From Podarcis gaigeae (taxonomy: Eukaryota): 64,000 nt of DNA. The DNA is taken from NCBI GenBank assembly GCA_964106915.2, contig OZ066928.1. One strand, given 5' to 3'. Position numbers and translations under genes: made by a program. This document shows, piece by piece, positions 1 to 64,000 of the stretch; the stretch's first letter is position 1; each line of letters opens with the position of its first letter. The notes below the pieces were generated by a model. That model was given only the letters and a program-made list of their open reading frames with translations, was not told the DNA's origin and did not search any database.

Positions 1-2544
1 TGAAACTCACAGACCACAGTTTCGGAGCCCCTGGTATAGCACTTAACATTAGTATACTGGTTATAAAGAAGTATGTAAGAACAGAACTGCAGGTCATAAT
101 TTTAGAAATGGCAGTAAAACAAAATGCAAAATAACACAATAAAACAAAAGGTTGAGGATTCAACCCAGGAAGGACAGAGAATGGGAAGAGCCCAAGCCTG
201 AAAATAAAATAAAATAAAACAAAATCACACAATTAACAATCCAGTATTGAAGAAACTCAGGAGCAGTGGGGGGATAGGTTTTCAAAATTAATTCATATAT
301 TGTGCACATGAATTGTACTAAGCCTTTTGGGATCAATCAAGAAATACATTTAAAAATAACAATAAAAAGGGGTGGTGATTTCTCACGGCAATGTAGGAGT
401 GACAATTTAAGCTTTCCACATGTCAGGATTGCTTTTTTTAAGCGGATGTAGTTTTCCCTTCCCCTGTCCATTTAGCATCAGCTGTTGGGTGTCCCTGTGT
501 TTCATTTCTCCAGGACGGAGAAACATCAGACTCTTGAGTAAACAAGGATGATTCCATTTGCATTTGTGACTGCTGCCTCTGAGAGAAACCTTAAGTTCAG
601 ATTTCTCCTGTCAACACATGGAAAATGTGACTCTGCAGGTGCACCTGTCAGATTTGGTTAATTTGTGACATGCAGCTTCAATATGTTGCACTGTGGGCAG
701 AATACTGAACTCCTAAGCCATGTATTCAGTTAAGCACAAACCCTAAATTGAACCTGCTTGTTTGTCTGACTTGTTTGAATGCAAGTTCTTTCCTTAATTA
801 TGCCAGGTGGTTAATGCACCCAGGTATTGTATGCACAGAACTATGTACTATTGGATTGTGGATGAAAGTAAGTTTGCTTTCAATCTCTTTCTGTTTGGAG
901 CTCGGTAGAGGAAATAGCATCATCCCAGAGATGCAGTATATAAAATCTGGTACGTGTGGCAGGGGCTTTATACAAGTATGAGGAACCTGTGCTCTTTTCT
1001 GCTGTCTGAGTATGTGAATTAGCTGGGCATATTAGTAGTTGGAAGGGAGGGCAAAAAGAGTGAGAAAAGAATCAAACAATTTATAGATGCTGTTTTGTTT
1101 AGGCTCACTCTGATGTCCACAGGAGACCAGATGAGTTACTATTTGCAAGCCTCCCGTATAAATGCATGGGAACATTGTTTGCCCTGGTTTTAAATAAAAT
1201 TAAATGCAGGTTTTTCTTTTTGTTTCTCTTCTGGAGGAGTGGTATGTGTCTATATGTGTGGGTGGGTGTTTGAAAAGAAAGTACAGGATCCCAAGAAAAA
1301 ACAGCAAGCCACCATGCTCATTCTGAACTCCTGCACTGCCCACCTTCCTTTAGCCAACAAATACAGAGGGCGAATGGATTTTCCTCCCAGTTGATTATCC
1401 TGCAGATGTTATTGTATATTTAAAAACCTCAAAGAAGTGAGGTCACTTTCCCTAAATAACAGAAGATGTAGATCTATAAATAAAGGTTGCCAGACATTGG
1501 TCTTCTGAGAACATAATAGTTATTTTGGCCTCTGCTAGAGTCTGAGGCACACCCAGATTTGCGTTATTGCAAAAAACCAAAAAACCCTTTCCCCATAAAG
1601 TAAGTAGCCATTTACACTGTGCCGACATATCTGCAGAGAATTCTGAGCAGCATGGATTTTAACTTTTTTTAAAAAAAAACTGAAGAACATTTGGAGCTTC
1701 TAGACTGAGGTAACTCAAGGAGCCATGTTAAACATTAGCTGTTTCCAAGCCATTCTGCAAGCTTCCAGGTAATTTTGGCCAGCTAGTTATCAGCAGGTGT
1801 TCTCTGCTCTGATGTATTTTTCCTTTTTTATATTTTTGGAAGAGGGTATGTATAAATGGGAAGTTTAACCCCCAACAAAGTGATCCCTGAATTGAAAAGG
1901 TGGGTCCTAAGGACTTTGCATTAGATTCACCAGGAAGCTGAATGGCCAAAACATCCCAGAAGAGCCATCTTGGATAGACTGTAGTCCTGCATGCTTTTCC
2001 CAGCTGTGGTCAACCAGAGATGACTTTGGAAAGCTGCAAGCAAGGCATATCCTCCTCTTCTGTCTGTGTCCTCAGCATCTGGCAATCAGAGGCACCCTGA
2101 TTTTGTTCCTGAGTGTTAGAGGATGGGGGGATTAAAAACTGGAACTTACATCCAGATCCCAAGCAGAGACAAAATGATGAGTAGAGAGTGAAATCTTCTG
2201 TTCTTTTTCTTGGAAAAAAATCTGGAATAAAATCCAGCAGTGCAGTAGTAATCCTCACTATTCAGACTGATAATTTATGTTTAGTGCTCTCTTCTGGAGG
2301 CTGAGTCTCTTAACCATGCTGAGACACTTCTTGGAATTCACTGCTTTCCTTCTGGGAGATACCCAGGAGAAGAAAACCAGGTTCAAAACAAACAGTAGCT
2401 TTAAAAGGGGCTAGTGGATCATTTTATAAACAATTTCAGGAAAAGGAACTGGAAATGTTTCAGACCGTTTCCTCTTAGAATAGGCTACTCTGAATACTTG
2501 GTGGTGGTGGGAAATCCAATGAGAAAGTTCCACGCATGCATGTA

Positions 2545-2620
2545 GAGTCATAGAATTGTAGAGCTGGAAGGGACACCGAGGGTCATCTAGTCCAACCCCC
2601 CCTGGAACGCAGGAATCCTG
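2545..2620 (-). mobile_element. CR1-type 3' tail fragment (LINE end or truncated tRNA-CR1 SINE)
   Basis: Reverse complement reads attcctgcgttccaggggggg ttggactagatgaccctcggtgtcccttccagctctacaattctatgact, the same tail as 13138-13210. Confidence 0.7.
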
Positions 2621-4856
2621 CCCATCATATATTCAGAAACTGATGCATACATTCTGTGTTAGCCTCTGCTTCCAAAGAAGTCAGCTTCTTATTATTAAAG
2701 TTGAGGCTGCAATAATGGTTAAGGAAATAAGAACTTGTTTATACCATTTGTCCATTGAGTTTAGTGTTGTCTGCTCTGACTGGCAGCTTCTCTCCAGAGT
2801 TTTGGGCAGAGGGATCTTTTCACATCTACTGCCGCCTGATCCTTTTCTAACCTGAAGATGCCAAGGGTCGGACCTGTGCTCAAGCCCTGAACTACTGTCT
2901 TTACCCATGTGCCACAGGTGGGATGTGTCTCAGTGGAAGCCTGGCCACAGGGATAAAAAACCTGTTCATTTTTATCACCTGCTTCTCAGAGACGACCAAT
3001 GAGGTGGTGATCTTCTTTGTACCCTGCCAGTTTAGACTGAGGGTGAAGGCTGGCTCCCATATTTTGGGAGAGGGGAATTTCTAGATGTCAAAAAGTAGCA
3101 TGTCAGGAGTAGGATAGATTTAGCACCCTAATAGCTCTCGTGCAGTATATATATTTGCTCCAGAGTGAAGCAATCCAGACCAAACAGAGGTTTTCCACTT
3201 CATATTATGTTTATGAGAACTGGGCTTTTGTTTTACTGTTTCTGATTTCCTAGTCCCAGCTGCTTTCCTTCTCCCTGATCATTCACTTGATTGATGGAAC
3301 TGTCTAAACTTGTCAATTTCACTCTTAAGGTTAAAAAAATAATAATTACTGGATGTATTGAAAAGCAGGAAATGCCCCCTTTCAAACATGTTATGTGGGA
3401 ACTGCATTTGGTCAACTTTTGCAATATAAACTTCTTCCTGCATCAGATGCAGACATCGTTTGTCCTACAAAGGTAAGGGAGATGTGATTTCTGATATGGT
3501 TTCACTGTTGTGACTGGATATAAGAATGGAAGGAAACAGCCTCCAAATGTATACTGTAGTGCTCCAAAGGTCATTCTATGCCAGCTCACTCTGGAAGAGT
3601 CAACTGTTTATTTTTCTACCTTGTTTTTCTTTGCTTGGGAGATCTTACTTTGGAAAGAGAGAGAGAGGCACACACACACACACACACACACACTTCTGCA
3701 AGCAAGTGGTGGGTACCTGCTCAGGCAGGTAGCCTCTTGTCTGCCTTTAGAAAAGTAAACACTCAAAGCAAGAGCACAAAATCTGCCTTCTGCATAGCCT
3801 GTTACAGAAAGAGTCTGTTAATGCATTTCCCAACTCCCTCCTTTGTTGCACAGTTGCCCTCCTGTGGCAACTGTCCTGACTCATCCAAAGGCATAGCTAC
3901 TGCCCATGGTTCTCTTGCTCAAGATGATTATAGTAATTTGCTTTCTGCTTAGCAACTTAACGAGGCTTTCTGCCATCAGGTCAATTTCCTTCTTCAAACC
4001 CTTATTGAGATGTGTTGACTGTGTGTGACTCAGATGTTTTCCAATTTGGTGCTTTGGTGGGGAGAACCAACAAGTTTGGGGGCTTTAATCCCACCTGTGA
4101 TTTCAGCTAGAATGTCCCCTCTTTCAGTTATGGTTGGGAGATATTATTTCATTCTGTTTGGTGCCATGGTTGGCACTGCTCCTGTCCCAGCTCTTGCAAT
4201 GTAATCTTGAGATGTGTGTGCCAACGACCAGTGGAAATGAGGGGTGCTATTCAATGTCTTCCCACTGTAGGCATGCTTTGCAAAAGCCTTTGCCTACTCT
4301 GTGGCTTCCAGACATTTTGGACTACAACTCCCTGCGCTGGCTGGGGCAGGTGAGAGTTGTAATCCAAAACGTGAAGTCTGCCCGGTTGGTGAAGTCTTCT
4401 GCACAGTATTTCACTCCTTTGTTTATATATGTCCTGCCTTTTTTCCTCCAAGGAGCTCAAGGTGGTGAACAAGGTTCTCCCCTTCCCCACGAAAACCCTG
4501 TGAGGTAGGTTAATGAAGACATAAGATGAAAAGAGTGCATGGGAAGAGCATGCCTAGCCCCATGTGATAAAATATTGGCCCTGACAAGTCTGGGTTGAAA
4601 TCACCACTCAGGTATTCCATGGGAAGCTGTCTTGTAATGGGTCATCTATTTGCTCATGTAATCCAGCATTGTGTACTCTGACTGGCAGTGGCTTCCCAGT
4701 GGAGGGCCTTCCCATCACCTCCCACCTGGCTTTTCTTTGTTTCAAAGTGTGGATGTGAGAGACTGTGAGGATGCCTTCAGACCATGCATGCACTCCACCA
4801 CTGAGCTAAACCCTTTGTATATCTGGATCCCTACTATTTCCCCAATCAACATCTGT

Positions 4857-5049
4857 GGAAAAGGCCAAAGTTCAGTGGTAGAGCATTGGTTTTGCGTGTG
4901 GAAGGACCCTGGTTCAGTCCCCAGCATCTCCAGGGTGGGCGGAGACCTCCTGTCTGAAACCCTGGAGAGCCTCTGCCAGTCAGTATAGACCATTTTGGGC
5001 TAGGTGGACCAGTGGTGTGACTTGAACAAGGCAGCTTCCTGTGTTCTTA
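4857..5049 (+). mobile_element. tRNA-Ala(TGC)-like-headed SINE (squamate family; other copies near 20808, 25736, 41020, 42575, 44333, 56140)
   Basis: Head agttcagtggtagagcattggttttgcgtgtggaaggaccctggttcagtccccagcatctcca resembles tRNA-Ala with A and B boxes. The body ctgaaaccctggagagc...gccagtcagt...ggcagcttcct recurs at several loci in the window. Confidence 0.7.
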
Positions 5050-8000
5050 CCTTCCTCAGTTGCTTTTAACAGAATCTTAGTGGTTGACGTGGAGTCAGTC
5101 TCTGAAGACTTCCTGATCAGAATAGTCGTGTCCCAAACAGCTTAGACTTTAAATGTGGATGATTCCTAGATGAATCACAGAATCATAGAATTGTAGATGC
5201 TCTGTCACTTGGTCCCATGTCCTTAGCAGGTTTCTTTAAGAGGCGACTTCATGCCAATTAAGGATGAGGAGTATAGTAACAGAGCAACCTTTTGCATGCA
5301 AATATCCCAATTATGTGACCTGTCCTTTTGTCTCTTCTCTGTTGTCACCCTGCTGCTGTGGGTGTCTTCTGTAGCAGTCTCTGAAGCAAAAGAGAGGAGC
5401 TACTGGCACCACTTAAAAACAAGAAGTGTGTGCATTCTCCTTGCTTTTACTGCCACAGAGAGATGCAGAATTGTAGGCTAAAAGCATAATCTGAGCACAA
5501 TGCAGACAAATGTCTCTCTTGGAGCCTCTAATAAGCTTCTACCCATTCATTTCCTGATGCTGACAAGCTGAACAAAGAAGGAGGCATGTTTTAAATTTAG
5601 CTCTGAGTCACTGGCTTTCCTGCATCTCAGAACTCTGGGTAAGTGTATAGGCAGATTCCCTGTAATGAAAGCCAAATATACATCTGTTGCAGGTTTGCTG
5701 GACAGTCTCTCCTCATAAGCATTTTGCTTCTGTATTACTGTTGGGCAGTTGGGGGAGAAGGGATCTGTCAGGATGAAGGTGGGCATTGGCTTCAGTGAGA
5801 TTTGCACAGTCTAAATTGCATCCCAGGTTGGCAGCCATAATTACTTCTGTGGCCCACTCTGAGCAGCTTGTCGGGTGCAGACGTCCTCTTTGCATGATCA
5901 TCGGTTCCTGGGTCACTGCGAGGGAAAGCCTGCTCCCTGCAGCTCCCCAGCCCATGAGAAAGTGGCTGTGGGAATAAGCATCCTTCTTATGATGTTCTTT
6001 GGCATCTTTGGCCCACTTTTGAGAAATGATTAAAAACTTCCTTTTTCTTCTTCATGTTCTGCATGGTTTCTTTGATCTTTTCCCTACTCAGAGGTTAATT
6101 ATTGCACTTCTAATGCGCTTCGTTGCTTTCTTTTAGCTTTATCCTCCTTTGTGCCTGCAGCCAGAGATCTGTTCATTCTGTTTTTGCAAAGCTCGTAGCA
6201 TATGCTGGGTACTTTATGAAGGCACCAATTGCTGTATGCAGAATTCAGTTTTCTGCACACTGGTTAGAGCTGGAGTGTCATGGGTCTCTTATCTCCCTTA
6301 GCAATAGCTAGGGATGTTAAGAAGGCAGTGGGGTTTTTTTATTCCACACTCTATTGCATGCAACACTGTTTCTTTTCTGCTGCTTTTCATCTTCCACCAA
6401 ATATTGCATTATTGGTCTCGCTGTCTGCTGCGGCAGAGTTACATAACTTGCTAAAGTCATTACATGCATTTTGATCTTGTTATGTTATTCCACTTTGTTT
6501 GTTTCATTGCAAAGGAAACACCATGAAAATGGGGTGGGGAGGAATGTAATCAGTTATTTATCATTTGCAGGCTGAAAGGATCCACAACCATGAATACCGC
6601 TTGTATTAATTGATTTCCGTTCTGGACATGGGATGAATAACTGAACACTGGCAGTTTCCACTTGTGTTTTTGCTTTCATTCGAATTCTCTGATATCCCTA
6701 GCAATATTGTGCAAGATTTTTCAGGAAGGCAAGGAGGCAAGCCAGAGTGGTTCCTCTATGTTTGCCCAGCTAAGTTTGCCCTGTTGTGCTCCAGAACGTG
6801 AAATGTCTGTGAAAATCTTCTTTCAGTTCTCTCTGCTCAGGGTGTGGCTGGGGAAATGATGAGGGAAATGGAAGCTGGCACCTTCCTAGGAACCCTGATG
6901 TCATTTCCTGTGCTTCAGGGCCTCTTCTGTTGCCTGTGGAGGCGCTTCTAAAGGTTTTCTGTGCTGTTTCAACATGCTGATGTGTACCCGCAGTTCCTTT
7001 TTCTTCCACTGCATGATTGCAATGGGCCTGACCACACAGCTTTTTAAAAGCAGGTGTTCCTCAACATGGGAATATTATGAAGGGTGCTGATGAAGCCTTG
7101 CTCACCAGGTAATAAAACACTCCATTCCTCTAAGCCCCCTAGGTGATGCTTGACTCCCAACAATTCTGAATAATTATTTTTATTCTGGAAAAGCCAAACA
7201 GGCATTGGGGAGTAATGTGCGTTGCTAAAGGGGGTTCTTGCAATCTAAGAGGCTCCCACATTTCTCTTAAGCTTATATTTCATTTCAAAAAAGTTTCCTA
7301 GTTTAAAGCTGGAATGTTCAAACCTAACATTCACAACTCTGGATTATTTGAAAACTGGTGGGGTTTTTTTGCAAAAGACACCCCCCCACACCCAGCTCCT
7401 CTCTCAGGGCTGAACGGTGCATAATGCAAAAGAGCCATGGTTTTGATTTCCTTACATGCCTTGATCTTTCTCAAAACAAGAAACAAGAATTATTTCTGGA
7501 TTCTTATGCTTTAATTCAGCCTCAAAGAAAAGCAGCACTGGTTTATGAACCTTGGTTTGCTTTGAGCCTAGTTAGGTATTGGGTGTGTGAACCTGGCATC
7601 CTTCCTTGACCATGGTTTTTTTGGCCACCCTGTCCGGAAGCTCTCTAAGCTATAAAAGCACAAAGCAAGAGCTTCTGAAAAGCAAACGCAGCTTTGCAGA
7701 AACAAACCATGGCTTGTTAGATCATCTGTGGGGCAACTCGTGGTTAATTTGAGGTTTGGCCTGACCAAATGCGTGACTAAAAGTTATGTGTGAACAAGGC
7801 CCTTTGTGTCTATTTGGCCCTTTGTGGCCATAAAATGACAGTTGCATGCGCATGTTGCACTGTGAGGAGACTGATATGGGCTTTGAAAGCTCTCTCTTAG
7901 CTTATCTGGTATGCATGTTGCTTGTCTCTTTCACAAGCCACCTGAGTCCCTGCCTTTCAGGTTGTAAGGGTGGAATTAGTCCCTCAAGGCTATTTAACCA

Positions 8001-8387
8001 GCCTACCATATGTTTGCTTTTTCACTGAAGGGACTAGGCCTGATGCAAAGTGGCAAGAAAAATGCAAAAGCCAGTAGTCCAAAACTCCCATCATGAAAGA
8101 GCGTCTTAGGTGTTGAGATGACATCACAACGTTTTAAATGTACAGTTCCTTGCCACCTCTGCCTTTCTGATGGGGCTGGAGCCAAGTACAGGGGGAGCCA
8201 AGTACAGCCAAATTAACAGTGTCCAGGCATATAAAACAGAGAAGCTCAACTGATTTGATCCCCTGTATTGCAGAAGTTGGACCCTTTGGCTCTCTTCCAA
8301 GTCTGCAATTCTGTGAGTCTGTGATGTGACCAGCAGATTCCTTCTCCTTTGCAGCCAAAGGCCTGATAACAGAATTCCTTCTTGATA

Positions 8388-8617
8388 CAGTGGTACCTCA
8401 GGTTACATACGCTTCAGGTTACATACGCTTCAGGCTACAGACTCCGCTAACCCAGAAATAGTGCTTCAGGTTAAGAACTTTGCTTCAGGATGAGAACAGA
8501 AATTGTGCGGCGGCAGAAGGAGGCCCCATTAGCTAAAGTGGTGCTTCAGGTTAAGAACAGTTTCAGGTTAAGTACAGACTCCGGAATGAATTAAGTACTT
8601 AACCTGAGGTACCACTG
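8388..8617. mobile_element. Tc1/mariner-superfamily (Tigger/pogo-like) MITE
   Basis: Perfect 18-nt TIRs cagtggtacctcaggtta (8388-8405) and taacctgaggtaccactg (8600-8617), flanked by TA on both sides. Confidence 0.9.
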
Positions 8618-10961
8618 TACTTAGTCCCATGGGGCTCCTTCTACAAAGAAGGCCTGGGATGGCATTAGCCTTCTCCAGTTTCTCCTTCTCCAGCTGTAGA
8701 CCCCTACCATATCACCTGCTGTTCTCAGGATCCTCCCACCCCAATAATGGCATTGGGGGGGGGGGTGATCTGCAGTAGGAAAGGAGACAGGAACTCCCCA
8801 ATGCAATCTTTGTAATGCAGTCTCTGCAAAAATCTTGGATCCAAGCCCTTATATTTAAAACACACAGACACACTTAGAACCTTGGCAAGTGTTTACCTCT
8901 CTGGAGAATTATCTACTAGTAGCTAAATTTCTAGGTCATGGCTAAGGAAGGCCAGTCAGGAGAGTGACTCACTGGCTCAAGGAGGACTCTTTCTTCCCTC
9001 CTGAGAAAAAAAACAGCAGGGAAACATTTTGGCTAAATCTCTCCTTGGTCAGGACTACTGTACTCTTTTAGCAATGTGAAATCTTTCCTTAGTAAAGCTG
9101 CATGCCATTAGCCCTGGCAGAACAAAGGAGCTGCCTTCCTTTTCTGGGATGGAGAAAAAACCCACAATTTTAATCTGTGAAACAGAAGTTCTGACACATT
9201 GCTTAGAAGTAGTTTATGCCTGAAGATGTACCTTTTTCTTGTACTGAAGTTTTGGAACAATGTGCAGGGAAGCTGTGAATGATCCTTGGTTTGCTCTCTG
9301 CTTGCAGCTGAAAGCTTCTGTTTGATTCACAAATCAAATTTCAGAGAAGCCGCTGCCCCACCCGCTGGGCTGGATCTGTGATCTGTCTGCCCTGGAGCTT
9401 AGAGGCAGGTGAGGAGAGCTACTTGCTGGGAGTTTTGCTGTGTAATGCAAAGTTTCTAGACAGTGGGGAGGGGGCTTTTAAACAGCTCAGGCTTCTGTCA
9501 GCATGCTCTCATTTGCTGGCAGGAAGTGTTGTGACTTGCTGCTTAGAATTACAATTCTAAGAGGAATGCTGGGCTTCCAGAATTAACTTTCTGGGTGTGG
9601 AAGAATGTTCCATATTTTGCTGTGGGGCTAAGTGAAGAAACAGATCTGCTATCCTCTGAAATCTGGTCGGGGCGAGGTAAGGAGACTGAAACAATTTCGG
9701 GGATCCAAAGCGGGAAGTCTTGGCTCAGTGTTGCTGCAGTGTGGCAAAATGAATTCTTGAGGCTAAGCTGACTTGCAAGATTCCCCTCTCTTTTTACATT
9801 TAACTTCCTCTTTACCACTGGTGTGTTAAGCAGTCCTTTTGATAGAAGCGTACAGGAGATGGAATTCAGTGGAGACAAACCTTAAGGTTAGAGTTTTTCT
9901 TGTGAAAAAATAAGAGCAGATTTGAGCAGTGTCTTATGTTTTTGGACAGGCTACGATGGCGGACTAATAGCTCTGTAGTTCTGGTTTGCTTCTCCAAGAA
10001 AGCAATGAGTATAATGAGAGCAATGCTGGTCTGTCATTCTCCACCCCAAGTCATTTTTTTCTAGATATAAGCAAAGGAACTGTGCCCTTAAATATGATTC
10101 CAAAACTCACAGTATGCTATAATAACAGAGCCAATCAAAATAGTGAGATTTTTTTTATTACTTCTCTCAGTGATTCTTCTGCACACACTTCTGCTTTTAG
10201 ATCTGACGGTTGATATTTGTGAAGTAGGAGAAGCGATTTTTTTGTGGGGGGGAGGCTTTTGTGGGGTGGGACACTTCTTTGCAGAGCATTCTAAGTAAAT
10301 ATTTTTTGCTGATTTGATATGTGAAGCTACAATTTAGGTAATGGGAGGTATTTTCTAGGTTGCTCTAGACAGGAGTGTGTTGATGTTTTAAGTCAAGAAT
10401 TAAGTTATCTAGTAATGAGATGCTGCAAGCTCCAGTGTTGAAAACAAACTTTCTTGTTGTCTTCATTTTGACACTTGTAATGTGATACATGGTCCATGAA
10501 GCTATTGCAAAATGGGCTTTGGATTTTTTATGTAAAACTTCATTTGCTCTAGAGTGAGAATTGGGGTTGGGGTGTGTGAGAGAAGCTGAGCAGGATTCTG
10601 GAAGGGGAGTTCCTGCCATCTACAACCCCCCTGGCTCCTTGTTGTGGGGCTGTTTAGGCAGGGCTCTGTGGTTGCAATCCTGCACAGAGAAGAGCACCTA
10701 AAATCCCTTGACTTCAGGGATGCCAAGCACCTATGGGATTTTGCAGCCTGTATACTGCCGGGTTGACCTCTTCTTTGATTAGAGAATCAAAAATACTGCA
10801 ACGATTTCTTAACTTGTCCATTTAGCCTTAGAACAGGCAGCAGTAGGTTAAACTAAACATAAACTGTTCCATTAGAAATGGAATAAATGGGCTGCCCAAC
10901 AGCTCTAGGGACCTCCAGTTGTTTTGGATTGCAACTCCAAACCAGCCCCACCCAGCATTGG

Positions 10962-11123
10962 CAGGAGCATCAGAAGAGCCTGCTGGATCAGACCGATGGC
11001 CCACCTAGCCCAGCATTCTGTTCTTCCAGCGGCCAACCAGATAGTTATGGGAAGCCCACAATCAGGATCCAAGCACAAGAGCACTCTTCCCTCTTGCAGT
11101 TTCCAGGAGCCGGCATTCGGAAG
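10962..11123 (-). mobile_element. Older CR1-type 3' fragment
   Basis: agaagagcctgctggatcag...cccagcattctgttct...gggaagcccac...caagagcact matches a repeat also seen at 23345-23560, 25225-25720 and 53205-53600. Confidence 0.65.
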
Positions 11124-11160
11124 CCGGGTGGGCCATTGGCCTGGTTTTATGTTCTTATCT

Positions 11161-12700
11161 ATAATAATAATAATAAATAAATAAATAAATAATAATTAAT
11201 AATAATTTATTTATACCCCTCCCATCTGGCTGGGTTTCCCACTCTGGGCGACTTCCAACAGAATATTAAAATAGTCTATTAAACACTAAAAGCTTCCCTA
11301 AACATGGCTGCCTTCAGATTTCTTCTGGTAGTTGTTTTTCTCTTTGGCATCTGGTGGGAGGGCGTTCCACAGGGCAGGTGCCACAACCGAGAAGGCCCTC
11401 TGCCTGGTTCCCTGTAACTTGGTTTCTCGCAGGGAGGGAACTGCCAGAAGGCCCTGGGCGCTGGACCTCAGTGTCCAGGCAGAACGATGGGGGTGGAAAC
11501 GCTCCTTCAGGTATACTGGACCGAGGTCATTTAGGGCTTTAAAGGTCAGCACCAACACTTTGAATTGTGCTCGGAAATGTACTGGGAGTCAATGTAGGTC
11601 TTTCAAGACCAATGTTATGTGGTCTCGGCGGCCACTCTTGTCACCAGTCTAGCTGCCTCATTCTGGATTAGTTATAGTTTCCAAGTCACCTTCAAAGGTA
11701 CCCCACATAGAGCGCATTGCAGTAGTCCAAGTGAGAGATAACTAGAGCATGCATCACTCTGGGCAGGTAGGGTCTCATCCTGCCTATCAGATGGAGCTGA
11801 TAAACAGCTGCCAGGACACAGAATTGACCCGCGCCTCCATGGACAGCTGTGAGTCCAGAATGACTCCCAGGGTGTGCACCTGGTCCTTCAGGGGCACAGC
11901 TACCCCATTCAGGACCTCTACACCTGCCCACCTCCTTTCCCCCCAAAACAGTACTTCTGTCTTGTCAGGATTCAACCTCAATCTGTTAGCAGCCATCCAT
12001 CCTCCAACCGCCTCCAGACACTCACACAGGACCTTCACCGCCTTCACTGGTTCTGATTTAAAAGAGAGGTTGAGCTGGGTATCATCTACATATTAATGAA
12101 CACCCAGCCCAAACCCCCTGATCTCTCCCAGCAGCTGCATGTAGATGTTGAAAAGCATGGGGGAGAGGAGGGAACCCTGAGGCACCCCATAAGTGAGAGC
12201 CCAGGGGTCTGAACACTCATCTCCCACTAACACTTTCTGAACATGGCCCAGGAGAAAGGAACTGAACCATTGTATAACAGTGCCCCAGCTCCTAGCCCCT
12301 CTAGACGATCCACAAGGATGTTATGGTTGATGGTATCAAAAGCCGCTGAGAGATCCAGCAGAACTAGGAAACAGCTCTCACCTTTGTCCCTAGTCCACCA
12401 AAGATCATCGACCAGTGCGATCAAGGCAATTTCAGTCCTATGATGAGGCCTGAATCCCGACTGGAAGGGATCCAAATGGTCCGCTTCTTCCAGGCGTGCC
12501 TGGAGTTGTTCAGCAACCACTCGCTCAAACAGCTTGCCCAAGAATGGAAGATTTGAGACTGGGCGATAGTTGGCCATGATAGCCGGGTCTAAGGATGTTT
12601 TTTTAAGAAGCAGTTTAATGACTGCCTCTTTCAGCAGGTCTGGGAAGGCTCCCTCACAGAGGGAAGCATTCACTACCCCAGAAAGCCCATCGCCCAGTCC
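11161..12700 (-). mobile_element. L2-clade LINE, 5'-truncated, decayed reverse transcriptase
   Basis: - strand ORF pieces contain NYRPVSNLPFLGK, QSGFRPHH, LLDLSAAFDT, LRLNPDKTE and RAFSVVAPALWNALP. An (AAT)n tail lies at 11161-11210. Confidence 0.92.
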
Positions 12701-13039
12701 ATCACCCAGTTCTAGGCTACGATTCTCATCATCCCTGGTCATCAGGGCCATAGGATTTCATTGGTGCCTCTAGGCATGTGCCCCACACTCTGAACTTTCT
12801 TTTTCCCCCCAAAGAAAAAGCAAGTCTCTAGCTCTCATAGAACTTTATGAGTCAAAATACGCAGGTACTTCTTGAGTGATTTCTGTGAAATGAGGGTGTG
12901 GTGTAGCCATGTTGTATATTTTTATTGGTACTGAGGAATGCACCCTGTTGCTATATCAGACAGAAGTAGCACCTCCCCCGCGCGTCTCTCTGTGTGAAAT
13001 CAATACCTTGTGATCTCCACAATTGGGACCAGTAGGACA

Positions 13040-13212
13040 TAATGGAACGGTCTCCCTCGGGAGGTGGTGGACTCTCCTTCCTTGCAGGTTTCAAAGCAGA
13101 GGTTGGGCACCCATCTGTCATGGATGCTTGAGCAGAGATTCCTGCATTGCAGGGGGGTGGACTGGATGACTCTTGGGGTCCCTTCCAACTCTACAATTCT
13201 ATTGATTCTATG
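13040..13212 (+). mobile_element. CR1 LINE 3' end (parent of the tail used by the tRNA-headed SINEs)
   Basis: ORF2 C-terminal remnant (gtggtggactctccttccttgcaggtttcaaagcagaggttgg) followed by the 3'UTR and an attcta(t)tgattcta terminal repeat. Confidence 0.85.
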
Positions 13213-14455
13213 ACTTCCCATGGTAAGGTTTGTGGAGGTGACTGTCTCTCTAATTTTGTGTTTTGCTGCACTCCCCACGGCAGCCACTTTGTCCTATGCC
13301 CCCGCACAACAGTTCTTTGGGGACTGGTGCCCCCTGTGTTCTCTCAAAATTCAAAATGTGCCCACTGGTACAAAAAGTTGGAGAACTCCCTACTTATATC
13401 ATGCGATAACCTAAAAAAAAAAAATCTCTTTCCAAGCCAGCTTGATGGGGGGGGGGGGTGTTAGGTGTGGTTCAGATGGCTACTTAGCCAAAATGAGTTT
13501 AGTATTTCACTGCCTCCCACTTAATCTGTCTTGCAAAGCAGGATATGTGAAATTGCAGGGTAAAATGAGAGCCTACTCAAACCTTCAAGTTTTGTAAGTA
13601 ATTTCTTTGTCGTATTATTAACAAGGTTCACTAAAACAATATTAGAAAACATTTTAACAAAAGAGGGTAACTGTTAGCTGTGTTGTTGTTTTCTTCAAAC
13701 AACAAAACACAAACATCTTGGCAGTGACTCCATCTTAATAATAATAATAATAATAATAGTAATGTGGGATTTTCACAAGTTTGCCTACAATGAAATCTCA
13801 ATTCCATTTCACTCACACTCTCTGAAGACAAAAGAAGATTTCAGAATAGCTTGTGAGGCCTGAATTGCAGCTCAGTTCAGATAATGTTAGGCTTGGCCAG
13901 GGAGGGGTCGGCTCATGGCTCTAGTTCCAAACCATTTCAGGACATAAGTAGCAAAGAAAACAGCTGATAGCCTCTGTCTCCCATCCCACATTGAGGACTG
14001 GCACCTTTAATCTGTTGCCAAGTTAATAAATATTTTATATATATATTTAAATTATTCTGATTAGTTTTAGTTCTCCTACTAAATTTTAATGGCCCAGAAA
14101 GCCCCAGCTCCACTGCTTGCTTGCATGCCTGCCTGCCTCTCTCTTTGAAGACTTCTCACGTTCAAGCATTTATTCCATTGTTCCCCAACCTGGTGCTGCT
14201 TTTTGGGACTACAGCTCCTATCGGCCAGCATAGCTCATTGGAGTTGTAGTCCAAAACAGCTGATCTATGGGCAGGGGTGGGGAACCTGAGGCCTGGGAGC
14301 CAAATGTAGTCATTTTGGGCTGGCCTCCTCAAGGCACTCCCCTCACACTTGCTGCCCTGGGGCTTCCTCAAGATGTTGGGTTTTTTGCCTGGCTGGGGTG
14401 CATAATGATCAGTGATAACCACTTTTGCTCGCCTGAGTGGAGAGAGATGTGTGGA

Positions 14456-14493
<38 letters not shown>

Positions 14494-14592
14494 GGGTCTT
14501 TTGCATGCCTGGAATCTGACACTTGGCTCACTTTTGCCCCAGATGAAATGAGGCCCCCAGTCTAAAGAAGCTTCCTCCCCCTTGCTCTAGTC

Positions 14593-14724
14593 CAGTGTTT
14601 CCCAAACTTGGGTCCCCCAGCTGTTTTTTGGACTACCAGCATCCCTAGCTAGCAGGACCAGTGGTCAGGGATGATGTGAACTGTAGTCCCAAAACAGCTG
14701 GAGACCCAAACATGGGAAACGCTG
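14593..14724. mobile_element. Palindromic (hairpin) MITE, ggactac...gtagtcc family
   Basis: Nested inverted repeats cagtgtttcccaaacttgggtc...gacccaaacatgggaaacgctg with inner ggactac/gtagtcc. Related copies lie near 4280, 14178, 18030, 25873, 29370, 34548 and 54387. Confidence 0.75.
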
Positions 14725-15834
14725 CCTGGGGCATTAGAAAATCCTTGATTGCAGAAACACTAATGGCTTGGTATGGGCGTGTTTCTTTTTTCTTGCTAGG
14801 AATGCCTTCGCTGGCAGTTTGAAATTTATTTTATTTCATTCCTGTTAGAATGTATTGTTTATCATCAGTGTTTGTGCCATCTCGGTCCTAATCTTTGTGG
14901 CCTAATGGCAGCCTCTGCCTGACTGCTTGAGAGCTCCGGTGACCTTGCTGAGTTTTATTTGTTTTGTTTCCTTGGGAGGTGGTGGACCCAGTAAAAGAAC
15001 TGTTGAAAGATGCTGAAAGCTGCTGGCTTTCAGGTAGAGGAATGTGGAAAGGTTTCACTCCTCATACCTTTAAGGAGATTGAGTAAGTACTCTGCTCTGC
15101 TGGCTCCAAGAGTTCTTTATTCTATTTTTTTTTGTAATCTCTGCTTGTTGCTGCTGCTAAACAGTTAGATGATATGAGAGCTTAACCTTTTTGAACCTGG
15201 ATTCTTCTGAGTGTAGGTCACTTGGAACAGAAAGTGACTGGATTTCTTTTCTTCAAATTTTTGTTTGTATAACTTCCACAGCATGTGTGGAAAGGGCTTC
15301 GGGACAGAAAAATAAAACCCCACCCTGAAAAAGGCCCATGCAAACACAGAGGAAACAAGACCATCCTAAAGCAAAGCTACTATATGGGTACAACAGCAAC
15401 TAATAGTACTAGTACTATGAGTAGTAATAATGGTAGTAGTATTAATACAGCAACATCAGGAGGGCCAGAGGTCTCTTAAAAGATACATTGGGTAGATGTG
15501 AAAGGTATTAGCCTTCGCATTTTTAGAAATGTATATTTTAGTGTGGCAGCACTCACTCTTTGGGACTCATTGTTGGCATCAGGCAAACACCTTCACTGTG
15601 CTCTTTTCAGTGAAAATATGTGTCTTACCAAGCCTATCCAGACATGTAGGAATTTGACGTGTGTTTTAATCTGGTTTTTACCTTAGCATTGATTTTACTC
15701 ATTTTTGAATGTTTTAAATTGTTTTTAACAACAATGACCAATGGCTCATCTAGTCCAGCACTATGTTCTGACAGTGGTCAAGAGCATGCCCTAATTGGAA
15801 GCACCCAAGCAGGACCCAACTCATGATTCCCAGC

Positions 15835-16182
15835 CAGTGTTAGAAATTCAGATATATATAAGCCAGGCACCAAATGGCTTCTTAAACCAGGATGGCTCCT
15901 TAAGCCCAAACAGAATGCCTAGTTGCCATTTTGGGGCCAGGCGGCTCAAAAGTTGTATTTTTCAATAGGACTTTTCAGTTCCTGAAATTCATTCCGAATG
16001 TGCAGATAAAATATAACAGATAGAATTCTACAGAATGTCTTGCTAGTGTGTGAAAACAGGATCCACATGTACCTCCAAATGGTAGAGACGTCAGGTGCCA
16101 ATCCTGGTGTCCAGGCATCTTCACTTGGTTGTAAGTGGCTACTAGCCAGGTGCAAAATTCACTTGCTGAATTTCAAATGCTG
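15835..16182. mobile_element. Non-autonomous DNA transposon inserted into a CR1 fragment
   Basis: Imperfect TIRs cagtgttagaaattcag / ctgaatttcaaatgctg. Flanks share tcccagc, and the CR1-like sequence resumes after the insert. Confidence 0.6.
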
Positions 16183-16969
16183 TATCCCAGCAATGGATAT
16201 TCAGAGACATATCACCCTTGACGGTGGCGGGTTGCTGGCCATCACTGCCTCCATTGTTTTAACTATGGAGTGGCAGTCATCCTTCCTGCACTTGCACTGG
16301 GCTTTGAAGGACCTCCAGAGGGAAGTGCAGCTGCGGGGGACTCCTAGATTATATCTACACCTCCAGACTTGGGGTTGTGGGGAAGGGGGGCACAGGATTG
16401 GCCCCGTGCTCACTGGGAGACATAACCTGGTGTCAGGAACCAGTACCTCATTCCTGTGCATATTTAGTTATAAGCTGGTCCTCCAAAGCTTGATGGGGCT
16501 TGCCCCCATGTTCATAGGGCGGCAGCAAGCATGGTTTCGTGGGACCAAAACCCATTGGGACTTACTTCCAAGTGGACATACATGGGGCTGTCTTTAAGGG
16601 TGAGAGCAGGATATTGGTTACCAACCAAAATTTGTAGAACTCTGATATTTGTATAGGGCCTTATCTGTTCAAAGTGCTTCTCAATAGTCTTCATGAGAAA
16701 GGTGTTGACCATTAATATCCCCATATTACCGATGTGTGTATCAGAGGTGGAGAGATAAGATCTCAGAAAGAATACCTATGGCTGCCTAGTGAGCATTCAC
16801 ACTGAAGTGTAGGAGGAGGTCACAGCACATATTTGGCATGCAGAAGGAAATTAAAAGTTCCCGAGTTCTTTGAGAGTTGCTGTCAACGAAGACTTGCATC
16901 CAGTTCAGTGCTAATTAAGCATCCCGTCAGCACAAGGATTTCTTCATGTGCAGTGGGACTTGCCCCCAT

Positions 16970-17113
16970 GGCATGGCCAGCACAGTTGGTTAGTGTGTGT
17001 TACTAAGGATGCCAAGGTTGCAGGTTTCATCCTCGTTTGGGGCAGCTGCATATTCCTGTGTTGCAGGGGGTTGGACTAAATAATCCTCAGGGTCTCTTCC
17101 AACTCTACGATTC
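16970..17113 (+). mobile_element. SINE with tRNA-Ile(AAT)-like head and CR1 3' tail
   Basis: Head agcacagttggttagtgtgtgttactaaggatgccaaggttgcaggtttcatcctcgt parallels tRNA-Ile(AAT). It is followed by attcctgtgttgcagggggttggacta...ccaactctacgattc. Confidence 0.65.
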
Positions 17114-17350
17114 CTCCTGCTTGCCTCTCTCCCCCCCAAACTATTCTGAGGCTTTCCCCCAATCTCCTAGATCATATTTGGGGAGAGTACAGGGTGCATG
17201 TTTGAGCATGGAGGGGGGAGAGGAGGAAAATCTCATTGTGCATAAGGGAATCCTTGCACTGACAATGGGATGCTTACTTAGCACTCTGTTGGATACAAGC
17301 CCAGGGATGTTTCAGTTTAATAACCCCCTAGATGAACTAATTTCTAGATG

Positions 17351-17683
17351 CAGTATACCTGAAGGAGCGTCTCCACCCTCATCGTTCTACCTGGACAGTG
17401 AGGTCCAGTTCTGAGGGCCTTCTGGTGGTTTCCTCCCTGCGAGAAACCAAGTTACAGGAAACCAGGCAGAGGGCCTTCTCGGTAGTGGCACCCGCCCTGT
17501 GGAACGTCCTCCCACCAGATGTCAAAGAGAAAAACAACTACCAGACTTTTAGAAGACATATGAAGGCAGCTCTCTTTAGGGAAGCTTTTAATATTTAACA
17601 GATTATTGTATTTTAATATTCTGTTGGAAGCCACCCAGAATGGCTGGGGAAACCCAGCCAGATGGGAGGGGTATAAATAATAA

Positions 17684-17737
<54 letters not shown>

Positions 17738-17738
17738 T
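17351..17738 (+). mobile_element. L2 LINE 3' fragment with (TTA)n tail
   Basis: Encodes RQRAFSVVAPALWNVLPPDVKE...; same family as 11161-12700 but in the opposite orientation. Confidence 0.9.
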
Positions 17739-18775
17739 AATTATAGATAAGAACATAAAACCAGGCCAATGGCCCACCCGGTCCAGCATCCATCCTGTTC
17801 TCACAGCAGCCAAGCAAATGCCAATGGTAATGGAAATCCCCCAAGTGGGACTTGAGCATATTACCTTTCTTCCCTCCTGCAGCCTCCAGCCACTGGTACT
17901 CAAGAGGCGTTGCTGCCTCCAGCTGTGAAGGCAGAGCAGAGCCATTGTGGATAGTTGCCATCAATAGTTGTCTCCCCCATCTAAGTTGGTGGCCATTACT
18001 GCCTCCTGTGGGACTTGAGTTCCATAGTTTCATCCCCAAATGTTTTGGACTACAACTCCCATCAACCCGGACTGAGGCTTCTGGGAACTGTAGTCCAGAA
18101 CCAAGCAAACTGCTGAAGTGCATTTGCAATGTGAAAGAAAGGAAGCTCCTTTTGCACTAGCTGTTGTGATCAACACAGGAGAATTTCCATTATGCTTCGC
18201 TTCTGGTTAGAGGAAAGGACACCCACAGCATAATTAATAGCCTATTTCTCCATGGTTCATGTCTATTGTCTGTATGCTAGTGTCAAATGTTCTGGCCTAA
18301 AGAGAGAGGCTTGCCCTGTGTAGACAGACTCTTCCTCCCTGCTTGCTGTTTCTTGTAGCTCTGGCACAGCTTGAAATATCCACGGGTCATGGCCTGGCTT
18401 GTTTACAAGCAGTCATCTAATATACAATCCAGTGGTGGCTACCCAAAGGAAAAATAAATAAACATGAGTTTAAACCAGATGTTGTGCGGGTCCCCCCGCC
18501 CCAAGCACTGAGCATAGGATGGGCAACACCCCTCTCTTGAGCACATCTCCATCTCACTTCCCGTCACCTCTCCCCTTCCTGTACTACAGGAATGCAGGAC
18601 TTTGGACCGTCAAATGTGATCCTCCAGTACTTAGTGTCTAGCCCTGCTTTGCCCCACACTCGATGCTTGAGGGCTTCTGCCTGCAGGAAATGTGCTGTTG
18701 ACTTCTGATAATGCTTCTTGCTTGCCTGAGGGGGAGAGAGAGAGAAGGAAGAAACTAGCCTACTGATGGCTAGAG

Positions 18776-19043
18776 CAGGGGTCAGCAACCTAAGGCCCAT
18801 GGGCTGGAAGCGGCCTGTAGAGGTCGTTTGACCGGTCCACAAGCCACCACTGAGCTACCCACCCACGCCCTGTGCTAAACCGGTGCAGCGTGGTATGGGA
18901 ACTCACTTCTGTGGCACCGAAAATCATGTCTGTGCATGTGCAGATGCTGAAAATCGCGTCTGCGCAGACACTGAAAATCATGGGTGTGCACGCTCATGCA
19001 CACGCGTGATCTGGCCCAGGCAAGATAAACCTTGCTGACCCTG
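18776..19043. mobile_element. hAT (Charlie-like) MITE inserted into the head of a tRNA-derived SINE
   Basis: TIRs caggggtcagcaa / ttgctgaccctg; 8-bp TSD ggctagag at 18768-18775 and 19044-19051. Confidence 0.88.
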
Positions 19044-19255
19044 GGCTAGAGTGTCTGGAACCTGGAAGACTAGGGTTCAAATCCTCACTTGGCCTTGAAG
19101 CTCACTGGGTGATCTTCGGGCAGTCACTGCCTCTCAGCCTAGCCTGCCTCAGAGGGTTGTTGTGGAGATTGAACGAGGAGGAGGAGATTGAACATAGGCC
19201 ACCATGATCTCCTTGGTCGGGTGGGGGAAGCAGGATAGAAAGGCAATAATTAAAT
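19044..19255 (+). mobile_element. MIR-like/CORE-type tRNA-derived SINE (remainder after the hAT insertion)
   Basis: B box ggttcaaatcc, then gctcactgggtgatc...ctctcagcctagcctgcctcagagggttgttgtg; same family as 33749-33978. Confidence 0.65.
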
Positions 19256-20334
19256 ACAGGCAGTCTTACAGTTGTTGCTCTGCCCGCTTCTGCCTCTGGC
19301 CCACTGGATGAAAACGTCTCCACATGGCTGCCGCAGGATGTGAACAGAAGTGTCTTTAAGAGGGTCGGCCACAGCATGTGAAGGAGCATAGTGAAATGTG
19401 GGCGTGCACATAGGGCACCGCCCATTGGGAGCATGCCTGTGAATATTAGTAGCTAGTTCATGTGGAAATGAAAGTGCCAGGGCTCTTAACTATGACCTGC
19501 AAATGGCACACACACACACACAAAAGCATTTGACAGTAGCTGAAACATTGGTGGCAGCCCATTCATCAGGTGAAGTGGATCATGCTCTAGACCAGGCAGC
19601 TGCTGCCTTTTCCCTGCTCCCTTGATTCCTAGGCAGGGCTGCGAGTCTGGCCTTAGTCAGCATGATCTAATTGTGCCGGCTTCTCCCACAGGATTGCCCT
19701 GCCAGCTGGGCGTTCCCTGGCCTCTCCCTGGCCTCGTGGTTTACTCCCTTGTCATGGCATCCGATTGCATTCAGAAAGCAAAAGCCAACGCTTAACTAAT
19801 TTGTGATTAATGCCTCCCTTGAGTGAACAAATAGCAACATTGTCAACAAGACAATGTCAGCAGTCTTTTGGGTGGGTTCCCTGTAAGCACGCTTAGAAGC
19901 AAGTTCCGAGTATGACTTTTTAAAAATCAGATAGTTGCAGGTTATGCCACAGCTGCTAGGATGCTGATTTCATAGTTTCTCAGACTGCACCAGATTTAAT
20001 GGACGTTGGAAAGGTGTTTTGTTAGCAGTAGCTAAACCTCTAGTCAACTCAGAGTAAAGTAGCCCACAATGGAGGTTCTTAATGCTAAGGCATCAGGATC
20101 TGGTATGTTTTCTAGTCTGTTCTAATATAAGTATTGGGGAGGAATTGCAGCCGGCTGGCTGGAGCACTTACTCTGCATGCAGAAAGTTCAAAGGCTCCAT
20201 TGTTAGGTGATGGGCAAGAGCCTTCTCCAGGGACTCGGGCAGAACACAAGAAGTGTGCTGCAGAATCAGTCACAGGCCCATCTAGTCCAGCATCATGTTA
20301 TAGTGACCAGCCAGAGAACAGCTGCCGGTCAAAG

Positions 20335-20479
20335 GAATCATAGAACTGTAGAGCTGGAAGGGACCACGAGGGCCGTCTAGTCCCAACTCCCTGCAATGAA
20401 GGAATCTTTTTGCCCAACGTGGGGCTCAAACCCACGACGCTGAGATTAAGAGTTTTCTTTACCCACTGAGCTATCCCAG
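20335..20479 (-). mobile_element. SINE with tRNA-Lys(CTT)-like head and CR1 3' tail
   Basis: Reverse complement gggatagctcagtggg...actcttaatctcagcgtcgtgggtttgagccccacgttgggca matches tRNA-Lys(CTT), then aaaag + attcc...ctctacagttctatgattc. Confidence 0.82.
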
Positions 20480-20995
20480 GGGTGGGGGATCTCTGGCTCT
20501 GAGAGCCACTCCTGAGTTTTTGTGCACCACTTTGAGCACAGACCTATTTGTAGAAAATGCAGTAGATTAATTAATTGACTATGGCTCTGACTGTGCTGCT
20601 GAGTCTGCATGCCGTTCGTTTGCCCTAATCTAACAAGTGTTAGAAAGCAAGAAGAATGTGTAAGCGGCTATTCATTTAAGGGACTTTGGCTAGAGCAGAG
20701 AATGGAAGTGTTGAACAGGGAAAAGGAAGTGCAAAGATTATGGAATAAAACACGGAGGGTGTGGATGAAAAAATGCAGAAGGGAAGATGCTCTTGAGCTC
20801 TGGGACTGAGCCATAGCTCAGTTGCAGAGCACATTTCTTGCATGCAGAAGGTCCCAGGTTCAGTGCTCAGCATCTCTGGGTGAGACCCCTCTCTGAATCC
20901 TTGGAGAACTGCTGTCTGTCAGTGCAGACACTACTGAGCTACATGGACCATTGGCAGCTTCCAGAGTGCCTGTCCATCACTATCCAAAATGATGG

Positions 20996-21143
20996 GAATC
21001 ACAGAATTGCAAGTTGGAAGGGACCCAGAGGGTCATCTTGTAGTTCAGTTTCCTGCAGTGCAGGAATCCTTCCCACAGCCATCCCTGGGAGGGCTTGAAC
21101 CACAAACCTTCTGGTTAACACTGACCCATTGTACCACCTGGGG
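20996..21143 (-). mobile_element. SINE with tRNA-Asn(GTT)-like head and CR1 3' tail
   Basis: Reverse complement gtgttaaccagaaggtttgtggttcaagccctcccagggatg parallels the anticodon arm to acceptor stem of tRNA-Asn(GTT), then attcctgcactgcagg...aattctgtgattc. Confidence 0.7.
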
Positions 21144-22306
21144 GTAATAGTGCTGCAGCACTTGGGAAATGTTTTGACCTGAAGGGAACTGAAGGGAGAA
21201 GCAGAATCCAGACCTGCATATGTGTCTCTTGCAGGACCAGGTGTGCACAAAGAGCCCCCCCAAAAGCAACTCAGCCAGTTAACACAGTGATTCCCAAGCC
21301 TTTCCCCATAAACCTGGTTCCATAAACTCATCCCCAGTGCCCCCTACCCTAGCCTGTAAAAAGCATTATTCAGAATAGCAGTTTGCACAACCTGCTAAGT
21401 GCAAGAGGAAAACAGAAAAGCCAAAACAGTAACAATTAATTGCACATTGATTCAGAATCCAATTAAAACTATTTCATTTAATTAATTCAGCAGATATGAT
21501 CCAGTGACACCAGCTTTTCGAAGTCTGATAGTCATTGACACCTCCAGCCCCCCTCTGCTGCCCACTTGCCTCTCCCTGCTCCCCAGGGCGGGGTGCATTG
21601 CTTTGGGAACCACTAAGTTAGAAGGTTGAAGGACGCTTTCATCTGCTCTCCACCCTTCAATCTTGTCCTGCAAGATCTTTTCTCTCTTTAAATAAGTTTT
21701 AAGGAACACTATAGCCAGTTAACTTCAGAATTATCTTTCAGCAACAAACAGAGCCTCTAGCACGGAAGGAATTTGATAAACAAGGAAGTAAATTAATCCT
21801 TCAGGCTTTGAAGGGACGATGGCAAAAAAAGAGCAGGAGATATTTAATCTGAAAACACCCTCCTCTCCTCTTACTGAGCTTATTGGAATGGGTGGTAGGA
21901 GCCAGCCCCATGAATAGAGGATCTTTCCCATCTGATGTCTCCTTCCCACATTAACTTTTGCTTCCCGAGAGGAAATATTCAGCTGCATTCCCACCAAACA
22001 TTTAAAGCAACACCCTTTCACTCTAGTTTACATTAATATGGCTTCCCCCAAAGAATCCTGGGAAGTCCAGTTTGTGAAGGGTACTGAGAATTGTTAGGAG
22101 ACTTCTATTCCCCTTCTAGAGCTATGGTTTCCAAAGTTTCCTGTGAAGAAGGGTTGGTTGTTAAACCACTCTGGGAATTGTTTAGGCGAGCCCATCAAGG
22201 CATGTAGAAATCTGACATTTGTTTTAAGCTGGTTTTTAGCTTTTATTTTAATTATTTTTGAATGTTGCAAAATGTTTTAAAATGTTTCCTTAATGGATGG
22301 ATGGAG

Positions 22307-22307
<1 letters not shown>

Positions 22308-22361
<54 letters not shown>
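22308..22361. repeat. (TA)n microsatellite
   Basis: Uninterrupted TA run of ~54 nt. Confidence 0.95.
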
Positions 22362-22363
<2 letters not shown>

Positions 22364-23622
22364 TGTTTTACCTTTCACAAAATGTTTTGAGGTTACAACT
22401 GAGCAGTATATGTAAATTTTGAGAAATAAGCCAATAAAGTAGCGGAAAGGGAAGTTGGAATGATTCCATCACAGCCAGAAAAGTTTGGGGACTTTCCTGT
22501 GCTCACATGCAAATGAAGAGCCCCTGCATCAACTGGGAGCTTCCCTGTGACACAAGATTTGTGGGACTTGCAACTGAGAGGAGCCAATGCTTTGTTGCAC
22601 CAATGATACTCTCTGTGGTCTGCATGTGATGGATGAATACAGGATGCTAGGGGCTCTCCCCTATCGACTTTGCTGCTGCTTCCTGCAGAGTAATCCTCTA
22701 CCATGTGGAAGTTGAGTTTCTCTCTCAAACAGGCTTCAGAAAAGGGCTCGGTGGCTCATAAAACTCTATTCTGCTCTGCCTAGAGCTGAAAACTGACCCT
22801 TGAACCCACATCCCAATTGCTGCACCCTCTAAGCAGGCTTCTGTGGCGCTCTGGGTGGGGGCACGACTCCTCCAGAGCCTCTTTTCTTCCATTTTAAAAC
22901 AGCAGAAGTGGTTTTATTAGTGCTCTCTGCTTTCAGAAACAGGAGCTGACCTCGCTCTCTCCGTGTTTAATAGAGTCAACGAAGCATTGCTAACCATTGC
23001 ATGCATCTTTCTCTCCACCCTGCCCCTCTTTCTGTCCCCCAAAAGGACTTGAAAAGCCAACAGCAGTGATTTCCACTTGGTGTCTGCTGTGATTTTACTG
23101 TGTTCCTGGCTCCTGGCGACCGCCCCCCACGCAAGACAATATATAGGTAAGGCGAACCATGTGGTGCTTTAACTTGTTTGTATATTTATCACAGCGGTTC
23201 TCCAAGGAGGAGGAAGAGACCATGGCAATGCCTGCTTTTCTTCCTCCCACCACACATTCTGCATCCTCACAACAAATCCTGCTTAGAGAAACTCAGAAAC
23301 TGTATGGCTGGGTTCAAATTCATAGAAAATGGGGCTATGAATTAGGCATGAGGACTGTTGCTCTGCCTTCACTGTTGGAGGCAGCCATGCTTCTGAACAC
23401 CAGTTGCCAGAAAACACAGGTGAGGAGAGGGCTCTTGTGTGCCAATCCTGCTTGTGGGCTTTTTCCCATTGGGGCATCTGGTTGGCCACTGTGAGAACAG
23501 GATGCTGGACTAGATGGGCCATTGACTTGATTCCAGCAGGGCCCTTTTTTCTTTCTTAGCCTTGACATTCTAACTGAACCACGTGCTGGGGCTTGCCTTT
23601 CCAGTTTCCCCCCTCTTGCTTT

Positions 23623-24011
23623 TCATAGAATCATAGAGTTGGAAGAGACCACAAGGGCCATCGAGTCCAACCCCCTGCCAAGCAGGAAACACCATCAGAG
23701 CACTCCTGACATATGGTTGTCAAGCCTCTGCTTAAAGACCTCCAAAGAAGGAGACTCCACCACACTCCTTGGCAGCAAATTCCACTGTCAAACAGCTCTT
23801 ACTGTCAGGAAGTTCTTCCTAATGTTTAGGTGGAATCTTCTTTCTTGTAGTTTGGATCCATTGCTCCGTGTCTGCTTCTCTGGAGCAGCAGAAAACAACC
23901 TTTCTCCCTCCTCTATGTGACATCCTTTTAGATATTTGAACATGGCTATCATATCACCCCTTAACCTCCTCTTCTCCAGGCTAAACATGCCCAGCTCCCT
24001 TAGCCGTTCCT
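23623..24011 (-). mobile_element. Young CR1 LINE 3' fragment
   Basis: - strand [26 protein letters not shown]...RFHLNIRKNFLTVRAV (CR1 ORF2 C-terminus) with an attctatga tail. Nearly identical to 37307-37690. Confidence 0.92.
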
Positions 24012-24680
24012 GGTTTTCCCTGATAAAGGTTGCTTTCATTCCCCAACATGGGTGCACCAGAAGTAACTCTAGCTCACACTAGTAGCATTGTGTGGTTGGC
24101 CTGCTGAGACATGAGAGCTGCATCAGCTGGTGAGGCTTGCTCACAACGATCTCTTCACACCAGCAAATGGGAACGCCGGTTCCAGTTGCGGCTGAAGTCT
24201 TCCTGTGCTCTGCTCACCTGCAGTTTCTCCCCACCTTCTCTAGTCCCTCCCCCTGGGTGCTTCTCCTTAACTTGTGTTTAAACTGTGGGTGTGTTCCTCA
24301 GGTTTTTAGCAGCTGGTGAAATAAAACCTCAGCTATTGACTCATTCACTTCCATTAGTCAGTTTAAATGGTGTGTGGACTTAAAACAGACAGTCCCCGAG
24401 GTGAATTGATGCATCCAGACCAGCAGACACTTGGTCCGGACTGTTACGCATCTGAATTAGAGCCAGCCAAGGTTGGCTGATGTTCAGGTTTTGTTGTTGT
24501 TGTTGCATGGCTATTCTGTTGCATGTAGGCAGGTGCTCTCAGCCTTTCCACAGTGCTGGAGAGTGAGGAGTGCCAGAATATGGAAAACACTTTATCATTG
24601 CCTTTTTCTTTTCCTCTTGCAACTATTGTATAGTGATTTGCCTTCGCTACATCACTGTGTGTGTATGTGTGTATTATATA

Positions 24681-24975
24681 AAGGTAAAGGACTCCTGACA
24701 GTTAAGTCCAGTTGCGGACGACTCTGGGGTCACGGTGCTCAGCATGACTAAGCCGCTTCTGGCGAACCAGAGCAGCACACAGAAACACCATTTACCTTCC
24801 CACAGGAGCAGAACCTATTTATCTACTTGCACTTGACGTGCTTTTGAACTGCTAGGTGAGCAAGGAGCTGGGACCGAACAACAGGAGCTCACCCCGTTGC
24901 GGGGATTCGAACCACTGGCCTTCTGATCAGCAAGCCCTAGGCCCAGTGGTTTAGATCACAGCGCCACCCACGTCC
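24681..24975 (-). mobile_element. Sauria SINE, internally deleted
   Basis: tRNA-like head (tggcgctgtg A box, ggttcgaatcc B box on - strand) at the right end and an (ACCTTT)-type tail at the left. Followed by a (TA)n run at ~24985-25037. Confidence 0.88.
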
Positions 24976-24979
24976 TGTG

Positions 24980-25049
<70 letters not shown>

Positions 25050-26912
25050 GTATATTTTGAACCACTTCTCCATTGATCCCAGGAAATCCCCAAAGATCCT
25101 GTATTCATGGGGAAAATCCCTTTCTGACTGGGTTTTGGCTTGAGCTGGAAGAACTGAGACAACTTTTGTGTGTGTGATTGCACAGAAGCAGCTGTCTATT
25201 CAAGTCATCATCGGAGGAGAAAGGAACTGTAGAAGAACCTGCTGGATCAGGCCAATGTTCTCAGTTGCCTTTGGAAGCTGACAAGAAGGACATGAGTGCA
25301 ACAGTGCTCTCCTCACTTGTGATTCCCAGCAACTGGTATTCAGAAGCATGGAGGTGGAACGTATATGTCAGGGTTATTAGCCATTGAGAGCTTTATCCTC
25401 TATGAATTGGACTAATCCTCTTTTAGAACTATGCAAGGTGGTGGCCGTAGCAGTCTTTTGTGGGTGAGAGTTCCACAGTCTAACTTTGAACAGCATGGAA
25501 AAGTACCCTTTTCACATCTGTCCTGAATCTTCAAACATGCAACTTCCTTGGATGTCAACAAGTCCAAGTATAAGGGAGAGGGAGAACAACTTTTCTCTAT
25601 CCACTATCTCCGTTCTCTATCCACATAATTTTTATGTGCTGCTATCACGTCCCCTCTTAAACTTGCCTTTTCTCTTAAGTAAAAAACCAAAACCCCAAAT
25701 GCCTTTCCTCGTAAACCACATAAGCTGGAGCTGGGGAAGGGCTGCAGCTCAGGGGCAGAGGGCCTGCCTTGCATGCAGAAGTTCCACATTCAGTCTCCAA
25801 TGGCATCTCCAGGTGGGGCTGGAAGAGAACCCTGCCTGAAACCTTGCAGATCGGCTGCCAGTCAGTGGAGACCAGTGTCTCCCAAACTTGCTGTTTTTGG
25901 ACTACAGTTCAGATCATCCCTGACCACTGCTAGCTACGGGTGATGGCAGTTGTAGTCCAACAAAAGACCCAAGTTTGGGAAACGCTGCCCAAGATCATTT
26001 GGAAGGCCATTGCCTGCTTGGTGGGAGGTGAGGACTTAAGAAGAGTCCACCCAGTCTGGCACCCTTTCTGACAGTTGCCACCCAGGTGCCTGTGGGAAGC
26101 AGGACCCCCGTGCACCAGCCCCCTCCCCAACTTCTGTTTCTGAGCAGCTGGAATTCAGAGGCATAGTGCCTTCCGCAGCGGGAGTGGAACACAGCCATTG
26201 TGGCTAGTAGTCACTAGTAGCCTTATGCTCCCTCCCCTTTGCTTTTATGGAATTACGGTGATGGACAGGCAAGCAGGCTGGCCTTGCTCTATTCAGCTGA
26301 CCTCTGTGTGTTCCCAGTGCAGAGCTCAGTGTGTCCTGACTGCAAAAGGTGAAAACTGCAAAGCTTAGCAGAATAAAAGCTTTTGTTAAGCAAACAGGGG
26401 GAAGAGGGAGTGTTTTGTTCCACTCCTTCTTTCTTGACAGATCCTAAACTTATGGATAGTAAGGGCTGGAATGAGGATTGCTAGCATAGTACCCAGAGGT
26501 GCACCTGCACCAACAGAGACCCTGCCTGGGCCCTGTGATTTTTGTGCCCTTCAGAGTTGTTTTGATTTGCAGATGTGCCACCTGGCCATAAAAGATGGGC
26601 AAGCCCTGGGTCAGAAGGTTAATAAATTCAAGGCTGCTTCCACCACCTCAGCACCAAGGCAGGTGTCCCTATCACCAGCTCATTCATGCCATGTGTTTGG
26701 CACAAACTGAGAGCAGGAGAGATGGCAGACTGCATTCAGGCCATGGTGCCTCATAGAGATGGATCCCTGAAGCATATGAGCCAAGCTTCATGCCATGCCC
26801 ACCGTGTTTTACCTACCCTGGTCACCTGCAGTGATCTGGGGCTGGATGGAGTAGAGAATTGCTTCCTGGCACTCAATGGCAGCAGCCAGACTCTGGGCAG
26901 GAAGTAAAGAAA

Positions 26913-27253
26913 AGGTAAAGGGACCCCTGACCATTAGGTCCAGTTGTGGCCGACTCTGGGGTTGCGGTGCTCATCTCACTTTATTGGCCGAGGGAGCGGG
27001 CGTACAGCTTCCGGGTCATGTGGCCAGCATGACTAAGCCGTTTCTGGCGAACCAGAGCAGCACACGGAAACGCTGTTTACCTTCCCGCCGGAGTGGTACC
27101 TATTTATCTACTTGCACTTTGACGTGCTTTCGAACTGCTAGGTTGGCAGGAGCAGGGACCGAGCTCACCCCGTCACGGGGATTCGAACCACCGACCTTCT
27201 GATTGGCAAGCCCTAGACTCTCTGGTTGAACCCACAACGCCACCTGCGTCCCT
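26913..27253 (-). mobile_element. Sauria SINE with TSD
   Basis: Near full-length; TSD gaagtaaagaaa at 26901-26912 and 27254-27265. Confidence 0.92.
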
Positions 27254-30200
27254 GAAGTAAAGAAAGGTCACCCCAAATATCAGAGGTCAGGAAGCTGCAC
27301 CTGACCAGTGGACCAGGACATTTCCACCCTCCACCACTTGTGGGCCAAGTCTGGCAGGTGGTTGGAGCCACCCACCTGCCAGTAGCCCAGCGCTGCTCAA
27401 GATGCTGCTTCTCCAGATCCCACAATTAGCCAGTATTTTGGGTCTTCAGAAGCTGCTTTCAAGCTCACAGAGTGTTTTTCTTGGGGTTTTGAAGGCATCG
27501 CTCATCAGCAGATTGGCGGTGGCAGGCAACCTCCTTGGGGCTCAGACAGGGTTTTACCTCTGCCGCACCTGGTGCCATGTGTGACACAGGACATGGCATA
27601 TATAATTATTGGGCTGGAAAGGGGCACTGAGTGTGCCATGTTTATTTAACCTTTTCTTGTTTTCTGCCTTCTCCCCCACAACCCTTGTGAAAATGGATTC
27701 TTAAGCACACAGAATAAAAAAACAACAACAAAGCACCAAACCTCAGCAAATGTTTGCAACCCCAGACAAACAGGGCCTCCAGACATCTCCATCGCCTGGA
27801 AGCACATGCTGAAGCCTCTAGCTTGGAACAGCAAGTGGGGCCTATTGAGACGCTTTGCAAACAGAGGCAGGGGGAATGTTCATTGGTGCCAGTTCAAACA
27901 AAGGATCCTGGCAGGTGGCCACCTTTGGCCACACAACAAAACACTCTGCTTTGATTCATTTCACAGCACGCTCTTTTCTGAGTGGTACCAGGCAGCCCAT
28001 ATTCACCTGTAAACACACAATCCTTTATTATTATTATTAAATTCAGGAGTGGGGAGCCTCAGGGCCAGGGCACAAATGTGACCCTCTCTTTGGCCCTTGG
28101 GATTCTTCCCCAGGCCACAGCCCTTCATTGCCCTTTACTGTGCCCTTGAATGCTTTTGCCTGGTTGGAAATATGGCCTTGAACTCTGATCATGCCTCTTG
28201 CTCACCTGGCTGTGTAGAAAGTACCCTCCTGTGCACAGGTAAAATCTGCCAATTTTTTCCTCTAGCCCCTCCCACCATTGTCCTGTGACCTTTGGGAAGT
28301 TGCCCCAAAGGAAATGCAGCCCTTCAGCTGAAGAGGGTTCCCCACCCCAATTTACTTATTTGTTACATTTCCAAGAATATGCACACTGTGTATAACTTGT
28401 TCTGCACCATAATCAAAGAATTATAACCCCAGGATTTATCTTGCCTTCCTATATTCTTGCAATTTAAGGATTATATTCATGCAAGAGAATATAAAATGGT
28501 CCATGCATGGGACTTCTCTTACAAACCTGACCATGCACCACAAAATCTCCCCCAAAGGTTTTGCTTGTTCCTGAGGGCAAATACTGGATGTTGCTTCATT
28601 GCCATTGGCTGGTCATGACATTTTAATTATGCCGCACCCTGGAGTGAGTTCCAGTTTAACTATGTGCTGTGTGAAGAAGGACTTTCTTTTGTGGGTCCTG
28701 AATCTTCCAACATTCAGCTTCATTGAGTGTCCCAGAATTCCACAGTGGAAAGCAAAGGGACACATACCAGAGTGCACAATGAAGCAGTGATAACCAATCG
28801 TTTGAATTGGAGCACTGCACAGTTAATTTCCATCACTTGGAATTTTACTGTGTTATTATCATGGCCTTAGTTGGTTGTGGAAAACACTGTTTTGAATAAT
28901 GCTTTTTATAAGATAGGGCAGTGAGCACTTGGGGAGGAGTTTATGGAACCAAGGATGTGGTGGCGTAAAAAGGTTTGAGAACCATTGATTTGCAAGTTTT
29001 GTTTTAAACATTTCTGTCCTGGGTGACCAGAAGCCATGACACCTAAACCAGTTAAGAGTAAAGAAGCTACCCAGCATGCAGTCTGTGATAATAAGCCAAA
29101 ACTTTGGTTCTATGTGAGCCTTGAGGAAACACTCTCCCCAAAACCAGGCTGCGAATAAATCACACATGGAAGCATCCTGGCTGGCAGTATTAATGCAATA
29201 CACTGAGGCTTGGAGGCACCTAAAGAGCTTCCTCCTTGATACTATACAGGGTACAGCATCGTTCCTTTGCAAAACCCGTGAGCTTGTGAGATCTCCAAGC
29301 CAAATTAGGAGATTTCAGGTCTGCTTGTTGATTGACTTGGATAATAAGAATCTGGGATGGGATATATACACCCCAACCTGTTGCCCTCCAGATGTTTCAG
29401 GATGGTGGGATTTGTAGTCCAAAATGTCTGGAGAATGCCAAGTTGTGGGGAGGGGTTGTAGACAGAAAACATGGCAGAGTTTAATTAAGGCAGATAACAG
29501 GACAGCGTGTTCATTGAGAAACCCTTTTATTTTGTAATAAGGAGACCATAAATCTAAACACTTTGTTGAGTAAAATTTAATTATTGGGAACAGAAGCAAG
29601 ATTTCCAGTGTCCTTTATTGGAATAGCTGTAATAATCTTGCCTTTTTATTTTTCCACCCCTCCATGTTCTCTATAATATCCACTTTCTTCTTCTGTATAA
29701 TTGTGTTTGATTTACACTTTCTCTCTTACTAACCTTGTTAAAATATTAATAGAATTATAGAATCACAGAACTGTAGAGTTCTAGCCCAAGCTCCCTGCAG
29801 TGCCGGAATCTCAGCTAAAGCATCCATGACAAGTTGCCATCCAACCTCTGCTTAAAAACCTCCAAGGAAGGAGAGGCCACCACCCTCCAAGGGAGTCTCT
29901 TCCATGGTCTAACAGCTCTTACTGTCGGAAAGTTCTTCCTGGAATGTCCTTTCTTGTAACTTGAAGCCATTGGTTCGAGTCCTGCCTTCCAGAGCAGGAG
30001 AATTTGTCTATAAGTCTTTTAGAGTCATCCAAGTTGATGGCCTTCAGCGCTTCTTCTGGCGGGAGCGAATTCTTTGGTTTAACAGGCAGCCACGGTGTGC
30101 CCTGTTCTCAAAAGTAAACGGGGATGGTTAGATATTGATAGCATTAATGGTTTAGCTAGCACACTGCTCTCTCATGCCTGGAGAAATCCCACTGGAGGAG

Positions 30201-30347
30201 TAGCAGACACAGCAGCCCATTTTCTGTTGCAGTCTGTTGGGAAAGGAGGGATTTCAAAACTAGACTGGTGCTCCTGATTTTATTCAGTGTTCCTGCTTCT
30301 CTTCCACCTCCCCTCTCCCTTTCCCCTGCAGGTGCTTGTTTTAATGC

Positions 30348-30420
30348 ATGAACATGGCCAGCACTACACAGATATCCAAAGATGAGCTAGAGGAACTCAG
30401 GGAGGCCTTTGCCAAAGTTG
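30348..30420 (+). CDS. PLS3: Plastin-3 first coding exon (acceptor at 30330-30331, short 5'UTR 30332-30347): [24 protein letters not shown]
   Basis: Polypyrimidine tract + cag acceptor and gtgagt donor. 73 coding nt; the peptide matches the plastin-3 N-terminus (human [24 protein letters not shown]). Confidence 0.93.
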
Positions 30421-30678
30421 GTGAGTGTCTATTATGGCTTACAGCACCATGAATTATGCATCCAGGTGTCAGGAGTGGGTGCCTCTGCTCTGGGAGCAGC
30501 AAACTGGATCCCAAATTCTCTCCAGCGTGGTGTCTCTGTGTGCCAGGTTTGTTCGTGCTGCCCCCTAGTGGGTGATCTTAGCCAGATAATATACAGAACA
30601 GAGCCAAAAGTCTGAACTGAAAGGAACCAGTTCTATTTAAATGATCATAAAAATATGGCTATATTTATTGAAAATGTA

Positions 30679-30679
<1 letters not shown>

Positions 30680-30720
<41 letters not shown>

Positions 30721-30770
30721 TTAAACCCCCCCCCCCGATCTGGGCGGCTCCCAACAGAATTAAAAGCATA
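30680..30770 (-). repeat. (AAT)n microsatellite derived from an L2 3' tail remnant
   Basis: (AAT)n followed by ctgggcggctcccaacagaattaaaagc, matching the 3' ends of the larger L2 copies. Confidence 0.7.
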
Positions 30771-31562
30771 TGAGGTTGTGATCCAGCATCGTTCTGTATT
30801 TTCCCTGCAACATTAACCCAACATAGCAGAAGCAGTGTTTCCTTCCAAGTAGACCTGGTTTGGTCTGCAATGGAAGCCTTTGCTACTGCTTTAATGCCGC
30901 CCTTGTGAGATTCAGGGGGGTGGGGGCATTAGAGGGGCTTCTCTGCAGCACTCCCCAAGCTGCAAATTGTGTCCTCACTATGGGATGAGCTTTGGAAGTC
31001 AGGTCAAGAAGCACCTTTTGGGAAGATGGAAGATAAGGTCAGTCTGTCCCTCCCATTGCAATCTTGCTTTGCTTTCTGTTTGCCGTTTATTCGGTTTCAT
31101 AGTGCTTATGTCTTACTTGGTTTCCTTTCTGCGTTGAGCCGTATGTAGCCTCACCCTGGGACCACATGGTGAAGCACAGGCTACAAATGCATGCTTATAT
31201 ATGAGTATGTACACCTGCTTTCCCCATTGTATGGGATGCACTCCTTAGTGGGGTGCCCCTGTCTCCATCATTATGAACTCCCAGGAGTCATTTGAAAACT
31301 TTCCTGTTTACCCAGACATTTGCTGGCTAAGGAATACAGTTCCTGGTAACCCCAAGATCACTGGATGATAACTGTTTTTAGAATGTTTTAACTGTTTAAG
31401 AATGCTTTTAAAATAAATACCTAATTAAATAAATGTGGGTGTTGTGGGCTCATTTGAGAGCAAGGGCAGAATACAAATTCAGTAAGTAAGCAAGCAAGCA
31501 AGCAAGCAAATGAATGAACAAATCTATATTTTGTGACTTAGAAGCAGCTTAGAACAACCTAA

Positions 31563-31802
<240 letters not shown>

Positions 31803-32445
31803 TAAAAAAACTCCCTGCTTCTAGTCCCCCGTGTCTCTTCCAGTCCTAGAACCTCAGTGCCTGCATCTGCTGCAAAGCAGCCATCTGTGATGGTGAGGGG
31901 CATTGTGCCACACACAGCAGAGCTGAATGGACTGATCTGAAATTTTATTCCACTTCTTAAAGGCCTTGAAACCTCTGGGCCTCTCTTTCCCAAACAACAA
32001 TGCCATCCACCCCCAATACCACTTGGGAAAACTTGAGGGAATCTCAAAAGCAGTTTGTGGTGTGGTATTTTGGCAGCTGGGGGCTCTGCTATCCAAAGGC
32101 AAAAATCTCCCCAGACTTCCTCTAGCCCTTTGACTCCTTTAGGTGTTCTAGTTGATTCTGATCTAATAGCATGTGAGATACTTACCTGCTGTGCTTTGGA
32201 GCTGCACCAACAAGCGCAGGAGACTTGTGTCATCCTATCTTTCAGGAGGGGTGAATTTGCAGCCCACCACATGTTGCTGAATTACTGTTCCCAACCCTGA
32301 TGTTTTTCTGTGCTGGCCCTGGCTGATGGGAGCTAGAATCTAACAACATCTGGAGGGCTGCTGGTTCTCCAATCCTGATCTCAGTTCCCCAAGTGCCAAG
32401 ACAGGACCAGCCAGGCATAAGAGAGTACTATCAGCAAGTTGTATA

Positions 32446-32572
32446 GAATCATAGAATTATTGTTGGAAGGGGCCGTGTGGGTCATCTAGTCTATCTCCTG
32501 CAATGTAGGAATATTTTGCCTGTTGTGGGACTTGAGCCCAGATTAAGAGTCTTATTCTCTACCAACTGCACT
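32446..32572 (-). mobile_element. tRNA-Lys-like/CR1-tail SINE, degraded
   Basis: gaatcatagaatt...ggtcatctagt...caggaat-type tail plus gattaagagtct (reverse complement of the Lys anticodon arm). Confidence 0.7.
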
Positions 32573-32778
32573 ACTTTGTGGAAGCTCCAAAATTTGTAGA
32601 AGTACCATGAAATATTTAGGGGTGGGACCCTTGTGGGTGGGGGATGGGGAGACTCAAAAAAACAGCCCAATGCAGACTTTGTTCAGTGGTCATGAAATGC
32701 TCACTGTTTGTTTGTTTGTTTGTTTGTTTGATGGATGGGGTATCATAAACCATGTGCCATGTGCGCTAGAATGGAGTA

Positions 32779-33015
32779 CAGTCATACCTTAGGTTGAAGT
32801 AGCTTTGGGTTGCGCTCCATGGCAACCCAGAAGTGACGGAGCACGTTACTTCTGGGTTTTGCCGCTCGCTCATGTGCAGACGCTCAAAGTGACATCACGC
32901 GCATGTGCGGAAGCGGCGAAACACAACCTGTAGACACGCAGTCGTGTCTTACGTTTACTTCATGATGCGAAAAGGGCTCCGGAACGGATCCCGTTCATAT
33001 CCAGAGGTACCAATG
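32779..33015. mobile_element. Tc1/mariner-superfamily MITE, degenerate
   Basis: TA|cagtcatacctt ... gaggtaccaatg|TA ends, related to 8388-8617. Confidence 0.65.
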
Positions 33016-33333
33016 TAGCTGGAATCCTGAACAGAAAAGGCACGGCAAAAAGGTTTGTCTTGTGAGCTGGTTCTCACTGAGGTGGCAAACCCAGGTTGTG
33101 GTTGCAGCCTTTGAAATGTCTATTAAGGGTTTTCCAGGATTGGGTGCTCCTTCATGCTGAGCATTCTGCTCCACATACACCTGGGTCCCCATTTCCTACC
33201 TGCTGAAACTCCTTATTATTGAGGTTGGGTTTGGCAAAGCATACAACCACAATCAGCCTCCAAGCTTCAGGTCTGACATAGTGCAGCTCAGGTACAGGCT
33301 TAATATGTCGCTAAGAGCCAGGCCTATCACTGA

Positions 33334-33495
<162 letters not shown>

Positions 33496-33748
33496 TGAAA
33501 TAATCTTTTGGACTAAGTTGAAATACATTCCTGCATCCTATGCTACTGAGGTTTATTTTCTCTGCCTCTTTTTTGTGCCCTTGGGGTGTAAATTGGGTGC
33601 AGAGACAGCACTCCTAGGAAGACCCCATCAGTTATTTTCAGGCACCACCTCAATTCCCTCCATGCCGGTGATGCAAATCCCTAGCTCCAGCTGCATCCTG
33701 GGACCCATGTGCTGTGGCTGAAATGATGCATGGAGTCACACACCATAG

Positions 33749-33978
33749 CAGTGTGGTGTAGCGGTTAGCATGTTGGGACTAGTACATTGGAGACCAGGGT
33801 TCAAATCCCCACTCAGCCATGCAGCTCACTGGGTGACCCTGGGGGCCAGGCCCTGCCTCTCAGCCTAACCTACCTCGCAGGGTGGTTGTGGCGATTAAAT
33901 AAGGAGGGGAAGAACCATGGATCCCACCCTGAGCTCCTTGGGAGGAGAAACTAGGATCTAAGTGCAACAATTAAACAA
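33749..33978 (+). mobile_element. MIR-like/CORE-type tRNA-derived SINE
   Basis: A box tggtgtagcggt, B box ggttcaaatcc, core ctcagcctaacctacctcgcagggtggttgtg. Reverse copies near 37110-37295 and 46683-46920. Confidence 0.7.
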
Positions 33979-34188
33979 TTGCCCGGCAACAGATACTTAG
34001 GGGTGCTATTGCCACCTACTGTGGAGGCAGATCATTGCTGTCATGGTGAGTGGTCCTCTTTTAAAGCTATCTAGATTGGTGGCCATCACTGCCTCCTGTG
34101 GGAGGGAGTTCCATAGTTTAACAAGGTGCTGTGTGAAGGACTTCCTTTTGTCTGTCCTGAATCTTCCAACATTCAGCTGTGTTGGGTA

Positions 34189-34545
34189 CAGTGGTGCCCC
34201 GCAAGACGAATGCCTCGCAAGATGGAAAACCCGCTAGACAAAAGGGTTTTCCGTTTTGGAGGCGCTTCGCAAAACGAATTTCCCTATGGGGTTGCTTCGC
34301 AAGACAAAAAAAATCTTGCATCCCCCCCGCGGGGTTCTTTCGCTTTTTCTGCCCTTTTCTTAAGCCGCTAAGCCGCTTATCAGCTGTTCCGCTGATAAGC
34401 CGCTTAACAGCTGATCGCTGGAAGCCACTTGACAGATGTAGCGCTAATCTGCTAAGCTGTCAATGGGCTTGCTTCGCAAGACGAAAAAACCGCTAGACGA
34501 AGAGAATCGCGGAACGAATTCTTTTCGTCTAGCGAGGCACCACTC
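34189..34545. mobile_element. Tc1/mariner-superfamily MITE, CpG-rich (young)
   Basis: TA|cagtggtgccccgcaagacgaa ... ttcgtctagcgaggcaccactc|TA, with internal repeats of cgcaagacgaa/cgctagacgaa. Confidence 0.85.
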
Positions 34546-35470
34546 TATAACCAATGTGGTGCCCTGTAGCTCCTATTCTTCTGACCCTTGGCCATGCTGG
34601 CTGGGACGGATGGGAGTTGGAGTCCAACAACACCTGGAGGCCACCAGGTTCCCCAGCTTTGCCATAAGCTATTACTGGAATGCACTCCCTGTTGGGTGTG
34701 AGATTCCAAGGAGGCCTTGTGGAGCCAGGGATCTCACTTGGCCCTCTTCACCCAGTCATGCTCTCTCGGCCTAACCCAGCTTGCCTCCCTGTGTTTTTGT
34801 GAGGATGAAAGAGAGAGCCATCCCATCAGTGATCTGTGGTAGAAACGTGAAGGCTAAATAAATAAACAGACAGTGGAACAGATCAAAACTCAAGAATTCA
34901 GTTTGCAGTCATGGTTCCCAAAGTGATTGGTAGCACTCCCTGGTGGGCAGTAAGATCACCTGGAGGTGTACTATGGGGGATTTGACCCCAGATGCCACTG
35001 GATCAAAGTTCAGTTTCATGGAATTAATTAAATGAATCAATTTAATTGTATTCCAAGTCAATGTACAATTAAGCATTACTGTTTTGAATTTATCTCCACG
35101 GCCTTAGTGGGTCTTGGAAGCTGCTTTGTGAATAATTCTTTATCAAAGATAGGGTGCATTGGGGAGGAGTTTTATCTGAACAGTTCAGATGGTCTCTGCG
35201 TATGTGACACAGTTAAAAGTTGTGCAGATTTGTGGGAGGCCTATAGTTAATTGCTTGAGCCCCAGGTGTTGTTTGGTATTTCATTGTGGATCACTCAAAC
35301 ACCAAAGCCATGAACTTCCTATGGGTCAGCCCCCACCTTCTGCAGTATCTAAAGTGATTAGATGTGGGTGGGGGGGAGCCTGTCCCAGGGTTTTCTGGTG
35401 CCTGATGAGGCTCTGAGTCCTCTTGTTTTGCTTGCCACCTGTGTGAGCCCTAAACATACAATGAACTTGA

Positions 35471-35623
<153 letters not shown>

Positions 35624-37300
35624 TGAGTTTTTTCTTTGGAGGGCTTTTGCTCTCTGGAATTATGGATGCAATTAGAAAGGTGCAGAAAGGGGAAAATTGT
35701 AATCTCCAGTTAAGTGACATTCCTATATTAGCTTTCCTGTTGATGTTTTAGATTGTCACACTTCACATGGGTTCATTTGATATCACACTTACCTCCAATA
35801 ATTTTATTTTACTTTTAGTCTTTAGTCTTTATTCCATTATGTTTTCAGAGAGCTCAGGGTGATGTACATATTATTAACCATTCGTTTAAAGGATTTTTTT
35901 ATCCCACTCTTCAGTCAAAAAACTCCCCCAGAGCAGCTTATCAATTGCAACTTTAAATAGCAAAATGAACCAAAAAAATCAGTCTGTATAATTTAATGGC
36001 ACAAAAGGAAAGTGAATTTGGAGGGTGATGGAAATAAGGAAACTCGGGTACAAGTTCCATACCAGCTGGGATGGAAAAGCTCAAGGAGAGGTCAGTGTTC
36101 AGAGAGGTCAAGGAGAGGTCAGTTTTCCAGTGGAAGTGTGGACTCTCACATACTAAAGCACACATGATTTTATTCTTTAAAAAAGGAGGTTAGGCTGAGA
36201 AAGACTGATTGACACAGCTAATTGGGGATTTGAACCTGAGTCTCCCACATCTACATCTGCAGCACTGACTGCTCCCTATTGACTTAGCATAGAGCACCAG
36301 TGGCAATGTTGAAACCAGCTCTTGTAACTCTGTATGTTAGCTCTTCCCTCCTGTCTAAAGTTCACAGTGTATGGTTTAGGTTGTCCTGTTGGGTATTTTG
36401 TATGTGCTATAGAAGTTCAGCCAAGTGGCTAAGCTCACCACAGGAAGAAAAAAACTGTGTAGCAGAGATTGCTTTTACTTGGCCTACACAAACACATGCA
36501 CAAAATATGCACATACTATTTAAAGCTGCTACAGTAAATTTTCTCTTTCTGAGCCCAGAGGGGTTCTTTGCTTGCCAATTCCTTGCAGAGTCCACAAGGC
36601 AAATGCAAAATCTAGTTGCTAACAAAGTTCTGCAACTTCCAGAGTTCTCAGAGTCCTGAAGTTCTGAGTCTAGAGGTCTTGCATGTTGCTCGTCGTCTGT
36701 CAGACGAACCCTTTAGAACGTCTTCCACATTTTCACAGGCTTGTTCCAACAATCTCCACATTTCCCATAGATTCTCCTGCACGCCCCAGCACTGCAGCTT
36801 GAGCCCTTTTCTGCCCTGTGCCTAGTGATAGTTGGCCCAGCAACAGAGACATGACAGTCACAAGATGCCTCAGCTGCACATGGGCAAAATAACATTTCTG
36901 CCAACTCATGGAGAGCAAACCCCATGGTTTTTTTCCAGTTTCCTTAACGCTTTCCTTATTCCCGGATTAAAAGTACATGATTTAAGCCTTAAGTATATGG
37001 CTTTGGTCCTGTCCACCCGAAAGATCCTTTCTTCGTATCCACGAACCTACGTGGATGCCAAGATCCTTTGTTGATCACCCTCTCTTCATCCCATCAACTT
37101 CAGAGTAGCAGTTTATTCATTATTTCTTCATTACATTTGTACCTTACCTTTCCTCCAAAGAGCCCAAGTGGCGTACCTAGTTCTCCCTGCTCTTCTTTTC
37201 ATCTACACAACAGCCCTGTGAGGTAGGTTAGTCTGAGAGGCAGGGACTGGCCTAAGGTCACCCAGGGAACTTCATGTCTGAATAGGGTCTCCCACATCTT

Positions 37301-38580
37301 ATAGAATCATAGAATCATAGAGTTGGAAGAGACCACAAGGGCCATTGAGTCCAACGCCCTGCCAAGCAGGAAACACCATCAGAGCACTCCTGACATATGG
37401 TTGTCAAGCCTCTGCTTAAAGACCTCCAAAGAAGGAGACTCCACCACACTCCTTGGCAGCAAATTCCACTGTCGAACAGCTCTTACTGTTAGGAAGTTCT
37501 TCCTAATGCTTAGGTGGAATCTTCTTTCTTGTAGTTTGGATCCATTGCTCCGTGTCCGCTTCTCTGGAGCAGCAGAAAACAACCTTTCTCCCTCTTCTAT
37601 GTGACATCCTTTTATATATTTGAACATGGCTATCATATCACCCCTTAACCTCCTCTTCTCCAGGCTAAACATGCCCAGCTCCCTTAGCTTCCAGGCCTTT
37701 GACCATTTTGGTTGCCCTCCTCTGGACACGTTCCAGTTTGTCAGTGTCCTTCTTGAACTGTGGTGCCCAGAACTGGACACAGTACTCCAGGTGAGGTCTG
37801 ACCAGAGCAGAATACAGTGGCACTATTACTTCCCTTGATCTAGATGCTATACTCCTATTGATGCAGCCCAGAATTGCATTGGCTTTTTTAGCTGCCGCGT
37901 CACACTGTTGGCTCATGTCAAGTTTGTGGTCAACCAAGACTCCTAGATCCTTTTCACATGTACTGCTCTCAAGCCAGGTGTCACCCATCTTGTATTTGTG
38001 CCTCTCATTTTTTTTGCCCAAGTGCAATACTTTACATTTCTCCCTGTTAAAATTCATCTTGTTTGTTTTGGCCCAGTTCTCTAATCTGTCAAGGTCGTTT
38101 TGAAGTGTGATCCTGTCCTCTGGGGTGTTAGCCACCCCTCCCAGTTTGGTGTCATCTGCAAATTTGATCAGGATGCCCTTGAGTCCATCATCCAAGTCGT
38201 TGATAAAGATGTGGAATAAGATCGGGCCCAAGACAGAACCCTGTGGCACCCCACTAATCACTCTTCTCCAGGATGAAGAGGAACCATTGATGAGCACCCT
38301 TTGGGTTTGGTCAGTCAGCCAGTTACAAATCCACTCAGTGGTAGCATAGTCAAGTCCGCATTTTACCAGCTTCTTTACAAGAATATCATGGGGCACCTTG
38401 TCAAATGCCTTGCTGAAATCAAGGTAGGCTACATCCACTGCGTTCCCTTCATTTACCAGGCTTGTAATTCTGTCAAAAAATGAGATCAGGTTAGTCTGAC
38501 ATGACTTATTTTTCAGAAATCCATGCTGACTATTGGTGATCACAGCATTCCTTTCTAGGTGCTCACAGACTGTTTGCTTA
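37301..38580 (-). mobile_element. Young CR1 LINE, 5'-truncated, with a largely open RT frame
   Basis: ORF 37665-38543 contains [27 protein letters not shown] and FADD. The C-terminal part is in another frame after a short deletion near 37688; (attctatg)n tail. Confidence 0.95.
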
Positions 38581-39451
38581 AACAGTCCCGCTGGTGGTGA
38601 TGTGAGAGAGCCATTTGTGTGGTCTCTGCCATATTGTGGAATTCCCTCCCAAGATAGGCCAGCCTGGCTCCCTCCTTGGTAGTCTTCCTCTGGCAGCCTA
38701 TATGACCTTCCTATTCAAACAGACCTTTTGAAATGGAAGCGCAGACTATTCTGATCTCTGGGATGCTGTCAGGGCAAACTGCATTTTAATCGCTGGTTCT
38801 GAATTCACCCTGTTGAGGTTTTTTTAAAAAAAAAAATTGGGTTTTGTTTGTTTTATAACTTAGTATTTATAAAGTCGTTTAACAATTGTTGGAAGCTGCC
38901 TTGAATTCCAACTTAGGAGAAAGGCAGGATATAAATACTGATACTAATTCTAATACTGTATTCCCCTCTGTCCAGCCTCTACCTGCAGCCATCAATGGGA
39001 AGCACAAGAAAGAAGCCAGCATTTTAAATTCCAGGCTTCTCTCTCATTCATTTCACAGGCCTCATACAAGCGATTTTGACAAGCCACCTGTCAGTCATGT
39101 GGCATCATCAGGATGTGTGGCTGCTGCTGGTGTGGCCCCATCCACCTTCCCAGTTTGGTTTGCAAGGCCAGTCCTGGTAAGAATCCAGGACATGGAACAA
39201 AAAAGTCTCTGCACCCCTGCTTTTAAGGGTAACTTTGCTAAAAATAATTTAGATCACAGGAGGGGAAAACTTTTTTTAAAGTTCACATATATTAATGAAG
39301 AATTCATTTTTTAAAATTCCTTGCTTCTTTGAGCAACATTGCAGTAATATAGCACTAATATTATTTAGAGGAGTTATTCTGCAAACGCCGTTTAATCATG
39401 CCCTGCACCCTTTCACTGAATCCCCCCCCCCTCCTCTCACATGAGTGCATA

Positions 39452-39820
39452 AAGGTAAAGGTAAAGGTACCCCTGCCCGTAGGGGCCAGTCTTGCCAGAC
39501 TCTGGCAAGACTCTGTGCACCCATCTCACTCAAGAGGCCAGGGGCCAGCGCTGTCCGGAGACACTTCCGGGTCACGTGGCCAGCGTGACATCGCTGCTCT
39601 GGCGAGCCAGAGCTGCACACGGAAACGCCGTTTACCTTCCCGCTAGAAAGCGGTCCCTATTTATCTACTTGCACCCGAGGGTGCTTTCGAACTGCTAGGT
39701 TGGCAGGCGCTGGGACTGAGCAGCGGGAGCGCACCCTGCCGCAGGGATTCGAACCGCTGACCTTTCGATCGGCAAGCCCTAGGCGCTGAGGCATTTACCC
39801 ACAGCGCCACCCGCGTCCCG
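39452..39820 (-). mobile_element. Sauria SINE, young subfamily, with TSD
   Basis: 14-nt TSD cacatgagtgcata at 39438-39451 and 39821-39834; intact A and B boxes; (ACCTTT)n tail. Confidence 0.94.
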
Positions 39821-39846
39821 CACATGAGTGCATAGACCCTGACTAA

Positions 39847-40026
<180 letters not shown>

Positions 40027-40126
40027 TAAAATAATGCTGGAGTTGTTCATTGACCCAAGGGGGATGAGGGTTTTTTTGCTTTTAGTTATTGAAGGGGCCT
40101 CTTCTTCTATGCTTTTGCTTTATATC

Positions 40127-40369
40127 AAAAGGTAAGAAGGTAAAGGGATCCCTGACCATTAAGTCCAGTCACGGATGACTCTGGCGTTGCGGAGTTCATC
40201 TCTCTTTATTGGCCGAGGGAGCTGGCGTACAGCTTTTGGGTCATGTGGCCAGCATGACTGAGCCGCTTCTGGCAAACCAGAGCAGTGCACGGAAACGCCG
40301 TTTACCTTCCCGCCAGAGCGGTACCTATTTATGTACTTGCACTTTGACGTGCTTTCAAACTGCTAGGTT
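40127..40369 (-). mobile_element. Sauria SINE, older subfamily, 5'-truncated
   Basis: Same body as 26913-27253 but lacking the tRNA head. Confidence 0.88.
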
Positions 40370-40376
40370 CGAAGTA

Positions 40377-40740
40377 AAAAGGTAAAGGTAAAGGTACCCC
40401 TGCCCGTACGGGCCAGTCTTGACAGACTCTGGGGTTGTGCGCCCATCTCACTTAAGAGGCCAGGGGCCAGCGCTGTCCGGAGACACTTCCGGGTCACGTG
40501 GCCAGCGTGACATCGCTGCTCTGGCGAGCCAGAGCCGCACACGGAAACGCCGTTTACCTTCCCGCTGGTAAGCGGTCCCTATTTATCTACTTGCACCCGG
40601 AGGTGCTTTCGAACTGCTAGGTTGGCAGGCGCTGGGACCGAGCAGCGGGAGCGCACCCCGCCGCAGGGATTCGAACCGCCGACCTTTCGATCGGCAAGTC
40701 CTAGGCGCTGAGGCTTTAACCCACAGCGCCACCTGCGTCC
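40377..40740 (-). mobile_element. Sauria SINE, young subfamily, inserted at the 5' junction of the older copy
   Basis: TSD ctaggttcgaagta at 40363-40376 and 40741-40754. Confidence 0.94.
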
Positions 40741-41377
40741 CTAGGTTCGAAGTAGCTGCCTGTAAATATTAATATAGGTTAAAGAACAGATGAAAAAACC
40801 ACCACTGGGTTCGAAGCTTATTAAATGGAAATGCATTGTAGCAACAGCGTTTGGGGAGCAATTTTTGCTTTGAGCCCTACCCCCCCAAAAAGCCCCAACA
40901 CCTGTTGGATTTGTTTCTGTTTTTCCCCTATCAGGGCCCCAAAGCCTAATTCAACAGGCAGAAAAAAGCTTTAACTGTAGTATTTAATGTTGCTTTCAAT
41001 GAAACAACATTACATGTTAAGGAACGCTGTATAGCTCAGTGCTGGAACATCTGTTTTGCACACAGAAGTTACCCAGGTTTGGTCCCTAGCGTATTCAAGG
41101 TAAAACTCAGAAAGACTCCTCAGAGAGCTTCTGCCAGTCAGTGTAGACAACACTGAGCTAAATGGACCCAATGGCTTGACTCTGTATCAGGCAGCTTCCT
41201 GTGCTCCTGCAGTTTGCTAGCATAGGGTTCAAGATCAACCAGACAGTATTTTTAAAAACAACAACAACAATGGTCTAGCATTTTCATTTGAACCACTGCA
41301 CAAATAACCCCTTTGTGGGGAAAGGCAGTGGGTAAAGGAACAGCCAGCAATTTTGGGCTTCAGTAATTTAGCTACAA

Positions 41378-41535
41378 GGGATGCAGGTGGCACTGTGGTT
41401 CGCCAGAAGCGGCTCAGTCCTGCTGGCCACATGACCCGGAAGCTGTACGCCGGCTCCCTCAGCCAATAAAGCGAGATGAGTGCCACAGCCCCAGAGTCAT
41501 TCGTGACTGGACCTAATGGTCAGGGGTCTCTTGAC
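41378..41535 (+). mobile_element. Sauria SINE with large internal deletion
   Basis: Starts gggatgcaggtggcactgtggtt, then jumps to cgccagaagcggctcagtc...ggacctaatggtcagggg. Confidence 0.85.
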
Positions 41536-41640
41536 TAATTTAGATACAGTGCACCTGACCACCCATGGAGGGGACAGCTCTAGGCAAGGGATAACGGTAT
41601 GAAAGGGATCCCTTCTGACTTGAGCCTCTTCTGTCTTCAG

Positions 41641-41806
41641 GAAAACCTGAACTTGGCCTTGAACTCGGCCTCTGCCATTGGGTGTCATGTGGTCAACATT
41701 GGAGCAGAAGATTTGAGGGAAGGGAAACCACATCTGGTTCTAGGGCTTCTGTGGCAGATCATCAAGATTGGCTTGTTTGCAGACATAGAACTCAGCAGAA
41801 ATGAAG
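41641..41806 (+). CDS. PLS3: PLS3 coding exon 6 ([55 protein letters not shown])
   Basis: cag/gtaag boundaries, 166 nt, CH1 signature. Confidence 0.98.
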
Positions 41807-42879
41807 GTAAGCCAAAGGCTGCCCTCTCTTCCCATCCGGATGACGGACTAAGAACTACCCAGCAAAAGTCACTGCTGGACCCAGCCACCCTCTTATTTTC
41901 CTTTGAGCAGGCCAGTGTTTTGCATTTCGTTGTCATCACTGCTGCTGCTGTTTTGGAAAGAGGCTGGCCCCTATTTGTGGGAGTGAGCAAGCCAGTAAGA
42001 TGCCATGGTTAGAACACTGGTGTTTTTGCCACAGTTAGGGTATCCCTAAGGTGTTTTAAGCTATCCAGGTGCAGTCCCCAAAACTTCCCAGGTGGGACTA
42101 AGAAATCCTCCTGCTTGAAACCCTGGAGGTCCTCTGTCAGCCAGTGTAGACTAGGTGTGGAGACCCTTTTACCCTCTAGATGTCGCTGAAGGACAGCTCT
42201 CATCATCCTGGGCTGTGCTTGTTGAGGCTGATGGAAGTTGTAGTTCACAGAATCATAGCATTGTAGAATTGGTAGGGACTCCAAGGGTCCTCTAGTCCAA
42301 CTCCCTGCAACACAAGGATCACCACTAAAGCATTCTTTAGTGATGATGGCCATTCAACCTCTGCTTAACAATCTCCAAGAAGGAAAGTCCACAACCTCTT
42401 GAGGGAGACTGAGCTAATATAGACAGATTCTATATAAGGCAGTTCCCTATGATAAGTGGAGGGTCAAAGTTGTGTTTCCTGCAGAAAGTCCCAGATTCAG
42501 TCTATCACATATCCAGGTGGAGAACTCTGGATTCTGTAGTTGGGGACAGAAAGCATAGCTCAATAGTGCCAGAGAAGGGCCATAGCTCAGTGGCAGAGCA
42601 CCTGATTTGCATGCAGCAGATCTCAGATTCCATCTCCAATGGCATCTCCATTCAAGCATCTCCCTGCTTGAAACTCTGGAGAGCCTCTGCCAGTCAGTGT
42701 AGGCAGTACTGAGCTAGATGGATCAAGGGCCTCATTCAGTATTAAGACAACTTACTTCCTCCCTTAACCAAATGTGATTATGCCCCTCTTAAATAGCTTC
42801 GTTTGGGAGGAACGAAATGCAAACCTAGCCTCTCCCAATGGTGCTCTCCAACATCCATGACCCCGTCCTTTTGTTTCAG

Positions 42880-43022
42880 CCTTGGCTGCCTTGCTCCGAG
42901 ATGGGGAGACTTTGGAAGACCTGATGAAGTTGTCTCCAGAGGAGCTGCTCTTGAGGTGGGCCAACTTCCACCTGGAAAATGCTGGGTGGCACAAGATCAA
43001 CAACTTCAGCTCAGAGATCAAG
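42880..43022 (+). CDS. PLS3: PLS3 coding exon 7 ([48 protein letters not shown])
   Basis: cag/gtatc boundaries, 143 nt. Confidence 0.97.
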
Positions 43023-43885
43023 GTATCTGTGGGGCTGGAGACAGTGGGGTGCCTTGTCTAAGCAATAAAGAAATGGGCTACAACTGATGTTCTGACTGCC
43101 TTGCAATGATCCCACCTTAAACATCTGGCTACAGGCATAGTTCTCGCTTTGTACAGAGAACGCAAACAGTGGGGGAGAATTTCACGCCCATCTCTTCCGG
43201 GTTGAGGGGTTTTGCCGAGGCTGCCTGGTCTGAGGGCCCTTGAAATCATGTTAACTTTTCAACTAGGGAGGAGCATACCTGTGACGCTCTAGCTTTTATG
43301 GGGCTCTCGCCTTCCCTAACCAACATGGCCAATGGCCAATGGCCAAACGGCCTTCTGTGTGCTGTTCATGAGGCAGAAACAATGGCAAGATTTAAACATT
43401 GCCTAAAGACCCATCTATTGAAGCAGGCATTCCCAGACTCAACAGATGCATTTATTGATATTCAACATAATATTAAACCAGTAGCTTCTCTGCTTTTACC
43501 AATGTATTTCTTTGTAATTTTGGTTTTAAATGTTCATACATATTTATTTTTATTTTTAAAAACCACCTTACTGTGCTTTATGTAAGCCACTTGAGGATTT
43601 TGCACATTAAGTGGTATATAAATATTACTGAGGGTGAGGATAATGAATTATTCCTACAGATCTTGCTGTAGCTTTGGGAGTGGGAGGCACCCCCTCCCAA
43701 AAAGCTGGATTATCTACTGGGGAATATTCCCTGGTTTTTGGAATTGAAACTATTTTCCACTGGTTCCCATCTAACCACCTTACTTCTCTTCTCTCTTTCT
43801 CTCATGCTTCCTGGATTTCTGCTGTCCTTCTTTCGCTCTCTTGCCTTCCTTTCTCTCCCCCTCCCCTTGCTTTTATTTTTGCAAG

Positions 43886-43912
43886 CTCACTGACTTCAGT
43901 AACTCTGTTAAG
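43886..43912 (+). CDS. PLS3: PLS3 27-nt alternative microexon (LTDFSNSVK), phase 0/0
   Basis: gcaag|ctcactgacttcagtaactctgttaag|gtatc; frame-preserving; preceded by a ~100-nt pyrimidine tract and ctaac at 43771. Confidence 0.8.
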
Positions 43913-44043
43913 GTATCAAAGCAATGTGTACCTCCTCAGTGTTTTAACTAATTTAATGGTGCCCGGTCTTGTATGTGTCTTCTGCCTTGCAGTAGGCAAA
44001 CCAATGGCTGACTCTCTTCTTCCTCGTTTTTGGTCTGCTCCAG

Positions 44044-44139
44044 GACTCCAGAGCATACTACCATCTCCTCAACCAAATTGCACCCAAGGGACAGAAGGAA
44101 GGGGAGCCGCAAATTGACATCAACATGTCTGGCTTCAGT
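44044..44139 (+). CDS. PLS3: PLS3 coding exon 8 ([32 protein letters not shown])
   Basis: cag/gtaagt boundaries, 96 nt. Confidence 0.97.
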
Positions 44140-44629
44140 GTAAGTCATCCCCATTCTTGGGCTGCTACAAATCTCTTTAGCATCGGGACATTATAGTTGC
44201 CTGGCTTTTGGTTAATTTAAAACACCAGATGCTGTTGAAAGAAAGTGGCACCTTCCCACTGAATTTTGCATGGGCAGCCCCATGTAGAACCCGGGTCTTC
44301 TCCATGCATAGCAGTTGCTTTATAGCCCTTCCCCTACCATACAAAGCTGCCTTCTACTGATTCAGACTGTTGGTCCATCTGGCTCACTATTGCCTACACT
44401 GACTTGCAGTCTCCAGAGTTTTAGGCTTTGCAGCACTACTTGGAGATGCTGGGGACTGAACCTTCATGCAAGGCAAGTGTCCTAACACTGAGCTGTGGAC
44501 CTCCCCACCCCAGCTTGTTTTGTTGGTGGTGGGTGGTGAAGAGGGCGAGCCCTGAACATGTGGGATTGGGCAATTGGTCTGCTAATCACCACTGCCCTGT
44601 GATGCGGTTGAAGAAGGTCCTCTTGATAG

Positions 44630-44995
<366 letters not shown>

Positions 44996-45309
44996 TAGAG
45001 AGGTGGACAGCTGCAGGTGCTTTTCTCTCTCCTGCACATGCACATTTTCTTATGTTCAAAAGTTATGCAGGGGGCAACTGGGAAGAAGACATTTCCTGGA
45101 GACTCACATGGTGTGTTCACAACTCTCTCTCTCAGAAACCATGCTGCCCTGTTCTGCCCAAGCTTTGCAGATTTTTAAGGATTAAATGGATTTTTTCTCG
45201 TATACTTGGATAACTTTAATTTTCGCTGTGGTTGCATTAAAGGTTTTCTGATATTTAACTTTTTAAGCTGCCTTCAGTGTTGTTGTTGTTTTGTAAAAGG
45301 GGCACCTAA

Positions 45310-45423
<114 letters not shown>

Positions 45424-46110
45424 TAAGTAGCAGGCTCACTGCCTGCCTTGTTTGGAGCAATCGGTTTCTGATGCATAGAAGGGGAGCGCCCATTGTCCCT
45501 GACCATTGGGCTTGCTGGCTGGTGGTGATGAAGTCCTTCTGCATCTGGGGAGCCACAGAGGGTTTTCATCCCTGCTGGAACCTACAGGTGACTCTACACA
45601 TGTGGGGGTTATGTTCTGGGGCCCTGTGCATGAAATCGTGTAAAATGGGGAGCACCCTCTAAATGCCCTTTCAACGCCCTCTCTGCCACTTCCTCTTCAA
45701 TCCTTACCAAAAATACTGTATCCAAAAATATCCACAACTAGAATTGAAGCTCTAGGGAGAAAGCCGCTGCTGCTGTGCTGCCCCACACACCGGTTGTTAG
45801 GTGGGGAGGTCGAGCAGTATAAACAAAGCCTCAGTGCCTCCAGTCTCTTCGGGGCTTCCTCCTTCCTCACATGTCCTTTTTGCGCTCTGGGGAGGGTCTC
45901 TTCATGAGCCACGAAGACTCCAGCTCTCGCCCACCTTTTCTGGGTTTGAATTGAGCTATTTAATTATTTCCTGGCACTGCGTGTATGCCCAGTTGTGTGT
46001 GAGTCGAATGCATGTAACTCCGGCAGGGGTTGTGTCTGTATTTTAAATATTGAGCTGGTTTTGCTTTAAAAAGAAAATGTCCCATGTGGCAAAAACACAT
46101 CAACTATTAA

Positions 46111-46275
<165 letters not shown>

Positions 46276-46966
46276 TAGAAACGGTTTTGTACAAATTCAG
46301 GGTTCAGATTCAGTTCACATCACAGACGGACAGAGCCTGCTGCCTCCCCCACCTCCCCAGCTTGCATAATTGTGTTCTACAGCACACAGAACACCTGGCA
46401 GCTGTGCCTGGCAGGAGTGGAGCAAGCATCACAACAAAGATTCTTCCCAGGAAGGTTTGCCCATAATTGCTGTTTCCATGGAGGAAGGGAAGGGAAGGGC
46501 TGTAACTCAGCAGAAGAGCACCTGCTTTTTCAGTGGTGGTTCCCCAATTTGTGGAATGCCTTCGCTAGTGAGGCGCACCTGTCTCCATTATTCTTAACAT
46601 TCAGGAGGAATTAAAAAACTTTCCTTCTTACTCAGGCATTTGGGAGCTGGGGAATATTGTTCCAAGTAACCCCAAGATTTTTCTATTTATTCATGGAATC
46701 TGTATCCCTCCTTTTTCTCCAAGGAGCTCAAAGTGTCAGACATTGTCCTCCTCCTCCTTGTTTTAACCCCCACAGCAACCCTGTGCAGTAGATTAGGCTG
46801 AGAGGCAGTGACTGGCCCCCAAAATCACCATGTGAGAGCTTCATGGCTGAGTGGGGATTAGAACCCTGGTCTCCCAGGTCCTAGCCTGAGATACTTAACT
46901 GCAGGTGGGACTGCACCATAGTAGGCCAGCTGGATTGCGTCAGTATAAGGCAGATCACACAATCTA

Positions 46967-46969
<3 letters not shown>

Positions 46970-47014
<45 letters not shown>

Positions 47015-47052
47015 CCTCCCTCCCTCCCTCCCTCCCTCCCTCCCTCCCTCTC
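46970..47052. repeat. (CT)n(CCCT)n pyrimidine microsatellite forming the polypyrimidine tract of coding exon 12
   Basis: Read directly; ctaac lies just upstream (~46964). Confidence 0.9.
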
Positions 47053-47080
47053 CACAATTTCCCCCTTTCCCCACGAGCAG

Positions 47081-47214
47081 CTGGAAAATTGCAATTATGC
47101 CGTCGACCTAGGGAAGCATCCGGCAAAGTTCTCCCTGGTTGGCATTGGCGGGCAAGACCTCAATGACTGCAACCCAACTCTCACGCTGGCTGTAGTGTGG
47201 CAGCTGATGAGAAG
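47081..47214 (+). CDS. PLS3: PLS3 coding exon 12 ([45 protein letters not shown])
   Basis: gagcag/gtatc boundaries, 134 nt. Confidence 0.97.
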
Positions 47215-47793
47215 GTATCATTGAGCTTTAGTTTTTGACGTGTGCAAATGCTTCCTTGTAGGACGAAGGCCTTGGTGTGGGCTGCCCACAGGGCTTCCAC
47301 TGTGGGCAAACGTTTCAGAAAAGGCTTGGGGCCTTTTGTGTCTGGTGTGGTTGCTTTTGCTGTTGTTAACCCAGCTTCTGCTCTCACACGGAAAAACAAA
47401 GAAGGTCCACTGGTGCAGCTTCTTTCTTCCCCCCCCCCTTTTTTTAAAGAAAAAGGGAAATAAAAAATTGTTTGCTTATTCATGTGGAAAATTAGGGTCT
47501 GGAAATAATTTGAAGCCCCAGCTATAAGGGAATGACTATGGAAATGTCTTGAATTAGGAAAAATTGACAAATCAAGAGTTGACAACCCCACAGCATATTG
47601 AGGACCCCCCCCCTCCTGATTTAGCCCAAGGCCTGCAACTCTTGTCCCTAGTTATCCTAGGAAGACTTCTGAGAAGTTTTTTCTTGCTCATTAGCCACCT
47701 TTTCACTGCTAAACCCCAAGCAGGTTATTTTATTTGGAAGTTCTCCTCTGTCTTTTGTGATGAACAATGATATCTCCCTTTTCCTGCTCCTAG

Positions 47794-47917
47794 ATATACT
47801 CTGAACGTCCTAGAGGATCTTGGAGATGGTCAGAAGGCAAATGATGACATTATCGTAAGCTGGGTAAACAAGACCTTGGCAGAAGCTGGGAAATCGAGCT
47901 CTATCCAGAGCTTTAAG
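47794..47917 (+). CDS. PLS3: PLS3 coding exon 13 ([41 protein letters not shown])
   Basis: tag/gtgca boundaries, 124 nt. Confidence 0.97.
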
Positions 47918-48573
47918 GTGCAAAGCATTCCTCTCTCTTTCTTTTAAAATGGGTATTGGATTTCTTGCCTTTATTCTAGCATAAATATTCCTGAAATGGT
48001 GCAGCCTGGTATTTTTAGGTGGGTGTGTCTGTAGCCACATTCTGGGCCTGAGGCCATCCTGACAGGGAAAAACAGGAAGCTTCTCTTGTGGAATAATTTT
48101 CCCCATGCAGACACCTCTCTGACAGTGAGCAGTTTGCTAGCTTCTTCTAAATCTTCCATCATCCACAAATAACTTAGGCCTTGTTCTAACTGATGTCTGT
48201 GAGACTTCAGGCTGTCATTAGTATCTGGGTGTGAGCTGCTGCCGTGAGTTCTTGTTCCTCCATTTAAACATCTCCCTGCTTGTAGATAAGGAGGCTACAC
48301 TCAAACTATCCTCTGTGACAAGCTACTGCTCTTTATTTATTTATGGAGGTGCAGTCCACCAATTGAGTGGCCACCATCTGTAGTCTGGTTCACTGGTTCA
48401 TAGTTCTGCACGGTTCTCAATGCTACAGAGCTGCACTAGTGCTGATCCTAACTCAGGGTAAACTGATTGAAATTAATGGGCGTGGCTAACCGAGATGGTT
48501 TAATTTCACTGGAACTGCACTTGAGTGAGTAGCTGGACTTAGCTGGATGCAGCCTGTAGATACTGAATATCAG

Positions 48574-48707
48574 CAGGGCTTCCTTTCAGCCAGAACTCAC
48601 CAAATCTCAGCTCCGGTTCCTTTCTGGTGGGTGCCATTGCCATTCTAAGAGAACAAGGGAGATATTCATGGGGAGTTCTGGTACCTCTTTTTCTAGAAAA
48701 ACCACTG
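48574..48707. mobile_element. hAT MITE
   Basis: 8-bp TSD aatatcag at 48566-48573 and 48708-48715. A related copy lies at ~52718-52880. Confidence 0.8.
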
Positions 48708-48842
48708 AATATCAGGTTGTATGGCAGATTCTTAGAGATGATTAAACACCCACAAGAGATTTTTGTAGATCTCAAGAAAGAAATATTGATTATTCCCAAG
48801 TGTAAGAGCTGCTGTTTGTTCCATTGCATTGGTTTTTCCCTT

Positions 48843-49602
48843 GTGTGGAGGACTCCCTGGTCCTGAATGGGGTAACTGTGCCCCTGAAGGACCAGGGGCA
48901 CAGCCTCGGAGTCATTCTGGACTCACAGCTGTCCATGGAGGCACAGGTCAATTCTGTGTCCTGGCAGCTGTTTACCAGCTCCATCTGGTACGCGGGATGA
49001 GACCCTACCTGCCCACAGAGTGTCTCGCCAGAGTGGTGCATGCTCTGGTTATCTCTCGCTTGGACTACTCCAGTGCGCTCTATGTGGAGCTACCTTTGAA
49101 GGTGACCTGGAAACTACAACTAATCCAAAATGCGGCAGCTAGACTGGTGACTGGGAGCGGCCACCAAGACCACATAACATCAGTCTTGAAAGACCTACAC
49201 TGGCTCCCTGTACGTTTCCGAGCACAATTCAAAGTGTTCGTGCTGACCTTTAAAGCCCTAAATGGCCTCGGTCCAGTATACCTGAAGGAGTGTCTCCACC
49301 CCCATTGTTCTGCCCGGACACTGAGGTCCAGCGCCGAGGGCCTTCTGGCGGTTCCCTCCCTGCAAGAAGCAAAGTTACAGGAAACCAGGCAGAGGGCCTT
49401 CTCAGTAGTGGCACCCGCCCTGTGGAATGCCCTCCCACCAGATGTCAAAGAGAAAAACAACTACCAGATTTTTAGAAGACATCTGAAGGCAGCCCTGTTT
49501 AGGGAAGCTTTTAATGTTTAACAGATTATTGTATTTTAATATTTTGTTGGAAGCCGCCCAGTTTGGCTGGGGAAACCCAGCCAGATGGGTGGGGTATAAA
49601 TA

Positions 49603-49650
<48 letters not shown>
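48843..49650 (+). mobile_element. L2 LINE 3' fragment with (TTA)n tail
   Basis: ORF 48829-49521 contains ISRLDY, LQLIQNAAARLVTG, LHWLPVRFRAQFK and RAFSVVAPALWNALP. Confidence 0.93.
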
Positions 49651-49651
<1 letters not shown>

Positions 49652-49747
49652 CAATTCAACTGTGTGTGTTCTATGTATGAATTGTCTGTCACCCGCTTCC
49701 TCAAATTTTAAATTACGTTAACATACTGCCCCCCTTCTCTCATCTAG

Positions 49748-49872
49748 GACAAGAGTATTAGCAGCAGCTTAGCCGTTGTGGACTTAATTGATGCCATTCA
49801 ACCTGGCTGTATAAATTATGATCTTGTGAAGACAGGAGATCTGTCAGAGGAAGATAAACACAGTAATGCCAA
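49748..49872 (+). CDS. PLS3: PLS3 coding exon 14 ([42 protein letters not shown])
   Basis: tag/gtaag boundaries, 125 nt. Confidence 0.97.
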
Positions 49873-50545
49873 GTAAGCCTCTTTCCTTCTTCTTCAGTGT
49901 CCTATTTTTTTTAGCATTCTACCAAATGTATTCTCATTTGAAACTCTGGCTCCAGGTCTAGTGTGCAGACCTCATAGTCCAAAAACATATGCTGACCCCA
50001 GAATTTTTGCTTTCAGGATTCCACATTTAAAGCACATGACTCCCTGCAAAGAATCCTAGTTGAACTGCGGAACTCACTCCCACAGGAGGCAGTGAGGGTC
50101 GCAAACTAGGTGGCTTTAAAAAGGGGATTTGGCAAATTCACAGAGAAATTTGGAGCTGTCCGTGGCTACTAGCCGTGGTGCTCAGTCTCCCACTTGGGGG
50201 CAGCAGTGCTTCTGAATGGCAGTTGCTGGAAGCAGCAGGAGGGGAAGGGGCTCTTGCGATCGGGTCTTGTTTGTGTTCTTCCAACGGGGTACCTGGTTAG
50301 CCACTGTAAGAACAGGACGCACAACTAGAAGGGCCTCTGGCCTGATCCCGAAGGGGTCTGCTTCTGTAATTTGTTGTGGTTCCTGGGAATTGTAGCTCTG
50401 TGAAGGGGAAACTACAATTCCAAGGATTCCTAGGAGGGTGAAATCATGTGCTTTAAATGTGTGCTGGATGTGCTTTCATGTATGTTGTGGATCTGCCCAT
50501 AGTTGGTAAAATGGGGAAAACTATTCTTTGACAGTCTCAGACCCC

Positions 50546-50910
50546 CAGGGCCAGATTTAGGTTTGATGATTTAGGTTTGATGAGGCCCTAAGCTACTGAA
50601 GGTAATGGAGCCTCTTATATGTCCAGCTGTCCTTTGTCAACAACAAATTGTCACTGTTTTTTGTGTTGAATATATGCTATATGGTAATTGATGGACCTAA
50701 TAGGTATCTAAAGCCATTTGCACATAACAAATAGGAGCCTACACAACACAAAACACTGTTGCTGTATGTAGGTTTTATTTTATTCATTTTTTATCTTATA
50801 TTTTGGAAATGTACATCCAGGGGTTTTTTTTGTTTAATTTTTTTGGGTGGCCCCAAGAGAGTGGGGCCCTAAGCTATAGCTTGTTTAGCTTATACGTAAA
50901 TCCGGCACTG
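50546..50910. mobile_element. hAT MITE
   Basis: TIRs cagggccagattta / taaatccggcactg; 8-bp TSD cagacccc at 50538-50545 and 50911-50918. Confidence 0.87.
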
Positions 50911-51031
50911 CAGACCCCACATGATTGGGTGTAGATCTCTTCCTCCTCCTCCTCCTCCTCCTCCTCCTCCTCCATTGTGGTCAAGTGGCAAAAGGGTTCA
51001 AGACACCTGACATCCCTTCATTTGCTCCTAG

Positions 51032-51164
51032 GTATGCCGTGTCAATGGCTAGGAGAATCGGGGCCCGTGTGTATGCTCTCCCCGAGGACCTGGTGGAGGT
51101 GAAACCCAAGATGGTAATGACAGTGTTTGCCTGCTTGATGGGCCGAGGAATGAAGAGAGTTTAA
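51032..51164 (+). CDS. PLS3: PLS3 last coding exon ([43 protein letters not shown])
   Basis: tag acceptor and TAA at 51162-51164. The C-terminus is identical to plastin-3; the summed CDS is 1893 nt. Confidence 0.98.
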
Positions 51165-51270
51165 GAGTCCAAGCACCAAAACCAAAGCACCCAGACCAAT
51201 CCACCCCCACCCCCACCCGTTTGTGTCTTGCAAGAGCAGCTGATTCCAGAGGGAACGGCTGCCAGCTTCT

Positions 51271-51271
<1 letters not shown>

Positions 51272-51304
<33 letters not shown>
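51272..51304 (+). repeat. (CAG)11 in the PLS3 3'UTR
   Basis: Counted directly; followed by caacaa. Confidence 0.93.
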
Positions 51305-51309
<5 letters not shown>

Positions 51310-51821
51310 AAAGAACTTTTGGTGTGGTTTTTGTTTTGTTTTGTTTTGTTTTTAAAGGGGAACTCTCCATTTTGTCCTGCAAAAGGCAGGAATGTGATGA
51401 GAATTCTCAGAGAAAGAGATGGGGGGAGCGTTAACCAGCCACAAGAGCTCTCTTCCCCCAGAGTTTTTTTTTTAAGAAAGGTTTGTTTTCTCAAGTGCCT
51501 GCAAGAAAGCATTTGGATATTTTTGTGGAGCAAACTGCTGGGCTGGCAGCTGAGGTTTCCATGCTTAGATGCTCCGTTCTTTAGTGGGCTGTCAGAGCTG
51601 GCTGGCATCAGTCCTTAATAGTGATGCATCTCACTCTTCTGTCTTAACAAAGGGGGGGGGGAGTCTAGTTCTTATTTTATTTCAGGTGGTCTTAGAATGT
51701 GTGACATCATTGAGTTTCCATTGAATTTTTGCTGAAGTTTCATTGAGGCAAAGTCAGTAACCAGAACTGTGTGTTACCCCAGGCCCAAAAAGAATGAAAG
51801 AAAGGATTCTACATCTTGGCT

Positions 51822-51827
51822 AATAAA
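51822..51827 (+). terminator. Candidate PLS3 polyadenylation signal (alternatives AATAAA at 52965 and ~53129)
   Basis: First AATAAA I found after the stop codon; actual usage unknown. Confidence 0.35.
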
Positions 51828-54800
51828 AGGCTGCATTTTGCAGCTAGTTGTAAATTATAGAACTGGGTGAGGTTGTACACATTCTGTAATTCTGCAGCAT
51901 TTTCTCAGCAACTATAGGCTGGTAGGTTTAATTTGTCCTGCATGATTTGGGCCGCAACCCTAACCCCACTTACGAGGAGGTAAGCCCCGTTGAAGTAAAT
52001 AATACATTTGGGTGGGTATGGTTAGGATTGCAGTGACAGTCACAGGGAGGAGCAATGCCAGGTGCTTATTCCCTATCACTTTCACAGTGGAAATCTTAAT
52101 GTGAAATGCCAGTGGTTTCTAAAATTTCAGCTAGCATGGCCTACACTTCCTCAAACATGCTCTCTGTAAAGATAAAAACTTGTTTTTTGAAAACAAAAGC
52201 CCAATTAACCTCACCCAGTTCTTTTCCCAGGGGTCCTGTGGGATGGAAATCTGCACACAGCTGGTCTCAAGGGAGGAGACAGGAAGGGGCAGGGGGGAAA
52301 TGGTACTTCCAAAGACGTGTCTTCCAGCAGTATTCTCAAAACATGGTGCTGCTCTTATCTTTATTTTTCTCCTGTACAGCCTAACAATGCTTTTTATTCC
52401 TTCGCAGGCACAAGCATAGCAGGGTTCTCTCCCCCCTTTTTTTGGCTAAGTTTTCTCTTTATATATAAAACAAATTCTTTTGTTTTGAGAAGCACCACCT
52501 TCAAAGGCTACTGCATTGCCAACTGCTTCAGTAAACCAAAAGAACCAAATGAATGCCTTTTTTGTGTGTGTAATATTATCTTGGTTCAGTTTGTATTTTG
52601 CTAGAGATCTTTGTTGTACAACCCCAGAATATGTATGTGAAACATCATAAGTTTTTAAATATGCGCACGCACACGCACACACACACACACCTATCCATCT
52701 ATCTATCTATATATATACAGGGCTCCCCCCCCCCCAGCCGGAACTCACTGGAACTCAGTTCTGGCCCCTCTCAGGTGGGCACCATTGCCATTATAAGAGA
52801 GCAAGGGAGGTGCTCATGATGAGTTCTGGCACCTCTTTTTCGTGTGTGTGTGTGTGTGTGTGTGTGTAGAAAAGCATGGCAGATGGGACCAGGCCAATTC
52901 CACAAACAGCAGGGACCAGTAATTGCGGAATGTGCTGAGATTTCAGAAACTATTTTTTTATATAAATAAAAAAGGGAAATGTTATCAGCAATGAGAAGGC
53001 ATTCTATCCATAGGAGCAAGTGTACTCTGGCTTTGGCGAGCTGTTAGCTACCCTTCAGGTCATATTGTTATCCTGAGCTATTCAAAATGATGTAATATGG
53101 AGACAAAGCAAAAGTTGTTTAAAGTTGAAATAAAGTTGTTTAAAATACAGACCAAATCTGATTTCTGTCAGCGTGCCAGTTTCTCGCACCTCCTGGTTCA
53201 AGCCCAGTATAAGGATGTCAGAAGACCCTGCAGCTGGATGTAGGCCAGTGGCCCAGCCAGTCCAGCATCCTGTTCTCACAGTGGCCAACCAGAGATCGGT
53301 GGGAAGCCCACAGCCAGGATCCAAGCACAAGAGCAGCTCTCCCCCTGCTGCCTTTCCCAGCAGCTGGTATTCAGAAGCATGACTGCCTCTGACCATGGAG
53401 GCAGAGAATAGCCATCATGACCGGTAGCTGTTTGCAGCTTCCTCCTCCATGAATTTGCCCAATCCCATTTTACAGCCCTCTGCCTAAGTTGAGGGCCATC
53501 ATTGCTTCCCAGGGGAGTAAATTCCATAATTTAACTCTGTAACACTATGTGAAGGAGCTACTGCCTTTTTTCTGCCCTAAATTCAGATTCATTGAATGCC
53601 CAGTGAAATTCAGCTTGATGCATGTAATAACCCTTTCCTGCATCACCCTAAATTAGGATGTGGGCTCCTTCATTGGAGGTGTTCACCATTCCTGTAGGAA
53701 CAGCTTGCTGAACCAACTCACCCAGGAATGCACAGAGGACTGAGCAACATTCTATGTAAGAGATTCTGGGGACGGAAAACTTGCAATGCAGGTAGCTATG
53801 TTCGCTCTTCCCAGCCCAAACAGTTTGGGATTTTGATTGTGAAATATCCCGGAGGAAGGGGTTTTTAAAAATGACCCCAGTGCTCGTGTTGCAAACAAAC
53901 TGGCAGCTCTCCTCATGGCTGTATTTTGGGTGCGGAATTCAGAAGCTCAATAATGTATCACTTGGTGTAATGTGTAGTTTGGCCCTGTGTCACTGGTTGC
54001 AATGAAGCCCAAATGGTGCTGCTTTGTACATTTCTTCTACATCCCTCTGGCATGCCTATCATAGATCATTCTGTACGGTTGCATTTCTTTACTACTAGCT
54101 GGAGAAGCATGCATCTTTCAAAACATACCTTGTAAATAATATGTATCCATATCTTGCAAACTTGCTGGAAATCTTAGGAAGGCTCCTAGTATGCCAAAAA
54201 GTGAAGTTATTCTCTGCAATGAAAGGACATTTTGCACTTTGGAGGGTTATCCAAGATTCTAGTCCTTATTAGATGAAACAAAATGAAAACCTTTTGGGGG
54301 CATCTATTGACAAACTCAGAACCTAGAAGAGGTCACTGTTACGTTTGCCCTGCCTGTTCTTAGGTTTTCCTTCCCCTTTCCCCAAGGATGGGAGACTGGT
54401 AGCCCTACATATGTTACCAGACTACAACTCCCTTTGCCCCAGCCAGCCTTGCCAATGTTCAGGGAATGGTGGGAGTTGTAGTCCCAGCAACATCTTCAGG
54501 ACCTCAGGTTCTCCATCCCTGACCAAACCCACCTGCTTCCAAGATGTTGCAAGTTAGGGAGTTTGTGGAGTGTGTGAAGGCATCAGGACCAGAACATTCT
54601 GCAAGAAGAAAGGATGGACTGAATAATATCTGAAAGGACTTGGGGAGATGGCTTCCTGTACTGTAATTTGGGGCAAAGAACATACTCTAGTGGTCAGAAT
54701 TGTGGTAACTTTAAGGGAAAGTTGTATTTCTAAGGTTTGGTGGCTCATAACTTAAATCTTGTTTTAGAATAATACCAGAAACTGATGCCATAAAAACATA

Positions 54801-54926
54801 TAGCAATAGAAAGATGATTTAATGTGGAATATAATGCAACAAATTTTGCTGAATCATCTTTATTGTATCAAAAGGTATAGCCAAATAACCAGAAAAAGAA
54901 AGCACAACTGCCTTGTGTGGCAAGAA

Positions 54927-55254
54927 GTAAAGGTAAAGGGACCCCTGATCATTAGGTCCAGTTGTGGCCAACTCTGGAATTGCAGTGCTCATCTTGCTTT
55001 ATTGCCAATGGAGCCGGCGTAAAGCTTCTGGGTCATGTGGCCAGCATGACTAAGCCGCTTCTGGCAAACAGAGCAGCGCACGGAAACACTGTTCGCCTTC
55101 TCGCCAGAAAGGTACCTATTTATCTACTTGCACTTTGGCATGCTTTCAAACTGCTAGGGTGGCAGGAGCAGGGACCGAGCAACGGGAACTCACCCCATCG
55201 CGGGGATTCAAACCGCTGACCTTCTGATCGGCAGGTCCTAGGCTCTGTGGTTTA
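54927..55254 (-). mobile_element. Sauria SINE, older subfamily
   Basis: Same body as 26913-27253; the extreme 5' end is missing. Confidence 0.9.
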
Positions 55255-55533
55255 GATTTCCTTAACTCAAAAGTAACCAGTGGCAAATGGAGTGTAAAGA
55301 GTTGACTAGTCACCTAGAAAATGCTGTCATAGCCCTGACCTAAATCCAATAGAAAATCTGTGAAGCAGATGAAAGAAACTATTTTAGTCAGGGGCAATCA
55401 AGGAATAAAGCACAATTGCTAGAAGCAATCATGCAATCTTGGTTTCACATTATAATACCTGGTGGCCTAAACTCCTTGGTTCACTCCATGGGATGCCGAT
55501 GTAGGGCTGTGATTGTGGCCAAAGGTTTCCATA

Positions 55534-55897
55534 AAGGTAAAGGTAAAGGTACCCCTGCCCGTACGGGCCTGTCTTGACAGACTCTGGGGTTGTGCGCCCA
55601 TCTCACTTAAGAGGCCAGGGGCCAGTGCTGTCCGGAGACACTTCCGGGTCACGTGGCCAGCGTGACATCGCTGCTCTGGCGAGCCAGAGCCGCACACGGA
55701 AACGCCGTTTACCTTCCCGCTGGTAAGCGGTCCCTATTTATCTACTTGCACCCGGAGGTGCTTTCGAACTGCTAGGTTGGCAGGCGCTGGGACCGAGCAG
55801 CGGGAGCGCACCCCGCCGCAGGGATTCGAACCGCCGACCTTTCGATCGGCAAGTCCTAGGCGCTGAGGCTTTAACCCACAGCGCCACCTGCGTCCCT
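55534..55897 (-). mobile_element. Sauria SINE, young subfamily, with TSD
   Basis: TSD aaaggtttccata at 55521-55533 and 55898-55910; almost identical to 40377-40740. Confidence 0.94.
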
Positions 55898-56886
55898 AAA
55901 GGTTTCCATACAAAGTATTAAAACAGAAATGGTGAGAAGTTATGAAATACCCTTTATCGTGTTTTTTTGTGTTTATTTTATTTGGCTATACAGTAGTTTT
56001 TTATAGAATAAAGATAATTTATCCCAGATTGTTGCATTATATTCTTCATTATAATCTTATTCCAAAAAGACTGTTTAAGCCACCAAGCCTCAGAAATACA
56101 ACTTTTCCTAAACGTTCCCATAATTTTGGCCATTAGTGGGGAGCGGCCATAAGCTCAGCGGATGGTCCTTCAACCCCTGGCATCTCCAGGTAGGACAGGG
56201 AAGCCTGGAGAGCTGCTGCCAGTCAATGCAGACACTGCTGGGCTAGATTTGACTCGGCATAAGGCAACATAGGGTTTGTTTGTTTATAATCTTCATCATT
56301 ATTTTAATAACTTAAATATCCACTTAACATAACATCTTTAAACAGTTTGACAGATTGCAATCATGATACCACAAGCAAAAACAAAACAAAAGAAAGCAAA
56401 GCAGAGTATCAAAATGCAATAAGAACCCAGTAGAACTTTACCAAAACAGAAACACTGAAATTATGCCTGCAGGCTGTTACAATGATTCAAAGAAAAGACA
56501 GTGACCCATGTTCAAACCCTAAACTGGTTAATCTTAACTACTGTCTGTTGAAACAAGCCAACTTTACAACCCATGGTTCCTATACTGTGCACACAAAGAC
56601 TCAACTTTAATCCTGACATCATCAGACAGAAAGCTCAGATAGGAAGCCCCTGGAAGGCTCCTTCTCTGCATAAGACCTGTATGGGGAAGCTGAGCTGCAG
56701 CCCACAGATCCCACACCAAAGCATCCTTTCGCAGTTGTCTTGGAACAGGCAGCAGCATTCCAGATTAAAAGCCCAGAGCCCTGGCAGCTAACCTGACCTA
56801 CTGAACTTTTGGCTTTCTTAAGCATCCATATGCCCTTGCCCAGCCAAACCACCATGAAATTAACATCTCACAAGCATGTCTGCAGC

Positions 56887-57165
56887 CAGTGGCGTAGGTG
56901 GCCAGTGCCCAGGGCCACAAGGAGTGGTGGGGAGAGGAGGGAAACAGACCAAGTACACATGCACGTTCAGCTGCCCAACAGCACCCACATCACCCAGGAG
57001 ATTACAGCCACAGAGATCTGAAAAGAAGAGGTCACTTCCTGGTTTGCATGGAGTGACAGAAGCACACAGCTGTATTGAGGCAGCACCGGGTGTTGAAATT
57101 TTGCACCCCTAATGATTTTGCACACTGGGCAGCTGTCCCTGTGCCTCCCCCACACTATGCCACTG
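56887..57165. mobile_element. hAT-type MITE
   Basis: TIRs cagtggcgtag / ctatgccactg; flanks tctgcagc / cctgcagc (7 of 8 match). Confidence 0.7.
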
Positions 57166-57228
57166 CCTGCAGCATTAATCACACTTTTGCTAATTGATAG
57201 CTTGGCGGGGGCTAAACTGTAAGCACAG

Positions 57229-57234
57229 TTTATT
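57229..57234 (-). terminator. Candidate polyadenylation signal of the nyctalopin-like gene
   Basis: AATAAA on the - strand ~88 nt after the stop codon. Confidence 0.4.
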
Positions 57235-57321
57235 AATGGACAGGGAGCAAACCGCCCTCCAAAAAAGGGATTAGAGAAATGATCTGTCCCTTTATAGCAG
57301 GCAGCTTGAAATGAAGGTGGG

Positions 57322-57788
57322 TTACAAAGCCTTGACAAGGAGATTGTGGATACCTAGTTGCTTAGGTAACGAGAACACAGCTGAGTATGAGGCCCAACAG
57401 GCAAGGAGGAGGCAAAACGATTTCTCAGCAGCAGCAGCAGCAACAACCAGGTGAGAAGCCCCACTTGGGTAGGGCCCATCGCAGCCTTCTTCCTTCATGA
57501 CCCCAGACTGTGGCGGGCAGCTGGGTGAGGCCCCCTGAGCATGCTGGCCAAGCTGAGATGTGTTGTGAATGGTGGGAAAGGCACAGTGCAAGCCCTCAAT
57601 GACCCCTTGGTAGCTGAGGATCCAAGTGGCGAACCACAACATTCCGCAGTCACACTGCCAAGGGTTGTGTGACAGGAGGACGTATCTCAGCTTGGGGAGC
57701 TCTACCAGGAGGTGGTTGGAGAGGTAGCTCAGGTTGTTCCTGTTCAAGTGGAGGAAGTCCAGTTCCTTCAAGTGTGCGAAAGCAGGGC
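57322..57788 (-). CDS. Nyctalopin-like LRR protein, last coding exon (final LRRs, LRRCT NPWQCDC...C...C, hydrophobic putative GPI/membrane tail)
   Basis: Acceptor ctcccctccctgactgcag| at 57789. The phase-1 junction gives ...IVSIA-G-PAFAHLKELDFLHLNRNNL, completing an LRR; stop TAA ends at 57322. Confidence 0.9.
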
Positions 57789-58302
57789 CTGCAGTCAGGG
57801 AGGGGAGAGAAACTGGATTTCATTTGCATTCGATGGCAAGCAGTCAAATTCACGCTTCTCAAACCAATAGGCAGACTGAAATGCAGCTGGTCCTTTGACA
57901 CCTGCCCTTCTCAGAACTTTGTGATGTGGTTCTACAGACAACCAAAGCACAGATTAGGCAGAAATGTGCATAAATATGTATATTCAAAGTACAATCAGAA
58001 CTTACATGCATTTAACTGGCATGATTCCAACCGTGTGCAGTTGAAGGTTGTCTGGTTGAAACACTGCAAGCAAGATGGAGAACTTGGAAGAATTTTTTGC
58101 ACTGCATTTTCCAGGTGTGGAAAGAGCTTTTAAGCTCTCTGCCTCACTTGGGGGGCAAGGCCCACTTAGCATGCTGGCTCCAGAAGGCTGGCAATGCTTG
58201 TGCAGCAGCAATTCCAAGGGGGCAGTTTGAGCATACACATTTTTGAGTGTACACATAAGCCTTGGAACTTAACCCACACATAAGCTGTTATCATATTGTA
58301 TA

Positions 58303-58545
58303 CAGTGGAATCTCGTGTTACATACCGTCCTCCTTGAAAACGCTAGGAGGTTACAAGCTCTGCTAACCCGGAAGTAGATGCACCTTGTTGTGAACTTTGC
58401 CCCGGGATGCAAATGGAAGTTTTGTACCAGCAGCACAGCAGTAACAGGAGGCACCATTAGCAAAAGCGCACCTCAGGTTATGAACAGTTTTGGCCTAAGA
58501 ACGGACCTCCGGAATAAATTAAGTTCGTAACTGGAGGTACCACTG
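58303..58545. mobile_element. Tc1/mariner-superfamily MITE in the LRR-gene intron
   Basis: TA|cagtggaatctcg ... ggaggtaccactg|TA; related to 8388-8617. Confidence 0.78.
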
Positions 58546-59098
58546 TATATACACAAGGTTCAAGGTCTTTGCATGAATTTACAAAGCCCAGAACAAGTTA
58601 GACTAGGCCAGCTCAGGGACCACCTAAACCCTTATCTCCTTGCTTGATCAGTGAGATCAACACTGGAGTGTCATTGATCATTCTTTGAGTTGGTGAGGCT
58701 CACTTGATAACAGCAAGAAATAGAGACTTTAGTGTTATCAGCACAGTCCTGCAGAATGCTCTGTCAATAGAGATTCAGCAGATCAAATAATAAATTAATA
58801 AATATTGATGAAAATTTTGTGTGCAAAATTCACATTAGTAAAAATCACTTGTGCTGACAGTACATTAGCCATATGTATATTACTCCATTGTTTCTTAGCT
58901 TAATGTATACAAAAATGTGTTTATTAGGTACAATTGTACAATTATCATGGAAATGCTGATGAATTTTCGCAAGGCTGTTGTTGTTGCTTTTAAAGCCACA
59001 AATTCCTACAGAAATGTGGGAGCTTTTAGAATTTAAGATGGGGGGGAGGCATGATAAACTAAGAGGAACTGAAATGGACAAGACCTGTCCATTCTTAC

Positions 59099-59945
59099 CT
59101 GCAATGGACACAATCCGGTTGTTGTTGAGATAGAGCCTCTTCAAGTTCTGGAGACTGTCGAAAGGGCAGCTGATCCTGGTGAGCCGATTGGCCTCTAGGT
59201 GGATGCTCTTGAGCTGCGTCAATCCACTGAAGAGCTGATTAGGCAAATTGGAGAGACGGTTGTGTCCTAAATTTAACGTGCCAAGCCTGTCCAGTTGGAG
59301 GAAGGCGTCCTTCTGGATGGTCCAGATGCGATTCTTTCGGAGGTTCAGCTCTCTCAGGGCTCCCATGTCCTTCAGGGAGTCTCTACCGATGGCTTCAATG
59401 TGGTTCCTCTCCATTGACAGCTGTGTGAGGCTCGTCAGGCTCCGGAAAGCTTGTGGGATGTAACGCATGTTGTTGGAGGTTAGGTCGAGGGCTTCCAAAG
59501 AGGGGAGGTGGGAGAAAACAAAAGGGTGGATTTCAAAGAGGTTGCAGTGGGATAAATCCAAACTGATGAGGTTATGAAGGCCTTGGAAGGTGTTGGCATG
59601 GAGGTAGGTCAGCCTGGGGTTCCTGCTGAGATATAAGACCCGCAGGTTGCAGAGTGACTTAAAAGCTCCCGGGTACAGAAAAGTGAGGTTGTTGCGATCC
59701 AGCCAGAGGCTGTTCAGGTAGGTGAGGTTGCTGAAGGCATCGGTGGTCAGCAAGCGCAGAAAGTTATTGGACAGGTTCAGCGAGATGGTGGAAGCAGCAA
59801 TTTCCCTAGGGAGGCTGCGGAGTCCAGCGCTGTTGCAGTAAATGGTGGCACCAGGGGAGCAATTGCACAAGGAGGGGCAAGTCGAGGGGCCCAAGCCAGG
59901 CCTCAATGAACTGGTGAAGATCAAAAGAAGAAGCAGGAGGTGCAT
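59099..59945 (-). CDS. Nyctalopin-like LRR protein, main coding exon (signal-peptide-like N-terminus, LRRNT CPSLCNC...C, tandem LRRs); exact start uncertain
   Basis: Regular LxxLxLxxN repeats collinear with nyctalopin. Donor GCAG|gtaaga at 59099/59098; the ORF-track tail past this point is intron read-through. Confidence 0.88.
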
Positions 59946-60693
59946 GTCCCAGCATAGGATAAAGAACGCGGACTGCCTTGCAGAGAGAAATGGCAGAGGG
60001 GACTGAGATGAATGAGGTGGCTTTTGAGAAGTGAAATGAAGCCAAGGGAGATTAAGCTTCCTATGAACAAGGAGGGATAAAGTTCTTAGTCAAATGAGAG
60101 CTTACAAGAAGGACTGGCCAAAGAGTGAACGAATCTGTCTTAAGTTCAGTTCTCTGCATTTCCACATCAACTTACAGCTCCGTTTTCAAAACCAACCCTT
60201 ATGAAATTTAATCTGCATTTTAGTGATAATTCCTCCTGACCCATAATTTTTGTATGCAATTTTGCTCCATGCAGACAGTTTTGCAAAGCTGTCTCCTCAA
60301 TATAGATGCTGTTTTCATTTTTATGCACACTTTAACCTAGCATTTGCAGTTTTAGAAACATTAACCAGGATGGAGAACCACATTGCAAACATTAGGAAAA
60401 GTGAAAATTCCAATATATGTGTTTAAGTTTGCATGGAAAGAGCAAATTAGGCAGGTTTGCCTTGCTGTATATATTTATAAAAATATTTGAATACTTCAAT
60501 TTTATAACAAAAATCAAAGTGGTTTGCAACAATATTACACTAAAATAAAAACCACACATAAATTAAAACAGTTTAGGAACTATTCCCAAAAAGCAAGTGT
60601 GAACTGAATCCAACTTCTGCTCCAGACTGGAACAGCATGTCATTAACCACAACAAGGATGCCTGCAGTCTACTTGTTTTGACTGATGAAGAAA

Positions 60694-60848
60694 CATAGCT
60701 GTCAACCTTCCCTTTTTTTGCGGGAAATTCCCTTATTCCAGCGCTGTTTCCCGCTGCTATCCCGCATTGTTAGATATCCCGTAGACTGTCCCCGGGACAG
60801 GTGAGGCTGCTGATCCCTTATTTTCAAATCTGAAAGTTGACAGCTATG
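60694..60848. mobile_element. hAT MITE
   Basis: TIRs catagctgtcaac / gttgacagctatg; 8-bp TSD tgaagaaa at 60686-60693 and 60849-60856. Confidence 0.9.
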
Positions 60849-61899
60849 TGAAGAAAGCATTTAATAGCTTGCTTGTCTGCCGGCCCCTGACATCCTTAGA
60901 TGCTCTTCACCTATGATCTGCCTTTTGAGAATTTTGTTGTAGCTGTTGCTCCCTTTAACTTTCTAGTTCAGTATGTGAATCTGTTCTGATGCCTTCTGTG
61001 ACTTGAGGATTCTGCTTCAACCAGGGCATCCCTTGTCATTCTACACAACAGCCGTGAATCTGTGTGGTTAAGCCCGGATCTACTGCAATCCCATAGAAAG
61101 TGGGGTCGGGGCTCCCATGCAACACTTTTCTCCCCAACTAGACTCCATTACCCAAAGAGGGTCTGGCTAAGCAAGGACAGTATGGTGAGTTGCTGGAAAT
61201 GTGACAGGCTGCTTGTCCTCCTCTTCCTCCTCCTTGAATGGATGTGGATTTATTTTTATTCTTTAGATTTCTTACTTGCCATTTATCATAAGGAATGCGG
61301 CAGGCTTCTGAGTTATACAGCACTCTTCATCTGGCATGAAAGGTAAGATGTCCAACCACCACACGCTCTGTGCAACATATTGTGTGATGAATACTTTTAA
61401 TAAACATACCGTGTTTGTTATTTGATTTATTCAACTTTTATCATGTATTTCCATCCAAAGGGGCCCAGGGCAGCAAACAACAAAACTATCAAAGCAATGC
61501 AAAGATTTTGAAAATGTTTTAAAACACTCAAATATCCTCAAAATTTCAAAGACGCCAGAAGCAGACTATTTCTACAAAACAAACAAACAAAACCATTATG
61601 CTGAAATGTTAATAACATACACAGCTCACCATGGAGGGTATTCCAGAACTGAGGAGCCACCAGTGAGAAGACCCTGTCATGGCAACATCCAGCAGCAATA
61701 CCACCCAAGGACCCAGCTAAGGACTTCAGGGTGCTGTTTTTTTCTTACAGAGTCTAGGCTAATATGATACCCTTGTTTTGTTTTTTGTTTTTTATATGGC
61801 TGGAGTGGGGGCTGGAGGGATGAAAACCATGGGCTTGGAGAGGGCCCCTTTTACTCATTAAATTCCATGCACACACAATTCCAACCGAAGCAGATGGGT

Positions 61900-62044
61900 G
61901 AGGGACAGCTCAGTCAGTAGAGCAGGAGACTCTTAATCTCAAGGTCATGGGTTCGAGCTCTGCTTGGAGCAAAATGTTCCTGCACTGCAGGGAGTTGGAC
62001 TATGTGATCCTCCTTGTGGTCCCTTACATATCTACAATTCTATG
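61900..62044 (+). mobile_element. SINE with tRNA-Lys(CTT)-like head and CR1 3' tail
   Basis: agctcagtcagtagagcaggagactcttaatctcaaggtcatgggttcgagc followed by ttcctgcactgcagggagttggact...tctacaattctatg. Confidence 0.82.
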
Positions 62045-63284
62045 TTTTGAACACAATGCATACCCATCTTTGGTTGAAATCTTCTCCACAAAGCAGCTTC
62101 CATGGTCTCTCTAAAAGTGTGTTACAAGCGAGAGTGGGGTGGGGTGTGTGTTGTTTGTTCGTTTTAATTCGAAGTAAAATTCATACTGTAAGATGTGTAT
62201 ATCAGAGATGTATACTTTTAGGACTCACACAATTGTTTCTGAAAGTTGTTTTAAGCCGTTTTCAACATTGTGTTTTTAATTGTTGTAGCCCGCCTTTGGA
62301 TCTTAGGGTCAGGGACCCGTAAATAACAAATAATGAAATAAGTTGGGCGGAACAGCCTCGGTAATACCCCGAGTCTGCATTACTCCCTAGAAGGCATTGT
62401 CAAGACTCAAAGCGTCACACGCACACAGGCCGCCAAAGGATAGGATTCCCCAGCTACGCATTTTGAACACCCAGAAGCAGCCGTTATGAGCTTCCAAACG
62501 GCGATTCCTGCCGCAGCTTTAAGACCTCCGGAGCAGCAACTCGCTTAACGATCAGGCGCCTAATCGCTTCCATTCCACTCAAGAGAAAACAGCTTTTCTC
62601 GTGCTCTAATCTGATGCTAATTCTGTAAGGCTCAGCTCAGATTTGCATATTTACACATCATTAGCGTGCGTGGGCACGAGCACCAGAAGACCAGAACACG
62701 GAGAAGCCATACGTCAATCTCTGACAGATCAGATCCCCGTTAAACATTGTGCTTCCCACAACAGCTCAAACAAATGAATTCTAGAATCCCAGAAAAGGCC
62801 CTAAGGCGAGAGCCCTCCTGATTGCCCTTCAGGTATCCAGAGGTATACTGCAGCTGAATCTGGAGGTTCCATTGATTGAACACAGCTAAAAGCTATTGGT
62901 CAGCAGCCCATCCTCACAAGCTGCCACTCCTCACGGGGAACCTTCCACCTAATCTGCTAGCTGCCCTCTCCTTCTGAATCCCCAGGCTCTGCAAATAAAC
63001 AGAGAACTTTGCAGTGGCTGATGTTTGCTGGTGGGCAGCACAGAGGGTAGTTCTTTGGACAACCTCCTGCAGACAGACCACATAGCATCCACTGTTCACT
63101 GTGTAGCAATGGGCCTTGGTCTGGCAGCAGAACATCTGTTTTGCAGGCAGAAGATCTGAGATTTAATTGTGGGAGTTTCCAAGTAGGGCTGGTGACATTC
63201 CCAGTCCGAAACCCAGAGACCTGAGTCAGATGGACCAAGGATTTGGTTCTGTATGATGCATCTTGCTATGTTTGTGTGCAGATG

Positions 63285-63394
63285 TACGGCTGTAGCCAAG
63301 GAGGCGCAGGGGGGCAACTGCCCCCCAGTAAATAAAAAAAAAACCTTAACTGAGTTTCTGCCCCGCTCCTCCATAAATCTTGGCTACACCCATG
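63285..63394. mobile_element. Short hAT MITE
   Basis: TIR cores tgtagccaag / cttggctaca; 8-bp TSD tgcagatg at 63277-63284 and 63395-63402. Confidence 0.82.
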
Positions 63395-64000
63395 TGCAGA
63401 TGGACCCAATGCTACTATATTGCATATGTTGTCTGATCAGATATGATTCCATTTCATTCCATTTCACCTTTAGTTTGTGAGCCACCTTCCTGGATTGCTA
63501 TACACAAGGAAGCATACAAGCCAAAGAAGCATCAAAATATACTGCAAAGATCACACATCTAGTAACAAAACAATCCAATACAAATAAGCCATAATAAAAA
63601 AATGACTGAAATGACTGTAAAAAAATGATGCATAAAATAAAGTAATATTCAATAATCCATTTAAAATATAATAGTACACAGTAAAATTAACTCTCAGGAT
63701 ATCAGCAAATTGCAATTCCATCTTTATGATTCTATGAATTGTGCAAATCACCTTTGGGTGATAGATTTATTTATATTTATTTGTTTCTTGAAATGTATAT
63801 ACACTCTACTCCTCAGAGTAGTTGACAAAAAGAATTTTTAAAATGAAATTATCAGTTAAAAAAAATCAGAAAATCCACGCTAAGCTAAAAATCAGTTTAA
63901 AATACATGCTAACATGCCGGGACAGGCTTGTCTAGCCCATAAGGTTTTAAGCAGCACCATATAGGGTGAGGGTGCCTGCCTGATGTGTGGCTGCTAACAC

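Follow-up and report, generated by a model that had tools for sequence, protein, structure and literature searches.

We analysed a 64,000-nt stretch of Podarcis gaigeae DNA (contig OZ066928.1, assembly GCA_964106915.2), hereafter called the window. Two exons on its minus strand encode a 437-aa leucine-rich repeat (LRR) protein with no in-frame stops, and the two-exon, phase 1 model of the first-pass annotation (59945-59099 and 57788-57322) was exact. The features of this gene, referred to below as Nyx2, and of its neighbour PLS3 were as follows.

31629..51164, plus strand: PLS3 coding exons found, convergent with Nyx2; their end lies some 6.2 kb from its stop
57229..57234, minus strand: candidate polyadenylation signal AATAAA, 88 nt beyond the Nyx2 stop
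57788-57322, minus strand, 467 nt: last coding exon, with LRR strands 11-12, LRRCT, stalk C385, a small-residue site near 392-395 and the hydrophobic tail
59098-57789, minus strand, 1310 nt: intron, GT-AG, phase 1
59945-59099, minus strand, 847 nt: main coding exon, with a signal-peptide-like N-terminus (aa 1-19), LRRNT, LRR strands 1-10 and the Nyx2-specific C260
59946..60060, minus strand: open stretch 5' of the signal-peptide ATG, beginning at a splice acceptor at 60061; likely 5' UTR
61337-61276, minus strand, 62 nt: candidate upstream exon, matching the newer P. muralis model XP_028571718.2

The neighbour had likewise been named correctly, since the convergent exons at about 31.6-51.2 kb preferred plastin-3 over plastin-2/LCP1 in both exons tested (108 vs 61 and 71 vs 59 bits). 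A (CAG)n tract lies at 51272-51306 on the plus strand, about 110 nt beyond the PLS3 stop. Nyx2 may here consist of three exons, not two: a 1215-nt GT-AG intron joins the candidate exon 61337-61276 to the next exon in frame, and the three-exon product would be 496 aa long. However, the additional 59 residues from the in-frame ATG of the upstream exon precede the signal-like stretch and are absent from the other aligned orthologs, so this exon is likely a 5' UTR. Four putative RNA read sets placed low-depth pieces on exons and intron alike with the splice joint unseen, and were uninformative either way. The Nyx2 intron carries a multi-copy repeat near 58350-58550 (hundreds of unrelated contigs match 58443-58553), and upstream of the gene the stretch at about 61895-62030 resembles by eye a tRNA-derived repeat. 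A pseudogene or a chance ORF at this locus was ruled out by the intact frame, the 97% identity to P. muralis and the conservation across species.

The window protein is identical to P. muralis XP_028571718.1 at 424 of 436 positions (97.2%) and to the P. raffonei protein at 429 of 437. Gil et al. 2025 divide the Nyx clade into two gnathostome paralogs and name the second Nyx2, which in their data comprises five sequences from Gallus, Tinamus, Podarcis (XP_028571718.1), Latimeria and Xenopus (PMC11917481). The gene is therefore already on record under that name, and its proteins are labelled 'nyctalopin-like' by NCBI; it is not a new paralog, and the earlier view of it as an unrecognised gene has to be dropped. 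The available text of Gil et al. does not go into the synteny, losses, residues, expression or function of Nyx2 (PMC11917481), and our literature searches (gene names, accession, nyctalopin-like, nyx with snake gene loss) found no further work on it. What the present analysis adds is a wider range of orthologs, a faster rate than that of Nyx1, a distinct concave face and a pair of cysteines restricted to Nyx2.

The phylogeny proposed by the first-pass annotation was run with 41 rows, namely 19 Nyx2, 17 Nyx1 and 5 outgroup rows (CHADL halves and one unnamed LRR protein); Latimeria was entered as a newer model, and IGFALS, LRRC15, LRRTM, RTN4R and LRIT were left out. The window protein grouped with the two Podarcis Nyx2 rows (100/100) inside a Nyx2 clade (91/97), and the Nyx1 clade (100/99) did not contain it. 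This agrees with the proposal of an ancient nyctalopin paralog distinct from the true NYX ortholog. Pairing of Nyx1 with Nyx2 reached 88/91, which is under 95% bootstrap and was obtained with a thin outgroup; the same node has 88.8/93 in Gil et al. (PMC11917481). Three of their five Nyx2 sequences (P. muralis, X. tropicalis and Latimeria XP_014351734.1) were recovered by our database searches, and both paralogs were present in P. raffonei, P. muralis, L. agilis, Anolis sagrei, Latimeria, Ambystoma and X. laevis. We thus regard it as virtually certain that the window gene is an intact Nyx2 ortholog with a sound reading frame, paralogous to Nyx1. In the tree it grouped neither inside the Nyx1 clade nor with the other LRR proteins included, and it is not the only NYX-like gene of Podarcis.

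Pairwise alignments led to the same assignment. Whole Nyx2 aligned with each of six Nyx1 proteins in one stretch (220-245 bits, aa 21-356), with eleven LRRs and the caps collinear, and exon 1 gave a single stretch of 170-194 bits against all six, whereas two CHADL proteins gave at most 65 bits per stretch and the best IGFALS stretch gave 85.5. The collinearity claimed earlier was confirmed on non-mammalian Nyx1, not on human NYX, the two P. raffonei paralogs being identical at 131 of 337 positions (39%) with 4 gap positions. In the Atlas, the nearest named clusters to Nyx2 were nyctalopin. Word searches with Nyx2 queries missed Nyx1, which was reached via a fish nyctalopin exon (1 real match among 11 loci); this exon retrieved 175 proteins among 298 candidates, nearly all of the 120 listed being named nyctalopin, and led to Podarcis Nyx1 via its cluster.

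The predicted architecture of Nyx2 is that of a secreted, 12-strand LRR horseshoe held between two cysteine caps, followed by a short stalk and lacking a cytoplasmic domain. Pfam recognised LRR_8 (E 1.3e-44) and weakly an LRRNT at aa 23-49 (23.6 bits, below the cut-off of 25.8). An AlphaFold2 model of the P. raffonei ortholog, which is 98% identical to the window protein, was built from 41 aligned rows with a mean pLDDT of 85.6; each repeat has one strand, and confidence drops from about residue 350. The best fold matches of this model (22-32% identity) included LRRTM2, LGR4, the Nogo receptor and chondroadherin, and no nyctalopin chain stood among the best 60 PDB matches listed. CHADL/chondroadherin, IGFALS, LRRTM2, RTN4R (Nogo receptor) and LRRC15, the top PDB matches, share the LRRNT-LRR-LRRCT horseshoe but align to Nyx2 in several broken stretches and differ in repeat counts and domains. 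Nyctalopin, a class IV or non-canonical SLRP of the ON-bipolar signalplex, is much closer: both paralogs have the same 25- and 23-residue repeats, a Cys replacing the ladder Asn at 134, a four-Cys C-cap (C328, C330, C351 and C373 in the window protein) and a hydrophobic C-terminus. On the other hand, the nyctalopin N-cap has six Cys in the pattern Cx3Cx3CxCx6Cx3C (PMC3317652), whereas that of Nyx2 has four (C23, C27, C29 and C37; Cx3CxCx7C). Nyx2 also differs by the extra C260 and C385, a one-residue deletion near 260, a much shorter stalk and a different concave face.

C260 and the stalk Cys (C385 in the window) were found in 42 of 42 Nyx2 rows, and C260 in 0 of 31 Nyx1 rows; the pair is best read as one putative intramolecular disulfide, which the output of the structural model did not show. 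Of the 42 tails, 35 were hydrophobic (11-residue window >= 1.8) and ended 26-69 aa past the stalk Cys; the remaining 7 were weakly so, and the coelacanth model not at all. Short, hydrophobic and with no conserved cytoplasmic part, the tails are as expected for a GPI signal, and by hydropathy the C-terminus appears GPI-signal-like. For nyctalopin itself, a GPI link in human and one transmembrane segment in mouse are described (PMC3317652). Latimeria XP_064422775.1 (P0434) has neither a hydrophobic tail nor a clear signal peptide, and is either a secreted form or an incomplete model.

Rates and faces were compared over aa 53-351 in 42 Nyx2 and 31 Nyx1 rows, with conserved positions defined as those at 85% or more in both groups and the concave, convex and core faces assigned by repeat register rather than from the structural model. 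Each of the six species pairs showed faster change in Nyx2 than in Nyx1 (for instance, identity was 68.9 vs 87.9% for lizard-bird, 58.2 vs 79.9% for lizard-coelacanth and 60.9 vs 79.5% for lizard-Xenopus), and the window protein was 39.6% identical to Podarcis Nyx1. Among the 72 concave positions, 12 were conserved but different between the paralogs and 9 were conserved and the same, compared with 20 and 71 among the other 202 positions (Fisher p 0.003). The convex side had 16 different and 31 same, and the core 4 and 40; concave against convex alone (12/9 vs 16/31) was not significant (p 0.11). The concave differences were concentrated in repeats 6-12; there, Tyr, Asp, Arg and Phe of Nyx1 correspond to Ser, Asn, Gly, His and Glu in Nyx2. 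Repeat count and irregular repeat lengths were common to both paralogs.

The distribution of Nyx2 was surveyed in protein databases by shared words, an approach of imperfect sensitivity that missed the coelacanth protein. A search with exon 1 gave 92 proteins at E <= 1e-30 among 1652 candidates (91 of the 92 belonging to the Nyx2 family and 85 carrying a species name), and a second Nyx2 search gave 69 matches among 309 candidates. An HMMER search of 50% representatives, of whose 150 listed rows 147 were giant multi-LRR proteins and 3 were Nyx2, added one new member, that of the coelacanth. Nyx2 was thus found in lizards, turtles (among them Chelonia mydas, which Gil et al. do not list), crocodilians, birds, frogs, salamanders and coelacanth, a range that no longer fits the idea of a gene kept in reptiles only. 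In the two word searches no Nyx2 was named from a mammal, snake, caecilian, amphisbaenian, or ray-finned or cartilaginous fish. The same protein collection does contain Nyx1 from 17 snake species, at least 3 caecilians, Rhineura and many fish. That the gene has no obvious mammalian counterpart was thereby borne out, within the imperfect sensitivity of these searches. Nyx2 appears to have been lost in mammals and snakes, the absence in snakes being suggestive. Word searches also found none for Zootoca, Tiliqua and A. mississippiensis, but such single-species absences mean little because the searches miss members. A crocodilian pseudogene was ruled out by the Alligator sinensis protein, which is open and conserved from aa 70 onward. 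Nyx2 persists in nocturnal geckos and in the burrowing skink Lerista, and none was found in ray-finned fish although these include species with cone-rich retinas. Snakes and caecilians have lost other light genes too (PMC12836464, PMC12043008). In the axolotl, six distinct Nyx2 proteins (P0046, P0118-P0122), 94.6-99.8% identical and all on sequence of one length, likely represent a recent tandem expansion.

The first-pass annotation had also proposed an extra intron. The intron is present in the lizard, but it looks lineage-specific: in the chicken cluster, unspliced bird gene calls on contigs of 10-19 kb continue across the lizard junction, so that the lizard intron is likely a later gain. 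In a teleost nyctalopin exon (metagenome contig L009, 512-817, plus strand), the boundaries are introns inside the LRR region, indicating that intron positions are labile across the nyctalopin family. As to chromosomes, PLS3 is X-linked in man, and in Podarcis nyctalopin lies on a 108-Mb and Nyx2 on a 51-Mb chromosome. In lacertids, the Z is the counterpart of chicken 4p and human X (PMC6534595), and the Z of P. lilfordi measures 50.7 Mb (PMC10214862). From these correspondences, Nyx2 is probably Z-linked in Podarcis. The split of Nyx1 and Nyx2 likely arose in vertebrate genome doubling, and we take the PLS3 and NYX regions to be a 2R-type paralogon pair. The chicken 1 / 4p pairing is unnamed in the available text of Simakov 2020 (PMC7269912). 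A supplementary figure of Gil et al. labels two lamprey sequences within 'Vertebrata Nyx1', which would date the split before the lamprey-gnathostome split, i.e. to 1R, but their main text sets the lamprey sequences apart from both paralogs (PMC11917481).

Nyctalopin works between presynaptic LRIT3 and TRPM1 and is needed together with LRIT3 to place TRPM1, an LRR-LRR contact being proposed (PMC13224074). Taking this role together with the sequence anatomy of Nyx2, we tentatively propose, with a probability of about 0.45, that Nyx2 is an adaptor at retinal synapses, GPI-tethered and working with a partner other than that of Nyx1. Tethered at the cell surface, it would help to assemble the photoreceptor-bipolar synapse complex in the cone-rich retina of non-mammalian tetrapods; its concave face would bind an LRIT-type or channel ectodomain distinct from that of Nyx1, and a C260-C385 disulfide would tie the stalk to the horseshoe's back. 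The gene would have been born in vertebrate genome doubling and then lost repeatedly. The retinal site is drawn from the paralog and from the loss pattern. Counting for the proposal, Nyx2 has stayed about 58% identical to the coelacanth protein over aa 53-351, most tails are hydrophobic, C260 and the stalk Cys are constant, the concave face differs from that of Nyx1, and no Nyx2 was named from snakes that do have Nyx1; counting against it are the missing six-Cys N-cap, the faster evolution, the fish without Nyx2, the weakly hydrophobic tails, the nocturnal geckos and Lerista that retain the gene, the concave-convex contrast that fell short of significance, and the limited sensitivity of the searches behind the loss pattern. 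A NYX entry was not found in the accessible texts and supplements of the atlases searched (e.g. PMC7837701, PMC10719112), where listing under a LOC number is possible.

The same divergence fits equally well with a surface or matrix LRR protein acting elsewhere than in the retina, be it in cartilage, skin, the ear, or immune or other neural cells, in which the nyctalopin role was abandoned after duplication, a reading that we consider doubtful. The different concave face, the lost N-cap Cys, the new Cys pair and the faster rate would all be expected of it, and the six near-identical axolotl proteins suggest a local expansion. Moreover, the lineages without Nyx2 share traits beyond eye reduction, as snakes, caecilians and amphisbaenians are limbless. 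Among non-canonical SLRPs, the neighbouring clades Chad and Tsku are skeletal or visceral, but Nyx1, the sole close paralog of Nyx2, is eye-biased even in catshark (PMC11917481). The membrane-anchor-like tail is also unlike secreted matrix SLRPs, and positive evidence for any other tissue was not found.

A narrower form of the retinal adaptor is unlikely in our judgement. It would make Nyx2 the dedicated synaptic organiser of a retinal channel exclusive to non-mammalian tetrapods, such as double-cone or extra cone bipolar circuits, with its own LRIT-type or TRPM partner and a re-tuned concave face, with separate losses in mammals, snakes, caecilians and amphisbaenians as their eyes passed through dim-light bottlenecks. 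Amphibians, reptiles, birds, monotremes and marsupials have double cones, and fish and eutherians do not (PMC13332834). The link to them is not a neat fit, as a coelacanth Nyx2 exists and a marsupial copy was not found.

Quite improbable is a role as auxiliary subunit of TRPM3, matching that of Nyx1 for TRPM1, with both pairs split at the first vertebrate genome doubling. The presumed 2R-type pairing of the PLS3 and NYX regions speaks against it, and the fast evolution of Nyx2 could misplace the lamprey rows, whose Nyx1 label would otherwise suit it; the placement in the main text of Gil et al. is a further objection. TRPM1 and TRPM3 did split in 1R, with cyclostomes keeping TRPM1 only, but TRPM3 is kept in all gnathostomes examined (PMC13143021) whereas Nyx2 is patchy. 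We give slightly less credence still to a redundant back-up of Nyx1 that shares LRIT3 and TRPM1 in a subset of ON-bipolar cells: the common repeat plan and the 9 concave positions conserved in both paralogs agree with it, but the 12 positions fixed differently and the low identity to Podarcis Nyx1 do not. The weakest reading, the pineal or parietal-eye role entertained by the first-pass annotation, draws on the overlap of the apparent absences in mammals, snakes, caecilians, Rhineura and teleosts with pinopsin losses, and is weakened by geckos, turtles, birds and crocodilians that keep Nyx2 without a parietal eye (crocodilians without the whole pineal complex) and by agamids and varanids that lost pinopsin and keep Nyx2 (PMC12836464, PMC12043008).

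Nyx2 is on record but uncharacterised. If it is retinal, the extra cone circuits of birds, lizards and frogs would gain a molecular marker and a component open to testing, and Nyx2 would lend itself to comparison with nyctalopin, the night-blindness protein, to find out by which surface the latter contacts LRIT3 and TRPM1. Repeated loss of Nyx2 would place a synaptic gene among those that disappeared in nocturnal and burrowing lineages. Should Nyx2 act elsewhere, it would be one more retained vertebrate ohnolog.

The coding sequence also has two minor peculiarities. An alanine run before the tail (window about 57425-57445, minus strand) has 6 residues in the window and 8 in P. raffonei and is missing from the other lizards. 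An extra Cys99 with no obvious partner is missing from the aligned turtle, bird and amphibian rows, and occurs in Podarcis, Varanus, Pogona, Anolis and Hemicordylus.
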